Shown in pieces: positions 1-56,075 of a stretch of 56,075 nt of DNA. The position numbers were made by a program, and so were the translations under genes. How positions within the stretch are numbered: the first letter of the stretch is position 1; every line of letters starts with the position of its first letter. Below the pieces are notes generated by a model that ran no database searches, was not told the origin of the DNA, and worked only from the letters and a program-made list of their open reading frames with translations. This stretch comes from Candidatus Heimdallarchaeota archaeon. Lineage in GTDB: Archaea; Asgardarchaeota; Heimdallarchaeia; JABLTI01. The stretch spans positions 1-56,075 of the forward strand of contig DXJV01000045.1 of the NCBI GenBank assembly GCA_019056785.1, in the 5' to 3' direction.

Positions 1-132
1 ATGGGGCTTTTTTAAATTAACTTTTAATTCCCCATCAAATACAACCCTCCCGCCAACCATAACGAGCTTTACCCTTATTTTCTCGAGGTCTTCAAACATT
101 ACTACCATCTTCTCTTTACAATTTCCTTCCAT
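1..132 (-). CDS. Partial CDS (N-terminus; runs off the window edge), unknown function
   Basis: Manual translation gives an open frame from ATG at 132 (alternative ATGs at 108 and 99) to base 1: ...MFEDLEKIRVKLVMVGGRVVFDGELKVNLKKPH. Co-directional with the adjacent DMT gene. Confidence 0.4.
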   Translation of the reverse strand, partial: MEGNCKEKMVVMFEDLEKIRVKLVMVGGRVVFDGELKVNLKKPH

Positions 133-188
133 GAAATATTATTATTTCCATTCACAGATTCTCTTTTTAATGGAAACCACTCTTTCTC

Positions 189-1247
189 TTAGAGGATTAA
201 AATAACGAGGATATTTCCCCCAATGGTTAAAACTGTTACTAAGATGATCTTCCAATCGACTTTCTCTTTCAAGAAAAGGATGGATAAGGGTGTTGCAACG
301 AGAGGGCCTGAAGCCGCAATTGCCGATGGTGTTGAAGTACCAATTAAGTCAAGAGCTTTAAGATAAAAAATGTTTGCAACAAATAAACTCAATAGTGCTG
401 CAAGTGCAACAAGTGCAAACGATTTCCAAGTGATTTTCTTCACCTTTTTGTGTTCCTTTGTGGCATAAAAAAGCCCGACAGAAAGGGGAATTAAAAAGAT
501 CAATCTTCCGGCATTAATAGGAATAATTCCAACATCTGTGTTATTCAAACCATATTTTATTAATGTCGAACCTGAGGCCCAAGTAATGGAACTTAGGGTT
601 GCAAGTATAACCCCCAGAACTGCAGCTTGTTTTGGGAGATGCTTTACTGTAACTTTCGCGTCTTTTTTTGCGTGACTGTTAGAAGATACATCAGGTAAAC
701 TGGCAGCATTTTTACCGGTTGGCGATGTTTCTAACTCTTTTTCAAGCCTTTGTTGCTCTTGTCTGGCGGGCTCTTTTTCGAAAAGCATTTCTTTGTTATT
801 TTCTTTAACATTTATCTGTGAGAAAGAAATTAAGACCACTCCAACAATTATAAGCACAATTCCCGCAGCTTTCTTCCAATTAAAAGTTGCCCCGAGAAAG
901 AGGATTTCAAGGATATATGTTAAAAAAGGGTATGTCATTGTAATTGGGTAAGCTTTTGAAACACCTATCAATTGCATACTAATAAGATAGAAATAATTGC
1001 CGGCAATAATGCCCATAATTGCTGCGAAAACAAACGCGAGGAAGGGGAAAAGTGGGATTGTGAAAATCTCTCGGAAATCACCCATGGCACTGACAAGAAC
1101 AATGAAAGCCAACCAAGAAATAACAGAGTTAATAATCACCATTAATGCTGGTTTGATTTTCTCCCCTTGAGACTTGTAAATTACAGCTGAAATCCCGGAA
1201 AGGATCATATTCCCAAAAGCTGCTAATATTCCTAACCAGTTCAACAA
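189..1247 (-). CDS. DMT/EamA family transporter (two EamA repeats with a long hydrophilic linker)
   Basis: About 10 hydrophobic helices in two repeats; typical ends 'ILFLGATFNWKKAAGIVLIIVGV' and 'ILFLKEKVDWKII'. Confidence 0.88.
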   Translation of the reverse strand: MLNWLGILAAFGNMILSGISAVIYKSQGEKIKPALMVIINSVISWLAFIVLVSAMGDFREIFTIPLFPFLAFVFAAIMGIIAGNYFYLISMQLIGVSKAYPITMTYPFLTYILEILFLGATFNWKKAAGIVLIIVGVVLISFSQINVKENNKEMLFEKEPARQEQQRLEKELETSPTGKNAASLPDVSSNSHAKKDAKVTVKHLPKQAAVLGVILATLSSITWASGSTLIKYGLNNTDVGIIPINAGRLIFLIPLSVGLFYATKEHKKVKKITWKSFALVALAALLSLFVANIFYLKALDLIGTSTPSAIAASGPLVATPLSILFLKEKVDWKIILVTVLTIGGNILVILIL

Positions 1248-1412
1248 GATTCACAACTTTCTCAATACATAGTTCTTTTTGAATTCTTCCGTCAGTAGAG
1301 AAAAAATTTCTCTGTTATAGAAAGACACTTTTGAAGAACAATAGCCAATTTTTAAAGCTAAAAGCTGTTTACTTTAGAATGAAAAAAATTTAATAGTAAT
1401 TAAAAGTATGAG

Positions 1413-1667
1413 ATGGTTAAAATGAGAGACGAAATACTAAAAGACGAGGAAATGAATTGCATTTATCAAATTCTCAAAAAAGAGAACAATATAACTTCAC
1501 GAAGGATTCTTGAACTAGCAACAACAGAGGAATTTGAGGATATTTGCACCGGCTGCGTTTCAGGCGATTCATTTTTACGTGCAGTAAAAAAGATGGAACA
1601 ACTGGGAGTCATTAAATCATCTTTAGGTAAAGGAGGGTATCGATGGGAATTAATTGCGAAAGAATAA
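1413..1667 (+). CDS. Small winged-HTH-like protein with CxxC (paralog 1)
   Basis: Helix-helix-helix-beta-hairpin pattern, CTGC and terminal KGGYRW; aligns by eye with the next ORF. Confidence 0.6.
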   Translation: MVKMRDEILKDEEMNCIYQILKKENNITSRRILELATTEEFEDICTGCVSGDSFLRAVKKMEQLGVIKSSLGKGGYRWELIAKE

Positions 1668-1670
1668 ATT

Positions 1671-1997
1671 GTGTTTAATATGCGCTATTACGACGACCAA
1701 GAAAAGGAAATAAACGGAAGAGACTTTACGACGAAGGAAAGAGTTTTAGCTGAACTTTATAACAAAGGAGCCTCAAAGGAGGCGATTTGTGTCTACAAAA
1801 TCCTTTTGAAAAGAAAAACGATTTTGAGTAGTGAAATTATTTCAATTGCTTCGTCTGCAGAATTTGCCAAAGATTGTTTGCTCTGTGCGTCTGCAGATGG
1901 CCTTTATCGTGGATTGAAAGATCTTCAAGAATGGGGGTATTGTATTTGTTTCTTACAAAAAGGAGGCTATGCTTGGGGGCTTACAAGCAACAAATGA
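1671..1997 (+). CDS. Small winged-HTH-like protein with CxxC (paralog 2)
   Basis: CLLC and terminal KGGYAW; clear similarity to 1413..1667; 3-bp gap. Confidence 0.6.
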   Translation: MFNMRYYDDQEKEINGRDFTTKERVLAELYNKGASKEAICVYKILLKRKTILSSEIISIASSAEFAKDCLLCASADGLYRGLKDLQEWGYCICFLQKGGYAWGLTSNK

Positions 1998-2024
1998 AAA
2001 GGAAAAAGAGAGAAAAATTGTTTT

Positions 2025-2780
2025 TTATTGATATTCCATAATTGTCAATTGTCCTGCAGAAACTGTCATTGCCATTGGTTTCTTACTGTAGGAATATGAC
2101 CCTCGCAACTTTATAATCTTGATTGTACTGTATGTTTCATCGGTTGCAGAGATGCGTATTACACCATCAACGAGATGTTCTATTGCCTTACGATCTTTAT
2201 CGTCATGAATGTCTTGATGCAAGGTCATTAATGTAACTGTGTTATCTTCTTTATTGGTGGCAATTCTACTTTGTATGAATGAGAGGGCGGTCCGTAGGTC
2301 TTCACTTGATAATAAAATAGTGGAGATGCTATCTATGAGACCCCGGCAAAGAATTTGTTGATTTTGTGTGTGAAGCATTGCCCTTCGAATGGCTTCGTTG
2401 ACATCTCGTGGTTGCCGCAAGTTTTTCACGACGTTTTTGAATTTAGACTGGATGTCTGAGTAGCCGTAAGGATTGGAAAAAGCGTCGATATAGACCAATC
2501 GCTCTGTCTCGAGTAAAATATCAGCATTAATACCTAAAACCCGCATGTTATCATCATAATATTTGAACGGATGTTCTGTTCCAAGAATATAGGATGTTTC
2601 TGCTCCTCTCAGCCCTTCAGTTATGAAATGGAGAGCAACTAAATCTGCTTGAACACCGATTTCATCTTCTAGTAAAATTACTGAGCCTCTCGAGACACCT
2701 CCACCTAAAGCAGCATCTAAAATTGGGAGCCCAAATCTTGCAGGAGCACTTTCATTCAACGCCAACATGTTTTCCTCCAA
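2025..2780 (-). CDS. KaiC/RAD55-like RecA-superfamily protein with degenerate Walker A
   Basis: 'FGLPILDAALGGGVSRGSVILL' start, 'YIDAF', 'IDSIS', 'IEHLVDGVI', 'IIKLRG'; the P-loop reads EDEIGVQAD (no GKT/S). Confidence 0.85.
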   Translation of the reverse strand: MEENMLALNESAPARFGLPILDAALGGGVSRGSVILLEDEIGVQADLVALHFITEGLRGAETSYILGTEHPFKYYDDNMRVLGINADILLETERLVYIDAFSNPYGYSDIQSKFKNVVKNLRQPRDVNEAIRRAMLHTQNQQILCRGLIDSISTILLSSEDLRTALSFIQSRIATNKEDNTVTLMTLHQDIHDDKDRKAIEHLVDGVIRISATDETYSTIKIIKLRGSYSYSKKPMAMTVSAGQLTIMEYQ

Positions 2781-2998
2781 AGTTAAACATTTACTTCTTT
2801 TACTGTAGTAAACTTCTTTCCTATATTTAAGTAATTTACTTATTACAGTATTAGCTTATTTACTTAAAACTTCTTTGGAAGAAGCTTCACAAACTTTTTT
2901 CTGACAGAAGAGTGGCTTTTCATTTGCCCTTAAAAAATCTTAAAAAGAGTGAAGTAAAGTAATTGTATGAAACAGTTGATAGTTGGTGAATTTTTCAG

Positions 2999-4087
2999 AT
3001 GAAAGTTTTAATTACCGGCGGAACAGGATTTGTTGGGGGAAAACTCATAGAAGAATTAGTTGCAGAGCAAGAAAAATGGGGCATTAAGAAGGAGGAGATC
3101 TATGCACTCGTTCGAGAAACAAGCCACATTGATCATTTAAAGAAACTGGGTATCAATCTCATTCAAGGCGATTTAACTGACAAACCCTCGTTACAAGAAG
3201 CAGTAAAAGGGAAAGAACTACTCTTCCATCTCGGTGCCGTTGTTCTGGACCAATCTGATCCGAAAATGCTGCAAAAAGTTAATGTTGAAGGAACAAAGAA
3301 TTTGGTGGAAGCATTTAAAAGCGAGCCGGAAGCCAGAAAGTTTGTTTTCATTTCCACTTGGGGCGTCTATGGTTACAAAGTCAAATCAAAACCAATGCTG
3401 GAGACTCAACCCTTAAACCCTACAAATGACTATCACAAGTCGAAAGTGGCTGCAGAACAAGTTTTGAAAACTGCCTTAAGTGGAACCGCTATTAACCTTG
3501 CCATTGTCCGGTTACCCATGATTCTTGGCCCTGGGGATACGCTTACTACCCCCCGAGTTATTCAAGCCTTTTTTGATAAAAAGGTGAAAATGATTGGCAA
3601 CGGGAAGAACTTATTTTCAGCTGTTCATGTGAAAGATGCTGCACAAGCCATTTTAACTGTCGGCTTTAAGATAAAAGGGCGCTTCAAAATTTACAATGTG
3701 AAAAGTTTTGACATTTCCCAGAAAGATTATTGGGCTGCACATATGAAGGAAATAAATTACACAGATAAAATCAATATGTTTCCAAAATGGCTGGCAATGC
3801 TTTATGCTTGGACAAAGGAAGTTGGAGCAAAAATTAAGGGGCAAGGAAAGCCCACTTTATCTCGTCACCGAGTCATGCGTTATGGAAACACTCGCATTTT
3901 AGACATCACGCAAATACAGAAAGATTTTCAATGGAAACCGGAATTCACAGATGGTATTAAAGTTATACAGGATACCGTTCAATGGCTTATCGAAAACGAT
4001 TTCGTTGACTTTGAGCACAAGGAAGTGCGGCTACTACGCCGATGGGAAGACGCTCTTAAACGAAAGAAAAACATGAAGAAGAGTTAA
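2999..4087 (+). CDS. Extended SDR NAD-dependent epimerase/dehydratase (3-beta-HSD-like)
   Basis: TGGTGFVG Rossmann motif, 'VNVEGT', YHKSK catalytic YxxxK, 'ILGPGD'. Confidence 0.88.
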   Translation: MKVLITGGTGFVGGKLIEELVAEQEKWGIKKEEIYALVRETSHIDHLKKLGINLIQGDLTDKPSLQEAVKGKELLFHLGAVVLDQSDPKMLQKVNVEGTKNLVEAFKSEPEARKFVFISTWGVYGYKVKSKPMLETQPLNPTNDYHKSKVAAEQVLKTALSGTAINLAIVRLPMILGPGDTLTTPRVIQAFFDKKVKMIGNGKNLFSAVHVKDAAQAILTVGFKIKGRFKIYNVKSFDISQKDYWAAHMKEINYTDKINMFPKWLAMLYAWTKEVGAKIKGQGKPTLSRHRVMRYGNTRILDITQIQKDFQWKPEFTDGIKVIQDTVQWLIENDFVDFEHKEVRLLRRWEDALKRKKNMKKS

Positions 4088-5355
4088 TCATCCATTAATT
4101 TGCTCACTATTTCAACCAAATCAAAAAGCTCGAATGTTAGCTCTGGATTGTTTTTCTGAAAGCCATATAAACAAGTTGGACAACTCGTAATTATCGTTTG
4201 TATTCCTTCGTCTTGGAATTCTGCAAGTCGCTTTGTGGCAATTGCATCTGCAAGTTGGTGATTAGCAATATTCACAAGCCCACCGAAACCACAACAATGC
4301 GTCTGCTCTTTTGAATAGGTTATCTCTTTGAACTGTTCCTGAAAGATTGTAGCTAAAAGGTTGTATGCTTCATCATATATGTGCAATTTCCGGCTAAGGA
4401 CACAAGGATCGTGATAGCCTATTGGTCCTGACTCGAGTATTTTCTCTATTTTTTTATTGGAAAAACGGAAACTCAACTTTTCTTTCTCGAAGAGGTCCCA
4501 GAGCCATTCAACAACATGAAGAACTGGCAGCTTAACTTTGCTGCCCAATTCTGGATATTTTTCTTTAAGAGTATAGGCACACTCTGGGCATTCACAGAGA
4601 ATGGCCTTTGCTTTTGACTTTTTGAAAAGTTCTTTATTGTGCTTTGCTAATTCTTTTGCCTTTTCTCGGTCTCCAAGATATAAGGAAGGCGCACCACAAC
4701 ATACATGTTCGTCTGTTAAAGAAACCAGTTTCACACCTGCTTTTTTTGCAATCTGAATAATTCCTTCAATTACTTCAGGATGGTTTCGCATAGTCACACA
4801 CCCCGGAAAATAATAGAGCTCACCTTCCTTCGGAAGAGCATGTAAAAGTTTTGTGGCTTTCTTTAACTGTTCTTTTTGATAAAGGCCATTATTTGTTTGA
4901 ATTCGAATTGTAAAGTCTTGAAGCTTTTGGGGGTACTTCTTTAAATTTTGGAAGAGATCAACAGTTACATCCTCTAACAAATCGCCTACTGCAAAATCAA
5001 AAGGACACCATGCTTTACAAGCGGAACAATGCAAACACCCCTCAAACAAAGGTTGTAATGTCTCTGCTGATTTATCGAGTAAATTCATCTCGAGATAATA
5101 AGCGATGCGACTCTTGATTGCTGGTGAATGTGTTTCTATTTTCGAGGTTTCTACCACAGGACATTCGAAACGGCACATATTTGGGCAGAGCATGCAATAG
5201 ATCAAATTCGTAATGTCAGCCTGAACTTTTTTGGTGGGATAAAATTGCTTTTTATTAAGAAATCCTTTCGTTAAGCTTGTTTTCTCTGCGAGGCTTGCTT
5301 GAGCAAGCGCTTGGATCATCCATTTTTTTCGCTTCACTTTATCGACGATTCTCAT
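4084..5355 (-). CDS. Fe-S oxidoreductase, GlpC/HdrD-like (two ferredoxin-type motifs plus two CCG domains)
   Basis: CMLCPNMCRFECP, CLHCSACKAWCP, FPGC..CCG..CPEC and YHDPC..CCG..SCPTC; 4-bp overlap with the upstream flavoprotein gene. Confidence 0.88.
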   Translation of the reverse strand: MRIVDKVKRKKWMIQALAQASLAEKTSLTKGFLNKKQFYPTKKVQADITNLIYCMLCPNMCRFECPVVETSKIETHSPAIKSRIAYYLEMNLLDKSAETLQPLFEGCLHCSACKAWCPFDFAVGDLLEDVTVDLFQNLKKYPQKLQDFTIRIQTNNGLYQKEQLKKATKLLHALPKEGELYYFPGCVTMRNHPEVIEGIIQIAKKAGVKLVSLTDEHVCCGAPSLYLGDREKAKELAKHNKELFKKSKAKAILCECPECAYTLKEKYPELGSKVKLPVLHVVEWLWDLFEKEKLSFRFSNKKIEKILESGPIGYHDPCVLSRKLHIYDEAYNLLATIFQEQFKEITYSKEQTHCCGFGGLVNIANHQLADAIATKRLAEFQDEGIQTIITSCPTCLYGFQKNNPELTFELFDLVEIVSKLMDD

Positions 5356-6824
5356 TTTTCTTTTTGCTCCTTTTTACCCACTTCATGCAAGAACAATTTT
5401 CCAGGGTTAAGTATGTTGTTTGGGTCAAGGCTTTTTTTAATTCTCTTGATAACATCATATGCCGCGCCCCATTCATCTTTCATCCATTGCAAACGGTTTA
5501 GTCCGATCGAATGGTGATGCGCAATTGTCCCACCAATTTGTAGTGTTGTTTCTATACACGCTTTCCAAACAGTTCGGTAATATTCCTCCTCTGTTTGTTT
5601 AACTGCTGTACCACCAAAGCTAAAATAAAAGCAGACACCTTGTTCATAAAAGTGGGAAGCATGGCCTGTTGCTAAAACTGTTCCTGGTACAGCATTCATA
5701 CTTGCAATCACAGATTGGTAGAGTTTGTTCGCTTTGTCCCACATAACCGCTACCTCGATGGTATCAACTACCAAATTAAGAGGAATTAGTGTTGACGATT
5801 CTTTAACATTGAACCTTGTAGCAAACCAGTGTTCAACAGGAGCACTACCACAAGCAACTCCTTCACAACTGCGACTTTTTTCAGAAACAATGCTTGCTTC
5901 AAATTCAGCGATTTGTTGTGACCCTTCACAGACAAAAATTGTCATGCAACGATCTTTGGCATTTGCTTCTGTTAGGAAATGCCGAGCGGTTTCATTGGCA
6001 TCATAGATACGTATGACTGCAGGATAGACTTGAGATTGCAGGATACTTCTAACAGCCTCGAGTGCTTGTGCCATCGAAGGAAAGGCATAGGAAATAAGAA
6101 CTCTTTTCTCCGGCAAAGGCCAAATCCGGACAGTTACTTCGGTGATGATTGCTAGTGTTCCTTCCGAGCCGATTAAAAATTTATCCAGTTGTGGTCCTAT
6201 GGATTTTCTGGGTGCGGGTTTTGACTTGATAATTGTTCCGTCAGGTAAGACAGCTTCTAAACTCAAAATCATGTCTTCAATTTTCCCATACTTTGTTGAA
6301 AACTGTCCTGCAGCTTTATGAGCTAAATACCCTCCCAGTGTCGAAGTATAAACGCTTTGAGGGATATGCCCCATTGTGAACCCTTTGGAGTTTAGTGTCC
6401 GTTCGAGATTCATACCATTTATGCCTGTTTGAATGGTTGCTGTGAGATTTACTTTGTTAATCTCAACAATTTTATCCATTTTTTTCATATCAACAATAAT
6501 ACCGCCATGAATTGGAAGGGCTCCACCCACAACACCACTTCCTGAGCCGAAAGGGATAACTGGTACTTTCTCTGCTGTTGCCATTTTTAACAGCTTAGAG
6601 ATTTGCTTGACATTTTCCGGCCAGACAATGAAGTCCGGTTTTGCGGCAATTTTTCCTTTCAAAAGCCAGTGGGAAGCAATTAATGAAAAATCCTTCCCAT
6701 ATGCAAAGAGATCCACTTCTTTATCAGAGACATTTTTCAAGCCAAATATCTCAAGCAATTTTTGTTTTACAACTTTTTTATCATAAACCCAATTAGCATT
6801 CTCATAGACAATTTCCGGTGGCAC
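5352..6824 (-). CDS. FAD-linked oxidase (VAO/PCMH fold), alkyl-DHAP synthase/YgcU-like
   Basis: PFGSGSGVVGG, GHIPQS..STLGG, GQFSTKYGKIED, GSEGTL, 'IRIYD', 'HASHFY..GVCFYF', 'HHHSIG', 'LDPNNILNPGK'. Confidence 0.85.
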   Translation of the reverse strand: MPPEIVYENANWVYDKKVVKQKLLEIFGLKNVSDKEVDLFAYGKDFSLIASHWLLKGKIAAKPDFIVWPENVKQISKLLKMATAEKVPVIPFGSGSGVVGGALPIHGGIIVDMKKMDKIVEINKVNLTATIQTGINGMNLERTLNSKGFTMGHIPQSVYTSTLGGYLAHKAAGQFSTKYGKIEDMILSLEAVLPDGTIIKSKPAPRKSIGPQLDKFLIGSEGTLAIITEVTVRIWPLPEKRVLISYAFPSMAQALEAVRSILQSQVYPAVIRIYDANETARHFLTEANAKDRCMTIFVCEGSQQIAEFEASIVSEKSRSCEGVACGSAPVEHWFATRFNVKESSTLIPLNLVVDTIEVAVMWDKANKLYQSVIASMNAVPGTVLATGHASHFYEQGVCFYFSFGGTAVKQTEEEYYRTVWKACIETTLQIGGTIAHHHSIGLNRLQWMKDEWGAAYDVIKRIKKSLDPNNILNPGKLFLHEVGKKEQKEK

Positions 6825-6934
6825 GATTTTTTCCTCTTAAGAATTCACTTCTTACTTTTAATTACAAACCTATTTCTTTAATCTTTTTGCCTACTTCAAA
6901 GTTTTTTTTAATCGATTAGTTTTATATTTAGCCA

Positions 6935-6950
6935 TTACAACAGTTTGTAA
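6935..6950. promoter_or_regulatory. Palindromic candidate operator TTACAA-N4-TTGTAA
   Basis: Perfect 6-bp inverted repeat in the divergent intergenic region between the flavoprotein operon and the histidine kinase. Confidence 0.35.
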
Positions 6951-7034
6951 CAGGCATGTGATGATAGAAACACAACAAAATAATAAATAGCCAGAATTAT
7001 AGAAGAGTTAATCAGATTTCCCAAGGTAGTAACA

Positions 7035-10000
7035 GTGTCAGAAGTAAAAATTCTTTTGGTAGATGACGAAGAAACTTTATTAGAAATTTCGAAAGTTTAC
7101 ATCGAAAAGCTAGATGAAAGTTTTCGAATTCATACAGTCAAGTCTGCAAAAGAAGCAATTAAATTACTGAAAAAAACTCCTTTTGATGTTATTATCTCTG
7201 ACTATCAAATGCCAGAAATAGATGGCTTGAAATTCCTTTCAATTTTACGTGAGCAAGACTATGACATTCCTTTCATAATTTTTACCGGGAAAGGTAGAGA
7301 AGAAGTGGCAATTCAAGCATTAAACTTGGGTGCTGATTACTATTTACAAAAGGGAGGAGAAACCGACACCCAATTTCATGAATTAGCAAACTTAATTCGG
7401 AAATTAGTCGAGCAAAAACAAGCTGAAAAAGCTCGGCTTCATCTTTTAAATCAACAGATCAGCATTAACAAACTTGCCGTAACTTTAGGGGAAAGTCGAG
7501 ACCTAAACAAGATCTACAAAACCATTTTCAAACACATTTATTCGATTATGGATGCAGATACTTTTGTCGTTTCTTTTTATGATAGTAAATCCAACATCAT
7601 TTCCCCCGGGTATGCATTAATAAACCGCAAAGTTATAGATATCACCGTTTTTCCTGCCTTGCCACTTGAACACCCGGAAAATGAGATTCGAAAGAAAGTC
7701 ATCGAAACAAACAATTACGTTTATTTAGAAAACTTGAGAAGGGATAAATCTGGTCAAGAAAAGATGACCATCCGCAACCAGGCTGAATATACAAAATCCG
7801 CTGTTTTTGTTCCTATGAAAATTGGTGGCGAAACAATTGGAATAATTGAGGTGCATAGTTACCAGGCAAATGCTTATTCCGAACAAGATATTGAGCTCCT
7901 CTCTGCCCTTGCCAATGTTGCAGCTGTTGCCATTCAAAATGCTCGGTTGTTCAACATGCAACAAGATATCAACGAACAACTACAGCAAGAGAAAGAACGA
8001 ACACAAGCAATGCTTGATCTCATAGAAGCCCTTGTTCTTGTGTTAAACAAGAATGGCATTATTCAACGCATTAATCGTAAAGGGTGTGAAATCTTAGGCT
8101 ATACAGAAGAGGAAATATTGGGAAAGAATTGGATTGAAACCTTTTTACCTGAAGAATATCGCAAGAAAGTAAGACAACGAATAAAAAAAATTATTAAAAC
8201 CGGGGAGATTCTTTCGGTCAACATTAATCCGATAATCACTAAGGATGGCTCAGAAGTGATGATTTCTTGGAAGACGAGCATCCTTCCTGAGAAAATTGAT
8301 GGGATAGAATGTGTTTTAAGCACTGGTGTCGAAATTACTGATGAACTTGTAAAAGAAACGGAACGACTCCAAGAAGAAGAACATTATAAATATTTAACAA
8401 AAATGTCTGAAGAAGGGTTAATTATTCTTCAAGACAATAAAATAAAATTTATGAACAAAAACATGCGTAGTATTCTTGGGCTTGGAAAGGAAGAGTTGAT
8501 TGACCTTGATCCAGAGCCATTTTTACGGGGGAAGGATAAAGAGCGTTTTATTGACTTGCTAGCTACTTACAAAGAAACGGGTCACTTACCGAAAGAATTT
8601 CAATGTTGGATTTTTTCTAAAAACAATGTCAAAAAATACATCCATAACTCAATTATTTCAGTTAAAACCCCTGATGGGGCTAACCGGTATTATATTCTTG
8701 TAAAAGACATCACTGAAAAGAAACTGGCAGAGATTGCTTTGGAATCTTCCGAAAGAAAATTGCGGACAACTCTAAATGCTTTCCCATACCCGATGCATGT
8801 TGTTAATAGAAACTTGCAATTTATTATTTATAACCAAGCCATGAAGGAATGGCTAGAAAATTTAAACCTTGACATTGCCTTAGATGGAAAAACTGTTTAC
8901 GAAGCATTTCCTTTTCTCCCTCAAGAAGTAATCGATGAATATCAATACGTCTTTGATACAGGAAAAACTGTCTATAAAAAGGATTGCACTGTACTTAACG
9001 GGAGAGAAATTTTCACGGAAACGAGAAAATATCCTGTGATCGAAAAGGACAAAGTAATTTCTGTTATAACAATTATTCGTGATGTTTCCAAAGAAATCCA
9101 AATTGAACAACAATTACAAAAGAACGAAGAGACTCTACGCTTATTATTTGAAAGTTCGAGCGACGGCATCCTAATTTTGGATCAAGAGGACAATATTCTT
9201 AATGCCAATAAAAAAGCAATGGAATTCCTTGATGAAATTAAAGAAAATCTCATTAAAGCCAGCTTTAGAGATTTCCTTGATAAAAAACAGCTGAAGATTT
9301 TTACAGAGTTTAAAAAAGAACTCGAAACGAAAAAAGAAAGCAAACTTGAATTGACACTCAAAACAAAAAACAACAAGTTAATGATTACAGAAATTTCAGC
9401 CGGCTATACGAAAATTGGCAAAGAAAAGTTACTCCAGCTGATCATTCGTGACATTCAAGAGCGCAAGATTGTTGAAGAAAATCAACAAAAATACGTTAGG
9501 GATTTACAATTCCTTTCCAAAACCGCCATGGAATTCATTGGATATTTGACAGAAGATAATCTTTTCAACTATGTCGGGGATAAGATTATATCCATTTTAA
9601 AAGATGCTACAGTAATGCTTTTCGCATCAGATGGAGATAACGAAGTAACAATCAAATATTTAGCAGGGTTAGGTTCACAACACAAATTGTTGCAGAATGC
9701 ACTAAAACGTGAAATTATTGGAATGAAAATTAAACTCACACCTAAGATGATCGTTCTCCTTAAGAAACAAAAACTTTTTGAAATAGAAGATGACTATGCG
9801 GAATTAATTAAGAACGCCCTTCCAAAAAAAATTGTTGATGGTATACTCAAAAGATTGAATATCGAACATATTTATTTACGTCATTTCAACTCTAAAGAAC
9901 ACACCTTTGTTGCTGGAATTAACATTTTTATGCATAAGAAAAGGAAGTTGGAGAATTATGAGCTCATCGAGGCATTTTTAAGTCAAGCATCGATAGCTTT

Positions 10001-11048
10001 TGAAAAGCATTTTACTAGAAAGAAGCTCTTGAAATCAGAGGAACAATTTCAGCAACTAATAGAAACTATGTCTGACGGTTTGGCAATTGATGATCTTAAT
10101 GGGAGATTTATTTATGTCAATCCTCGCTTCTGCGAGATGTTGGGTTTTAGCTTGAAAGAAATTATCGGAAAGGAAGTTGTAGAGTTTATTACAAAGAAAG
10201 ATATTTCAAAATACATCAAACTAAGTAGAAAACGTTTAGCAAATGAAGCAAGCAATAAAAGCTATGAAATAACGTGGATTACAAAAAATGGGAAAGAATT
10301 GCCGACAATAGTTTCGCCGAAAATGATAAGCAATACTTCCGGCGAAATTATTGGTAGTTTTGCAGTGATAACTGATATTACAAAATTAAAGCGCTATGAA
10401 GGAAAGCTAAAAGAACAACAAAAATTGCTGCAACAACAACGGGACGAATTGGAGTCTTTTGCATCTACAATTGCCCATGATTTACGTGGAAAGATGCAAG
10501 TCATATCTCTTTACAATTCTCTTGCAAAGCATGAATATTCAGAAAAAATTACCGAAAGCATTGAAGAAATGACTTCTTTCATCGAAGATTTACTTTTCCT
10601 TGCCAAGAAGGGACAGATCTTGGGGAAGGTTACTAATGTAAACCTTGAGCAACTAATACAGCAAACAAAAGCAAAGATCGCCAAGTTGGATCCGAAACTC
10701 AAAATTGAATGTGAAAAACTCCCGACTGTCCTTGCTGATAAAATTCGATTGAAGCAAGTGTTTGAAAACCTTCTAATGAATGTCATAAAGCATGCTAAAG
10801 CCACTCACTTGAAAATATATACAAAAGAGAATAAGAAATTCCACTATATTATCATTGAGGATGATGGAACAGGCATCTCAGAAAAGACTAAAAAAGCGAT
10901 CATTGAATCCTGGAAAACAAACCGCTACAGTTCCTTCGGGTTATTAATTGTTTACAAAATAATCAAAGCACATGGTGGAGAATTGATTCTTGAGAGTGAA
11001 GAAGGAAAAGGAACAAAAATAACCTTTAGTTTGCCAAAGAAAAAATAA
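7035..11048 (+). CDS. Cytoplasmic hybrid sensor histidine kinase: REC-GAF-multiple PAS-HisKA-HATPase
   Basis: REC (LLVDDE, ISDYQMP, FTG, YLQK), GAF ('VPMKIGGETIGIIEVHS'), about 5 PAS repeats, H-box AHDLR, N-box ENLLMNVIKH, DDGTGI; no TM segments. Confidence 0.92.
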   Translation: MSEVKILLVDDEETLLEISKVYIEKLDESFRIHTVKSAKEAIKLLKKTPFDVIISDYQMPEIDGLKFLSILREQDYDIPFIIFTGKGREEVAIQALNLGADYYLQKGGETDTQFHELANLIRKLVEQKQAEKARLHLLNQQISINKLAVTLGESRDLNKIYKTIFKHIYSIMDADTFVVSFYDSKSNIISPGYALINRKVIDITVFPALPLEHPENEIRKKVIETNNYVYLENLRRDKSGQEKMTIRNQAEYTKSAVFVPMKIGGETIGIIEVHSYQANAYSEQDIELLSALANVAAVAIQNARLFNMQQDINEQLQQEKERTQAMLDLIEALVLVLNKNGIIQRINRKGCEILGYTEEEILGKNWIETFLPEEYRKKVRQRIKKIIKTGEILSVNINPIITKDGSEVMISWKTSILPEKIDGIECVLSTGVEITDELVKETERLQEEEHYKYLTKMSEEGLIILQDNKIKFMNKNMRSILGLGKEELIDLDPEPFLRGKDKERFIDLLATYKETGHLPKEFQCWIFSKNNVKKYIHNSIISVKTPDGANRYYILVKDITEKKLAEIALESSERKLRTTLNAFPYPMHVVNRNLQFIIYNQAMKEWLENLNLDIALDGKTVYEAFPFLPQEVIDEYQYVFDTGKTVYKKDCTVLNGREIFTETRKYPVIEKDKVISVITIIRDVSKEIQIEQQLQKNEETLRLLFESSSDGILILDQEDNILNANKKAMEFLDEIKENLIKASFRDFLDKKQLKIFTEFKKELETKKESKLELTLKTKNNKLMITEISAGYTKIGKEKLLQLIIRDIQERKIVEENQQKYVRDLQFLSKTAMEFIGYLTEDNLFNYVGDKIISILKDATVMLFASDGDNEVTIKYLAGLGSQHKLLQNALKREIIGMKIKLTPKMIVLLKKQKLFEIEDDYAELIKNALPKKIVDGILKRLNIEHIYLRHFNSKEHTFVAGINIFMHKKRKLENYELIEAFLSQASIAFEKHFTRKKLLKSEEQFQQLIETMSDGLAIDDLNGRFIYVNPRFCEMLGFSLKEIIGKEVVEFITKKDISKYIKLSRKRLANEASNKSYEITWITKNGKELPTIVSPKMISNTSGEIIGSFAVITDITKLKRYEGKLKEQQKLLQQQRDELESFASTIAHDLRGKMQVISLYNSLAKHEYSEKITESIEEMTSFIEDLLFLAKKGQILGKVTNVNLEQLIQQTKAKIAKLDPKLKIECEKLPTVLADKIRLKQVFENLLMNVIKHAKATHLKIYTKENKKFHYIIIEDDGTGISEKTKKAIIESWKTNRYSSFGLLIVYKIIKAHGGELILESEEGKGTKITFSLPKKK

Positions 11049-11064
11049 CTGAAGGTGGAATTTT

Positions 11065-12060
11065 TTACTTCCACACTTCTTTGAAAATACGCATGAAATT
11101 ACCATGACAGATTTTGTTTATATCTTCCAGAGAATAGTCTCTTTTTTCTAATTCTTTCACAAGAAGATTAAAACCTGTTACATCTTTTACCGAGTCCGGC
11201 ACAAGTGTTCCATCAAAGTCACTTCCAAAGCCAACATAATCCGGTCCCACCAAATTCACCACATGATCAATATGATCAATAATTTTTGTGAAAGGTGTTT
11301 TGGCATCACGTGAGCAATCTTCTCGTAAGAACATATTTCCAAAATTAATGCCGACCATACCATTAATGTCAGCAATGGCTTTTATCATGTCATCTGTGAG
11401 ATTTCGGACATGGGGTGAAAGAACCCTGCATGACGAATGAGAAGCAATGAGTGGTTTGTTTGTTACATCAATGGCATCCCAAAAACTTTTATCAGAAAGA
11501 TGAGACACATCAACAATAACACCAAGTTTATTTGCTTCGTGGATCAATTCTTTTCCTTCAGCAGTCAAGCCTCGGGTATCCTCGGGAGTATTTGGATCGA
11601 AAGACGACCCTGTGCCAAAGAGATTTTCGTCTGACCAAGTAATTCCAAAGGAGCGCAAACCTAAGCGATAAAGAACGTGCAGAAGATGGAATTCTGAGTC
11701 GAACCCACCAATCCCTTCGATGTGAAAGATCGCTCCGAGTTTTCCGGAAGTGGCTATTTTTTCTAAATCATCAACTTTTTTCACTAAAACAAGATTGTTT
11801 TTCTTATTTTCAACCAACTCGAGTAACTGTCGTGTTCCTTTTAGGATGTAGTACTGATTTATTCCTGGCCAAATGGCAAAAAACATTGCCAGGACATTTC
11901 CCTCTTTTGCTCTTGGCAAATCTACATGCCCCTTCTCTGAGCGCTCATAAAAAACTCGCCGTTGTTGGGTCAGAGCAAATAAAACATCCGTATGTCCATC
12001 TATGATCATTTTATCTTTCAATTTTATCCCAGGAGCTAATAATTGTTTTTCTATCTTCAT
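11065..12060 (-). CDS. Membrane dipeptidase family (peptidase M19)
   Basis: DGHTD, HIEG, DVSH, ASHS and GSDFDG motifs. Confidence 0.92.
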   Translation of the reverse strand: MKIEKQLLAPGIKLKDKMIIDGHTDVLFALTQQRRVFYERSEKGHVDLPRAKEGNVLAMFFAIWPGINQYYILKGTRQLLELVENKKNNLVLVKKVDDLEKIATSGKLGAIFHIEGIGGFDSEFHLLHVLYRLGLRSFGITWSDENLFGTGSSFDPNTPEDTRGLTAEGKELIHEANKLGVIVDVSHLSDKSFWDAIDVTNKPLIASHSSCRVLSPHVRNLTDDMIKAIADINGMVGINFGNMFLREDCSRDAKTPFTKIIDHIDHVVNLVGPDYVGFGSDFDGTLVPDSVKDVTGFNLLVKELEKRDYSLEDINKICHGNFMRIFKEVWK

Positions 12061-12155
12061 TTATAAGAGCTGGAAATCAAATTAAAATGTTTTTAAAAGA
12101 AAAAAAAGAAGTACCGGCTGGTACCTTTCAATTTAATTTCATCATTTAATAAAAA

Positions 12156-14183
12156 CTACTTGTCCTCTGAGGGCTCTTCGTTTTTATCTTCACTTTTATT
12201 CTCTTCGTGTTTGTCCTCTTCGTGGTCTTCGGCTTCTTTCAAAGTAGCGCCTACTTTGCTTGCTTGAAGAACGATTTCTGCTTCTTTCCCGAGTTCTTCT
12301 AAAGGTAAAGCTTTAGCGTCGGTTATCAAGCTAAGATAGACCTTTATGATTTCGTCGTCAACATTCCAGCCACCGATTGTGATTACTGTTATTGACTCAT
12401 CGCTGATCGCTTTTTCTACTCTTGTAGGAACAGTGTAAAGTGTGAGAAGACCATCAATTGGTTCGGAAGTGATAGCAGCAATAATTGTTTGACAGCCGGA
12501 AGCAACAAGCTCTTGGACAGCATCTTCAATTTGTGGAGGTCGGTAGTTCAACCAAACTGGTCGTACGTTTTGTTCTTGAAAGCCGGCCTTTTGTAATCCC
12601 TGGGTAATGGCTTTTTTGAAGGCCTCTTCTTCCTCAGTCAGTGGATAGAGTGAATCCCACTCTTTGGGTTGTCCTTCTGAAATCAAGAGAACCCCCACCT
12701 TCGCCAGATCTGACCCTTCTGGAACGCTTGCTTTTACCTTCTTGATGAGGTAATTCTGGATTTTTTTGCTCTTTCCGAGAAAGTCAGTTTGTTTCACATT
12801 TAAACCGATTTTTGAATAATCAATGCGTTTCATTTCATTTATGGCTAACTCATATTCAAAAGATTGCGACGTGAACAAATTCAAGATGGTTATATTGCTT
12901 GCTCCACGGGCGATAGCTGTTAACAACACTTGATTAATTGTCGGCCAGTCATTGACATAGGCATTAATGTACATATCATAATCAAGGAAAGTTTCTTCCA
13001 ACTTTTCGGTAATATCTTTGCTGATGTCTCGATAGGGGTTCTTTACTTCTTTTTCAGTAAACTCTACTGCCTTTTGTGCTTGTAATTTGAAGAGTTTCTT
13101 GTATTGGCGTTTCATCTTGTAGAGCTCTATTGGTTGCAAGAACTTGCTTTTCTGTTCGACATTTGTCTCCTCTTTTTTATAAAACCGTCTGATATAAGGT
13201 AAAGGATTGTAATCTTCTGATTCGCCTTTTGAAAGGACGATACAAGCAGACAATTGCTCTTCAGTGTCTATAGGCAGATTTTCCGGTAGCGGAGAATCGA
13301 ATTTTAAGCGCATTAGTCCTCTTGTGGCCCAATAATAGCCAAAAACGATGGTTATAAGGAAAATGCCGACATTCCATAGTATCTGCCATGGTGTTAACCA
13401 GAACCAGAAATTCACAAGAACAGCCAACCCCACAACGAATACTGCCATAAATATTGTGTTTGTTTGCTTTGAGCGGATATTTGTTGTGAAATAGTAGACA
13501 CTAATTTGCCCGAGAGTATAGCCCGCAAACCCACAGACTAATAATGTTCCTGCAACAGAAAGAATGGTACTAAAATTCCAGATGATTCCCGGAGGAGTGG
13601 GTGTCTCTCCCTTTAAGTGGGTGTCCATAAAGAGGACATTTTTTCCTTCTATTTCTGTTGTGTACTTTGTGGTGACGTTTACATACATAGGAGAAACATA
13701 ACTAGTGTATTGATACAAACAAACATCCATTTCCCAGACAAGTTTTTGGTTCTTCACCTGTGTGCTGTTGTAGATTGGTGCCGGTTGACTTGCTAAAGGA
13801 TGCCCTGTAGCATTCACAAGATAATTTGTCATAACATCAACAAAAGGAGCACCATCCACATTTCCGACCGTAATCTCGGTCTTGTTTTGTATTGTTTGAC
13901 TTATATTATCCCATACAATGACAATTTCGTAACTGTGAAAACCATCATTTGTTTTCGGGTCAGCCGCAAGATTAAGGGTAAGCTCTGTTCCTATGAGCGT
14001 AACACTGACAACGTCAATTTCATTTGCAAAATCACCTTTTGCAATGAGTGTGCCGTCTTCATATCTAAAGACATCATTTGTGCTATCTTCAAAATATGTA
14101 ACACCATTTGCCAGTCCGATACTGGTTAAAACGAGTGTTAAAGTTAGGGCAAGACTAAACAATACGAGACTTCTTTTTGACAA
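12156..14183 (-). CDS. Signal peptide + extracellular beta-rich domain + 3 TM + cytoplasmic ferrochelatase (class II chelatase)-like domain with altered catalytic motifs
   Basis: Hydrophobic N-terminus and three TM helices at about aa 205-290; C-terminal half follows the HemH pattern ('NPY..I..KLE', 'PTI..L..GA..I.ILNLF', 'LLISEGQP', 'WLNYRPPQIEDAVQEL..GC', 'DGLLTL'). Confidence 0.65.
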   Translation of the reverse strand: MSKRSLVLFSLALTLTLVLTSIGLANGVTYFEDSTNDVFRYEDGTLIAKGDFANEIDVVSVTLIGTELTLNLAADPKTNDGFHSYEIVIVWDNISQTIQNKTEITVGNVDGAPFVDVMTNYLVNATGHPLASQPAPIYNSTQVKNQKLVWEMDVCLYQYTSYVSPMYVNVTTKYTTEIEGKNVLFMDTHLKGETPTPPGIIWNFSTILSVAGTLLVCGFAGYTLGQISVYYFTTNIRSKQTNTIFMAVFVVGLAVLVNFWFWLTPWQILWNVGIFLITIVFGYYWATRGLMRLKFDSPLPENLPIDTEEQLSACIVLSKGESEDYNPLPYIRRFYKKEETNVEQKSKFLQPIELYKMKRQYKKLFKLQAQKAVEFTEKEVKNPYRDISKDITEKLEETFLDYDMYINAYVNDWPTINQVLLTAIARGASNITILNLFTSQSFEYELAINEMKRIDYSKIGLNVKQTDFLGKSKKIQNYLIKKVKASVPEGSDLAKVGVLLISEGQPKEWDSLYPLTEEEEAFKKAITQGLQKAGFQEQNVRPVWLNYRPPQIEDAVQELVASGCQTIIAAITSEPIDGLLTLYTVPTRVEKAISDESITVITIGGWNVDDEIIKVYLSLITDAKALPLEELGKEAEIVLQASKVGATLKEAEDHEEDKHEENKSEDKNEEPSEDK

Positions 14184-14285
14184 AATAATTACCTCTTAAA
14201 AATGACTTTCTTTACAGTACTTTCTAGCCTTACAGCGATTTAAATAGTAATATTAACATTTTGTTCTACTTGAAATAAAAAGAAT

Positions 14286-14873
14286 TCATTCGCGGATCTT
14301 TAAAGTAACCTCTTCTCCACGACCAATGGGTAAGAGCACACTTTGCGTTTTTGGGTTGCTTCGTACGTGTTCCACATAGCTTTTCAATTGTTCTGCATGT
14401 GAGACAACATTATCTGCAACGATTAAGCCACCTACTTGTAATTTCGGGAAAATTAAGTCGAAATAAGTCTTATAATCTTCCTTTTCAGCATCTATAAACA
14501 CAAAATCGAATTTTTTATCGAGAATTTTAATCGTTTCTTTGGCATCTCCCTCTATAATTAAAACAACATCCGATAAGCCTGCTCGTTCTAAATTTGCTCT
14601 TGCCATATTTATTTTTCGTGGGTCCACTTCCAACGTGACTACTTGACCATTATTTTCTTTTGCAGCTAAGCCAAGCCAGATGGTGGAATAGCCATTCGAT
14701 GTACCTATTTCAAGGATATTCTTTGCTTTCGTTGCTTTAATTAAAATATTTAAGAAGAGTCCAACATCAGGAGTTATATTGCGCATTCGGAGTTCTATTG
14801 GGATCCCCTTTTTTCTCTCTTCCGCATCTAATTCCTCGAGTTCTTTAAGTAATTTAATTACTTCTTCTTTCAT
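14286..14873 (-). CDS. SAM-dependent O-methyltransferase (CCoAOMT/COMT-like)
   Basis: ILEIGTSNGYST, FDFVFIDAEKEDY, GGLIVADNV. Confidence 0.92.
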   Translation of the reverse strand: MKEEVIKLLKELEELDAEERKKGIPIELRMRNITPDVGLFLNILIKATKAKNILEIGTSNGYSTIWLGLAAKENNGQVVTLEVDPRKINMARANLERAGLSDVVLIIEGDAKETIKILDKKFDFVFIDAEKEDYKTYFDLIFPKLQVGGLIVADNVVSHAEQLKSYVEHVRSNPKTQSVLLPIGRGEEVTLKIRE

Positions 14874-14973
14874 TTCTTATCACTGGTAATCGTTTGTTCT
14901 ACAAAAACCCATTTATAAATTAATTTAATATCCTCGAAAATATCTTTTTTAGCCCGAGAAGAGCAATATACTA

Positions 14974-15723
14974 TTAACGTCTTCTTTTTAGTTGGTTTTT
15001 TCTTGCTCGAGCTAAACGTTCTTCTCGGACTTTTTTATTATATTGGATCACGCGTTGCCTTTGAATGTAAATTGACACGGCTATGATAGTAAATACGAGA
15101 AGAATACCAAACCAATACCAATTCTTCGCCCAAAAACCATTTGTTGGTTCATGATTATTCGAGGGTTGGATTGTACTATCATCATCTAAAAATAGATTGA
15201 TAACCTGTATCAATGTTGAAGCATCTTTTACCCCGGAATCTGCATAGCCAACTTTTTGGTCGAGATCAAAGATATAGATTGTTGGGATACTAACCACCTC
15301 ATAGTAGTCCGAAAGAGAGATAGTATCGATTACCAGCTTCCAAGTAATTCCGTTTGTTGCAGCATAACTTTCTAAAGTACTTTCTGGCTCGACGTCAGTA
15401 CTAATGCTTATGATCACTAATTCACTACTACTAAAATGGCTCTTTACTTCGGCAAATTCTGCCATTGCCATTTTACAGGGTTGGCACCACGTAGCGAAAA
15501 AGTCCAACAAAACAACTCGTCCCTTATAACTTGAAAAGGTAATTTGCATATCAGAGAGAACATCTTTGAGAGTCCATTCTTTTCCGGGAGTGCCAATTGG
15601 CTTTAACATTGGAGTAAAATCTTGAGTTTGTTGGTTTCCTAAAGAACTTTGTGTAAAAAGTACTGTTTGAGTGAGGATAAGTATCGGAATAATTGTCGCA
15701 AAGATAATTCTATTTTTAGTCAT
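14974..15723 (-). CDS. Exported, C-terminally anchored TlpA/ResA-like thiol-disulfide oxidoreductase
   Basis: 'GRVVLLDFFATWCQPC', cis-Pro 'SIPT', N-terminal signal, C-terminal TM followed by a basic tail. Confidence 0.88.
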   Translation of the reverse strand: MTKNRIIFATIIPILILTQTVLFTQSSLGNQQTQDFTPMLKPIGTPGKEWTLKDVLSDMQITFSSYKGRVVLLDFFATWCQPCKMAMAEFAEVKSHFSSSELVIISISTDVEPESTLESYAATNGITWKLVIDTISLSDYYEVVSIPTIYIFDLDQKVGYADSGVKDASTLIQVINLFLDDDSTIQPSNNHEPTNGFWAKNWYWFGILLVFTIIAVSIYIQRQRVIQYNKKVREERLARARKNQLKRRR

Positions 15724-15836
15724 AGAAATATAACCCTTTCAATCTCTCTTTTAAATTCTTTTAAAACAAATGCTTTAGTTTCTTTTGAAAACCTCTTAAA
15801 AAAAGATTAATTTTTGAAAGAAAAACTAAAAAAGGC

Positions 15837-17435
15837 TTAATCTGCCGCTTGCTCCGTTTGAAAGAATGATTCATTGAGTTCCGAGATTCCGATATTAATA
15901 ACAAGATAATCCTCACCGGCATTAGGAAGTTCTGAAAGAAGTTCAACTAGACTCGAGACAACTAATAAGCTATCAAAAGCTCGGATTTGCTTTATAGTTA
16001 AAGCTTCTTTTTCTCCAATGCAAGTGATTTTCATTTCATTAGTTGGCAGCTGTTGTAGGAGATATTTAAGAACAAACGCCTTCTTAACCCCTTTTTTCTT
16101 AAATCTTATAGTAATGAAAAAACTCTTTTGTAAGAGCTGGTTCTTTACTTCTTCTTCTAAATAAAATGCTTTCAAATTTTTAGGAACAATGATTTTAGAT
16201 AATTTTCGTACTATAAGTTTTGGGTGCTTTTTTTCCTTGAGAAAAATCTGGAAGGACTCAAACCATTCTTGACGGAATTTTAACTCTAAATGGTCTTGAA
16301 CAATAAATGGGATTGCATAGAGGTCATGATATTCAGGTGTTTCATTTTCTTTTTTCTCTATAACACATTGCCATAATGCTTCTTCTTTTTGAAAGAGGGC
16401 TTTTTTCTCATTTGTTCCCCCTATTTCAGTTTGTTCCTTCTCTACAAGAGCAGCATTTTTTGGGTGTTTTTTTTCTTCGGGCACAAGCAATAAAAGTCTC
16501 TTTTTATAAAGAGACCGAGTTAAATAATTCCAAACGTCACCCCAATCGACAAAGAGAATGATACTAATAATTACAATTGTAGCAATCCAAACAAGAGCGG
16601 AAAGCCAAGAGGATGGTTCTGAAGCACCAACTGAGCCATCTTCAATTGTTAATCCAAATAACCAAAGAATTTTACTCCCAAAAGTTGTGAAAGCAAAATA
16701 TTTCGCAACATAGCCGGTGACTGCTGTAAGAACGATTTTTCCTAACAGGCACCAAATAAGTGTTTTCCAGAGGGCATATCCTAATAAACCAATAAAAAGG
16801 AGAATTGCATCATCTGGTAACGGTGTTGCTGCAAAAATAAAAATAATCAATGGTGCAAGCCCTCTATCTATCCAACTCTTTGCTCGCGCTACTTGTTTTT
16901 CCATGCTATCTTCCATAACATTTTTCGATGCCTTTCCGAGAAGCCACGCAGAAGTCTCACCAAATGCCGCACCTGCGCCAGCAAAGAGTCCAAGAATAAA
17001 AATGTCAAGAGCATCAATAGTTGGTCTAACAGCAACAGTGATTAAAGCAAGCGTATAAGGAATTGGAAAAATTACTGTGAAATTTCCGAAAATGGAGATT
17101 AGGAAAACCCCAAAATAGATCCCTATTAAACCAATTTTCTCCTCAAACCAATCAACTATTGACTGCATTAAGGAACCGAAGTTTAGATTTAATGAGGCTA
17201 AGACGATAATAAGAATTAAGAACAAAAGAAGGAAAATCAAAGAACCTAAACGATTTTTGTCTGCAAGTAACCATTGCTTTGCTCTTCGAAAGAAGCCAGT
17301 TTTCTTCTGGGTTTCCGGTGTGAGGGATTTTTCTGGCAGCGAGAGAGAAGGATCCTCAATACGTGAAATGATGATCATCGTAGTTTTTGTAGGCTCTTCT
17401 TTTACTGATGAATTCATGTCCATCCTGACCACCAA
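15837..17435 (-). CDS. DedA/VTT-domain membrane protein with an extra C-terminal soluble domain
   Basis: 'IFPIPY', 'GAAFGETSAWLLG', 'FAATPLPDD', 'LLGK' VTT motifs; about 230 aa hydrophilic C-terminus. Confidence 0.8.
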   Translation of the reverse strand: MVVRMDMNSSVKEEPTKTTMIIISRIEDPSLSLPEKSLTPETQKKTGFFRRAKQWLLADKNRLGSLIFLLLFLILIIVLASLNLNFGSLMQSIVDWFEEKIGLIGIYFGVFLISIFGNFTVIFPIPYTLALITVAVRPTIDALDIFILGLFAGAGAAFGETSAWLLGKASKNVMEDSMEKQVARAKSWIDRGLAPLIIFIFAATPLPDDAILLFIGLLGYALWKTLIWCLLGKIVLTAVTGYVAKYFAFTTFGSKILWLFGLTIEDGSVGASEPSSWLSALVWIATIVIISIILFVDWGDVWNYLTRSLYKKRLLLLVPEEKKHPKNAALVEKEQTEIGGTNEKKALFQKEEALWQCVIEKKENETPEYHDLYAIPFIVQDHLELKFRQEWFESFQIFLKEKKHPKLIVRKLSKIIVPKNLKAFYLEEEVKNQLLQKSFFITIRFKKKGVKKAFVLKYLLQQLPTNEMKITCIGEKEALTIKQIRAFDSLLVVSSLVELLSELPNAGEDYLVINIGISELNESFFQTEQAAD

Positions 17436-17663
17436 TTTATTCTTGCTCTTGATTGCTTCTTTAAGTAATTTTTCTTGTTTCTCTGATATTCTTTGTTAAT
17501 TTTCTTATTGATTAAGATTTTCAAATACTGATATGTTAGAGCATAATGCAGTAGAATGTTGGAACTAAAAGATTAATATTTAAAGAAGAGAGTACACTAC
17601 TGATAAATATATAAAGCAATGGCTCATTTGATAATGGAGAGAAATATAGGAGACTAATAAAAC

Positions 17664-19307
17664 ATGACTCATGATTCTGAAAAGGTTGGCATCGCACTGG
17701 GTGAAAACTTTGTAGATTTTCTCACACGAATAGACAAGATTTCCTTAGAAAAAATAGTGGAAGTAGCTGCCAGATGTGATTGCCCAGAGGAATTTGCAGG
17801 GGTAGTTTATTTACTCGAGACAGACCTAAATATTGATATCAAACTAACTCTCTCAGATTTAAAGGCAGAACTCGAGCGGTTGAAAAAAGTCGATAGTCTC
17901 CCCCCAGAGATTGAAACATATCGCTATTCTTTTGCAGTTAATGAGGGAAAATGGATTGCTTTCCTTCGGGGGACATTTTTTGACAACCTTCGAGAAGAGA
18001 TTGTCTCCCTCTATCGATTGTTTAATAAAATCGGGAAAACAAAGGGCTCTGATCTCATAACACTTGCAACTCAAATCATGATGGAACGGCAATTCGTTGC
18101 TGCCAATAAGATCATTCCTGTTCTCGAACGATGGGTAGAAGAACATCCGAAAGCCACCGAATTAGATGCTACATTACAAGTCTATGCTAGCCTTATCAAC
18201 AAACCACTTCAAGAAGGTTTACGCGAAGAGTTGGATAAAGCACGAAAAGAACTCGTGAAACAAATTGAAGTGTTGGGTGAAATTCTTTCAAATGCAGAAC
18301 AGAGTAATTGGATTTTACGTTCACTTATCGAAGCCGAGATTCTTTATGAAGATCTGAATCAACCACTTGAAGAGGTCTCATCCAAAGGGCTTGCTGATAT
18401 AATTATCTGGTTGATGGCTGAAAATTATGAAAAGAAAATTGGCGATTATTCTACAAAAGAAGATATCTCTAAACTAATTATGAGATTTCAGCTGGAATCT
18501 GCCCTCGGGTTAGCAACTGCTTCTCCCCAAGCAAAATTGGAATATAACCTACTTTCTCTTAATTATAAAGATAAAATGGCCAAACCAAAATTGGCTGAGA
18601 AGATCATTTTAGAGGCTTGGAAAGAAGCGCGTATTTCCCGGCAACCACAAGAAGTGGGCAGAGAACTTTTGGCATTATTAATAGATTATAGTAACCTACC
18701 ATCATCATTTCTAAATAAAATACCAAAACATTACGAGTACATTACAAGTTATTATCAAGGAGACAAGATCAGATTAGAACGGGCTTTGAAACGGATTAAA
18801 ATAAAAGGAACCGCTCCAACTGAAACGGAAATGCAAGAAGCAGTTATTCTTGACTATTTGATTCAGTTTGTGCAAAACTACATTGTAAACAAAATGAAAG
18901 CAAATCCAAAGGATCTTGTAGTGCCAGAAGAAAAAACTGACCTGGATATCAGCCTTGCAGAAAGAGACATTATCGATATGATCGATGCCGCCATAAGAAG
19001 AGGTATTCGCTCACAAGATAAACGACGAGCATATCATATTCTTGAAGAACAAATCAGCTCTCTTTATCAAAGAATGCTCAACCTCACACAAAACGAACTT
19101 TCCGTCGGCGAGGTAATCATTTACGGCATTTTTAACATGCATGGTATTAAAATCAGCCGGCAAAAAGCACAAGAATTTATCCTTAAACACTTTAAACGTA
19201 TGAATGTCTCTCTTGAAACTTCTACTAAAAAACGGATAGATTCGGTTGTTCAGAAAGCACTTTGCATTGAAATTGAAGAAAAAATTTTGGATCGAAACAT
19301 AAAGTAA
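17664..19307 (+). CDS. Hypothetical soluble alpha-helical protein
   Basis: 547-aa ORF, E/K/L/I-rich, preceded by an AGGAG-like RBS; no motif recognised. Confidence 0.75.
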   Translation: MTHDSEKVGIALGENFVDFLTRIDKISLEKIVEVAARCDCPEEFAGVVYLLETDLNIDIKLTLSDLKAELERLKKVDSLPPEIETYRYSFAVNEGKWIAFLRGTFFDNLREEIVSLYRLFNKIGKTKGSDLITLATQIMMERQFVAANKIIPVLERWVEEHPKATELDATLQVYASLINKPLQEGLREELDKARKELVKQIEVLGEILSNAEQSNWILRSLIEAEILYEDLNQPLEEVSSKGLADIIIWLMAENYEKKIGDYSTKEDISKLIMRFQLESALGLATASPQAKLEYNLLSLNYKDKMAKPKLAEKIILEAWKEARISRQPQEVGRELLALLIDYSNLPSSFLNKIPKHYEYITSYYQGDKIRLERALKRIKIKGTAPTETEMQEAVILDYLIQFVQNYIVNKMKANPKDLVVPEEKTDLDISLAERDIIDMIDAAIRRGIRSQDKRRAYHILEEQISSLYQRMLNLTQNELSVGEVIIYGIFNMHGIKISRQKAQEFILKHFKRMNVSLETSTKKRIDSVVQKALCIEIEEKILDRNIK

Positions 19308-19312
19308 ATGAT

Positions 19313-20503
19313 TTACTTGTTAATTTTCTCGAGTAAATCATCAATGCGTTTCAATCCTTCGAGAATATCTTCGAGTTTGCTTGCTAATGAAAGCCGGAAG
19401 TAATTCTCTTGAACACCAAAAACTGTCCCTGCTGTGACCGCCACACTCTTTTCTTCAAGCACGCGACTCACAAACTCATCTGAACAGATGTCGCCTTTAT
19501 ATTGAATAAAGAGATAAAATGCGCCTTCAGGTTTTCTGCAGGAGAGATAGGCACTTTTTTCAATGAATTCGAAAGCTTTGTCTCGTCTTTTCTTATACTC
19601 TGCCACCATCATTTTTGTTGGCTCGGTGAGATCAAGAGCCGTTAAAGCAGCATATTGTGTTGGAGTATTTACGCAGCTTGAAACATTTTGTTGAAGTCTG
19701 TTCATTGAAGAAATTAATTCTTTATCACCGATACTATAACCGATTCGCCAACCGGTCATTGCATGTGATTTGCTTAATCCATCGATGATTAGTGTTCTAT
19801 CTAGTGTTTCAGTAACGGTAAGATAAGAGACGTACTGACTTTCGAAAGTAATTTTCTTGTAAATCTCATCAGAAATAATGTAGATGTCATAATCCTCAGA
19901 GATATCTTTTATGAACCGGAGTGCATCTTCTTCGAAAATTGCCCCTGTCGGATTGCAAGGCGAATTTACAAGAAGTAATTTAGTTTGCTCATCTATTGCA
20001 CTCTTAATCGACTCGAAAGGAAATTCAAAGTCACCATAATGTGCGGGCACGGGTTTTGTTTTTGCACCGATGAAAGTCGCAATTCCTTGATAACTTGGCC
20101 AGTAGGGAGAAATGAGGATCATATTATCGCCAGGATTGATTAGGGAAAATAATGCTGAAAAAAGCGATGCTTTTGCCCCTGGCGTAACGATAACATTTGC
20201 GTGTGGGTTAATCTCAACATTCGTTTCTTTGGAATATATTGTTGCGATTTTCTCACGAAGCGGTAAAATGCCACGTGAAGAAGTGTACCCCGTCTTTCCC
20301 TCATTCATTGCTTTATATGCTGCGTCAATGATTGGTTGAGGTGTTTTAAAATTGGGTTCACCAATACCGAGTTTGATAATCGTTCTCCCCTGAGCTTCCA
20401 ATTCACGAGCTCGTGTTGCAGCTTTCATTGTCCCGCTCGAAGGAACTCGCATACCACAATCCGAAATGTAACTGTCTCTTTTTGTCATTCTTTCACACAT
20501 CAA
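19313..20503 (-). CDS. aspC: PLP-dependent aminotransferase class I/II (aspartate aminotransferase-like)
   Basis: LGIGEP, VTPGAK, NSPCNPTG, SDEIY, SKSHAMTGWRIG (PLP lysine), PEGAFY. True start may be a few codons downstream. Confidence 0.9.
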   Translation of the reverse strand: MMCERMTKRDSYISDCGMRVPSSGTMKAATRARELEAQGRTIIKLGIGEPNFKTPQPIIDAAYKAMNEGKTGYTSSRGILPLREKIATIYSKETNVEINPHANVIVTPGAKASLFSALFSLINPGDNMILISPYWPSYQGIATFIGAKTKPVPAHYGDFEFPFESIKSAIDEQTKLLLVNSPCNPTGAIFEEDALRFIKDISEDYDIYIISDEIYKKITFESQYVSYLTVTETLDRTLIIDGLSKSHAMTGWRIGYSIGDKELISSMNRLQQNVSSCVNTPTQYAALTALDLTEPTKMMVAEYKKRRDKAFEFIEKSAYLSCRKPEGAFYLFIQYKGDICSDEFVSRVLEEKSVAVTAGTVFGVQENYFRLSLASKLEDILEGLKRIDDLLEKINK

Positions 20504-20665
20504 ATATCTACTGGCTATTTTATAGTGCCAATTTTTATTGGCAATTTTAAATTTAATTTATTCCTCGTTTTTAATCATTCCTATTCCTATTAGATACTTT
20601 GACTGGAAGAGGTAAAATTCTAAAATGAAGAGCATCTTCTATTAAAAAGGATTGAGTGAACACAA

Positions 20666-22174
20666 TTGAACAGAAGAACAATCAAAGTGTTTTTGAGAGA
20701 CCATTGGCTCCTGCTTGCTATCTGGTCTCTTGCACTCATTCTTCGAATCATTGTTGCAATCATTAGTAAAGGATATATCCATGCGGATGAGCAATTTCAA
20801 TCTATTGAAATTGTTTTTCGTAAAATTTTTGGCTACGGATATGTCCCTTGGGAATTCCAGCGAGGTATTCGTTCGTGGTTATATCCGGGCATTGTTTGGC
20901 TCATCTTTAAAACAATGCTTTTTCTGGGTTGCACCCGGATTGAAACTATTCTTATTGCTGTTCGACTTTTCTCTGCAGCTTGTTCAATGATCACTGTTAT
21001 TACCAGTTATTTTCTTGGGAAACTCTTTTTCTCAAAACGAGTGGGATTGATTGCCACCTTCTTTGTAGCTATTTGGTTTGACTTTTTATTTTGGTCCGCT
21101 CGCACCATTACGGACAGCATTGCGATGAACTTTGCAATTTTGGGTGTGTATTTCTTTGCGAGATTACTTAAGAAACGCCAAAAGAAGGGCTCAGCCCAAA
21201 TTATTCCCCGCAAACCATTAGTTTTTGAAGCAATACACGGTTTATTGGCAGGTTTTGCCTTTGGTCTTTCATTCATGTTTAAATTTTCAACTGTCATCCT
21301 TGCAATTCCGTTTCTTGTCTTTCTTTTCATCGAACGCCGGTGGAAGGGTGCACTCTTTTCTCTGTTAGCTTTGTGTTGTATGGTTTTGGTGCAAGGATTA
21401 TTGGATTTTTATACCTGGGGGGGCTTTTTGCAGTCGCCCATAGAATTTTTCATGTATAACATTTGGACCGGCGGAAGTTCAGCTCACGGTGTTTCGCCCT
21501 TTCTTGCGTACCTCCCCTTAATGCTAGATGCTTACGGTGAATATTTCATGTTATTCTTGTTATTCATCTGTCTTGGTATAAAAAAGGATCGACTTTCACT
21601 TTACCTCTTACTAGCTGTTCTGTTTTACTTTCTTGTCTTTAATCTCATTGGTCATAAAGAATATCGATTCATCCTCCCAATAATGGCCCTTTTAGTTCTT
21701 TTCGCAGCAAAAGGGGTTCTTAAATATCCTTCTTTTATCCATAAAAAACACTTTCAAAAACAAATCTATGGTTTTCTAGCGATAGTAACAGTTGGGTTTT
21801 CGGCATCCTATGCATTTTATTTCTACTCCTTCCAACCTGCAAGACAATATTGTGATGCATTTCAATTTGTTGGGGAACAAGAAGAGTCTGAAGTCCTCCT
21901 CGTAGCTTCATTAGGAGCTTTTTTTTCGCCGGGGTATACCTATCTCCACAAAAATATCCCGGTAGGCTATTTCCGGAAAAGTACTTTTAACTACTTTATG
22001 ACAGAATTTCAAACAAACAACACTTATATCATTATCCCAGAATCAGAATACATCCCAAATTTCCAATTCTATCAGGATAGTTTTCTACACTTCAACATTA
22101 CCTTAGTGAAAATTTTCCATGGAACACATCCCAGGTTCGATGAAGGGATGTATGTCTTCAAAAATAATTTATAA
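20666..22174 (+). CDS. GT-C mannosyltransferase, GT22 (PIG-B/ALG9 family)-like
   Basis: 'HADEQFQSIE..FGYGYVPWEF..GIRSWLYP' and 'GHKEYRFILP' match the PIG-B-type DE..Q..E/WE..RS and HKExRF motifs; multi-TM. Confidence 0.85.
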   Translation: MNRRTIKVFLRDHWLLLAIWSLALILRIIVAIISKGYIHADEQFQSIEIVFRKIFGYGYVPWEFQRGIRSWLYPGIVWLIFKTMLFLGCTRIETILIAVRLFSAACSMITVITSYFLGKLFFSKRVGLIATFFVAIWFDFLFWSARTITDSIAMNFAILGVYFFARLLKKRQKKGSAQIIPRKPLVFEAIHGLLAGFAFGLSFMFKFSTVILAIPFLVFLFIERRWKGALFSLLALCCMVLVQGLLDFYTWGGFLQSPIEFFMYNIWTGGSSAHGVSPFLAYLPLMLDAYGEYFMLFLLFICLGIKKDRLSLYLLLAVLFYFLVFNLIGHKEYRFILPIMALLVLFAAKGVLKYPSFIHKKHFQKQIYGFLAIVTVGFSASYAFYFYSFQPARQYCDAFQFVGEQEESEVLLVASLGAFFSPGYTYLHKNIPVGYFRKSTFNYFMTEFQTNNTYIIIPESEYIPNFQFYQDSFLHFNITLVKIFHGTHPRFDEGMYVFKNNL

Positions 22175-22244
22175 TACACAAGAAAAATGGCTCATAAAAA
22201 AGCGATAAAAAAAATTAACAGAAAAAAAGATGGGAAAAAGAGTT

Positions 22245-22550
22245 TTAACCGAAGAGCGAGCTTAAGCCGGATTCTTCTTCCTCTTCTTCTTCCTCAGGCT
22301 CTGGAGTAGCAGCTGCAGCGGGGGCAGCAGTGGCGGGAGCGCCAGCAGCTGGAGCAGCGGCAACAGCTTGCATTGTAGTTGCGTTTTTCAAGGCCTCATC
22401 AATGTCAACATCTGCAAGTGCAGCAATTAATCCTTTTATTCGATTCTTGTCCGGTTCAATTCCTGCAGCGGTGAGGATGTCTCCAATAGCTTTTTCTGTG
22501 ATTTTTTTACCACTACTGTGTAAAATTAAAGAAGCGTGAAGGTATTCCAT
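22245..22550 (-). CDS. rpl12: Archaeal ribosomal stalk protein P1 (L12p)
   Basis: MEY..A.L.LH..GK.I N-terminus, Ala-rich hinge, acidic tract and GLSSLFG C-terminus. Confidence 0.96.
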   Translation of the reverse strand: MEYLHASLILHSSGKKITEKAIGDILTAAGIEPDKNRIKGLIAALADVDIDEALKNATTMQAVAAAPAAGAPATAAPAAAATPEPEEEEEEEESGLSSLFG

Positions 22551-22801
22551 TTTTAGTCATTTCTCCATTTTTTGATACAATTTTATTGAACGATTTATTC
22601 TTTTCTTCTATTAAAGTTAATAGCTGTTTCTTCAAGGTTAAACATTCTTTTAAAAATCTTATGTCTCACTATGAAATTCGAAAAAACATCCTTCTTACAG
22701 TTTTTTAAGCTCGAACAAAGCTTTCAAATAAATTTAAATTTCTTCAACAAAAGAAATAGACAAGTAAATGCTTCCCGGCATTTGAGAAAAACCGTTTTAG
22801 G

Positions 22802-23653
22802 TTGTTGAGGATAATGGTCTTTAAAAAGAAAGAGAAAAAGCAAAAGAAAAAGACAATCCCAAAAAAAGAGATTTTGAAAGCAATCAAGGACAAAGAATAT
22901 CTGGACCTGGGCGAACCGTTTGGTGAAAGCGCCAGGCGCTATTTAGCCTATCAATTAATGAAGATGATTGACAATCAAGAGATCACTGGAACAGTCATCA
23001 CTCCGGAGGGCGTTTTTCTTGCCCTAACCTCGTCTGAAGTGAGGAATATTGTCAAATTTATCAATGCAAAGGGTATTTGCAATTTAGACGAAGTCGCCAC
23101 CGAAAACAAATGGGACCCAAAAACAGTTAAACTCATCGCTAACAACCGGATAAATTTACTCCATCGAAAAGACAACAAAATAATCACAAGAAAAACTGCG
23201 CTTGATTTACTTGCAGAGAAACTGAATCAAAATGTTACTGTAGATCTGAATAAAGTTGCAGAAGAAATGCAATTAAAAAAGAACATTATCCTTGAATTAT
23301 TCGATACATTACTCGAGGAAAAACGAATCGAAGGCTATCTTATCAAGTCGAGCAACAAATTCCTCCCCTTAGACCTGCTCGAAGAATCTATTAAAGAGCA
23401 AATTGAAAATTATGAAATGAACAATGTTGTTGAAGTTAAATTCTCTGAAATCGCTGAAGAATTTGGCATTACTGAGGAACATGTTTACAATATTCTCTTA
23501 AGTTTATACAACAAGGGCGATATCGATGTTCAACTCAATTTAGGGCTGCGAACATGTGTAATAAAAGAAAACATTAAACCAGAAACATGGAAGGAAAGAA
23601 TCCCTGAAGAAGAGAAGAAACTCGATATCGAAGACCTCACCCAGAAAAAGTGA
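22802..23653 (+). CDS. Tandem winged-helix protein, DDRGK1/UFL1 (PCI-like WH)-like
   Basis: About 4 WH-like repeats; 'EITGTVITPEGVFLALTSSEVRNIVKFINAKGICNLDEVA' resembles the DDRGK1 C-terminal segment as recalled. Confidence 0.6.
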   Translation: MLRIMVFKKKEKKQKKKTIPKKEILKAIKDKEYLDLGEPFGESARRYLAYQLMKMIDNQEITGTVITPEGVFLALTSSEVRNIVKFINAKGICNLDEVATENKWDPKTVKLIANNRINLLHRKDNKIITRKTALDLLAEKLNQNVTVDLNKVAEEMQLKKNIILELFDTLLEEKRIEGYLIKSSNKFLPLDLLEESIKEQIENYEMNNVVEVKFSEIAEEFGITEEHVYNILLSLYNKGDIDVQLNLGLRTCVIKENIKPETWKERIPEEEKKLDIEDLTQKK

Positions 23654-23744
23654 GCTTTTCTGTTAAACCAATGACTTTAAAAGAACATTTTTATTTAGAT
23701 ATTAGCAATGTGTCATAAAAACTAAGAAAATTGGAGATAAAGTT

Positions 23745-24521
23745 ATGAGCGCAACTCCCAGCAAACCAAGAAAATTGCCAGATGAATATGATGCTTTAGT
23801 TATGAAATTGACTATGAAGTTAAAAAAGGAAGTTGGTAGCGAAATTGCTGCTTTTCTCTTAGTAGGAAGCGTTGCCCAGAAGAATTATATTCGAGGCGAT
23901 TCTGATTGTGACTTCTACCTTGTAATAAAGAAGGATCGCAAAAATCAGGTAGAGATTCTCCAGAAGATAGCAAAAATAAAAGCAGAATTTGAGAATGATC
24001 CTCAATATTCCAGCATCCTCGACTTAATGGTCTTTTTCGAAGAAGATTTAACAGAAGCAAATGTCAATGTTTCAAGTATTGTTAATTGGGTTCATATCTG
24101 GACAGGACAACAAGGGGAATTGAAAATTGGCTCTGAAAATCCCTTCATGAAGTTAAAAGTCACAGAAGCCAATTTGAAAAAAGGCGCAACGCAAATGTGC
24201 TTGGATAATGTATTCTTGATGCGGGATGGCTTTCTCAACACACACCCTGGAAATGAGGATGAATTAGCCTTCTATGGAAGCGATGCAGCTATTGCTTGTG
24301 CTCAAGCGCTACTAATCTTTATGGGAGAAAAAGGCTTTAACCGCTACAATGTCCCGGAGCTTTTTGCAGAAAAAGTAAAGATTAAAGCCGACCCCAAAGT
24401 AGTTATTGATGCCCGAGACTATCGCTTGGGAGCAAAGCTTGATAATCCCATAGAATTTGCAGAAAAATGCTATGATTTTGGATGGGCAATCTTAGAATAT
24501 ATGTTGAAAAACATTAAATGA
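23745..24521 (+). CDS. Pol-beta superfamily nucleotidyltransferase with a C-terminal helical (HEPN-like) domain
   Basis: 'LVGSVA...DSDCDF' GS-x-DxD motif, third Asp in 'ILDLM'; helical C-terminal half. Confidence 0.75.
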   Translation: MSATPSKPRKLPDEYDALVMKLTMKLKKEVGSEIAAFLLVGSVAQKNYIRGDSDCDFYLVIKKDRKNQVEILQKIAKIKAEFENDPQYSSILDLMVFFEEDLTEANVNVSSIVNWVHIWTGQQGELKIGSENPFMKLKVTEANLKKGATQMCLDNVFLMRDGFLNTHPGNEDELAFYGSDAAIACAQALLIFMGEKGFNRYNVPELFAEKVKIKADPKVVIDARDYRLGAKLDNPIEFAEKCYDFGWAILEYMLKNIK

Positions 24522-24552
24522 AGGATTGACTAGTAGAAGGAGAAATTGAAAT

Positions 24553-25221
24553 TTGAGTGTTCCAGGAAATATTGTGCACCTTCGAGATCTTGTCGGACGT
24601 GCTGAGTCAGAAATTTTCTTGATAGTTGGCCCGCCGGGTGCTGGGAAAGAATCCTTTGCAATCCAATATATGCTCGATGGCTTTGCTAATAAAATGAATG
24701 GTGTGTATGTCACAACAGATGATTTCCCTGAAGATATCACACGGAAGATGAAACTCCTTGGTAGCGACCCAGCCTCTTTAATTAAATCAAAACAATTGGA
24801 ATTTATTGATGCCTTTTCTTATCGTACCGGAGAATCAATTGATACTAATGAGATGGTGGTCGATGACATTCGCGACTTGACAGGGTTAAGTGTAATGATT
24901 AAGAAGATGATCGATACCAAAAGCAATTTGCGCTTTGTGTTCAATACCATTTCAACTATCTCTATTTACAACAGCGGAGTTGCTCTTTTAGACTTCATTC
25001 AAATGCAAGTTGCCAGATTGAAACGGAAGAACCACAGCGGGTTAATCATCGCCCATGAAGGAATCATCGATGAAAAAGTGATTCAAGGGATAAAAGCATT
25101 TGTTGATGGAGTCATTGAATTTCAGCTTTCAGAAGATGAAACTGGTAATTTGAAACGACGAGTCCGCGTTGTTTTTGCCCCGAAAATTCGAAAATCCGGT
25201 TGGGTGGACCTTTATCAATAA
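24553..25221 (+). CDS. KaiC/RAD55-like ATPase (single domain)
   Basis: Walker A GPPGAGKE, 'VYVTTDD', 'FIDAFS', 'VDGVIEF'. Confidence 0.85.
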   Translation: MSVPGNIVHLRDLVGRAESEIFLIVGPPGAGKESFAIQYMLDGFANKMNGVYVTTDDFPEDITRKMKLLGSDPASLIKSKQLEFIDAFSYRTGESIDTNEMVVDDIRDLTGLSVMIKKMIDTKSNLRFVFNTISTISIYNSGVALLDFIQMQVARLKRKNHSGLIIAHEGIIDEKVIQGIKAFVDGVIEFQLSEDETGNLKRRVRVVFAPKIRKSGWVDLYQ

Positions 25222-25309
25222 TTATAAAAAATCTGAATCTTTTTTCTTCTATTTTTTTTAAGAACTCTTTGATAAATTTAAAAGGTAGAAGAATAATTTT
25301 CTACCGTGT

Positions 25310-26023
25310 GTGGCAAAAATGGCTGATGTTGCATGGTACTCTTACTTATTGGCACTTACTCCTGCAATAATCATTGCAGCTTTATATCTTGTTAGTTACT
25401 TGATTGGCCGAAAGCAGAACAAAAAATTTGCTTTAGAAATGCTTTCGAAAATTGCTGTCCCTTTAAACGAGTATGTTAGTTCGTTCGAAAAAGTCACGCA
25501 AGAAAAAGAACGCTATCAGCTTGTTTGTCGTCCATTAAAAGATGCGCCAATGAAATCGCTTGTTGTGTTAGGCATACCACTTGGACGACCATTTATTTTC
25601 GCTTATATCTGGGACAAAATTAAGAAAAATAAGGATAAATACACGATATCTGCCAATCTCCGACGCAGACCACCTTTTGCCATAGAAATTCTTTCGAAAA
25701 AACGGAAAAAAGTCCTAAAAGGCGACCAAGAATATTTTATGGAACTTAAAGAGCTCCCCACCACTGGATTCTTGAATGAATATTTTATCATTAAAACCGA
25801 CAATCTGAAATTGGCTACAAAGTTGCTCACAAATGAAGAGCTGTTACGACTTTTAGCTAAAACAAGAAATCAAACGCTCTGGCTCTCGCTTCGCCCAGCT
25901 GTTAAGGATGTTGGCATGCAGTTCGAGTCCATTTTTGAGTACGAAGAAGAACAAATTGAAAACACTGTTCAACTCTTCATGGAAATGATCTTTAGTATTC
26001 CTTATCCCAAGAAGTGGAATTAA
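25310..26023 (+). CDS. Single-pass membrane protein, CCDC47/DUF1682 (PAT complex subunit)-like
   Basis: N-terminal TM followed by 'YLIGRKQNKKFA'; downstream segments are collinear with the CCDC47 globular domain as recalled. Confidence 0.55.
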   Translation: MAKMADVAWYSYLLALTPAIIIAALYLVSYLIGRKQNKKFALEMLSKIAVPLNEYVSSFEKVTQEKERYQLVCRPLKDAPMKSLVVLGIPLGRPFIFAYIWDKIKKNKDKYTISANLRRRPPFAIEILSKKRKKVLKGDQEYFMELKELPTTGFLNEYFIIKTDNLKLATKLLTNEELLRLLAKTRNQTLWLSLRPAVKDVGMQFESIFEYEEEQIENTVQLFMEMIFSIPYPKKWN

Positions 26024-26043
26024 GCATACTTTTTCCACTAGCT

Positions 26044-27543
26044 TTAAACTACTGTCTTAAGAACTGCCGAGATATGTTCAATCACGTCTGTTGCTAAAAG
26101 GCTATTACCCAGTGTTTGTGCAGCAAGTTCTCCTGCTCTACCGTTAAGATAGGCCGCGGCGCATGTTGCACGGAAATCGTTTTTTGCTACTGCAAGAAGT
26201 GCACCCAAAACGCCCGCAAGAACATCGCCTGTTCCACCCACAGTCATTCCAGGATGACCTGTCCGGTTGACTTTTGTTTGCAAGCCATCGCTAATAACAT
26301 CCTTTTGTCCTTTTAAGAGAAGGGTGATAGCATGGGCCTTTGCAGCATCTTGAACGATTGCCATTTGTTCTTTCCAATCTTCGGGGAGCTGGTTATTGAA
26401 TAACAATTTAAATTCGCCATGATGTGGTGTGAGAAAGAACTTTTTACCTTGAAGAAGCTCAAAGTTTGATTTAACTGCCTTAAAAGCATCCGCATCAATT
26501 ATAATTGGCTTTTCTGCTGGCAATTGCTCTAAAAGTTTCCGAACAAAAGATAATGCCACACTCGAGTCACCAATTCCTGGACCGAGAACAAGACTATCAC
26601 ATTTTTTAAACAAGTCCAGAATTTCAGGGACATGAGACTCGCTGAAAAAATCACCTTGAAAAGAACGAATGATTAAATTCGGAGAAACAGCACGCATCGT
26701 TTCTGCCACGGCTGTTGGTACACAAGTATAAACCAGGTCAGCTCCTGTTCGCAAGGCAGCAAGGGATGCCAGTAAAGGGGCACCGGAATAGAAGACGCTC
26801 CCCCCAACAACTAGTACAGCGCCATTTTGTCCTTTATGGGAATTCTCTTTTCTCTTCGGAAATGCAATGGCCAAATCGCCTTTCCCCACAAACAACTCTG
26901 CCTCAGGAGGAACACCGATTCCTCGAACAATTGTTTTTTCCTTTAATTCTTCTATTAGCAAACAAGGTTTGGTAGCATGAAAAGTAACAACTAAAGAAGC
27001 ATTCACCATTAATTTTTGCATTTCCCTTCTATCTGAAAATATTCCAGAAGGGACATCTAAACTAACAATTGGAACCTTTAGAGAATTTAATAATTTAATA
27101 GCACTTTTAATTGGCTCGTAAGGTTCTTTTCGTAAGCCCACACCAAGAAGAGCATCCACAAACAAATCTTGAGAAGAAAGAAGGCCTTTAACTTTCGCTA
27201 ATTGTGTCGAATCCCGGATAACCTCGAGTCTAACAGAATGCACCATAGTGGTGAGGATTTTGTAATTCTTTTTGGCAATTTCTGAGCGAATTTTTTGTTC
27301 TGTACCAAAAAGAAGGACGGTGACAGACTTTTTTGCAGCTGCAAGATGCCGTGCTGTTACAAACCCATCGCCACCATTGTTCCCCGTGCCACACCAGATG
27401 GCAATTTTTTCTGCTTTGGGGAACCGGTCAAGTATCGCCTGGGCAGCGCTTGCACCTGCATTTTCCATTAACTGCAAAACGGAGACACCCAATTCCTCGG
27501 CATTTAAATCAATCATTTTCACTTCTTCAGCTGTTAGAACCAT
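26044..27543 (-). CDS. nnr: Bifunctional NAD(P)HX epimerase/dehydratase (NnrE-NnrD)
   Basis: LMENAG, GTGNNGGDG, DALLGVG, DVPSG, HKGQNG, GPGIG, DADA, TPHHGEF, GGTGDVLAG. Confidence 0.95.
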   Translation of the reverse strand: MVLTAEEVKMIDLNAEELGVSVLQLMENAGASAAQAILDRFPKAEKIAIWCGTGNNGGDGFVTARHLAAAKKSVTVLLFGTEQKIRSEIAKKNYKILTTMVHSVRLEVIRDSTQLAKVKGLLSSQDLFVDALLGVGLRKEPYEPIKSAIKLLNSLKVPIVSLDVPSGIFSDRREMQKLMVNASLVVTFHATKPCLLIEELKEKTIVRGIGVPPEAELFVGKGDLAIAFPKRKENSHKGQNGAVLVVGGSVFYSGAPLLASLAALRTGADLVYTCVPTAVAETMRAVSPNLIIRSFQGDFFSESHVPEILDLFKKCDSLVLGPGIGDSSVALSFVRKLLEQLPAEKPIIIDADAFKAVKSNFELLQGKKFFLTPHHGEFKLLFNNQLPEDWKEQMAIVQDAAKAHAITLLLKGQKDVISDGLQTKVNRTGHPGMTVGGTGDVLAGVLGALLAVAKNDFRATCAAAYLNGRAGELAAQTLGNSLLATDVIEHISAVLKTVV

Positions 27544-27632
27544 TTTTACCCATCCATGAAGTTTGAAGCAATTTCTTGATCAGGATACTCGATTATATTT
27601 TAAATTGCAAGTACCTATCCCCTCAGTCATTT

Positions 27633-28271
27633 TTAATCCTTTTTACTTTCTTGCCCCACCGCAGCTTTTTCTTCCTTTGCCTGCTTTATTGCATCTTCGA
27701 TTTCAATGGCAAGCTTATCGATGAATATTTCATATTGTTCACGCAAAGCGCTCAAATCTTTGGTGAGATTTCGTATAGTTCGATTGACATCACGGGCAAT
27801 CCCTTCAAAGACATCCTCTCTTCTTTTCGACGCTTTTGAATTAGGGATAAAGATCACTTCAGCTGATTTTATTATATCTCTGAATTTCACTCGAAGTTTT
27901 GTCAGAAAACTAATGTCTCTCTCGCAAACAGATAAGAGGTCAGCAATGGTAGTAAATTGAAAGTCAATTGGAAACTCTTTCGTTAAAAGTTCTTTGAATT
28001 TATTGTAAGATTCTATTAGAATAGTTAATGTGACATCTTCCTCTGCGATTATTTCTTTGCATTCCTTATATTGTTCAATGCTATTTTTGGTTTTTACTTT
28101 TCCCATTGTCTTTAGTAACTCGAGAAAGTGAGGGAGAAGGTTTGATTCAATCCGAATGATTAGACTTTCAAAGTCATTCTTCAGTTCTTTTTGCTTTTTT
28201 GTGATTGTTTGATGCCAGGTTGTTAATTGATAATCGATAGGAATTACTCGCCCTTGTGTACTTTGCGTCAT
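27633..28271 (-). CDS. Hypothetical coiled-coil/helical-bundle protein
   Basis: 212-aa ORF with heptad-like K/E/L pattern; GAGGT RBS upstream. Confidence 0.7.
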   Translation of the reverse strand: MTQSTQGRVIPIDYQLTTWHQTITKKQKELKNDFESLIIRIESNLLPHFLELLKTMGKVKTKNSIEQYKECKEIIAEEDVTLTILIESYNKFKELLTKEFPIDFQFTTIADLLSVCERDISFLTKLRVKFRDIIKSAEVIFIPNSKASKRREDVFEGIARDVNRTIRNLTKDLSALREQYEIFIDKLAIEIEDAIKQAKEEKAAVGQESKKD

Positions 28272-28348
28272 GTAATTACCTCAATTATTGAGTTATCCAA
28301 TGGCTCTTTAGAAGTTTTTGCTTTCATGAAATTATTAGTGAGCAGCTG

Positions 28349-30562
28349 TTAAGTGATGCATTTCTCGCCATTGTCTGTTTCACAGTATTCATGAGACATT
28401 TTCTTACCTCGAGCACGCAAGAGGGCATTAAAAATCACCAAAAGTGAGACTCCCATATCACCAATTAGTACTGCCATCCATAAATTAATGAAGCCAAAGT
28501 AGGTGAGAACAAAGAGAACGAGTTTCACTAAGATTGCAAAAATAATGTTCTCTTTAATTATTCGCATGGCTTTTCTACCGATGGATATGAGATAGTGAAG
28601 CGAATCAAAACTATCAGTCATAAGTGCTACATCAGCAGATTCGAGTGCAATATCAGAACCTTGAGCACCAAGGGCAATGCCAACCTCAGCATGGGCGAGT
28701 GCAGGTGCGTCGTTAATTCCATCACCAAGCATGACAACATTTTCATTTTCATCTTGAAGTTTGTTAATGATATTGAGCTTTTCGTCCGGAAGTAGTTCGG
28801 CATACACTTCATCAATATTAAGTTGTTGTGCCATGATATGAGCAGTTTTAGAATTATCGCCTGTAAGCATAATAGTCTTTTGGATTCCCAGATCACGCAA
28901 CTCTTGAACCAAACCAATAGCATGATCTTTTAATTGGTCTCGAACAGAAATAATGCCAACAACTTTTTCTTTATTCCCTATAAGAACGACTGTTTGGTTT
29001 TCAGCCTGTAAAAGAGCAATTTCTGATGCCAGGGCATCGTCAATAGGGATATGTTCTTCTTGGAATAACCGCATATTTCCGACAAGCCAATCTTTCCCGT
29101 TTATTAGTCCTTTAATGCCTTTTCCTGTGACTGTTTTAAAATCAACAATTTCTAATGGTTTAATCTTCTGTTTTTCCATTTCTTCAACTATTGCTTTTGC
29201 AATTGGATGACTGGAATTCAGTTCTAAACTACCGCAAATTTGAAGAATTTCTTTTTCGGAAAGGTCTTCACTTCCAATGATTTTCTCTACCATTGGATGT
29301 CCCACTGTTAAAGTGCCAGTCTTATCGAAGGCAACAACCTTGGTTTTACTCAAACTTTCAATAAAACTTCCACCTTTAATTAATACGCCATTTTTTGCTG
29401 AGCGGCTGATTGCTGCAACAATGGTAATAGGTGTTGACAAGACAACTGCACAAGGGCAAGAAATAACGAGTATGACCAGCCCTCGTTTCACCCAAATGGG
29501 CAATAAATCGAGATAAGCACCACTCATAATTGCCGGTGGGAGAAAGATTGTAATAAGTGCTACAATAAACATTATCGGTGTATAGTACTTTGCAAAGGTA
29601 TCAACAAAACGTTCGATAGGTGCTCTTTGATCACTATTTTCCACTAGTTCAACAATTTTACGTAAGAAGATATTATTGTAATCTTTAGTCACTTCAATAG
29701 TTAAGATGCCATCTTCCACAAGTGTTCCAGCGAAAACTTCTTCGCCAACCTTTTTTTCAACAGGCATAGATTCGCCCGTAATTGAAGCTTGATTAACCGA
29801 ACTCGTTCCGGCGGAAACAACACCATCCAATGGTATTCTATCTCCCGCTTTAACGAGAATTTTTGCACCAATTGGGACTTCTTCAGCAGGGACTATTTGC
29901 TCACTCTCACCAACTAACATGGTTGCAATTTCCGGAGCATAATTTATCAAGTCCTCGATTGAGCGACGCGAACGGTCTATACTCACCTCTTCTGCAAGTT
30001 CGGCAACAGAAAACAGAAAGACAATACTTGCTCCTTCAATTTCCTCTCTAATAATGATGGAGGCTATAGCAGCCACTATCATAAGTAAATTAATATCTAG
30101 TCTTAAATTCAAAATTGAAAAGAAAGCCTTTTTCGCAATAAAAATCCCACCTATTAGCGCGCTACAAATAATTAATGCCCTCGCAGCGGGTTCAAGATTA
30201 TAAGCATAACGCAAAATAACACCTATGAGCAGCAGAATCCCTGAAAGGACTGTCGTATAAAATACTTTTTGCTGGGCAATTAAATGGAGAAGACTACCTG
30301 ACTTTGCCACTCCCTTCTTTGCACTTTCTTCTACCTTCTCTTCAAAAATGCTATAACCAGATTTTTGAATGCGTTTTTTTAGCTTTTCCTCTGAGACGAG
30401 GTTAGGAGAATAAGTAATATATATTTTCTTGTTTGAAATATTTACCCTCGTATCTTCTACCCCGGAAAGGCTTTTCAGATCATTTTCAAGTGTTTTTGCA
30501 CAACTTACACAATCTATCCCAACAATTTTGTAGACTTTTTCCGAAGAAGACATGGACTTCAC
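28349..30562 (-). CDS. cadA: P1B-type heavy-metal ATPase (Zn/Cd/Pb, ZntA/CadA-like)
   Basis: HMA domain DCVSC, TGES, CPC, DKTGT, HP, TGD, GDGINDAP; TM Lys ('LVK') and 'DMG' typical of P1B-2. Confidence 0.9.
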   Translation of the reverse strand: MKSMSSSEKVYKIVGIDCVSCAKTLENDLKSLSGVEDTRVNISNKKIYITYSPNLVSEEKLKKRIQKSGYSIFEEKVEESAKKGVAKSGSLLHLIAQQKVFYTTVLSGILLLIGVILRYAYNLEPAARALIICSALIGGIFIAKKAFFSILNLRLDINLLMIVAAIASIIIREEIEGASIVFLFSVAELAEEVSIDRSRRSIEDLINYAPEIATMLVGESEQIVPAEEVPIGAKILVKAGDRIPLDGVVSAGTSSVNQASITGESMPVEKKVGEEVFAGTLVEDGILTIEVTKDYNNIFLRKIVELVENSDQRAPIERFVDTFAKYYTPIMFIVALITIFLPPAIMSGAYLDLLPIWVKRGLVILVISCPCAVVLSTPITIVAAISRSAKNGVLIKGGSFIESLSKTKVVAFDKTGTLTVGHPMVEKIIGSEDLSEKEILQICGSLELNSSHPIAKAIVEEMEKQKIKPLEIVDFKTVTGKGIKGLINGKDWLVGNMRLFQEEHIPIDDALASEIALLQAENQTVVLIGNKEKVVGIISVRDQLKDHAIGLVQELRDLGIQKTIMLTGDNSKTAHIMAQQLNIDEVYAELLPDEKLNIINKLQDENENVVMLGDGINDAPALAHAEVGIALGAQGSDIALESADVALMTDSFDSLHYLISIGRKAMRIIKENIIFAILVKLVLFVLTYFGFINLWMAVLIGDMGVSLLVIFNALLRARGKKMSHEYCETDNGEKCIT

Positions 30563-30726
30563 AGTGACTGGCTTTTGTTATTAGGATAGTTTTAGAATTA
30601 AAAGTCTTTATCATTTAAATTCTTAGAAAAATTGGCCAGTATATCAAATAAATTTCATATATTCTAATTGAGATTGAGTATTAGTTTTTTAAGGAAAAAA
30701 GTATAATCTATCAATAGACGCTAAAA

Positions 30727-33543
30727 GTGATCGCAATGAGCTTTGACTTCTATTTGAAATCCGCCTTCAGAAGTATAAAGAATAAAAAAAGACAGTCAAC
30801 GCTCTATATTAGTGGCATTTTCATCTCTCTTACACTTTTAGTCTCCCTTCGACTCTGGTCCGCAACAGCAGAAGAGTTGGCAGCAACAGATTTCCTAGAG
30901 AGTCAAGACTTTGAAATGAAAGTAACATCCTATCTGCCTGAAGAGCTTCCAGAAATTTCTTCTTGGCTTGAAATGGACCCACTTGTTGAGAGCACATATA
31001 AGCTTTATAATAATCTCGCTTGCTTTAATGCTGAGAATAAACCCGGGACATATGTCTGGTCGCCTGAGGACCAGCAAGAAGACCCTTCTGACCCTATTTC
31101 TATCACTGCTTTGGGCCTTTTCCCACAGAAAGCCCTTCAGAGGATTAAAAACCAATTTTTCATTCGCGGATCATTTGATATAGGCTTAAATGAATGTCTA
31201 ATCAGTGAATATGAAGCCGCAGAATTAGAACGCATTTTTCATACCCCAATTGTTCCGGGCATGAATTTGACTTTAAGTGTTGCTCGCAATAGCCCTGAAC
31301 GGTCGGAAATATACTTGCATCAACTTGAGCTGCTTCATTTCCCAAATGTGACCATCAAAGGAATTTACCGCACCTGGCCCATGATTTCCATGCTTCAAAA
31401 GACCTATTCCTCGAGCTTCCTTAAAGACTCGGTTATCTTCTTGAGTGAAAATCTAGATGAAACCTCCATTCTTGAGATGGAAGTTAATGGTATCGAACCC
31501 AATATTTTTGTAAAAATGAATACGGAAAAAATGAAGGAAGAAGGAATTAATCAGATTCTGAATAAACTCATCGACCTCGCTAACAGACTAAAAATAGCCT
31601 TTCAATCCTCTCAGTATATTCTTCTTGATTCGCCTATAGAAGATTTGTTGCAATCTTATACTCTCTCGCAGTATGCGATAACGTTTCTTGTTCCGGTAAT
31701 TGTTTTCAGTCTTTTGTTGACCTTTTATACTATAAATATCATTATCGAATCTCGCAAGGAGCAAATACTCACTTTAAAAGATCGTGGGGCCCAGAATTCA
31801 CAGATAATTATCATGCTTTTGGTTGAATTTTTACTGTTAACCCTTTTGGGGATTGTTTTTGCTATTGCCTTTTCTTTTATTCTTGCACCAATTATTCCCT
31901 CTCTTGCATCAGGAACATTTTCAAAGACAGTTTTCGTTAAATTTCTTATCAATATCAAGTTTCCATTTTCATTAACTTTTTATAGCATTTTAGGCGCATT
32001 TTTTCTTCCGACCATTTTTGTTATTTTTAAACTTGAAAGTATTTTCACCATGCAACTAGAAGAACGCATAGTAAAGAAGAGTCAACAGTTCCAAAAGAAA
32101 GTTTTCATTGGAATTCTTAGTGCATTAACGCTAATTTTCACATCTCTCCTCATTTTTAATGCCATACAATTATCTCGAGAGTTAGAAGATGTCTTTACCT
32201 TCTCACTCACTCAAGCACAAAAAAGTATGAGAGGATTCCTCCTAGTGTTGACTTTACTATTTCTGGTCACAATTATTATTACTTTAATAGTTGAAAAATT
32301 ATTAGGGAAAACAAAAGGTATAATGAAACGCTTATTCAAGCACAATTACTTCATTATTTCTAATAATTTAAAATCCTCAAAACATCGTTTTTCAAAGCTG
32401 TTGGGCATTTTCATATTACTATCAAGTTTGAATGTCTTCTCCTTGAACATTTATTACAGCCTGAATAAGAATGACCAATTGATTGCCAATTATAATAATG
32501 GCTCCGATTTACGAATACAAACTTCTTATACGGATATATCTTATGAGAATAATCTGTCAGCAATAGAAGGGGTTAATGAAACGATGGGTGTCCTTAGTGC
32601 CGAAGGAAAACTCATTTACAATAGCGCAACAGTTTACGGCATCGACCCTTTAGTTTATGCGCGAATCGGTCGGTGGGAGTATCAAACAATAAAGCAGAAA
32701 GAAATAACTGCCATGTTTCTCAAACTTAATGAAACCGCTAATGGTGCCATTGTGAGTGATTTTGTTGCACGACGATTGAATTTGATGGAAGGTTCGCAAA
32801 TTACTATCACCGGTTTACCAAACAGTAGTTATGTTGAAAGTTTTATTATCAAAGGAGTGATTCATTCAGCCCCTGGCCTTGGGCTTGCTTATGGAAGAAA
32901 TGTCGGTTTAAATCAACCAAATGATGAATTTCTTTTGATTAATGCCAGAACTATGATAGAGAAATACAATGTTCGTGACACGAACCTCTTTTTTGCCAGC
33001 TTAAAAAACGATGCGTCCCTAGCTACAGTGATCGCAACTATTGCAGAAGAACCCGAAGTTATTGCTATTAATCCAGTTGTTATTAACCAACAATTTGTCG
33101 GAAATTTCATTGTAAAGTATGTTCCACCGGTCAAAGCTTTTCTCCTCTTTCAGATTTTCTTCATGAATCTTCTCGGGATAAGTATAATTGCTACTACAAC
33201 CAATTTTTTGGTTAAACAACGAGAAATTATTAATGCCACATTGAAAACTTTAGGGAACGCTAATAGAAAACTAGTGCAACAAATTTTGGGTGAAATGTTT
33301 ACTGTCGAACTAACCGCCTTTTTCTTAGGACTAATTTTAGGTGCGCCCCTCTCGTTCTTAAGTATCCTTATCAACAAAGCGAGTTTTCTGATGCATGAAA
33401 TTCTTCCTCTCCGTTTTACCTTCAATTTTTTAGGCATCTTTGGGTTCTTAATTGTCCTTCTCGTGGCGACCATTCTTGCGCCATTACCCGCCTGTCTGAA
33501 ATTCTCGCGGAAAAATGTTGCAACTATTCTAAAAGGGAGTTAG
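30727..33543 (+). CDS. ABC transporter permease, FtsX/MacB family (duplicated)
   Basis: Two TM1-large extracellular loop-3TM modules; 'RKEQILTLKDRGA' and 'REIINATLKTLG' coupling motifs. Confidence 0.85.
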   Translation: MIAMSFDFYLKSAFRSIKNKKRQSTLYISGIFISLTLLVSLRLWSATAEELAATDFLESQDFEMKVTSYLPEELPEISSWLEMDPLVESTYKLYNNLACFNAENKPGTYVWSPEDQQEDPSDPISITALGLFPQKALQRIKNQFFIRGSFDIGLNECLISEYEAAELERIFHTPIVPGMNLTLSVARNSPERSEIYLHQLELLHFPNVTIKGIYRTWPMISMLQKTYSSSFLKDSVIFLSENLDETSILEMEVNGIEPNIFVKMNTEKMKEEGINQILNKLIDLANRLKIAFQSSQYILLDSPIEDLLQSYTLSQYAITFLVPVIVFSLLLTFYTINIIIESRKEQILTLKDRGAQNSQIIIMLLVEFLLLTLLGIVFAIAFSFILAPIIPSLASGTFSKTVFVKFLINIKFPFSLTFYSILGAFFLPTIFVIFKLESIFTMQLEERIVKKSQQFQKKVFIGILSALTLIFTSLLIFNAIQLSRELEDVFTFSLTQAQKSMRGFLLVLTLLFLVTIIITLIVEKLLGKTKGIMKRLFKHNYFIISNNLKSSKHRFSKLLGIFILLSSLNVFSLNIYYSLNKNDQLIANYNNGSDLRIQTSYTDISYENNLSAIEGVNETMGVLSAEGKLIYNSATVYGIDPLVYARIGRWEYQTIKQKEITAMFLKLNETANGAIVSDFVARRLNLMEGSQITITGLPNSSYVESFIIKGVIHSAPGLGLAYGRNVGLNQPNDEFLLINARTMIEKYNVRDTNLFFASLKNDASLATVIATIAEEPEVIAINPVVINQQFVGNFIVKYVPPVKAFLLFQIFFMNLLGISIIATTTNFLVKQREIINATLKTLGNANRKLVQQILGEMFTVELTAFFLGLILGAPLSFLSILINKASFLMHEILPLRFTFNFLGIFGFLIVLLVATILAPLPACLKFSRKNVATILKGS

Positions 33544-34595
33544 AAAACGAGTATCAATTCTAAGAAAGTACCAACCATTAACCCAAGTATTAATATCAGA
33601 AGCACATAGTAAACTGCAGGACGCCAATCGAAGATTCGCCGGCCGAGTGTTAAACGGAAGGGGAGAATGGCAACAATTAAAATTTGGGAGATCAAATAAG
33701 AACTACTGAGAAATAAAAGCGAAATGTCATTTATTGATACTTTTAAGAAAATACCAAGAAACAAGAAAGTGATGCCAAGTGCCAAGTTGATAAGCACACC
33801 AACAATACTAATAAGTCCTCGATGTTTGCGATGGATATAATAAATTTCTGGGATGACTAATGCTCCCGGAGTGTAAAACCGGATAGGAGAAACATGAGAA
33901 ATCAAAGTAATAATAAGGCCAATCTTTGAAAGCACAAACCTTGAATGGACACCGAAACGATTGCCAATCCATTTTTGGGGGAGGATATGAATTGAATAAA
34001 TAATCGCAGCAAGAGCAATAAGAACAGGAACATAATACCAGCGATTAAAATGATAAATCAATTTTGCCATTAAGCCCCAAGGGACTGAAATGGCTAGAAG
34101 ACCCAAAAGAAAATCAAATACCTCGTGCCCAACGGTAAAATGATCGCCAATAGCAGAAAAAAACATTCTATCCTTGAAAATACGCTCCTCAGGTTTCGCA
34201 GTAAAAACATTACCGGTCTTATCTGCTGCGTAAATAAAATCTGAGTTTTCCCAGCTAAGAGGTCTTTTTTTATGATAAGCTTTACGTGAATTGCGCTTAA
34301 GTCGTTCTTCAGCACGTCTTTGTCGTCGCTCTATACGCTTTTCTTTCCAGCTTTTTTTCGGAGCTTCTTCAAAATGAGTTTGTTCCTCTTCAGATAAGGA
34401 TGCCTCTTCTACTATTTCATACTCAGCATCGACAATCTTAGGCTTACTGGAGAGAGGGGAAACACTAAGATGAAGCTTTTCACAATTGTGATTTTCTGGC
34501 AAGCGGTGTATGCGACAAAATGATTTATGACAATATTTGCACTTGAATAGCAAAACTTCTGTCCTGTCACAACCTTCGAAGTCGCATTTTCCCAT
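33540..34595 (-). CDS. AN1-type zinc finger fused to a degenerate site-2-protease (M50)-like membrane domain
   Basis: CxxxxC..FKCKYCHKSFCRIHRLPENHNC; membrane region has 'PGA', 'GLISIVGVLINL', 'ILPF...G..IF.W' but HExxH is replaced by HILPQ. Confidence 0.75.
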   Translation of the reverse strand: MGKCDFEGCDRTEVLLFKCKYCHKSFCRIHRLPENHNCEKLHLSVSPLSSKPKIVDAEYEIVEEASLSEEEQTHFEEAPKKSWKEKRIERRQRRAEERLKRNSRKAYHKKRPLSWENSDFIYAADKTGNVFTAKPEERIFKDRMFFSAIGDHFTVGHEVFDFLLGLLAISVPWGLMAKLIYHFNRWYYVPVLIALAAIIYSIHILPQKWIGNRFGVHSRFVLSKIGLIITLISHVSPIRFYTPGALVIPEIYYIHRKHRGLISIVGVLINLALGITFLFLGIFLKVSINDISLLFLSSSYLISQILIVAILPFRLTLGRRIFDWRPAVYYVLLILILGLMVGTFLELILVF

Positions 34596-34671
34596 TACTT
34601 ATTCACAAGAAATTCTGGTGAATACTCCTATTTAAAGGAATTCCTTTTATTTTGAAGTATTTCAGCCATTG

Positions 34672-36060
34672 TTAGAAAACAGTAGAAATTTTTCCTTGCA
34701 ACTTTGAATTAGCTGTCTCTTCTCGTACAATAGAAATTAACTCGAAAAATGTCCTGATATTAAACCAAAAAATTGTAAGAAAAATTATTCCGACAAAAAT
34801 CTGGGAAGGGAAATTTGCCAGAAAAACAACTGGCTTGACAATTAAAAAGAAAAAAAAACTGTTACTACCAACAGCTTTTGTGGCCTTCATGAGAAAATCA
34901 TCGATTTGTGGTGCTTCAAAAATTAAGAGGGCAAATCCATGAATAATTGTGAGAAACGAATATTCGATTAAAAGTCCTTTCTTTCGGTGTAAAGCTATAT
35001 AAGGAAGAAACCATGCAAGAACTTGAATGTTAATGGCTTTGAAAGTAAGAGCAAAAATGAAAAAAGGTAGAAAAACCAAATTCACTTGATAAAGGATAGG
35101 CATTTGGGATACTTTTTTTGTTCGGATATTTTCCCAATTTTTTTTCAAATAAAAAATAAAGATCACACTAAACAGGAAGATAAAGAAAGGTAAATAGAAA
35201 TTTCTGATAAAGAAGGGCTCATCTGCAATATTATAAGTATCACCTATACTTTCAACATGTTTCATCATAAAGCCATTCCAAAGAATATAAATGCCATGCC
35301 AAAGTGAAAAACCATAAGCGATATGATCGGTACGCATAAAAACTACGTTAATAAATTCATGAGGGATAAATAAAAGAAAAGGATAAATGGGAATAAGCCC
35401 AACTAAAAATCCCACAAGAAATGGCAAAATGTCCTTCTTTTTTAACCAAACGATAACAAAGGGTAAGAAAAGAACACCGATATATTTTACAGATGTTCCA
35501 AGAGAAGCAAAAAGTCCTACAGCAAAAAATTGTCCTTTTTGGAGGGAAAACACCGCTATAACAAGGCAAAAAATGAAAAGGCTGTCATACCTACCACCTC
35601 CCGTTTGAAGCAACAATGGTAGACCAAATGCAATAAATAACCCGGCTGAAAATTTCGCTTGACGAACCCTCTTTGAAAGAGTAACATCTAAAAATACTCG
35701 CTCTGTACTTTCATTTTGAAATGCTTGTTCAATAATTTTCATAACAACAATGGCAATCCCAACATCTGAAAGAAGGAAAGGGAGTTTGAGAAAAAAACGA
35801 AGAGCGAAAACATTTGATTTCCATGGATTGAGAAAATACATTGCTACATATAAAAAGTCAGTCAAAGGCATATGAGTAGTTTCTACATCAACATATAACC
35901 GCCCTCCTGCAAGAATACTCCTGACTTTTTCAACATACCACTCAAAATCCAAACCCCAATCTGTAAAGAAAATAAATAACAAACGAGTAACAATTATCAG
36001 CAAGACTATATATAACGCAGGATTTTGCATTTGCTGTTGTCGGAAAGAAGAGAATCTCAT
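34672..36060 (-). CDS. GT-C glycosyltransferase, GT87/PIG-M-like
   Basis: 'DFEWY', 'G..LY...HMP', 'KLPFLLSD', 'GRYDSL', 'VKY', 'QVLAWFLP'; multi-TM. ATG at 36060 preferred over the GTG at 36261. Confidence 0.7.
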   Translation of the reverse strand: MRFSSFRQQQMQNPALYIVLLIIVTRLLFIFFTDWGLDFEWYVEKVRSILAGGRLYVDVETTHMPLTDFLYVAMYFLNPWKSNVFALRFFLKLPFLLSDVGIAIVVMKIIEQAFQNESTERVFLDVTLSKRVRQAKFSAGLFIAFGLPLLLQTGGGRYDSLFIFCLVIAVFSLQKGQFFAVGLFASLGTSVKYIGVLFLPFVIVWLKKKDILPFLVGFLVGLIPIYPFLLFIPHEFINVVFMRTDHIAYGFSLWHGIYILWNGFMMKHVESIGDTYNIADEPFFIRNFYLPFFIFLFSVIFIFYLKKNWENIRTKKVSQMPILYQVNLVFLPFFIFALTFKAINIQVLAWFLPYIALHRKKGLLIEYSFLTIIHGFALLIFEAPQIDDFLMKATKAVGSNSFFFFLIVKPVVFLANFPSQIFVGIIFLTIFWFNIRTFFELISIVREETANSKLQGKISTVF

Positions 36061-36309
36061 AAAAAGGTCAAAAAAGCGTTTTTGAAATGGAACTTGTCGA
36101 GAGCGAGGAATTGTTCTAAGGTCAGAAGGGTTGTTTTCTAACATTAACCTTTTTTCTTGTAATTTTAAATCACCAAGAGTAAGTTTTCGCATGGAACCAT
36201 CACATGAGCACACCTTTATCCTGAAGGAAAGTTTTTTATCGAGATAATAAGAGTCGCTCACAAATAAGAAAGAGGATTTTCTTTAAAAAGAGCTAAAAGA
36301 CGGTTTGTT

Positions 36310-36348
36310 TTTAAAAAAAGGAAAAAAAAGAAAAGTGCAAAAGCACTT
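36310..36348 (-). terminator. Candidate hairpin plus U-tract terminator of the surface-protein gene
   Basis: AAGTGC-AAAA-GCACTT (36333-36348) followed on the minus strand by a long T-rich run. Confidence 0.45.
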
Positions 36349-36355
36349 GTCTAAT

Positions 36356-37930
36356 CTATTTTCTTCGGTGAAGAATGACACTTGTTGTTGCAATTGCAAA
36401 GATTGCCGGGATGGCGATAAACCAAGTGAATCCAGGAATAATTCCGCCGCCCATTGGATCGGGAGGATTGTAGTTGGGATTGACTAACTTGAAATCAAAG
36501 TTAATTACAACCTGTCCTGTGGAAATGCCTGAAAAAGTAGACATATCAGTGTTTACCGAGAGGTCAATGGAAGTTTGCATCCGCATTCCGGCAAGTATTC
36601 CTGTGTCGGAATAAGCCATCCAACCTTCTTGTGTTGCAGAAACATCTACTATAATGCTTGGGTCAGTTGCTTTCACAAGACTTATCGCAATATCGACATC
36701 AACGTCCAATGTCAGTGATTCTTTCAAGAAGAAATAGCCACGTTTCTCGAGGACGGAGAATGTTCCATCAATATTGTTCACAGCAATACCTGAGGAGCTA
36801 AGTTCTGGGATAAATGACAAGAAGTCATCCAAATAGACACCAACGAGAGTGTTTGCAAGAACCATATAGCCAGTATAAATATCATAGTCCGTTGTGATTG
36901 CTGGAGCAAAGAATGGCATCGTTTCATATGTTCCATCAATTGGCACATCACTAATTTGAATGGCACCTAAGAATCCTATGAAAAGTGTTTCTTTGGGTTG
37001 TTCAAGAAGAGAGTTAGTTTCCATGTCATAGAGATAAGTTTGAGCAGTGTAATATAAACCTTCGATGTCTGTTATTACAAACTTCATAATTGTCTGATCT
37101 TGCATATCAGCAATTTCATCTTCCATTGATGAAATATCAGTCAAATTATCAGTGGGAATGAGATCACCTGTGACATCTACATTGAGATAAGCTATTTCAG
37201 CATTGAGTTCGATTACTTGCCCTACTGTCAGAGCAAGACCCTTTATTTCGACACTATTCAATGATAATTCGATTTCAGTGTCCACGAATGCTTGGTTACT
37301 AAAGTTTGCGTTTTTAATGTGAAGGTAGGTCAAGATTCCATCAGACTTTCGCCAAGCGAATGAAACTAAACCAGTAGCATTTGACCATTCTGCCGTCAAA
37401 GTATCTGCAGTGTTAGATACAGTGAAACCCATGTATTCCAAGATCGACTCATGCTCTGTCCAACCATTATCTAAGAAGAACAAAGCTGGGGAGTAATATG
37501 AGCTGACATTAAAGTGAGGAACACCATCAACAACCATTGCAGGTGTTGCTGAACCGGCAGGAACAATGACGTCCAAAGCCGTGAATCCTTCACCAACTGT
37601 GACTGTTGTATCTTTCGTGAAGATAATCCCAATGCCAAAATAAACCAATGGACCAATAACAATTGGTTCGTATTCATGTTCTAATTCGACATCAGTCACT
37701 TTCACATATAATTGATTGTCGGCCATATTTCCAATTGTCAGATTATCCATTGGTGGCAATGTTAAAGTGTCTATATCATATTTTATTGTTGTTCCTGCTT
37801 GAACGTTAACAGTGTCATTATAGTCCATTAATTGGACTGGCACGCCTTGCTGAGTAGAACCTACTACAGCGAGGATCGGACTTAGTGTTAACACTAAAGC
37901 TAGAACTATTAGTATTTTTTTCAACCTCAA
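36356..37930 (-). CDS. Acidic cell-surface (glyco)protein with signal peptide and PGF-type C-terminal sorting signal
   Basis: N-terminal signal, D/T/S-rich beta-type body, several NxS/T sequons, C-terminal 'GGGIIPGF'-TM-'HRRK'. Confidence 0.82.
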   Translation of the reverse strand: MRLKKILIVLALVLTLSPILAVVGSTQQGVPVQLMDYNDTVNVQAGTTIKYDIDTLTLPPMDNLTIGNMADNQLYVKVTDVELEHEYEPIVIGPLVYFGIGIIFTKDTTVTVGEGFTALDVIVPAGSATPAMVVDGVPHFNVSSYYSPALFFLDNGWTEHESILEYMGFTVSNTADTLTAEWSNATGLVSFAWRKSDGILTYLHIKNANFSNQAFVDTEIELSLNSVEIKGLALTVGQVIELNAEIAYLNVDVTGDLIPTDNLTDISSMEDEIADMQDQTIMKFVITDIEGLYYTAQTYLYDMETNSLLEQPKETLFIGFLGAIQISDVPIDGTYETMPFFAPAITTDYDIYTGYMVLANTLVGVYLDDFLSFIPELSSSGIAVNNIDGTFSVLEKRGYFFLKESLTLDVDVDIAISLVKATDPSIIVDVSATQEGWMAYSDTGILAGMRMQTSIDLSVNTDMSTFSGISTGQVVINFDFKLVNPNYNPPDPMGGGIIPGFTWFIAIPAIFAIATTSVILHRRK

Positions 37931-37960
37931 AATCTTTCACCTTGAAAGGTTTTTTCTTTG

Positions 37961-37982
37961 GCAAGCAATAAATTATGCTTGC
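37961..37982. promoter_or_regulatory. Inverted repeat GCAAGCA-N8-TGCTTGC upstream of the surface-protein gene
   Basis: Perfect 7-bp arms about 30-50 bp upstream of the start codon. Confidence 0.4.
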
Positions 37983-38052
37983 TAATATACATTAATATCC
38001 ATTTGATATTTAAAAGATAGCTATTATAGCATAAAGAACCTGCTAAACTCTA

Positions 38053-38820
38053 CTATTCGTTTATAACATTTTTACTCGAGACGTTTTCATCTATCTGCTT
38101 AACATTTATTCCAACAAGCATCAAAATTGGCCCTAGAATCCAAAATAATTCTGCTACAAAGAAAATTGTTAGCTCTGTTTCAGTTGACAACGGGATGAAC
38201 AGCTGTTCGATGATTCCCGAGCCACTAAAAACCATTGCACCTAGAATGATAAACGAAAAACCAATTATGAAATAATTCATGCGACTACGAATAAGAGGGT
38301 CACGTGTTTCTTTTTTCGTCAAAATTAGATAGATGATTGCTTTTATAATTAACAAAAGTGGGATAACATAAAGAAAAATCATCACCCATACCGGTTGAGT
38401 GGTTTTAATGCCATTCCCGATATCTACGGTTTCATCGGGGCTATCGTAAACCACCTTGTCAAAATAACTTGTTACAAATGAATTGATAAACAAGAAGATG
38501 GTTAAAGGCACAATTAAAAACCATTTCTTAAGGATATATTCTCCTTTGTAAATTACAATTGCACTTAGAAAAAGTAGAAAAGCGGCAATTGTAGATGAAA
38601 TAACTACGAAATCACGAACCGTCTGGGCACCTCTTGTCGGATGTTGGAAAAGAAATGTCAAACCATTAAAGATTAGCGAGATCCCCCAGAAAAACAGCGA
38701 GGCTGAGAACAGAATATTGATTTTTGATCGGAAGTCTTTCAAAAAGATAATTAAGGTTACAATTATCGAAATAGTTCCGGCAATGATGTTTGTATAATTG
38801 AAGACACTATTGAAGAGCAT
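38053..38820 (-). CDS. Stand-alone 7TM membrane protein (HisKA_7TM-like sensor domain)
   Basis: Seven hydrophobic segments; 'KDFRSKINILFS' after TM1 and 'IRSRMNYFIIG' before TM6 resemble 7TM sensor N-domains. Confidence 0.55.
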   Translation of the reverse strand: MLFNSVFNYTNIIAGTISIIVTLIIFLKDFRSKINILFSASLFFWGISLIFNGLTFLFQHPTRGAQTVRDFVVISSTIAAFLLFLSAIVIYKGEYILKKWFLIVPLTIFLFINSFVTSYFDKVVYDSPDETVDIGNGIKTTQPVWVMIFLYVIPLLLIIKAIIYLILTKKETRDPLIRSRMNYFIIGFSFIILGAMVFSGSGIIEQLFIPLSTETELTIFFVAELFWILGPILMLVGINVKQIDENVSSKNVINE

Positions 38821-38987
38821 TCTTTTTACCTTTTTTTAAGGGGTGTAACAAGAACATTCCTTTGAGCTATTTTAAATTGTTTGTTAGAGGACAATTTTTT
38901 ATCAAATTCGATTCCTTTTTATGTGTGTTTGCTGTTTTTAGATATAACAAATATCAATTAATAAAAATGTCTTAGAAGGAATTATTC

Positions 38988-39767
38988 ATGAGCAAAAAAC
39001 CTGATTTGCGTTCCATTTCGTCTGTTACGTTAGAAGGGGATGGGGATTTTGATGAAGTTCATATTTTAGGTGGGCTACAGTCCAGTGGAAGTTTGAATGC
39101 AAACTATGTTAGTGTCCAGGGTTCAATGAATCTTCTCGGCAGTCTCTGGGCAACAAATGTTAATGTCGCCGGAGGTGTTGAGCTTGGTGCTGACCTGATC
39201 TCTGAATTGGATATTGTTATTAAGGGGGGCATCAAGACCGGCGGGAAACTCGAGGGACGTATCATCGATATTTCTGGTGGTGCAAGAGTTAAGGAAACGA
39301 TCAAAGCATCGCAACTCCAAGTTAAAGGAGGAGTAAAAGTGAACGGGAATATTGAGGTTAGCGGTCCCATTGATGTCAAAGGTGGCTTAGTTTCGCTTCG
39401 TAGCATCATTGCCGAGGAGATTGATTCTGTTGGTGGTATCTCTGCAAATGGCGATGTGAAAACTCGAGACTCTATTTACGTCCGTGGTCGAGTGGAAGTA
39501 GGCGGCGATATAATTTGTGATGAATTTATTTTTGAAATTGGAGGACCATCAGTTATCGAAGGGAAACTTCAAGCAAATAAAATTAAAATAATGAAAGATG
39601 AGCTTGCAAAATCCGAATCGTTTCTCCGAGTTAAAGAAATCGTTTCGCCGAACAAGATAGAAATCGATTATGTTATCGCTGAAAGTGTCGTCTGCCCCAA
39701 AATGAAGACGGGAGAAAATTGCCGTATTGGCGAACCGATTGATAAAAATTATGAACCTGATTATTAA
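38988..39767 (+). CDS. Bactofilin-like beta-helix (polymer-forming cytoskeletal) protein
   Basis: Regular G/V/I-rich repeats of about 17 aa (e.g. 'LQVKGGVKVNGNIEV', 'IDVKGGLVSLRSI'). Confidence 0.75.
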   Translation: MSKKPDLRSISSVTLEGDGDFDEVHILGGLQSSGSLNANYVSVQGSMNLLGSLWATNVNVAGGVELGADLISELDIVIKGGIKTGGKLEGRIIDISGGARVKETIKASQLQVKGGVKVNGNIEVSGPIDVKGGLVSLRSIIAEEIDSVGGISANGDVKTRDSIYVRGRVEVGGDIICDEFIFEIGGPSVIEGKLQANKIKIMKDELAKSESFLRVKEIVSPNKIEIDYVIAESVVCPKMKTGENCRIGEPIDKNYEPDY

Positions 39768-39779
39768 CCCCTTTCTCAG

Positions 39780-39803
39780 AAAAAGCCTTTCTACAGGCTT
39801 TTT
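39780..39803 (+). terminator. Candidate hairpin terminator
   Basis: AAAAAGCCT-TTCTAC-AGGCTTTTT directly after the bactofilin-like gene, followed by T-runs. Confidence 0.45.
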
Positions 39804-39865
39804 GGTACTTTTTAAAGAAAATTACATGGAGAATCATTAGATTCAATGATATGTGAGCTATAAAA

Positions 39866-40885
39866 ATGACAACAGTTCTGGTGACAGGTGGAGCAGGCTT
39901 TATTGGCTATCATCTAACGAAATATCTTTTGGCTCGAGGATTAAAAGTTGTTATTTTTGACAATTTTTCAAGTTACTATTCCCCGCAACTGAAGAAGATT
40001 AATGCACTCGAATGTCAGAAATTAGGAGCAAAGATCATCGAAGGAGACATTTTAAATCGACAAATGCTTTTTCAAACCATAGAAAACGAGCAATGCTCGA
40101 AAATTGTCCATCTTGCAGCTCAGCCCGGTGTTCGTTACTCGAGTATCCATCCAGAGAAAACTTTGCGGGTGAATGTAGAAGGAACTGCTAATATTCTGGA
40201 AGCAGTTCAAAAACTAGACATTCAAAGAGTTATTCTTACCAGCAGTTCTTCTGTTTTTGGTTCTGCATTTTACTTACCCATCAATGAGAACCACCCAAAA
40301 AAACCCGTTTCGATCTACGGAACAAGCAAACTCATGGTGGAGCAGATGGCAGAAGTATATAGATACCTCTACCCAAATTTGGATATTGTTATCATACGTC
40401 CCTTCACTGTTGTTGGTGCCAAACAGCGACCTGACATGGCAATTAACAAATTCGTTAGTTGTGCGCTCGAAGAAAAAAAAATAACTGTTTTCGGTGATGG
40501 TTGGCAAACACGTGACTGGACCCATGTTGAAAATATTGCCCAAGGATTTTATCTGGCACTAACAAAAGAGAAAGCTCGAAACCAGACATTCAATATTGGT
40601 AATGGTTCTAGAATTTCTGTAAATGAAGTCCTGAAATTAATCGCTAAAATCACTAATCATGAGTTGCAGCTTATTTTCTCCCCGAGAAATAAAGCCGATA
40701 TAAAAGATACCTTTGCAGATATCTCAAAAGCCAAACAACTCATAGGCTATCACCCTCAAAAGACGATTTTCGACGCTATAGAAGATTTCACTGAATTTTA
40801 TCTTGCAGAGAAATTTGGCAAAGGATTTGAAAATATCTCAAGAAAAGTACTCTTTGAATCAAAAATTATTGCAACGAAAAGTTAA
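39866..40885 (+). CDS. NDP-sugar epimerase (UDP-glucuronate/UDP-glucose 4-epimerase-like)
   Basis: TGGAGFIG, HLAAQPGVRYS, SSSSVFG, YGTSK, RPDMA, RDWT. Confidence 0.9.
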   Translation: MTTVLVTGGAGFIGYHLTKYLLARGLKVVIFDNFSSYYSPQLKKINALECQKLGAKIIEGDILNRQMLFQTIENEQCSKIVHLAAQPGVRYSSIHPEKTLRVNVEGTANILEAVQKLDIQRVILTSSSSVFGSAFYLPINENHPKKPVSIYGTSKLMVEQMAEVYRYLYPNLDIVIIRPFTVVGAKQRPDMAINKFVSCALEEKKITVFGDGWQTRDWTHVENIAQGFYLALTKEKARNQTFNIGNGSRISVNEVLKLIAKITNHELQLIFSPRNKADIKDTFADISKAKQLIGYHPQKTIFDAIEDFTEFYLAEKFGKGFENISRKVLFESKIIATKS

Positions 40886-40899
40886 AAGGAGGAAATATT

Positions 40900-41991
40900 T
40901 TGGCTACCAAATCCAAAAGGCAATTCGAGATAAAAGTCCTGTTTGAACATGGTTATACTCCACAAAAAAGGGCTTTTTGGGTTGAAAAATATTGGAAGAC
41001 CATTCTAGGTATTGTTATTACCAGCGTTTTTTTGCTATTTCTCATACGGAGTGCTGACCCGGCAAGACTTTGGGCGACACTTTGTGGGGCAAAATATTCA
41101 CTAATTATTACCTCGAGTGGTTTGACTATAATTCTTTTCCTTCTGAAAACAATTCGCTGGAATGTAATTCTCAAACGACAAAATGTTGCCCTTTCATTTA
41201 CTACTACACTAAAATTAATTTTAATTGGCACTTTTGGTTCTGCAATTACCCCTGCTAAAGTAGGAGATGTGCTTCGTGCGTTCTATCTGAGAGAAGAAAA
41301 GAAGGAGGTAAAGATTGGTAGCGCAGTTTTTTCTGTTGTTTTTGATAGGCTTTTCGATCTTGCGGGGATATTTATGATAATTCTACTCACTCTCCCCTTT
41401 TGCTTACTAGCAATTCCAACAATTGACTGGCGAATTCCGGTAGGAATTTCAAGCAGTTTTGTTCTATTCACATCTCTAGTAATTTTAACTTTCAGTGAAA
41501 AAGTTTTAAGACCACTTCTGAACTTCTTGTTGAAAATCATTTCAAAAGTTTTTTTGAAGGAAACAGTAAAAGAAAAATTCTCAATCTCTTCAGCTGAAAT
41601 TCTTGCAGACTTTTTCAAATATCAAAAAAATTTCAAGGTAAAAAACTACTTTTTCCTTGGTGGACTTTCTGTTCTTTTTTGGGTTATTTTGGGTTTCCAA
41701 GGAACCCTCTTGCTTTATGCTTTTCATATCAATAATGTGAATCCTTTCTTCATCCTTGCAACACTAGCCATAGCGGCTGTTGTAGCAATGACTGTACCGT
41801 TGAGTGTAAGTGGTGTTGGTATTCGAGAGTATGTTATTCAAACTTTTTTAGTTTTCTTAATTCCAGGACTGGTTAAAGCTCAAGCAATAAATCTCTCTTT
41901 GCTACAAACATTAGAAAATGTTTTTCTCCCGGCTTTCCTTGGTGGGATTATCATCATTTTTCTCTCGAGAAAAAAAGTAATGCTTAAATAA
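40900..41991 (+). CDS. Lysylphosphatidylglycerol-synthase-TM (flippase-like, UPF0104) protein
   Basis: 'RW..IL', 'TPAKVGDVLR', 'DRLFDL', 'P.SVSGVGIRE'. Confidence 0.88.
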   Translation: MATKSKRQFEIKVLFEHGYTPQKRAFWVEKYWKTILGIVITSVFLLFLIRSADPARLWATLCGAKYSLIITSSGLTIILFLLKTIRWNVILKRQNVALSFTTTLKLILIGTFGSAITPAKVGDVLRAFYLREEKKEVKIGSAVFSVVFDRLFDLAGIFMIILLTLPFCLLAIPTIDWRIPVGISSSFVLFTSLVILTFSEKVLRPLLNFLLKIISKVFLKETVKEKFSISSAEILADFFKYQKNFKVKNYFFLGGLSVLFWVILGFQGTLLLYAFHINNVNPFFILATLAIAAVVAMTVPLSVSGVGIREYVIQTFLVFLIPGLVKAQAINLSLLQTLENVFLPAFLGGIIIIFLSRKKVMLK

Positions 41992-42010
41992 ATGTAATTT
42001 GAAAAGCATG

Positions 42011-42057
42011 AAAGAAAGAAAAAAAAAAGAGTTAAAGCATGAAGAAAGCCTTCATGC
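42011..42057 (-). terminator. Hairpin plus long U-tract terminator of the hydrogenase operon
   Basis: GCATGAAG-AAAGC-CTTCATGC (42037-42057) 15 bp after the stop codon, then a T-rich run on the minus strand. Confidence 0.6.
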
Positions 42058-42072
42058 AATTTTTAAATTTTT

Positions 42073-43620
42073 TTACAGTCCTAAAGCAGTTGCAGCTTGT
42101 TTTGCGAGGTTCTGGAAAGTATTGGGAATCACTCCTATGACGATCATGAGTATAACTATGACCATCAATGGGATTATGATTTCTATTGGTGTTTCTTTGA
42201 CGTCCTTGAGGTGTTCACCAGCAGGTTTGAACCAGAGTCGTTGTAAAACAATCAAGTAATAGACGACACTCGTCACGCTAGAGAGAAGGAACAATGCAAC
42301 ACCAACATAATATTGCACATTGCCACTACTTACTGCTGCCACTACAATATTGAGTTTACTCCAGAAGCCTGGCAATGGTGGAACACCAGCCAAACTAAGG
42401 AGAGCAATTGTGAAGGCAAAAGTTGTGACAGGCATTTTATGGCCAATACCTTCGAGTTTGTCTAATTCGCGGTCGTGGAACCTGTAGAGAATTGCTCCTG
42501 CGCACAAGAATGCCAGTCCTTTCCCAAGAGCATGAGTAAGAACATGGAAATAGCTACCTTGAACTCCCAGGGTAACGACATCACTATTAATGTTTGTTAA
42601 TGTCATTGATAAGCCGAAGAGAATGAAGCCAACATTAAGGACGGTGGAGAATGCAAGTAGTCGTTTAATGTCTGTTTGTCGTAGCGCCATAAGATTGCCG
42701 ATAACCATTGTTAGAATAGAGACCCAAAGAAGGACGTACCCCACGGCACAGAGGTTTGGTAGAAGGAGAAGACTTGGTCTGAAGAAGGTGGTAAGAGTAT
42801 TAATCATTGCAAACATTCCTGTCATGATAACAACACCGGATAGCATTGCACTAATACCACTTGGCGCAGCGGGGTGTGCATCCGGCAGCCAGGTATGTAG
42901 TGGAACGATTGCTGCTTTTACACCGAAGCCAATGATTAGGGAGATGATGATTATTACATGTACACCAGAGATGCCATTCGTTGCAAGTTTTGTGAAGAGG
43001 GTTGTGCCAATTTCGGCGATGTTTAGAGTACCAGTAACACCATAGAGCAAGCTCATGCCGAAGAGGAGCATCACGCTACCAAAAGCACTCATGAATAAGT
43101 ACTTCACTCCGGCTTCCACAGGCTCAGGCTCGTCCTTTCGGAAGGAGACGAGGATATAACTCGCGATAGACATTCCTTCCCAGAAGATGAAGAGGGTCAA
43201 GAGGTCACCTGCCATGACAACACCGATCATTCCTGCAACTAACAAGAGAAGCAAGAGATAATAGCGGTCAAGGCGATCATCATGGTCCATATAACGGATG
43301 GAATAGATAGCAGTAACTGAACCCAAGATTGTGAAGATGAGGATGAACCACCAGGTCAATTGATCAAGGCGAAAGATTGTGTAAATACCTTTTTCGTAGG
43401 TCTTTGTTCCCAGCACAAGGATCAAATCTTCCGACTTGACGGGGAGAGCATTACCAAAAGCAATGATCAATCCCAACATTGCCAGGAAGCAGATATTGGC
43501 GATGATAGCATAAGTCAGGTTCCAGCCTTGAGACTCTCTTCGAGCAAAACGCCCGAGTAAGCCTATGAGGAGTGCCCCTGCGACTGCAATAATTATTGGG
43601 AGTAGCCAGAATACATTCAT
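42073..43620 (-). CDS. nuoN: Antiporter-like subunit, NuoN/MrpD-like
   Basis: 'FIFWE', 'GVKAAIVPLHTWLPDAH', 'DIKRLLAFS', 'GVPPLPGFWSK'. Confidence 0.8.
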   Translation of the reverse strand: MNVFWLLPIIIAVAGALLIGLLGRFARRESQGWNLTYAIIANICFLAMLGLIIAFGNALPVKSEDLILVLGTKTYEKGIYTIFRLDQLTWWFILIFTILGSVTAIYSIRYMDHDDRLDRYYLLLLLLVAGMIGVVMAGDLLTLFIFWEGMSIASYILVSFRKDEPEPVEAGVKYLFMSAFGSVMLLFGMSLLYGVTGTLNIAEIGTTLFTKLATNGISGVHVIIIISLIIGFGVKAAIVPLHTWLPDAHPAAPSGISAMLSGVVIMTGMFAMINTLTTFFRPSLLLLPNLCAVGYVLLWVSILTMVIGNLMALRQTDIKRLLAFSTVLNVGFILFGLSMTLTNINSDVVTLGVQGSYFHVLTHALGKGLAFLCAGAILYRFHDRELDKLEGIGHKMPVTTFAFTIALLSLAGVPPLPGFWSKLNIVVAAVSSGNVQYYVGVALFLLSSVTSVVYYLIVLQRLWFKPAGEHLKDVKETPIEIIIPLMVIVILMIVIGVIPNTFQNLAKQAATALGL

Positions 43621-43636
43621 TGTCGTTTCTTTCCTC

Positions 43637-45154
43637 CTAAGTTATTCCAAAGATTTTCGCAACTGCGTCAGTTACGAAGGTTAGGACACTGTTTGGTAAG
43701 ATACCAATAATGAAAGTCAAAAGTGCGAGGACCACAAGTGGTGCCCACATGTAGGGACTTGGGTCTTTGACATCTTTGAATTCTTCTTTTTCTGGTCCGA
43801 GAAATACATTCTTCATGAAGAGAAGAGTGTAAGTCGCTGTCAAGGCTGTTGAAAGGACTGCCATAAAGATTGCAATAATACCTAATGGATTTCCGGAGGC
43901 TAAGCCACCTTCGAAGATAATCCATTCACTCATGAATCCAGCAAGGGGTGGAAGACCGCTTAAACTCAATGCTGCAATCAATGCAACAATTGCGGTTATT
44001 GGCATTTTATAGGCCAACCCGCCGAGTTGTTTTATATCACGCCCTTTGTGATGCCCTATCTGGGTCATGAGAATGCCGGCAACCATAAAGAGGGTGCCTT
44101 TCGCAAGCGCATGGCTAACAATGTGGAACATCGACCCTGTTGCACCAAATGCGGTGAAAGTTCCAAGTCCGAAGAAGATGTAGCCCATTTGTGAGATGGA
44201 TGAATATGCAAACAGCCGTTTCGTGTCTTTCTGTGCTAATGCCATGATTCCGCCGTAGACCATAGTAAAGACTGCCAGTCCGACGAGTACCCATGTGAAA
44301 GTAACATTGCTTCCCATATCCAATATATCTGTGCAGATCCTGAGGATTGCATAAGCAGCTGTTTCGATCATCACACCACTAAGAATAGCACTGATTGGTG
44401 TTGGTGCTTCTCCGTGGGTGTCTGGAAGCCAGCTATGAAGTGGGAAGATTGCCATTTTCACTGCAAAGCCAAGCAAGAAGAGAATTGTTAGAACAAGTGT
44501 GACTGTCTTTGATACAGCAGTCATGTTGATGTTCGCAATAAGGAAGCTTCCACTTGCAGAGCCATAAGCCCAGAGGCCACCAATACCGATAAGGATAGCC
44601 ATTGCACCTACATGGGTAAACATGAAGTACTTGAATGCTATCTTCACAGAGTTTGGTTTTGAACCCCATTTTGCAATGATGAAGTAGGAGGGTATAAGCA
44701 TTAGTTCCCAGAAGACGTAGAATTGAACAAGATCGCCTGCAAGGATAACGCCAACCATCCCAGCAATATAGAGAACTAAAAGAGCATAATATGCCCCTTG
44801 ATTCTCTTCCTTCTTCATATAACCAAAGCTATACATTACTGCAGCTAAGGAAAGAATGAAGATAATTGCGGCAATGGGGAAGCTTAGGCTGTCAGCTATC
44901 AGTTTGAAGCCAATTGTTACATTCTTCGATCCAAGATTGAAATTAATCCATTTATTCCAACCTTCAGAGTGAATGTTGCCTAAACCATCATTAAGGACAT
45001 CCCCAAGAGACAGGGCAAAGAATACAGCGCTGATAAGCACAAAGATGAAGGCCGACCATTTCGCTGCGTGGTCATTCCACTTCCCAAGGAAGAAGACAAT
45101 GATAGGCGCAAGTAAGAGAATTGCAATGGAAATGATAAGTGTAAAATTGAACAT
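43637..45154 (-). CDS. nuoM: Antiporter-like subunit, NuoM-like
   Basis: 'FYVFWELMLIPSY', 'VKMAIFPLHSWLPDTHGEAP', 'AYSSISQMG', 'GFMSE'. Confidence 0.85.
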   Translation of the reverse strand: MFNFTLIISIAILLLAPIIVFFLGKWNDHAAKWSAFIFVLISAVFFALSLGDVLNDGLGNIHSEGWNKWINFNLGSKNVTIGFKLIADSLSFPIAAIIFILSLAAVMYSFGYMKKEENQGAYYALLVLYIAGMVGVILAGDLVQFYVFWELMLIPSYFIIAKWGSKPNSVKIAFKYFMFTHVGAMAILIGIGGLWAYGSASGSFLIANINMTAVSKTVTLVLTILFLLGFAVKMAIFPLHSWLPDTHGEAPTPISAILSGVMIETAAYAILRICTDILDMGSNVTFTWVLVGLAVFTMVYGGIMALAQKDTKRLFAYSSISQMGYIFFGLGTFTAFGATGSMFHIVSHALAKGTLFMVAGILMTQIGHHKGRDIKQLGGLAYKMPITAIVALIAALSLSGLPPLAGFMSEWIIFEGGLASGNPLGIIAIFMAVLSTALTATYTLLFMKNVFLGPEKEEFKDVKDPSPYMWAPLVVLALLTFIIGILPNSVLTFVTDAVAKIFGIT

Positions 45155-45170
45155 TGTTTTCCTTTGCCTC

Positions 45171-47306
45171 CTAAATCGTGAATAATAATACTGCCAATAG
45201 GATTATTGCTCCTAGCAGCATATAGATGAAGTTTACCGATAGAATCCCTGTCTGGGTTTTTCTGACAACTTCACCCGTCTTCATTGTTCCTGAAGCGATG
45301 ACATAATTTGTGCGGTCAATCACTTTCAAGTCGAAGTATTCGTAAGTTAGTTCTGCGAAGCGCTTGAATTTCCGAAGACACCAATAAATGGCGGTATTCA
45401 TGTACCATCGTTTGTACAGGAAGGTGTTAATTCCTTTGAGGAATTTGCTCTTCTCGATCATTGCTCTGGAATCCCACTTTCTTGTCATGAAGAAGAATAT
45501 TGCAGGGATACCTCCAGCAGCAAGAATTCCAAGAGTAATCCAAAATGTCGGAGGTTCGAAGCCAAATGTATGGCTCAAGAAGTGCCCATAAGGAACGATT
45601 GTTTCTTCCACAGTGACAGACATTGCAGCAAACCAATTGTTCTTCGTGACAAAGTTTTCCACGAGTGGCGAAAGGAAGCCAAGAACAACGGTCCCGGCCA
45701 TTAAAATCCACAACGGAAGCCATAAAGTGACACCCGGTTTGTGAAGATGGCCATGATTCTCTTTTTCCACCTCTTTCACATGCTCGGTTTTTTCTCCGAA
45801 GAAGCTCCAACCGAGGAAGCGAATGGTGTAAAAGATGGTCATAATTGCTGCTACAGCTGCAAATGTAAAGAAGACCCAACCCATTGGATTGTGCTCATGA
45901 GTTGCAAGTTCCCAACTGACGCCGAAAACGCTTTCTTTGCTGAAGAACCCACCTAACGGGGGAACACCGGCAAGAGAAAGACCACCAATGAGCATCGGCC
46001 AGAAGACTTTTGGCATATCTTTTCGAAGCCCACCCATTTCATCGACATATTTCGTATGCACAGTATGAATAATTGCTCCAGCAGATAAGAACAACAGTGC
46101 CTTAAAGACTGCGTGGGAAAGCATATGGAAGGAACCGGCAAAATAGCCTACGACTTCAAATGCCCCATGGCCATTGTCTATTGGTGCGATTAACCCACCA
46201 GCACCAAGACCGAGGAACATATAGCCTAATTGTGAGATTGTGCTGAAAGCGAGGATCTTTTTGAGTTCCGTTGCTGACATTCCCATTGTTGCCGCCATGA
46301 AAGCAGTAAAGGCACCGATCATTCCGACAACAATGAAATAATACTGCAAGATATCATAGTGCAATTCGTGTAATCCCATGTACCACATCGGGAAGGTTCG
46401 GACAACCATATACACACCAGCTTTCACCATTGCAGCAGCATGAATGAGGGCTGAAACGGTTGTTGGACCGGCCATTGCTTCTGGGAGCCAGAACTGGAGT
46501 GGGAATTGTGCTGATTTGCCAATTGATCCTCCGAAGATCAGGAGAGCAGTTAGCAAGAGGACATTGTTGTTCTTCAAAGTGGTAATCCAGGTAAGATCAC
46601 TCATCAATTCTTTGTAGTTTACAGTCTTTGCAAACCAGAAGAGGATGAGAATTCCTGTTAGCATCATTACATCACCAATTCTGGTTGTAATGAATGCTTT
46701 CAAGCCTGCATGAGAATTATAGTCGCCTTCTGTTTCTTCCTTAATGGTGAATTCTCGTGGGTCTTGTTTGTTCTTCTTTGTAAAGAAGTAGCCAATTAGT
46801 GCATAGGAACAGAATCCCACAATCTCCCAGCCAACAAATGATTGGAAGAAGTTATTGGCCATAACAAGAAAGACCATTCCACCAATGAATAGCTGCATCA
46901 AAAACCAATAACGGTTTAGATGCTTGTCGCCTTTCATGTAGCCAACGCCAAAAATCATAATCAGCATTCCTACACCACTGGCGAAAGAGGCAATCATCAC
47001 AGTTAGTGGGTCGATTAGCACACCAAACTGGATTGCCCATTGTCCTTGTATCGGCATAAACCAGTAGTTTGCAATAATCCATTCGTAGCCGGAATCGCCT
47101 GTATAAACATCGACAACTAGGAGAATGCTGAAGATGAAAGCAAGAAACGCTGTTGCAGTTGCCGTCCAATCGCGGATACCGAGAAGAACATTCTTTGCTT
47201 TTCCGTCTTTTAATTTGTTGGCAAGAAAGCCAATGAGCGGAGCAATGAGTGCCCCTGCAAACGGTATCGCCCAGTTAAGAATCGCTGCTTCTTTTAAGAG
47301 TACCAT
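45171..47306 (-). CDS. nuoL: Antiporter-like subunit, NuoL-like, with C-terminal lateral helix
   Basis: 'GWEIVGFCSY', 'KSAQFPLQFWLPEAMAGPTTVSALIH', 'STISQLGY', 'FFSKE', 'DLKVID...RKTQTG' lateral helix. Confidence 0.9.
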   Translation of the reverse strand: MVLLKEAAILNWAIPFAGALIAPLIGFLANKLKDGKAKNVLLGIRDWTATATAFLAFIFSILLVVDVYTGDSGYEWIIANYWFMPIQGQWAIQFGVLIDPLTVMIASFASGVGMLIMIFGVGYMKGDKHLNRYWFLMQLFIGGMVFLVMANNFFQSFVGWEIVGFCSYALIGYFFTKKNKQDPREFTIKEETEGDYNSHAGLKAFITTRIGDVMMLTGILILFWFAKTVNYKELMSDLTWITTLKNNNVLLLTALLIFGGSIGKSAQFPLQFWLPEAMAGPTTVSALIHAAAMVKAGVYMVVRTFPMWYMGLHELHYDILQYYFIVVGMIGAFTAFMAATMGMSATELKKILAFSTISQLGYMFLGLGAGGLIAPIDNGHGAFEVVGYFAGSFHMLSHAVFKALLFLSAGAIIHTVHTKYVDEMGGLRKDMPKVFWPMLIGGLSLAGVPPLGGFFSKESVFGVSWELATHEHNPMGWVFFTFAAVAAIMTIFYTIRFLGWSFFGEKTEHVKEVEKENHGHLHKPGVTLWLPLWILMAGTVVLGFLSPLVENFVTKNNWFAAMSVTVEETIVPYGHFLSHTFGFEPPTFWITLGILAAGGIPAIFFFMTRKWDSRAMIEKSKFLKGINTFLYKRWYMNTAIYWCLRKFKRFAELTYEYFDLKVIDRTNYVIASGTMKTGEVVRKTQTGILSVNFIYMLLGAIILLAVLLFTI

Positions 47307-47321
47307 TTCTCATTCACTCTC

Positions 47322-47663
47322 CTAATATTTCAGGCTGTTCAATCTTTGAACGTTCAGGGAGCCATACATTCGATAGGCTTGAATTATCAAAGCCAAGGCA
47401 ACACCTGCTACACATCCTCCGACACAGATGCTGAGAATCACAACTGCGTGTGGGAGAGGATCAACTACTGCGCTCGTACTAAAGATATTAGAGAAGGTTA
47501 TGAAATTCAAATGCGCTGCGTCAAGCAATAACTCTATAGCAATTAGGAACTTGATCATGTTTTGCTTTGAAGCAAAGGCATAAGCTCCAATCACTAAGAG
47601 CAGTGCAGAGAACGCCAGTACGATATAGATGTTAGTAAAGGGTAAGGAAATTGTAATAGCCAT
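47322..47663 (-). CDS. nuoK: NuoK-like subunit
   Basis: Three TM helices, 'NMIKFLIAIELL', C-terminal 'LNSLKY'. Confidence 0.85.
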   Translation of the reverse strand: MAITISLPFTNIYIVLAFSALLLVIGAYAFASKQNMIKFLIAIELLLDAAHLNFITFSNIFSTSAVVDPLPHAVVILSICVGGCVAGVALALIIQAYRMYGSLNVQRLNSLKY

Positions 47664-48070
47664 TACGTTTCTTCCTCCTTGAGGTCTTCGGCATCCTTTC
47701 GTTCCAGGATAACGAATTTATCTGTTTCACACATTTCTGTTCTGAATTCAGTACATTGTTCTTCCATTCCTTTGACGATAGTAGCTGCGCCTTCAGATGC
47801 AATGAATAACAAAATACCAACAATAATTATGTCGATACCTTTCGCATCCCAAAGGACATACCCCACTGCTCGTCCGACATCCCGAAGGGTTCCATTAACA
47901 ATGTATGGATGATCAACACGTGTATCATCTCCTGAATCATCGACTCGCAAGCCATTTGTGTTTCCCAGATCGTTGAAATCCCAGAGACCGTAGAGCAGGA
48001 AGCCATACAAGCCCAGCGCAAGGACAATAGCGCCACTTGCAATGAGAATTTGTTTTGTCATTCGTTTCAT
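47663..48070 (-). CDS. Small membrane subunit, NuoJ C-terminal half-like
   Basis: TM-loop-'VGYVLW...DIIIVGILLFIA..GA' pattern; position between J(N) and K; overlapping start/stop codons. Confidence 0.6.
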   Translation of the reverse strand: MKRMTKQILIASGAIVLALGLYGFLLYGLWDFNDLGNTNGLRVDDSGDDTRVDHPYIVNGTLRDVGRAVGYVLWDAKGIDIIIVGILLFIASEGAATIVKGMEEQCTEFRTEMCETDKFVILERKDAEDLKEEET

Positions 48071-48375
48071 GACGAAGCCTCCTCAGTTGGTTCTGGAATG
48101 ATTTTATCGAGCTCCTCAACGGGTTCGCCACTTTCGAACCGCTCAGTTAAAGCCACTGTGGAGATAAGTAAAACTGTCACAGCGCCGCCGTAAACCATGA
48201 GCTGGAAAAGAGCAACCCACGGAGCATTGAGGATCCAGAAAACACCCGCTAATGCAATGCTCAAAATAGCCAGGCTAATTGAAGCATAAATCAGGTCTCG
48301 TAATTCTACGGCAAACACCGCAGCAATGACCACGATTATTAGCAAGATTATCAACAAAATTTGATTTGCGTCCAT
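48067..48375 (-). CDS. nuoJ: NuoJ N-terminal half-like subunit
   Basis: 'LNAPWVALFQLMVYGGAVTVL' NuoJ TM3 signature. Confidence 0.85.
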   Translation of the reverse strand: MDANQILLIILLIIVVIAAVFAVELRDLIYASISLAILSIALAGVFWILNAPWVALFQLMVYGGAVTVLLISTVALTERFESGEPVEELDKIIPEPTEEASS

Positions 48376-48410
48376 ATTTTCACATCCTTATTTTCACTCT
48401 CGTGTCGCTC

Positions 48411-48815
48411 TTAGCCTTCCTCCTGTTGTTCCTTCGATTCTGAAGGTTTTGTTTCTTTGGAATAGATGATCATTTCGTCGCGACCAAATGCAGAAAGCTC
48501 GATGTAATCTGTGAGGAACAAGGCATCATAGCGGCATGCTTCCTCGCACAGTCCACAGAAAATGCATTCCCCAAGGTTGATAACCGGTCGTTTCCCGGTT
48601 TTCGTCACTTCCGAGGGAACCATTTCTATGCACATCGGCGGGCAAGCACGTTCACAAGCTCGGCATCCAGTGCATTTTTCAAGAATAAAATAGTGAGCTC
48701 CTCGAAGCCCTTTCTTTGGCTTGACTCCTTCTTGGAAAGGATAGTCTATTGTTGCTTTCTTCTTTTTGAAAGCATTCCTAAGGGCTTCGCAAATAATTAC
48801 TCCTGGTCGTGGCAT
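48411..48815 (-). CDS. nuoI: NuoI-like 2x[4Fe-4S] subunit
   Basis: CTGCRACERACP and CIFCGLCEEAC; ATG at 48815 directly after the nuoH stop. Confidence 0.9.
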   Translation of the reverse strand: MPRPGVIICEALRNAFKKKKATIDYPFQEGVKPKKGLRGAHYFILEKCTGCRACERACPPMCIEMVPSEVTKTGKRPVINLGECIFCGLCEEACRYDALFLTDYIELSAFGRDEMIIYSKETKPSESKEQQEEG

Positions 48816-48817
48816 TA

Positions 48818-49942
48818 TTAGGTACCTCCTCCTGTCGGAAATAGCCCTTCGAATTTTACCCAAAGGGTGTTGTCCAGCCAGGGAACCCAGAAGATTGAGA
48901 AAATCATCAATCCCAGACTCACGGGAATCAACCATTTCCAAGAGAATTCGAGGAATTGATCGATCCGAATTCGAGCCATCAATGCTCGAAATGTTGACAA
49001 GGCAAGCACTAAGAGTGTCGTTTTTATTGCGAATATTAATACGTAGTATGCCATTCTAATAACGGCAATCCACAAGATCCCATTTGGATTGCTCAGAGAA
49101 GCACTTGATGCTAACCAATCTGCAAAACTTGGGATCCACATTTCCACTCCAATTGGTCCACCAAGGAATAGACTCGTTGCAATTCCTACACTATAAATCA
49201 TTTGTAGGTCTGCGCCCAATCGGAAGAAAGCTAATTTCTTGCCGGAGTATTCAACTTCCCATCCGCCGACGATTTCTGTTTCAGCAACAGGAATGTCAAA
49301 AGGTGTTCGTTCCAATTCTGCTTGTGTAGCCAACAGATAGATTATGAGGAACATGAACATTGGAAGGCTGAACATCACAGGACGGTGGTGCACCATTTGC
49401 CAATTTACTATCCCAGCAACGGACAATTCTCCAGTTCGCATTGCAACTGAAAACATTGCAAGAAGAATTGGTATTTCAAAGCTGAGTAGTTGTGAGGCTG
49501 CACGCATTGTTCCGGGCATTGCAAGTCGGTTTGCTGAGAACCAGCCTGCAAGGAAGATAACCAGTGCAAGTAAAGTAGTCAAGAAGGAAAGAAGCAAGAG
49601 GTCGCCTTCGAAAGAAATGATACCAGTGGTATTAATGATTGGTACAAAGAGAAGCAAAACCAATGGAACAGCCAGTCCAAAAATGGCCATAATGCGCATT
49701 CCCCATTTGTCCGCGGCAGAAGGTTCAATGTCTTCATTTGAGAGTAATTTGATGAAATCCGCCAGCGGTTGAGCAATGCCTTTAAAGCCAGTATGTAATG
49801 GACCAATGCGGTCTTGGAGTGCAGCATAGAACTTTCTGTCCACCCATTCATCAAAAAGTGCAAGTGAAATACAGAAAGCTATTCCGGGGAAAAATAATAT
49901 CCCCAATACTAATAACAACCATTGTGCCCATAAAGCTAACAT
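48818..49942 (-). CDS. nuoH: NuoH/HycD-like membrane subunit
   Basis: 'RKFYAALQDRIGP', 'QPLADFIKLL', 'AELERTPFDIPVAETEIVGG..EYSG', 'RIRIDQ'; TAATG coupling at 49942. Confidence 0.92.
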   Translation of the reverse strand: MLALWAQWLLLVLGILFFPGIAFCISLALFDEWVDRKFYAALQDRIGPLHTGFKGIAQPLADFIKLLSNEDIEPSAADKWGMRIMAIFGLAVPLVLLLFVPIINTTGIISFEGDLLLLSFLTTLLALVIFLAGWFSANRLAMPGTMRAASQLLSFEIPILLAMFSVAMRTGELSVAGIVNWQMVHHRPVMFSLPMFMFLIIYLLATQAELERTPFDIPVAETEIVGGWEVEYSGKKLAFFRLGADLQMIYSVGIATSLFLGGPIGVEMWIPSFADWLASSASLSNPNGILWIAVIRMAYYVLIFAIKTTLLVLALSTFRALMARIRIDQFLEFSWKWLIPVSLGLMIFSIFWVPWLDNTLWVKFEGLFPTGGGT

Positions 49943-51216
49943 TATTTCTTCCACCTTTTATTTTTCGCATGCCATTCTCGGCTATACTTTCTGAGTTGGT
50001 CCATTGTTAAATTGTCCACTTTCGCTTTTCGTCGGTCTTTGTTAATTATGGTGATTATTCTATCTTCGCAGCTGAAGCAGGGATCAATCGATGCGAGGGT
50101 AATTGTGGAATCTGCAATATAATCGCCTTTCAGCATTTCTGCAACAGAAAGGATGTTTGCCAATGTAGGCGTGGTAATTTTTAATCGATAGGGTTTGTTA
50201 GTATTATTGGACCACAGGTAGTGAATCAATTCTCCACGAGGTGCTTCTGTACGGGAAAGTACATGAGCCTCAGGAACCTTTCGTGGCGGCTTAATAAAGA
50301 CCGGTCCGTCAGGGAGATTTGCCAGCAGCCATTTAACATATTTACACGCTTCAATGATTTCAAGCAACCGAACTACCACTCGAGAAAAGACATCGTTGGT
50401 ATCATAAGTGATGACATTAAAGATATCTCGCAATGGGCCAGCATAAGCGTTATATGGATCGTCATATCGGATATCAATTTTCAATCCCGATGCACGAGCA
50501 GTTGGACCAACAGCACAGAGTTTTTTCGCGGTACTGGGGAGGAGAACACCAATTCCTTGTGTTCGTAAACGAATAGTGTCCTCTTTGAGGCAAATTTCCG
50601 TGTATCGTTTTAATCGCTTAATAGTTATGTCCATGTACTTGTTCATGCGGGCGATTTGCTTTTCTGAGAGATCCCGTCGTGTTCCGCCAACTTCATTAAT
50701 AGCATAATTCACTCTATTGCCAGAAATGTCCTCTAGGATATCCATTGTCAATTCACGGTCACGCCAGGAAAGCATGAAGAGAGTGTCAAAACCAATTTCA
50801 TGAGCTGCCACGCCAAACCATAGGATGTGGCTGTGAATTCTTTCAAGCTCAGAAACAATTGTTCGAATGTATTCTGCTCGTTCCGGTGGTTTAAAGCCTT
50901 CAAGACCAAGCGCTGTTTCTGTGGCGTTGACAAGTGAAATCGAGTGAATATGACTGCAAATGCCGCAAACACGTTCGACGAGGGTGAGATTTTGCGAATA
51001 AGTCTTCGTTTCAGCAAGTTTTTCAATCCCACGATGTACATAACCAATCCGGGGAGTAGCATTAACAATTACTTCTCCTTCAACTTCTAACAAGAAATGC
51101 TCTGGTTCCTTCAAGGCAGGATGCTGAGGTCCGAGAGGGATTTCCATAGTTCGAGGCATACAAGCGACACAACCAGTTTTCGGCGCGTCTACTTTAACAA
51201 TCTTCTTTTCTGCCAA
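49942..51216 (-). CDS. Group 4 [NiFe]-hydrogenase large subunit (NuoD homolog)
   Basis: GPQHP, HRGIEK, L1 RVCGICSHIH, EAPRGE, L2 DPCFSCEDR followed by a C-terminal extension. Confidence 0.93.
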   Translation of the reverse strand: MAEKKIVKVDAPKTGCVACMPRTMEIPLGPQHPALKEPEHFLLEVEGEVIVNATPRIGYVHRGIEKLAETKTYSQNLTLVERVCGICSHIHSISLVNATETALGLEGFKPPERAEYIRTIVSELERIHSHILWFGVAAHEIGFDTLFMLSWRDRELTMDILEDISGNRVNYAINEVGGTRRDLSEKQIARMNKYMDITIKRLKRYTEICLKEDTIRLRTQGIGVLLPSTAKKLCAVGPTARASGLKIDIRYDDPYNAYAGPLRDIFNVITYDTNDVFSRVVVRLLEIIEACKYVKWLLANLPDGPVFIKPPRKVPEAHVLSRTEAPRGELIHYLWSNNTNKPYRLKITTPTLANILSVAEMLKGDYIADSTITLASIDPCFSCEDRIITIINKDRRKAKVDNLTMDQLRKYSREWHAKNKRWKK

Positions 51217-51227
51217 ACTCTATCACC

Positions 51228-51761
51228 TCATTTCTTCGCCCTAGCAGCTCTTGCTGCTTTTTTGGCGGCCTCTTCCTTCTGTATTTCCAGGAGGAAGTCT
51301 TTACGCAAGGGGTGAACGTTGTCAGGAAAGTCATCAGGCAAGATCAAGCGATCCAATTGAGGATGTCCTTTGAAATAAATCCCCATAAGATCGTGAGTTT
51401 CGCGTTCGAAGAATTGTGCACCTGGAATCACTGAAACGGCAGAAGTAATTTCTGCTTTTTCCCTGTTAGGGGCATCCACCCGTAAATTGAGTGTGATAGC
51501 AGTTTCAGTGCCATGCGGGGGGACAATATCAAAATGGTATACAGCAGCAATCACGCCATCCGGAGTGTCGACACTAGAGATAGCAATGAGATGCCAAGCC
51601 TTCCATTTTTCTTTTGCAAATTTGAAGACCTCGAGATGGTCGGGGTCCTTAACGGTACAGTCGATTCTTCGTGGAAAAGTTGTCTCTATAGAAAGCAGCT
51701 TCTCGCCGAAATGACTTTTTAATGCGTCAACCACTTGTTGTTCTCTTTTTAGATCGCTCAT
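51228..51761 (-). CDS. nuoC: NuoC-like subunit
   Basis: 'FERETHDLMGIYFKGHP..RLILPDD....PLRKDF'. Confidence 0.9.
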   Translation of the reverse strand: MSDLKREQQVVDALKSHFGEKLLSIETTFPRRIDCTVKDPDHLEVFKFAKEKWKAWHLIAISSVDTPDGVIAAVYHFDIVPPHGTETAITLNLRVDAPNREKAEITSAVSVIPGAQFFERETHDLMGIYFKGHPQLDRLILPDDFPDNVHPLRKDFLLEIQKEEAAKKAARAARAKK

Positions 51762-52291
51762 TCTGTTGTAGCAACCTCCTTCTTTTTATCAAGGGCCTCT
51801 AATTGATTCCGCTTCAAATCAATGTTTGAAGGGTCAATTACAGGTGTTTCAAGTCCTTGTAATTTCGCTAGCAACTGAGCAATCCCGAAAATTATCGCCT
51901 CAGGTTTGGGCGGACAACCCGGAATATATACGTCGACGGGGATGACAGTATCAATTCCGAGGTTCGGAATATAACTGTGCCTAAAAATTCCTCCTGAGCA
52001 AGCGCATGCGCCTACTGCGACGACGAATTTTGGTTCCGGTGTTTGCTCGTAGAGCAACTTGAGACGACTTTTCATTTGTTGAGTTGCTGGTCCCGTCACC
52101 ACTAACACATCTGCATGACGTGGACTTCCTTGAATCACAATTCCAAAGCGTTCGACATCGTATCGCGGTGTTAAAACGTCTACGACTTCGATATCACATC
52201 CATTGCACCCGCCGGTGTTAATGTGGAGGATCCAAGGTGATTTTACGCGAGACCAAGTAACAATCTTATTGACTATCTTCTTGAGCACCAT
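51758..52291 (-). CDS. Group 4 hydrogenase small subunit (NuoB homolog)
   Basis: GGCNGCDIE (CxxC, hydrogenase type), SPRHAD, GACA, PGCPPKPE. Confidence 0.92.
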   Translation of the reverse strand: MVLKKIVNKIVTWSRVKSPWILHINTGGCNGCDIEVVDVLTPRYDVERFGIVIQGSPRHADVLVVTGPATQQMKSRLKLLYEQTPEPKFVVAVGACACSGGIFRHSYIPNLGIDTVIPVDVYIPGCPPKPEAIIFGIAQLLAKLQGLETPVIDPSNIDLKRNQLEALDKKKEVATTE

Positions 52292-52299
52292 ATTCTATA

Positions 52300-52632
52300 T
52301 CACCTTCGTAATGTAACCACTCCTAATAACCCGATTCCAGCAAATATTGCTGCAATGGCACTAAATTCGAATCCTTGATTTAGTGTGACCATAGCGGTTG
52401 CAAGGACGAATGCTAAAATGTCGAAAATTGTGAAATAAATGGCGAAGATAAACGTGTTGGGGTAGAATTGTGCTTGCCCACTGCTCATCTCTTCCCCACA
52501 AGCGTATGATAAACGCTTTTCTTTCGTGGGGTTTCGAGGGGCAATGGCACGACCAAGGAAGTAAAGTAGTAAAACAGCGACGAGTACCAAACCTATTGCA
52601 ATCCAAAGTATGTACGTTGATTGTATCTCCAT
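52300..52632 (-). CDS. nuoA: NuoA-like subunit
   Basis: TM1, loop 'K..SYACGE', 'FAIYFTIFD', TM3. Confidence 0.85.
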   Translation of the reverse strand: MEIQSTYILWIAIGLVLVAVLLLYFLGRAIAPRNPTKEKRLSYACGEEMSSGQAQFYPNTFIFAIYFTIFDILAFVLATAMVTLNQGFEFSAIAAIFAGIGLLGVVTLRR

Positions 52633-52780
52633 TTTAGATGCATCGCCTAAAATTTGTTGAATTGACTAGTCGTTTCCTTGACTTGAGTAATGGTAAATAA
52701 AAAGCTTTTTGCTTATTTTATTTTCGACTTTAGAAATTAAAGTCGTCTCTAAACGTTTTTCTTGTTTTAGCTTTTACTTT

Positions 52781-52800
52781 AACGGTAAAAAACGGTAAAT
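52781..52800. promoter_or_regulatory. Tandem direct repeat AACGGTAAA with 10-bp period
   Basis: AACGGTAAAA-AACGGTAAAT in the divergent promoter region; related AATGGTAAAT at 52689-52698. Confidence 0.4.
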
Positions 52801-52862
52801 ACATAAATCTCCATTAAATATTAAAAAACAAAAAAATACTTTAGAGTAAAAAAGAGTGGTTT

Positions 52863-53963
52863 TTGAAGGAAAAACTAATGCCAAACAAAAGTCAACAACA
52901 AAAAAAACAGAAATTCTCGGTGTCTCCTGACTTTACTTTGAATGAAGAGTTTGAACCTTTCAATGAACATTATAATGTTTTTGGGCGGATCATGTGGGAT
53001 AAAGAATATATGAACTATCATAAATTCATGTATGACAAGGTTCCTTTAATCATTTCTGACGGGATCCCAGGCTACCGAGAAATTGACCATGCGCTGGCAA
53101 TTGCCTCTTGGACGGTTCATGATTATTTTCGAAGTGCGTTTTCTTGGGAGAAGCTTAACAAACCGGCCAATGTAATGAAGATTCCTGAACCAAAACAATA
53201 TCCAATTGATGAATCGAATATCCAAGAAGTCACACAATATGTAAAAGCAATTGCCAAACTTTTTGGCGCATCACTTGTTGGAATTACTGCTTTTGATCCA
53301 CGATGGGTCTATACAGAGGATCGTGTTGGCACGCCGATTGAACTTCCTGAAGGGTTGACCAACGTTATTGCCATAGCAATTGAAATGGACGCCGACGCAA
53401 TCAGTACCAGCCCCTCTATGACCCAAGGTTTCGCGAATGGGTTGGGGTATTCAAATATGGCGGCGCTTGTTGCGTCCTTAGCAGAATTCATCCGAAAATT
53501 GGGTTATCAAGCAATTCCGAGTGGAAATGATACTGCCCTTTCTATTCCAATTGCCATTCAAGCAGGGTTGGGACAATTAGGGCGAAATGGTTTATTAGTC
53601 ACTCGCCAATTTGGTTCACGCGTCCGTCTCTGTAAAGTCTTCACAGATATGCCTTTACTTCATGATGAACCCGTGGATTTCGGCTTGACTGATTATTGCC
53701 GCCGTTGCAAACGTTGCGCTGAAGCTTGTGAAGTAGACGCAATTTCCTTTGATGAAGAACCATCTTTCAAAAGTTATCCCCCTTCTCAGAACAAAGGAAT
53801 ATTACGATGGACGATCAAAGCGGACCTTTGTTACCAATTCTGGGTAGACAATGGCGGGGAATGTTCCACGTGTATTACCTCGTGCCCATTTAATATGCGC
53901 ACTGCTCAGAGGTATCTCGAACCAGAAAAATTCTGGGAGAAAAAACTCGAGGACAAGGAGTGA
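52863..53963 (+). CDS. rdhA: Reductive dehalogenase-like cobalamin/2x[4Fe-4S] protein (no Tat signal)
   Basis: 'K..AKLFGASLVGIT..D.RWVY', 'FIRKLGYQAIP', 'AGLGQLGRNG', 'GSRVRL..VFTDMPL', CRRCKRCAEAC and C..FW..CSTCITSCPF. Start may be the ATG at 52878. Confidence 0.82.
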   Translation: MKEKLMPNKSQQQKKQKFSVSPDFTLNEEFEPFNEHYNVFGRIMWDKEYMNYHKFMYDKVPLIISDGIPGYREIDHALAIASWTVHDYFRSAFSWEKLNKPANVMKIPEPKQYPIDESNIQEVTQYVKAIAKLFGASLVGITAFDPRWVYTEDRVGTPIELPEGLTNVIAIAIEMDADAISTSPSMTQGFANGLGYSNMAALVASLAEFIRKLGYQAIPSGNDTALSIPIAIQAGLGQLGRNGLLVTRQFGSRVRLCKVFTDMPLLHDEPVDFGLTDYCRRCKRCAEACEVDAISFDEEPSFKSYPPSQNKGILRWTIKADLCYQFWVDNGGECSTCITSCPFNMRTAQRYLEPEKFWEKKLEDKE

Positions 53964-53969
53964 ATTTCC

Positions 53970-54680
53970 ATGGATCAAACTTTAGAGAATGACCTTCAGA
54001 ACCTTAAGACAGTTATTGCAGACGAAAAAGAGGCTCATAAGTTTCTTGTGGAAGAGTTTATACTTACTCGACGAGCTAGTTCAGGGCAACTTGCATGGAA
54101 GCTTGTTTCTGATCCGGAGCTCGATGCTCAATCACTAGCGATTCTCAATGCCCAAATACTCCCATTTGTTCCTGATAAAGACTATCTCCCGTTGTTGTTA
54201 AAATTATATGAGCATCCAAATGCATCTTTTCGCCTTCGACATTTTATCATTCAAAAAATTGGCTGGCGAGGGCAATATGCAAAAAGCGCTATTCCTAAGT
54301 TGCTTGAAATTTTCGAAGGGCCCTTCTTTCGAACTGATGCGGCGATAAGTCTTTTAGAGATAGGGTATAACGAAGTTGACAAAATCATCCCTGTCTTGAT
54401 CGAAAGTTTGGAACGTGAGAAAAACTACTTGATTCGAATGAACGTTGCACGACAATTGGTGAAACATGTAGATAAAATTGACACCATTGTCCCTGCGTTT
54501 ATTAAAGCAATGAAAAAAGACCCGGATTTTCGTGTTCGGCAAAAAATCATTCATTATTGCGGTGAGTACAATATTCAAGAAGCTCTTAAAACCATTGAAC
54601 AATTGCAAACTTCAGATCAACATCCTCTTGTTCGCTCGGTTGCACTTCGTGTTTGTGAAAAGTTAAAACAAACTAAATAA
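53970..54680 (+). CDS. HEAT/PBS-lyase repeat protein
   Basis: Repeats such as 'IPVLIESL.....IRMNVA', 'VPAFIKAM..DPDFRVRQ', 'DQHPLVRSVA'. Confidence 0.82.
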   Translation: MDQTLENDLQNLKTVIADEKEAHKFLVEEFILTRRASSGQLAWKLVSDPELDAQSLAILNAQILPFVPDKDYLPLLLKLYEHPNASFRLRHFIIQKIGWRGQYAKSAIPKLLEIFEGPFFRTDAAISLLEIGYNEVDKIIPVLIESLEREKNYLIRMNVARQLVKHVDKIDTIVPAFIKAMKKDPDFRVRQKIIHYCGEYNIQEALKTIEQLQTSDQHPLVRSVALRVCEKLKQTK

Positions 54681-54812
54681 CTGTCCTTTTTCTTCTTTTT
54701 TCCTGAAAGCTCGAATATTTGGCACTTTATAAAGAAAATTCTCTGAGAAAAAAATAGGCAAAAAAAACTCTCCTTAAAAAAAACAGAGATTTTCACTTGC
54801 CGGTGAAAAATA

Positions 54813-55781
54813 ATGATTTCCATTGTTGTGCCTGTGTATAATGAAGAATCAAATGTTGAACCTCTTTTCAATGAAATTGTTAATGTAATAGCGAATGGCG
54901 ATTCGGAAGTTGAAGTCATTTTTGTTGACGATGGCTCACAAGACAACACTTTAAAAAAGTTGAAGGCGTTGCAAGCCAACCAATCTACCTCACAAGTAAA
55001 ATTACGAGTACTTGAGTTACAAAGAAATTACGGCCAAACGCCAGCATTATTAGCAGGGTTAAATAACAGCAAAGGGGAAATCATTGTAACGCTCGATGGA
55101 GACTTGCAAAATGACCCCCATGACATTCCCAAACTTCTTGGCGAGCTTTCTAATGGTTATGATGTTATTTGTGGGTGGCGAAAAAATCGACATGATTCTC
55201 TTCTTAAAAAATTCTTTTCAAAAATAAACAATCTTTTGAACCGGCGATTAAACAAAGTAGCCATTCATGATTCTGGTTGCACTCTTCGAGCATATAAAAG
55301 AGAAGCAATTACCAACCTCCAACTTTTCGCCGAAGAGCATCGATACATCCCCTCAATTATTGCCAGTAAGGGGTTCAAAATTGGCGAAATGGAAACCACT
55401 CACCATCCACGGGTTAATGGTAAGACAAAATATGGTTTTAAACGGCTCTTCAGAGGATTTAATGATCTTCTAACTTTAAGAATGCTAAAAAAATGGGGGC
55501 AAACTCCAAGCAGGCTTTTTAATTTCTACTCGTTTGTAAGTTTTGCTGCCGGAAGTATTTGTGCTCTTTGGGCGCTATTTGAAAGAGTGTTATTCTTTCG
55601 AATTTGGACTGCTGCTTACCCGGAACCTCTCCCCTTAAGGACAAATAGTCTGCTCTTAATTGGATTTAGTCTTGCCTTGTTTGGATTGTTTTTGTTTCTT
55701 CTGGGATTCTTTGCAGAGCTTCTCTACCGGCAAATAACCGATCCCAATAAAAGTTATCAGATTAAAAGAGAATGGAGCTAA
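54813..55781 (+). CDS. GT2 polyprenol-phosphate glycosyltransferase (ArnC/GtrB/DPM1-like) with two C-terminal TM helices
   Basis: SIVVPVYNE, VDDGSQD, RNYGQ, LDGDLQNDP, DSGC, HRYIP. Confidence 0.92.
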   Translation: MISIVVPVYNEESNVEPLFNEIVNVIANGDSEVEVIFVDDGSQDNTLKKLKALQANQSTSQVKLRVLELQRNYGQTPALLAGLNNSKGEIIVTLDGDLQNDPHDIPKLLGELSNGYDVICGWRKNRHDSLLKKFFSKINNLLNRRLNKVAIHDSGCTLRAYKREAITNLQLFAEEHRYIPSIIASKGFKIGEMETTHHPRVNGKTKYGFKRLFRGFNDLLTLRMLKKWGQTPSRLFNFYSFVSFAAGSICALWALFERVLFFRIWTAAYPEPLPLRTNSLLLIGFSLALFGLFLFLLGFFAELLYRQITDPNKSYQIKREWS

Positions 55782-55836
55782 AAAAGTAATTTAATATAAG
55801 AAAAAAAAGGAAATTGATGGCAAAATGTTTGTCAGT

Positions 55837-56075
55837 TTAGCCAACAAAAACTTCTTCTATAATTTTTAAAGCCCAATCAATTTCTTCTTTTGTAATGACT
55901 AGTGGCGGAGCAAAGCGTATTGTTGTTGCATGAGTTTCTTTTGCTAAGATGCCTTTCTCTTTCAAAGCTTCAGTGTATGGTCGTGCTTCACCATCAAGTT
56001 CAATGGCAATTAGCAAGCCTTTTCCGCGGACATCTACGAAGGGGATTTTTGTTTTCTTGGCTGCGATTTTCTTTA
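55837..56075 (-). CDS. rocD: Ornithine aminotransferase (class III), C-terminal fragment
   Basis: Manual translation: ..[65 protein letters not shown]. Confidence 0.85.

Follow-up and report, generated by a model that had tools for sequence, protein, structure and literature searches.

The window, by which we mean the whole 56,075-nucleotide stretch of DNA from a Heimdall-group Asgard archaeon analyzed herein, carries an open frame of 237 codons at positions 25310–26023 of the forward strand (called mechanically from a GTG at 25310), whose product resembles the eukaryotic protein CCDC47. Because an ATG three codons into this frame is the start in all orthologs compared, the true start is probably this ATG at 25319, and the CCDC47-like gene most likely spans 25319–26023 (+) and encodes a protein of 234 amino acids. 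Within the genus, dN for this gene is 0.16–0.25 and synonymous sites are saturated; a dN/dS ratio could be computed for a single pair and is ~0.06. These values indicate strong purifying selection on the gene, which is thus not a chance open reading frame. It is preceded by a 97-nucleotide intergenic spacer (25222–25318, +) that includes an oligo-T stretch following the stop codon of the upstream gene and the sequence TTTAAAA ~35 nucleotides before the ATG. In AT-rich DNA such elements are at most suggestive, and the spacer is possibly the gene’s own promoter. An RNA-gene search of the entire window returned no Rfam match and no tRNA.

Two adjacent, co-oriented genes lie upstream of the CCDC47-like gene. 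The nearer (24553–25221, +) encodes a RecA-fold (KaiC-like) protein of 222 amino acids (PF06745, E = 9.3e-24) whose Walker A sequence is GPPGAGKE here, a form that may be inactive, and degenerate in most orthologs. The farther (23745–24521, +) encodes a 258-amino-acid nucleotidyltransferase of the Pol-beta superfamily. Its PF01909 score of 20.6 bits falls just under the cutoff of 21, two of its orthologs score at or just above this cutoff, and the catalytic G-S...D-x-D motif is conserved. Beyond these is a gene (22814–23653, +) for a single-chain, UFL1/DDRGK1-like winged-helix array with a polybasic N-terminus, which matches PF09743 at 24.9 bits (cutoff 23.2) and has weak DDRGK and PCI matches as well. 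The best matches to its structure model (pLDDT 74.7) are all UFL1 chains, with Foldseek E values of 1.5e-9 to 1.4e-6 and a Z score of 13.1 over 234 residues at an rmsd of 9.0. This gene occurs in every one of 10 genomes from the genus but scarcely elsewhere, and it is a neighbor of the CCDC47-like gene within this genus only. Divergent from it is the gene for the 101-amino-acid ribosomal stalk protein P1 (22245–22550, −), recognized as an open reading frame with the typical acidic ...EEEEEEEESGLSSLFG end; PF00428 is recorded at the same place in relatives.

On the other side, a gene for a bifunctional NAD(P)H-hydrate repair enzyme (26044–27543, −; YjeF_N plus Carb_kinase, Pfam E = 5.7e-49 and 7.8e-43) is convergent with the CCDC47-like gene and is located nearby in 6 of the 23 loci compared. 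A P-type ATPase gene 2.3 kb from the CCDC47-like gene recurs in its closest relatives only. Apart from the stalk-protein gene, which is 2.7 kb away, the gene context includes no translocon, SRP, or ribosome-biogenesis gene.

The CCDC47-like protein (P0001) has one hydrophobic stretch, which corresponds to a single N-terminal transmembrane helix at residues ~9–32 (25334–25405, +); in the structure model, a continuous helix extends across residues 2–52. The flank preceding the hydrophobic stretch carries a net charge of −1 (MAD) and the flank following it a net charge of +4 (GRKQNKK), a distribution that fits the positive-inside rule if, as predicted, the N-terminus is outside and the C-terminus is cytoplasmic. 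Next is the juxtamembrane motif YLIGRKQNKK (25397–25426, +), whose consensus Y-x-x-G-x-x-x-N-x-K is the most strongly conserved part of the whole family, with G33 unchanged across an alignment of 24 diverse relatives. Residues ~53–237 (25466–26020, +) form an alpha/beta globular domain, based on the secondary structure of the model, that includes the basic clusters KIKKNK (103) and KKRKK (130). The net charge of the cytosolic part is +12 and its pI is 9.6, similar to the family medians of +13 and 9.7. Thus, the product is predicted to be a single-pass membrane protein with a short outer N-terminus and a basic alpha/beta domain of ~185 residues inside the cell.

CCDC47, also named calumin, is known as a ribosome-docked helper of multi-pass membrane-protein assembly in the eukaryotic ER, and belongs to the PAT complex and to the multipass and SND3 translocons. 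It is the sole subunit with one transmembrane domain and a globular cytosolic domain common to the three translocons of the structures matched below, which identifies its chains (PMC7505659, PMC12572126). The AlphaFold model of the archaeal protein has a pLDDT of 92.7 and a pTM of 0.87, and the top three Foldseek matches to this model are the CCDC47 chains of 7TM3, 9I78, and 6W6L (E = 1.8e-10 to 1.7e-6). In these PDB entries, CCDC47 is chain 4 of 7TM3/7TUT, chain 7 of 6W6L, and chain 4 of 9I78. Alignment with VIA-align to chain 4 of 7TUT gives a Z score of 18.4 and an rmsd of 3.2, with 222 of 237 residues matched to residues 135–401 of that chain; the corresponding Z score for chain 4 of 9I78 is 16.8. 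The next match after CCDC47 is mycobacterial TtfA (6T84), with a Z score of 11.8 over 156 residues and a Foldseek E value of 1.2e-4, and all others score 6.6 or less. In addition, a cluster in the ESM Atlas that is named as eukaryotic CCDC47 matches with a TM score of 0.76 over 223 residues.

The Pfam model for CCDC47 (PF07946, formerly DUF1682) matches the whole protein at 30.1 bits (E = 3.5e-7; gathering cutoff 27.7) in two collinear stretches, wherein residues 20–63 align to profile positions 9–49 (15.9 bits) and residues ~95–187 to positions 99–194 (12.3 bits). Among 24 relatives with 20–25% identity, 11 match this model independently (best E = 3.3e-8), and a relative of 308 amino acids spans positions 8–314 of 326 in one stretch (32.6 bits). 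No above-cutoff match to PF07946 occurs in the control genomes. The score of the window’s protein exceeds the cutoff by just 2.4 bits, and the transmembrane segment contributes part of it. Searches of PDB sequences with the protein alone, with a family profile, and with a tailed relative reached no CCDC47 chain. The lone weak sequence match, to Escherichia coli YdfO (2HH8, E = 0.004), was treated as due to chance, and neither fold search supports it.

Based on these data, the protein is a true, stripped-down homolog of the transmembrane-plus-globular core of eukaryotic CCDC47, a conclusion that we hold with high confidence. A convergent or chance likeness, in which a transmembrane helix is joined to a common alpha/beta sandwich without shared ancestry, might be argued from the mere 12–14% identity to the solved CCDC47 chains, from the failure of HMMER profiles of the family to reach the human chain in the PDB, and from a Pfam score near its cutoff, but it is extremely improbable given that three independent lines of evidence agree and are collinear over the transmembrane helix, the juxtamembrane motif, and the whole domain, that Z scores of 17–18 for CCDC47 stand far above the values for unrelated folds, and that the control genomes lack above-cutoff Pfam matches.

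An earlier note on this DNA, made from the sequence, had proposed a CCDC47-like protein in an archaeon. Its proposal agrees with the findings above: the transmembrane anchor, the juxtamembrane motif, and the globular domain are common to both proteins, and significant matches were obtained with the Pfam profile as well as by comparing the AlphaFold model with the CCDC47 globular domain. The collinear blocks that it described are the same ones to which PF07946 aligns, and the juxtamembrane motif lies within the first of these. Likewise, what it called a conserved R then D corresponds to R93 and D109, which are retained in at least 90% of the aligned sequences.

The archaeal protein also lacks several parts of CCDC47. 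As the earlier note recognized, there is no luminal acidic region, given that only ~8 residues precede the transmembrane helix, and there is no long C-terminal coiled coil. The structural alignment reaches the last residues of the archaeal protein, at which point the rabbit CCDC47 chain ceases aligning at residue 401, and the protein ends with the globular domain, leaving no residues after the profile match to form a coiled coil or latch helices. The latch helices of CCDC47 are wedged at the Sec61–ribosome junction, brace Sec61, and enter the ribosomal exit tunnel (PMC7505659, PMC12572126). Thus, the archaeal protein would be unable to plug or brace the Sec channel or to reach the exit tunnel as CCDC47 does.

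The same note had linked the gene to the PAT complex while remarking that no Asterix-like partner is visible in the window. The latter statement is correct. A search of the genome, which is 82.5% complete, with the model for Asterix (WDR83OS; PF03669, cutoff 22.7 bits), the partner that defines the PAT complex, gave two matches of 15.6 and 13.9 bits, and searches with this model also fire in four bacterial control genomes. The two candidates (C11:61099–61284, which has an internal TGA, and C84:171677–171844) look like noise. Recurrent open reading frames of ~100 amino acids that lie beside certain more distant family members, described below, were considered as Asterix candidates and rejected as they are not three-transmembrane proteins. 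Asterix is small and the genome is incomplete, and with these limits it is likely absent. Because Asterix was not found, nothing supports the existence of a PAT-like complex in this organism.

The CCDC47-like gene is almost universal in the window’s class, and the family is absent from many Asgard lineages, including 0 of 135 genomes in one family. In nearly every other branch, including sister clades of the same class, the proteins carry a Lys/Arg-rich C-terminal tail of 10–72 residues, and the tail of the 308-amino-acid relative aligns with the CCDC47 profile. Given this distribution, it is more likely that the tail-less state in this genus is a derived loss rather than the ancestral condition, and the earlier view of the protein as a minimal ancestral core is not supported.

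Proteins of this kind extend beyond the Asgard archaea. Unnamed clusters of ~230-amino-acid proteins from other archaea and bacteria are present in the ESM Atlas, with TM scores of 0.73–0.81 when matched by shape and values of 0.94–0.95 when matched by features, and clusters labeled Chloroflexota, Acidobacteriota, and Methanobacteriota resemble the protein at least as closely as CCDC47 does. Some aligned family members match DUF3137, and one relative from Bathyarchaeia is so named by NCBI. Same-size look-alikes therefore exist in other archaea, and probably in bacteria, which suggests that the fold is an inherited prokaryotic module that is not restricted to Asgard archaea. A further branch of the family, which falls in the opposite half of the tree and has no PF07946 match, is found beside genes for CstA transporters and ArsA/Get3-type ATPases.

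We propose that the CCDC47-like protein is a membrane-tethered docking platform that functions in membrane-protein biogenesis, as does the core of CCDC47, and we assign a probability of roughly 45% to this reading. The globular domain would sit on the cytoplasmic face of the membrane, tethered by the transmembrane helix, and would hold a partner near membrane-embedded machinery while membrane proteins are being made. The likeliest machinery would be translating ribosomes at SecYEG or at an archaeal Oxa1-type insertase, and an EMC3/TMCO1-type insertase is indeed present in the genome (C58:6274–6720, 91.7 bits). Because latch helices are lacking, any contact with the ribosome or translocon would have to be made through the basic globular domain and the transmembrane helix. 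The globular domain of CCDC47 itself contacts the ribosome at eL6 and rRNA helix H25 (PMC7505659). In the Heimdall lineage, the platform would probably act with the co-inherited nucleotidyltransferase and RecA-fold protein.

Several observations are consistent with this proposal. First, the predicted topology is that of CCDC47, the cytosolic domain is strongly basic family-wide, and most branches add a polybasic tail. Second, the gene experiences strong purifying selection, is near-universal in its class, and adjoins the nucleotidyltransferase and RecA-fold genes in five families. Other observations argue against it. The known working parts of CCDC47, namely the latch helices and Asterix, are missing, and neighbors related to translocons, SRP, or ribosome biogenesis do not extend beyond the stalk gene. 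Furthermore, the CstA/ArsA-side branch and the lipid transporter partner of TtfA suggest that this fold serves different membrane partners, and the equally close look-alikes with bacterial labels mean that the fold does not imply a eukaryote-like role. The absence of the family from many Asgard lineages likewise argues against a core role for it in protein insertion in archaea.

An alternative possibility, which we consider rather unlikely, is that the protein serves as membrane anchor for a module of three proteins that is specific to this lineage and has nothing to do with the translocon. It would bring the Pol-beta nucleotidyltransferase and the RecA-fold protein, the latter mostly a pseudo-ATPase scaffold, to the inner face of the membrane, and the substrate to be nucleotidylated would be a nucleotide, an RNA 3′ end, or a protein. 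The genes of this cassette remain adjacent and co-oriented, as in the window, beside CCDC47-like relatives that are only 21–23% identical, where nucleotidyltransferase orthologs are recognized with E values of 1.6e-28 and 2.4e-13. The adjacency also recurs in altered orders, with the CCDC47-like gene preceding the RecA-fold gene (L044), with divergent genes (L057), or with the nucleotidyltransferase gene preceding the CCDC47-like gene (L060). True RecA-fold orthologs are limited to six families (f1–f5 and f29) and adjoin the CCDC47-like gene in five of these (f1, f2, f4, f5, and f29), the linked CCDC47-like proteins form one clade in the tree, and the nucleotidyltransferase retains its catalytic motif. 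However, the distribution of the CCDC47-like gene is much wider than that of these two neighbors; for example, in family f6 it is present in 22 of 22 genomes and a RecA-fold ortholog in at most 1 of 22. In family f3 both genes are retained 1.8 Mb apart, the spacer with its T-run and TATA-like element parts the gene from the cassette in the window, and within a single class much of the synteny could simply reflect shared ancestry.

TtfA is trehalose monomycolate transport factor A, which works with the lipid transporter MmpL3, and its standing as the next-best structural match brings up another reading. The archaeal protein might act, in the manner of TtfA/DUF3137 proteins, as a general accessory factor of prokaryotes that binds the cytoplasmic face of one polytopic transporter and aids its function or localization, as TtfA does for MmpL3, in which case eukaryotic CCDC47 would be a specialized offshoot. 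The DUF3137 matches within the family, the entire branch beside CstA transporters, and the close ~230-amino-acid clusters labeled Chloroflexota, Acidobacteriota, and Methanobacteriota all favor this reading. In contrast, the window’s protein matches CCDC47 and has no match to the models for DUF3137 (PF11335) or TtfA (PF28092) even at E values up to 10, and the structural match to CCDC47 is much the better one. Its own clade also lacks a conserved transporter neighbor, as the P-type ATPase gene is confined to the closest relatives. We regard this reading as unlikely.

More speculatively, one might propose that the five-gene row of this genus (P1, the UFL1/DDRGK1-like scaffold, the nucleotidyltransferase, the RecA-fold protein, and the CCDC47-like anchor) constitutes a primitive membrane station for ribosome docking or quality control. 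We judge this to be quite improbable. Ufm1 (PF03671) was not found in the 82.5%-complete genome, and neither was UFC1 (PF08694), although the UFC1 search is uninformative because it gave no match in the control genomes either. If such a station existed, the forerunners of CCDC47 and UFL1–DDRGK1, both ER–ribosome factors, would have worked side by side in the archaeal ancestor at a time when Asterix, UFM1, and the latch helices had yet to appear.

The multipass translocon has been described as a eukaryotic invention in which the insertase TMCO1 alone has an archaeal ancestry (PMC12572126, PMC7505659). OST and TRAP appear in the main catalogue of Asgard proteins linked to the translocon, and CCDC47 does not (PMC10307638). 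We found no report of an archaeal CCDC47 in the literature searched. None of these papers pairs CCDC47 with Asgard archaea, those joining CCDC47 and archaea concern TMCO1/Oxa1, and those mentioning DUF1682/PF07946 are plant papers only. Likewise, the structural-clustering preprint and the supplements of Makarova 2024 and Eme 2023 contain nothing on it. Relatives of the protein are already tagged by automatic annotation in databases. What is new is that five Heimdall families carry a cassette comprising a CCDC47-like gene, a Pol-beta nucleotidyltransferase gene, and the gene for a RecA-fold protein with a mostly degenerate P-loop. The basic tails of sister clades, which make the tail-less state look derived, and the same-size look-alikes outside the Asgard archaea are new as well.

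The presence of a CCDC47 core in the class of archaea closest to eukaryotes implies a pre-eukaryotic origin for the translocon scaffold, with the limit that the fold is shared with other archaea, and probably with bacteria, and so is not an Asgard novelty. The protein is small and foldable, and could be used to probe the core domain alone, free of latch helices and Asterix. Experiments could also make direct use of the contrast between tailed and tail-less proteins and of the association with the nucleotidyltransferase and RecA-fold protein.

Among known systems, TtfA (6T84; PF28092) is likewise anchored by a transmembrane helix and has a soluble domain of the same fold, but it is bacterial and its match is clearly weaker (Z score of 11.8 compared to 18.4). 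The DUF3137 proteins and the unnamed ~230-amino-acid clusters share the size and transmembrane-plus-domain architecture of the window’s protein. Within the family, the tailed relative of 308 amino acids (P0034; L042:4992–5918), from sister family f3, belongs to the same tree clade and has the same transmembrane helix, motif, and domain, although it is only ~21% identical to the window’s protein. Its Lys/Glu/Arg-rich tail of 72 residues maps onto the C-terminal portion of the CCDC47 profile, and the genes of tailed relatives adjoin that of a small Ras/Arf-type GTPase, away from the nucleotidyltransferase/RecA-fold pair. Compared to CCDC47 (~480 amino acids), the archaeal protein is roughly half as long. 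It lacks a signal peptide, an acidic luminal domain, a connecting helix, latch helices, and a coiled coil, such that nothing reaches Sec61 or the exit tunnel, and its gene resides in a prokaryotic cassette with those for a nucleotidyltransferase and a RecA-fold protein. Yet the two proteins are alike in having an N-terminal transmembrane helix that runs into a juxtamembrane helix bearing Y-x-x-G-x-x-x-N-x-K, followed by an alpha/beta globular domain with a basic cytosolic face, and they are predicted to share the same topology.

The gene at 25310-26023 (+) encodes a conserved, single-pass membrane protein that has the core fold of CCDC47, and we consider it very probable that the two are homologous, based on three independent lines of evidence (Pfam, solved structures and predicted structures). 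The CCDC47 profile PF07946 matches it with 30.1 bits (E 3.5e-7; curated cut-off 27.7) in two collinear stretches, of which the first, covering the transmembrane (TM) segment and motif, spans profile positions 9-49, and the second, covering a portion of the globular region, spans positions 99-194. This profile is also matched independently by 11 of 24 diverse relatives (best E 3.3e-8), and a sister family contributes a 308-aa relative that is matched in one stretch spanning positions 8-314 of 326. A search of control genomes gave no PF07946 match above the cut-off.

An AlphaFold2 model built on a diverse alignment is confident (mean pLDDT 92.7, pTM 0.87), and its three best Foldseek matches in the PDB are 7TM3 chain 4 (E 1.8e-10, TM 0.71), 9I78 chain 4 and 6W6L chain 7. 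A Foldseek-independent aligner superimposes 222 of 237 residues on residues 135-401 of 7TUT chain 4 (Z 18.4, rmsd 3.2 Å), and gives Z 16.8 for 9I78 chain 4 and 11.8 for TtfA (6T84), after which values drop to 6.6. We take the matched chains to be CCDC47 because it alone, among the subunits common to the human TMCO1, rabbit multipass and fungal SND3 translocons, combines a single TMD with a globular cytosolic domain (PMC7505659, PMC12572126). An ESM Atlas cluster named CCDC47, containing only eukaryotes, aligns with a TM of 0.76 across 223 residues. Both the profile and the structural matches thus bear out an earlier note in which a CCDC47-like protein was recognized in this archaeon.

All 21 close orthologues begin at an ATG located three codons inside the mechanical open frame, and therefore the gene is best taken as 25319-26023, encoding 234 aa. 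The protein comprises about 8 residues, a single hydrophobic helix (residues 9-32, counted from GTG 25310), the sequence YLIGRKQNKK and about 200 further residues. When 24 relatives, mostly 18-25% identical, are aligned, G33 of this sequence is the same in every one, and R93, D109 and P121 are each retained in 90% or more of the sequences; the residues singled out in the earlier note are conserved positions. The frame is a real gene under strong constraint, with dN of 0.16-0.25 within the genus, where synonymous sites are saturated, and dN/dS of ~0.06 for the one computable pair. The metagenome-assembled genomes that carry close homologues (67-98% identity) bear the labels Heimdallarchaeota or "Asgard group," and the source genome comprises 2.87 Mb in 102 contigs (the window being contig 41) at 82.5% completeness. 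The 97-nt spacer preceding the gene carries an oligo-T run and a TTTAAAA element ~35 nt 5′ of the ATG, which suggests that the gene may have its own promoter.

Searched with a family profile, 116 of the 400 genomes from the phylum contain a copy; families within the phylum are denoted by f and a number. Within the window's class, the gene occurs almost universally (f1, 10/11; f3, 26/31; f4, 3/3; f5, 8/12; f6, 22/22, frequently with two copies; f7, 2/2), and is present in some other families and missing from others, including one with 0 of 135 genomes. Named relatives include proteins from Hermod-, Baldr- and Jordarchaeia and a Bathyarchaeia protein called DUF3137 by NCBI. Maximum-likelihood analysis places the window's protein on a long stem, grouped with f2-f5 proteins of the same class (support 92/87), and puts proteins adjoining CstA transporters in the other half of the tree. 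Most branches carry a Lys/Arg-rich C-terminal tail of 10-72 residues, such as those of relatives L042 from sister family f3 (72 residues, 31 of them K/R), L008 (34), L044 (29) and L041 (19). Proteins of the window's genus lack a tail, their C-terminus being a conserved IPYP[KR] motif. Because tails are found in both halves of the tree and every sister clade has them, loss is a more likely explanation for this state than ancestral absence, contrary to the earlier view of the protein as a minimal ancestral core.

The predicted cytosolic part of the protein is basic, as it is across the family, with a net charge of +12 and a pI of 9.6 (family medians +13 and 9.7), which fits a surface facing RNA or acidic lipid while proving neither. 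We propose that this basic domain would face the cytoplasm and could act as a membrane-tethered docking platform, for which the most attractive partner by descent would be a translating ribosome at SecYEG or at an Oxa1-type insertase. By analogy with CCDC47, we give a translocon- or ribosome-proximal platform a probability of about 45%. The source genome encodes an EMC3/TMCO1-type insertase of the usual archaeal kind.

An alternative that we regard as possible, albeit unlikely, is that the platform chiefly anchors a neighbouring enzyme module in this lineage. Directly upstream, on the same strand, lie genes for a Pol-beta-type nucleotidyltransferase (23745-24521) and a 222-aa RecA-fold, KaiC-like protein (24553-25221). 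Close relatives share this trio, and the arrangement recurs with CCDC47-like proteins of just 21-23% identity to the window's protein, and the neighbours are homologous across those loci (nucleotidyltransferase, E 1.6e-28 and 2.4e-13; RecA-fold protein, E 2.3e-23 and 2.4e-15). In a survey of one locus per family in 19 families, the pair or one member adjoins the CCDC47-like gene in f2, f4, f5 (order changed), f29 (divergent) and f33 (nucleotidyltransferase only), and neither gene is adjacent in the others. True RecA-fold orthologues (E ≤1e-43) are confined to f1-f5 and f29 and are adjacent in 5 of these 6; f3 retains both genes at a distance from each other, and f6 possesses the CCDC47-like gene but no RecA-fold orthologue. 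The nucleotidyltransferase motif G-S...D-x-D is retained in most members. The Walker A-like loop of the window's RecA-fold protein reads GPPGAGKE, with Glu where Ser/Thr is usual, and because this loop is fully degenerate in most orthologues, the family looks like a non-catalytic, pseudo-ATPase scaffold.

Less expected still is a TtfA-like role as accessory of one particular polytopic transporter. Mycobacterial TtfA shares its fold with the window's protein in both structure searches, and ESM Atlas clusters of the same size and shape are labelled Methanobacteriota, Chloroflexota and Acidobacteriota, and thus the TM-anchored domain is an old prokaryotic module, of which the Heimdall branch is the part closest to CCDC47 in sequence. 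A separate branch (L048, L049, L050, L058) lies beside CstA and Get3/ArsA ATPases and has no PF07946 match. Three of these loci (L048, L050, L058) also carry one or two conserved ~100-aa ORFs lacking a Pfam family, which we rejected as Asterix-like because each has at most one hydrophobic segment. An NAD(P)H-hydrate repair enzyme also recurs as a neighbour at 6 loci across the family, and small Ras/Arf-type GTPases at 4. In f6 genomes with two paralogues, two Arf-family GTPase genes in tandem flank one copy (PF00025, E 6.9e-48; L045 G067:C1:1381460-1392116, L046), and the gene immediately upstream of the tailed copy at L042 encodes a Ras-like GTPase. That there is no real homology to CCDC47 at all is very improbable given the concordant profile and structural matches.

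Upstream of the nucleotidyltransferase, a gene at 22814-23653 (+) encodes a 279-aa winged-helix array in a single chain with a polybasic N-terminus, divergent from the gene for ribosomal stalk protein P1 (22245-22550, -). It matches PF09743 (UFL1) with 24.9 bits (cut-off 23.2), with weak DDRGK and PCI matches and the order DDRGK then UFL1. The five best Foldseek matches of its model (pLDDT 74.7, core >85) are UFL1 chains (E 1.5e-9 to 1.4e-6), among them 8B9X, an engineered DDRGK1-UFL1 fusion, and three 60S-bound E3-UFM1 structures. With the second aligner, 234 residues align to 8B9X at Z 13.1; the rmsd of 9.0 Å is loose, as would be expected of a flexible winged-helix array. By this model and the profile matches, the protein resembles the eukaryotic DDRGK1-UFL1 scaffold most closely; Ufm1 was not found in the 82.5%-complete genome. 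With the query used, the winged-helix protein is found in the window's genus alone; its position near the CCDC47-like gene is therefore recent and perhaps coincidental.

Other genes of the window include an Alg9-like GT22 mannosyltransferase (20666-22174, +; PF03901, E 4.2e-48) of the ER-type dolichol-linked glycosyltransferase family, which also occurs a few genes from the nucleotidyltransferase/RecA-fold cassette in relative L007 (939-2597). A 212-aa protein without a Pfam family (27633-28271, -) keeps its position in relatives (23% identity, E 3.7e-14, to a 205-aa protein of L006). A 1337-aa hybrid sensor (7035-11048, +) has a receiver domain, GAF, several PAS and a histidine-kinase ATPase domain. 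A stretch of higher G+C (0.44 versus ~0.37) at 42073-51216 (-) corresponds to an operon encoding a complex-I/Mrp-type membrane-bound hydrogenase-like complex, with three Proton_antipo_M subunits, NADHdh and a 49-kDa/NiFe large-subunit-like protein.

Our literature search returned no paper mentioning both "CCDC47" and "Asgard," and papers naming archaea alongside CCDC47 concern TMCO1/Oxa1. The translocon-linked ESPs treated by Eme et al. 2023 are OST and TRAP, and the supplements searched list neither CCDC47 nor DUF1682 nor PF07946; likewise, the text of two structure-based Asgard surveys mentions no CCDC47-like protein. Public proteins already carry a precomputed PF07946 tag. Thus, what is new is a tail-less, Asterix-less prokaryotic form of CCDC47 in a new gene context, rather than something categorically new.

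Asterix is the obligate partner of CCDC47 in the PAT complex (PMC9630114). The earlier note saw no such partner in the window, and a PF03669 search of the 82.5%-complete genome likewise gave none above threshold, leaving two sub-threshold matches of a kind that also occurs in bacterial controls; Asterix is likely absent from this genome. As the earlier note had also stated, the acidic luminal domain and the C-terminal coiled coil of CCDC47 are missing, together with everything else beyond the globular domain. Because this tail is absent, the protein cannot perform the work of the latch, the C-terminal helices of CCDC47 that wedge between Sec61 and the ribosome and end at the exit tunnel. A translocon- or ribosome-proximal platform of this kind might permit positioning or recruitment, not gating. 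The parts common to both proteins are the TM helix, the juxtamembrane helix and the entire globular domain, which in CCDC47 itself contacts eL6 and rRNA H25 (PMC7505659, PMC12572126), and it is through this domain that the archaeal protein could contact the ribosome, as CCDC47 does.

Follow-up and report, generated by a model that had tools for sequence, protein, structure and literature searches.

The operon examined here very probably specifies a group 4 [NiFe]-hydrogenase of the membrane-bound, energy-converting type, in which a hydrogenase-like redox module is combined with the full set of complex I membrane subunits. It belongs to the Asgard archaeon Candidatus Heimdallarchaeota archaeon, known from a metagenome-assembled genome that is 82.5% complete, and lies on contig DXJV01000045.1 (assembly GCA_019056785.1), whose 56,075 nucleotides are referred to as the window throughout this paper. 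The assignment was made from gene order, sequence motifs and homology, and it supports as a whole the interpretation given in an earlier note that was written from the DNA sequence alone.

Organization of the Operon

The operon consists of 12 contiguous genes on the minus strand, from 52632 to 42073, and all subunit coordinates given below are on this strand. ORF calls and Pfam matches, together with an alignment of J2 to NuoJ, gave the order A-B-C-D-H-I-J1-J2-K-L-M-N, which is the nuo order with a split J that the earlier note had described. Together they cover the 11 core subunit types of complex I (A-D and H-N), with J encoded by two genes. A divergent, AT-rich intergenic stretch of 230 bp (52633..52862, strand not assigned) was read from the sequence as the putative promoter region. 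The same arrangement was found in an independent assembly from a separate study, in which a 9585-base contig spans 43794-53378 with 41 differences, and therefore the operon layout is no assembly artefact. Orthologous operons in the genus and family share 76-84% identity, an identical gene order and identical flanking genes. L, M, and N are all present in the orthologous operons of this family, whereas only L and N are present in the three other Heimdall families surveyed.

As the earlier note had stated, the operon carries no electron input module: a gene for NuoE, NuoF, NuoG, or FpoF was found neither in ~8 kb downstream nor in the 3.4 kb of the window upstream. A NuoF-like gene is present elsewhere in the genome (contig C17), unlinked to the operon, and is consistent with a remotely encoded NADH- or F420-oxidising module that attaches to the complex, which would then be an NAD(P)H-linked hydrogenase and pump. 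We regard such docking as very unlikely. The formation of H2 from NADH with outward pumping is thermodynamically uphill, and no gene for NuoE, NuoG, or FpoF accompanies the operon here or in any of the orthologues surveyed. Furthermore, the NuoEFG homologues of Asgard archaea were modelled as separate complexes (Appler et al., bioRxiv 10.1101/2024.07.04.601786).

Hydrogenase Large Subunit

The large subunit D (49942..51216, 424 aa) is a NuoD homologue that was identified as a [NiFe]-hydrogenase large subunit by the Pfam families Complex1_49kDa and NiFeSe_Hases, by its motifs and by its position in the tree. Both Ni-binding motifs reported in the earlier note were recovered, L1 as RVCGICSHIH (50944-50973) and L2 as DPCFSCEDR (50059-50085), and the C-terminal extension proved to be a putative cleaved tail of 38 residues (49945-50058), for which E. 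coli HycE has an alignable counterpart. At the other end, the protein has a clade-specific N-terminal extension containing GCVAC (51151-51216). The Ni-binding residues C84, C87, C380, and C383 are unchanged in an alignment of 15 homologues, and the residues at three diagnostic sites are of the hydrogenase type when compared with E. coli NuoCD, HycE, and HyfG. Among solved structures, D scored higher with MbhL (274 bits) and HycE (264 bits) than with Nqo4 (208 bits).

In a phylogeny of 108 rows built with FastTree, a fast method, D was placed within a clade of 85 Cys-bearing hydrogenase rows (support 98). E. coli NuoCD, the one named complex I reference, and the NuoD-like Heimdallarchaeia rows lay elsewhere in the tree. 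The large-subunit phylogeny that the earlier note had proposed as a check thus puts D among hydrogenases and away from NuoD. The large subunits of Jordarchaeia, Freyarchaeota, and Lokiarchaeia are 54-58% identical to D.

It could be argued that the complex, similar to complex I, Fpo or MBS, reduces a quinone, polysulfide, or some other acceptor and has merely retained the ancestral Cys residues. The nuo gene order, the NuoH/NdhA-like character of H and the 316 bits scored by D on the NuoD model NF004739 are compatible with this idea, which is nevertheless barely credible in view of several findings. The four Cys and the HycE-like cleavable tail are kept across hundreds of relatives, whereas MBS-type and NuoD-like proteins from this class of archaea have lost the Cys residues and terminate at DR. 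D is below the cut-offs of the NuoD equivalog models (316 vs. 360 for NF004739 and 287 vs. 459 for TIGR01962). D lacks the His (beta1-beta2 loop) and the Tyr (at the position of the first CxxC) of the quinone site, the corresponding segments being GPQHPALKEP and RVCGIC in D and GPNHPSAHGA and RIEYLG in E. coli NuoCD, the single reference for this comparison. Finally, neither a haem-copper oxidase (COX1) nor cytochrome bd was found in the 82.5%-complete genome.

Small Subunit and Iron-Sulfur Subunits

The small subunit B (51758..52291, 177 aa; PF01058, Oxidored_q6) is NuoB/MbhJ-like and contains the proximal [4Fe-4S] motif C29-N-G-C32 (52196-52207). This CNGC lines up with CNGC of HycG and CNAC of HyfI, whereas E. 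coli NuoB has CC (SCC) at this position, which bears out the CxxC, rather than tandem CC, claimed for B in the earlier note. The alignment with HycG and HyfI covers CNGC, GACACSGG, and PGCPP, in a single-cluster [4Fe-4S] pattern of the form CxxC...C...CPP, and MbhJ shares the CxxC of B. The best solved relative of B was MbhJ (191 bits), compared with 138 bits for the PSST subunit of complex I.

C (51228..51761, 177 aa) is a NuoC/30-kDa-like protein (PF00329, Complex1_30kDa, 97 bits). I (48411..48815, 134 aa) is NuoI-like, with two CxxCxxCxxxC motifs and two Fer4 matches for two [4Fe-4S] clusters, and scored 79 bits on the NuoI model TIGR01971, under the cut-off of 113. Because its orthologues are 137-142 aa long, the start codon of I is most likely ATG at 48815 rather than TTG at 48941. 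This subunit is presumed to be the docking site of ferredoxin.

Membrane Subunits A, H, J, and K

The first gene of the operon encodes A (52300..52632, 110 aa), a nuoA-like membrane subunit (PF00507, Oxidored_q4, 39 bits) that precedes B in most related loci. H (48818..49954, 378 aa; PF00146, NADHdh, 247 bits) is NuoH-like; its scores against solved relatives were 145 for NdhA, 119 for Nqo8, 105 for NuoH and only 67 for MbsM, and neither MbhM nor HycD was among its matches reaching E 1e-15 in the solved-structure search. J is encoded as two halves. J1 (48067..48375, 102 aa; PF00499, Oxidored_q3, and PF13244, MbhD) covers TM1-3 and aligns with residues 1 to ~80 of E. coli NuoJ. J2 (47663..48070, 135 aa), which had no Pfam or NCBIfam match, corresponds in alignment to the second half of E. 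coli NuoJ, with TM4, TM5 and an insert in the loop between them, is kept in every orthologous operon examined, and ends in an acidic tail with two Cys. In K (47322..47663, 113 aa; PF00420, Oxidored_q2, 72 bits), the equivalent of Glu36 is retained and that of Glu72 is substituted (GGCVAG). With D and B closest to MbhL/HycE and MbhJ, and H and L of the complex I type, the complex does fall between group 4 hydrogenases and complex I, as the earlier note had proposed.

Antiporter-like Subunits L, M, and N

Three Proton_antipo_M proteins complete the membrane arm. L (45171..47306, 711 aa), M (43637..45154, 505 aa), and N (42073..43620, 515 aa) grouped with E. coli NuoL (support 99), NuoM (99), and NuoN (on the NuoN side of a branch with support 97), respectively, in trees that were built by fast methods with E. 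coli as the one named complex I reference.

L aligns end to end with NdhF, Nqo12, and NuoL and scored only 124.5 bits on MbhH. The lateral helix noticed previously corresponds to a long C-terminal helix and last TM (~45174-45470). In an AlphaFold2 model of L (pTM 0.81), the protein ends in a continuous helix of residues 633-710, of which 654-694 have pLDDT below 50 and are thus of low confidence, and the 19 best Foldseek matches of this model were all NuoL/ND5/NdhF chains. Nine key charged or His residues were checked in L and all are conserved, with Glu as the equivalent of D400. The best solved relatives of M were MbhH (213 bits) and NuoM (189 bits), and that of N, a NuoN/MbhH-type subunit, was MbhH (265 bits).

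L, M, and N all retain the residues of the proton path, namely Glu in TM5, Lys in TM7, and Lys or Glu in TM12; M has the NuoM-specific TM12 Glu (E410), and N has TM12 Lys. In TM8, the central Lys gives way to Glu in M and to Met in N, and since the second Glu of NuoK is also missing in K, the arm of this complex may operate differently from that of complex I. The same odd substitutions, and the closeness of N and M to MbhH, could point to an arm that moves Na+ or partly exchanges Na+ for H+, as was proposed for MBH and Mrp, instead of moving H+ only. We consider Na+ transport unlikely: five subunits (L, H, A, J, and K) resemble those of complex I, and MrpE/F/G-like (MbhA-C) subunits are absent, all 12 genes being assigned to Nuo subunit types and the operon having no further genes.

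Maturation and Genome Context

The earlier note had suggested a search for the Hyp maturation proteins and a maturation protease elsewhere in the genome, and part of the set was found. HypA (contig C80), HypB (C72), HypC (C6), and HypE (C66) are present, together with three HycI-type proteases (PF01750), the copy on C65 resembling HycI most. Neither HypD nor HypF was detected in the 82.5%-complete genome; in the other 11 genomes of the family, HypD was detected in eight and HypF in ten, and in five of these genomes the two genes lie ~20-25 kb apart on one contig. The proteases are equal in number to the Cys-bearing [NiFe] large subunits of the genome, which are D and two others that look like group 3. 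CODH/ACS, sought as CdhC, was likewise not found in this genome at 82.5% completeness.

Proposed Mechanism and Energetics

The sequences show the identities of the subunits, their motifs, the predicted fold of L (with its C-terminal helix at low confidence), the orthology of the parts and their conservation in the family, whereas a ferredoxin partner, turnover of H2, whether H2 is made or consumed, and which ions are moved and how many are predictions. Reduced ferredoxin would dock on the NuoI-like subunit and feed electrons into the two [4Fe-4S] clusters of that protein. From there, the electrons would move via the one cluster in B to the Ni-Fe site of D and reduce protons to H2, in a reaction that is reversible in principle. 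Chemistry at the D/B/H interface would drive ion translocation through H-A-J-K and the antiporter-like N, M, and L, which the long C-terminal helix of L may clamp together as in complex I. D itself would be matured by the Hyp system, and its 38-residue tail would be cut after Arg386 by a HycI-type protease.

Ferredoxin-driven H2 evolution by a fermenting anaerobe is favoured, because CODH/ACS, haem-copper oxidase, and cytochrome bd were not found in the genome. From textbook potentials, we estimated that the transfer of electrons from ferredoxin to H2 yields ~17 kJ per 2 e- at 1 bar H2 and ~39-45 kJ at 1-10 Pa, and that four H+ moved against 150 mV cost ~58 kJ. With this cost above the yield, a complex I-like stoichiometry of 4 H+/2 e- would not run in the H2-evolving direction.

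The same enzyme could also work in reverse, as an H2:ferredoxin oxidoreductase driven by the proton motive force, in which a large arm with a high H+/2 e- ratio would allow ferredoxin to be reduced from very low H2. Group 4 hydrogenases are reversible, and Eha, Ehb, and Ech of methanogens use the proton motive force to reduce ferredoxin from H2. By our own estimate, the ~58 kJ released by four H+ moving inward at 150 mV exceeds the ~39 kJ needed to reduce ferredoxin from H2 at 10 Pa, for which one H+ would be too little, and the two group 3-looking hydrogenases of the genome could dispose of or take up H2. On the other hand, with CODH/ACS not found in the 82.5%-complete genome, there is no obvious demand for ferredoxin reduced by H2, and related complexes of Heimdallarchaeia were read as predicted ferredoxin-dependent, H2-evolving enzymes (bioRxiv 10.1101/2024.07.04.601786). 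Operation in reverse appears improbable on balance, and H2 evolution is the preferred direction.

Comparison with Known Systems

The structure of MBH contains one antiporter-like subunit and MrpE/F/G-like subunits, and a NuoL-type subunit is absent from it. MBH of Pyrococcus furiosus (PDB 6CFW) is the closest solved relative of D, B, N, and M at the scores given above and, being ferredoxin-driven and H2-evolving, shares the role proposed here. It differs from the Heimdall operon, in which H is NuoH-like and not MbhM-like and three antiporter-like subunits are found instead of one.

Hyf and Hyc lack a NuoL-type subunit with a lateral helix. The large subunit of these E. coli complexes (Hyc, PDB 7Z0S) belongs to group 4, as D does, and its cleavable tail is homologous to that of D; Hyf likewise has three antiporter-like subunits. 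The input of both complexes, however, is formate dehydrogenase, they are without annotated NuoA and NuoJ homologues, and the clades of the Heimdall L, M, and N do not include HyfB, HyfD, HyfF, or HycC.

Cyanobacterial NDH-1 and Fpo-like complexes have the same 11 subunit types without NuoEFG, with ferredoxin as the presumed donor, and H and L are closest to NdhA and NdhF. The electron acceptor of NDH-1 and Fpo-like enzymes is plastoquinone or some other carrier soluble in the membrane, and Ni-binding Cys residues are missing from their D subunit. In contrast, the Heimdall D retains the Ni-Fe site motifs and is without the quinone ligands, as judged against E. coli NuoCD only.

Membrane-bound hydrogenases of HydDB "group 4g" were reported from Omnitrophota, Cloacimonadota, and others (e.g., PMC8542988). 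The bacterial loci sampled here, to which the "4g" label was given from the literature on those phyla, have large subunits that are 49-54% identical to D and fall within the same 85-row clade. NuoA, J, K, and three antiporter-like subunits likewise stand beside B-C-D-H-I in these loci; the order, however, is antiporters-J-K-A-B-C-D-H-I and J is unsplit. Two of the three bacterial antiporter-like subunits are outside the NuoL and NuoM clades, and one is weakly placed beside HyfD (88 and 87).

The earlier note had expected related complexes to be known from Asgard genomes, and this kind of enzyme was indeed described from them in 2024. Those of Heimdallarchaeia, the same archaeal class, were assigned to subgroups 4j, 4m, 4p, and 4q of the group 4 [NiFe]-hydrogenases (Appler et al., bioRxiv 10.1101/2024.07.04.601786). 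Like the present complex, they resemble complex I in architecture and combine a Cys-bearing NuoD with a peripheral arm of NuoBCDI that lacks NuoEFG. In Freyarchaeia and Atabeyarchaeia, a complex I-like group 4 [NiFe]-hydrogenase with two antiporters was found in a syntenic block with Hdr, a group 3 hydrogenase, and ATP synthase (Valentin-Alvarado et al., Nat Commun 2024, PMC11291895), whereas the Heimdall operon is free-standing and nuo-ordered and has three antiporter-like subunits. The present copy is thus a well-preserved, unusually complete example and no new discovery. What is new here is the occurrence of three antiporter-like subunits in nuo order in one Heimdall family, against two in three other Heimdall families, and the placement of the large subunit in a widespread clade of archaea and bacteria that probably lies near HydDB "4g".

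Operon Organization and Genomic Context

The operon consists of twelve tightly packed ORFs on the minus strand, running from 52632 to 42073 in the order A-B-C-D-H-I-J1-J2-K-L-M-N (letters denote nuo-type subunits). Eleven of them have Pfam assignments: NuoA, NuoB, NuoC, NuoD (which also matches the N-terminal Ni-hydrogenase family), NuoH, a ferredoxin-like NuoI with two clusters, NuoJ (first half only), NuoK, and three subunits of the Proton_antipo_M family. J2 (135 aa), the only ORF that matches no family, could be aligned with the C-terminal half of E. coli NuoJ, apart from an insert within the loop; J is therefore a split gene. The most likely start of the I gene is the ATG at 48815; the resulting 134-aa protein agrees with its orthologues in length. 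No gene for NuoE, NuoF, NuoG or FpoF is linked to the operon among the annotated neighbouring genes. Both the nuo gene order with a split J and the absence of an input module, which an earlier note had read from the sequence, thus hold.

The flanking genes lie on the opposite strand; their products are envelope and sugar enzymes and a Fer4/dehalogenase-like protein. In the interval 52863-54680 (plus strand), the latter is encoded by a 366-aa Fer4 and reductive-dehalogenase/QueG-like gene that is divergent from nuoA and followed by a HEAT-repeat gene; its pairing with the operon is retained in two relatives (loci L027 and L132). At three loci of the same genus (L025, L129, L130), a 427-aa protein with a 2x[4Fe-4S] domain is encoded about 1.5 kb upstream of nuoA on the same strand. 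This protein, not found at the corresponding place in the window, could be an accessory electron-transfer partner.

The operon has a GC content of 0.43-0.46 and a GC3 of 0.38-0.47, against 0.34-0.42 and 0.28-0.38 in the flanking genes, and recent transfer or mis-binning was considered on that basis. It was rejected because other genomes of the genus have the orthologous operon between the same neighbours, so that the raised values do not indicate recent arrival, and because independent assemblies join the operon to its flanks. One of these, from another study, is a 9.6-kb contig that spans M to A and reaches into the divergent neighbour, with about 99.6% identity. The higher values may instead reflect codon bias, if the operon is highly expressed, or a transfer long ago. 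Inside D, at 50780-50811, contigs of three metagenome runs diverge from the window at the same two places, which flank a conserved HEIGFD stretch and where the assembly graph probably branches to related strains or paralogues. The operon sequence is present in marine-sediment and hydrothermal-vent metagenomes; among the public runs listed, no RNA dataset contained it.

Redox Module

The large subunit D carries the motifs RVCGICSHIH and DPCFSCEDR, the latter followed by 38 further residues. When D was aligned with E. coli HycE, HyfG and NuoCD from the annotated K-12 record, it showed the hydrogenase state at all three diagnostic places: a Glu-Pro loop instead of the quinone-binding His-Gly of NuoD, CGIC instead of its quinone-binding Tyr, and DPCxxC with a tail alignable with that of HycE. 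In HycE, the protease HycI cleaves this tail after the Arg of the DPCxxC motif; the NuoD-type proteins compared end exactly at Asp-Arg. The four Cys residues of D were invariant in 15 of 15 homologues, at identities down to 53%. Among solved proteins, D was nearest to MbhL (274 bits) and HycE (264), followed by Thermus Nqo4 (208), and it scored under the curated cut-offs of the NuoD equivalog models. The small subunit B has CNGC at the place occupied by CNGC in HycG, CNAC in HyfI and CC in NuoB, and its nearest solved protein is MbhJ.

In a tree of 108 D sequences, built with FastTree only, the window's clade (support 100) sits on a long stem within an 85-row clade of Cys-bearing subunits (support 98), apart from E. 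coli HycE and HyfG, E. coli NuoCD, and the Heimdallarchaeia NuoD-like proteins. The Ni-binding motifs, the C-terminal extension and the CxxC of B proposed in the earlier note are present, and the large subunit does not branch inside NuoD. Judged by its sequence, the redox module is that of a hydrogenase.

D of the window's Heimdall family also has an N-terminal extension (residues 1-22, 51151-51216) with a conserved G-C-x-x-C-(M/I/V)-P, missing from most other D homologues compared (about 53-57% identity). It might provide an additional metal or redox site close to the interface with the membrane.

Membrane Arm

In the search with H, the best matches among solved proteins were NdhA, Nqo8 and NuoH; MbhM and HycD, its counterparts in hydrogenases, were not recovered at E 1e-15. 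L (711 aa) aligns end to end with NdhF, Nqo12 and NuoL. In its AlphaFold2 model (pTM 0.81, 14 homologues), the last element is one continuous helix at residues 633-710, with low model confidence over residues 654-694, as is expected of a helix that needs its partners. The best 19 Foldseek matches to this model were all NuoL, ND5 or NdhF chains over about 700 aligned columns, and the lateral helix claimed for L is upheld.

Trees of the antiporter-like subunits were built with FastTree and IQ-TREE (LG+G4). The Heimdallarchaeia NuoD-like loci fetched as a source of NuoL/M/N references carried B-C-D-I or A-C-D only, with no membrane subunits nearby, and E. coli was therefore the only named complex I reference. 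L grouped with NuoL (support 99), M grouped with NuoM (support 99), and N fell on the NuoN side of a branch with support 97; HyfB, HyfD, HyfF and HycC were placed elsewhere. The TM5 Glu, the TM7 Lys and the TM12 Lys or Glu are retained in L, M and N, the TM12 Glu of M being the mark of NuoM, and all nine key positions checked in L are kept. Within the window's clade, the central TM8 Lys is replaced by Glu in M (43637-45154) and by Met in N (42073-43620); it is retained in some Bathyarchaeia and Borrarchaeum orthologues. The second conserved Glu of NuoK is replaced in K (47322-47663). These three replacements are oddities; the arm as a whole is of the complex I type. Similarity to solved proteins makes the complex a mosaic: MBH is the nearest relative for B, D and N, complex I is the nearest for H and L, and M falls between the two.

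The C-terminal tail of J2 (47666-47773) is acidic and conserved (KGMEEQCxEFRTEMCETDKF) and has no counterpart in E. coli NuoJ; its second Cys is invariant in six of six orthologues and its first is present in four.

Maturation Genes and Other Complex I-Like Loci

The genome (2.87 Mb, 102 contigs, 82.5% complete) encodes HypE, HypC, HypA and HypB. It has three HycI-family proteases and likewise three Cys-bearing large subunits; the protease on contig C65 is the nearest of the three to E. coli HycI. HypD and HypF were not found in this 82.5%-complete genome. HypD is present in 8 and HypF in 10 of 11 other genomes of the same family, and in five of these a single contig carries both genes, about 20-25 kb from each other, so that one missing contig would account for both gaps. 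The earlier note had asked for hypA-F elsewhere in the genome and would have taken an absence of Hyp maturases from a complete genome as refuting: Hyp maturases are present, so that this refutation does not arise, but without HypD and HypF the check is only partly passed.

Three other loci were considered as the genome's real complex I and rejected. At C31:8128-10624, a 671-aa NuoI-NuoB-NuoD fusion that lacks Ni ligands comes after a NuoC gene, with no membrane subunits nearby; one Cys is left per Ni motif (RICVLD, DNCPADHDR), the protein stops at DR, and the locus adjoins a glycerol-3-phosphate-dehydrogenase-like gene. At C100:18483-20671, only a degenerate pair is found, a NuoD-like protein with neither Ni nor quinone motifs beside a weak NuoH-like protein. 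At C11:120584-124106, divergent L- and N-like genes accompany a K-like gene. The C100 and C11 loci together resemble a decayed second set of complex I-like genes. A NuoF-like gene (Complex1_51K), unlinked to the operon, occurs at C17:11400-11915 in a 628-aa frame.

Proposed Mechanism and Direction

Homology predicts that I and B would relay electrons from reduced ferredoxin to D, at whose Ni-Fe site proton reduction would drive ion translocation via H-A-J-K and N-M-L. We estimated the energetics from textbook potentials, taking ferredoxin as -500 mV. Transfer from ferredoxin to H2 would yield about 17 kJ per electron pair at 1 bar H2 and about 39-45 kJ at 1-10 Pa, whereas moving four H+ against 150 mV would cost about 58 kJ; with the stoichiometry of complex I in full, the reaction would thus not proceed in the forward direction. 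The enzyme may move fewer ions, to which the replacements at TM8 of M and N may be relevant, or it may require very low H2. Alternatively, it may operate in reverse as a pmf-driven H2:ferredoxin oxidoreductase, and H2 uptake is a serious rival reading. CdhC would have favoured uptake, but the search for it found nothing. The genome search found no haem-copper oxidase, cytochrome bd or CODH/ACS, which fits a fermenting anaerobe disposing of reduced ferredoxin as H2. H2 evolution is thus judged the more likely direction.

Relatives and Distribution

The large subunits nearest to D (73-92% identity) are labelled Heimdallarchaeota or Asgard, and the next tier (52-58%) comprises Jord-, Frey- and Lokiarchaeia, Thermoplasmatota, Bathyarchaeia, and bacteria such as Omnitrophota. 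Scanning a single genome of each species returned more than 550 loci with D relatives, 80 of which, plus 12 loci from relatives, were annotated with the window's own proteins. The window's genus and its sister genus share the order A-B-C-D-H-I-J1-J2-K-L-M-N. Three other Heimdall families have a related, more distant complex (40-48% identity), mostly with L and N only, and with a single 626-aa antiporter-like subunit at two loci. The order is J-K-L-N-A-B-C-D-H-I in Thermoplasmatota, A to I and then J-K-N-L-M in some Bathyarchaeia, and three antiporter-like genes followed by J-K-A-B-C-D-H-I in bacteria.

The length of L tends to track the number of antiporter-like subunits, at about 680-712 aa with L, M and N and about 570-650 aa with L and N, which fits a lateral helix sized to the arm. 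Exceptions are locus L039 (628 aa with three) and loci L048 (680 aa) and L126 (672 aa) with two.

Relation to Known Complexes and Implications

This kind of complex is already known, as the earlier note had supposed. Group 4 hydrogenases of Heimdallarchaeia, with a NuoBCDI arm, no NuoEFG and a Cys-bearing NuoD, were described as complex I-like in architecture and predicted to perform ferredoxin-driven H2 production (Appler et al., bioRxiv 10.1101/2024.07.04.601786). From Frey- and Atabeyarchaeia, a Ni-Fe hydrogenase of complex I-like build, with two antiporters and an HL helix, was reported, and HydDB group 4g was noted to be polyphyletic (Valentin-Alvarado et al., PMC11291895). Bacterial relatives were published as "group 4g, Mrp-linked" (PMC8542988). 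The concept is therefore in the literature and the gain is incremental. The first reading of the operon, a [NiFe]-hydrogenase on a complex I-like chassis, is confirmed as an observation, and its interpretation is supported. What is new is the finding of one Heimdall family with all of L, M and N, in nuo order, in contrast to the two antiporters of the Frey-/Atabeyarchaeia complex (PMC11291895); the evidence for L, M and N as NuoL, NuoM and NuoN type; and the survey result that the D clade is found across many phyla together with NuoA, J, K and two or three antiporter-like subunits. The published "shorter arm" statement consequently does not hold for every Heimdall lineage.

With its compact and clean set of twelve genes, the operon is a good candidate for expression, for solving the structure and for measuring the ion/electron ratio. 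In the usual view, complex I descends from a membrane-bound hydrogenase, and enzymes that combine a live Ni-Fe site with a complete complex I arm are the nearest thing to a living intermediate. Such enzymes are found in the archaeal group nearest to eukaryotes, and H2 metabolism is central to models of eukaryogenesis. A tentative proposal, which we regard as rather unlikely, is that a "pre-quinone complex I" survives in the window's Heimdall family, in some Bathyarchaeia and in other archaeal relatives. This would be a working Ni-Fe hydrogenase with the whole proton-pumping arm, whose L/M/N are orthologous to NuoL/NuoM/NuoN and stand in nuo order. If so, the complete chassis, the differentiation of L/M/N and the lateral helix would predate the loss of the Ni-Fe site, and a high ion/electron gearing would tie the enzyme to extremely low H2, as in syntrophy, or to pmf-driven H2 uptake.
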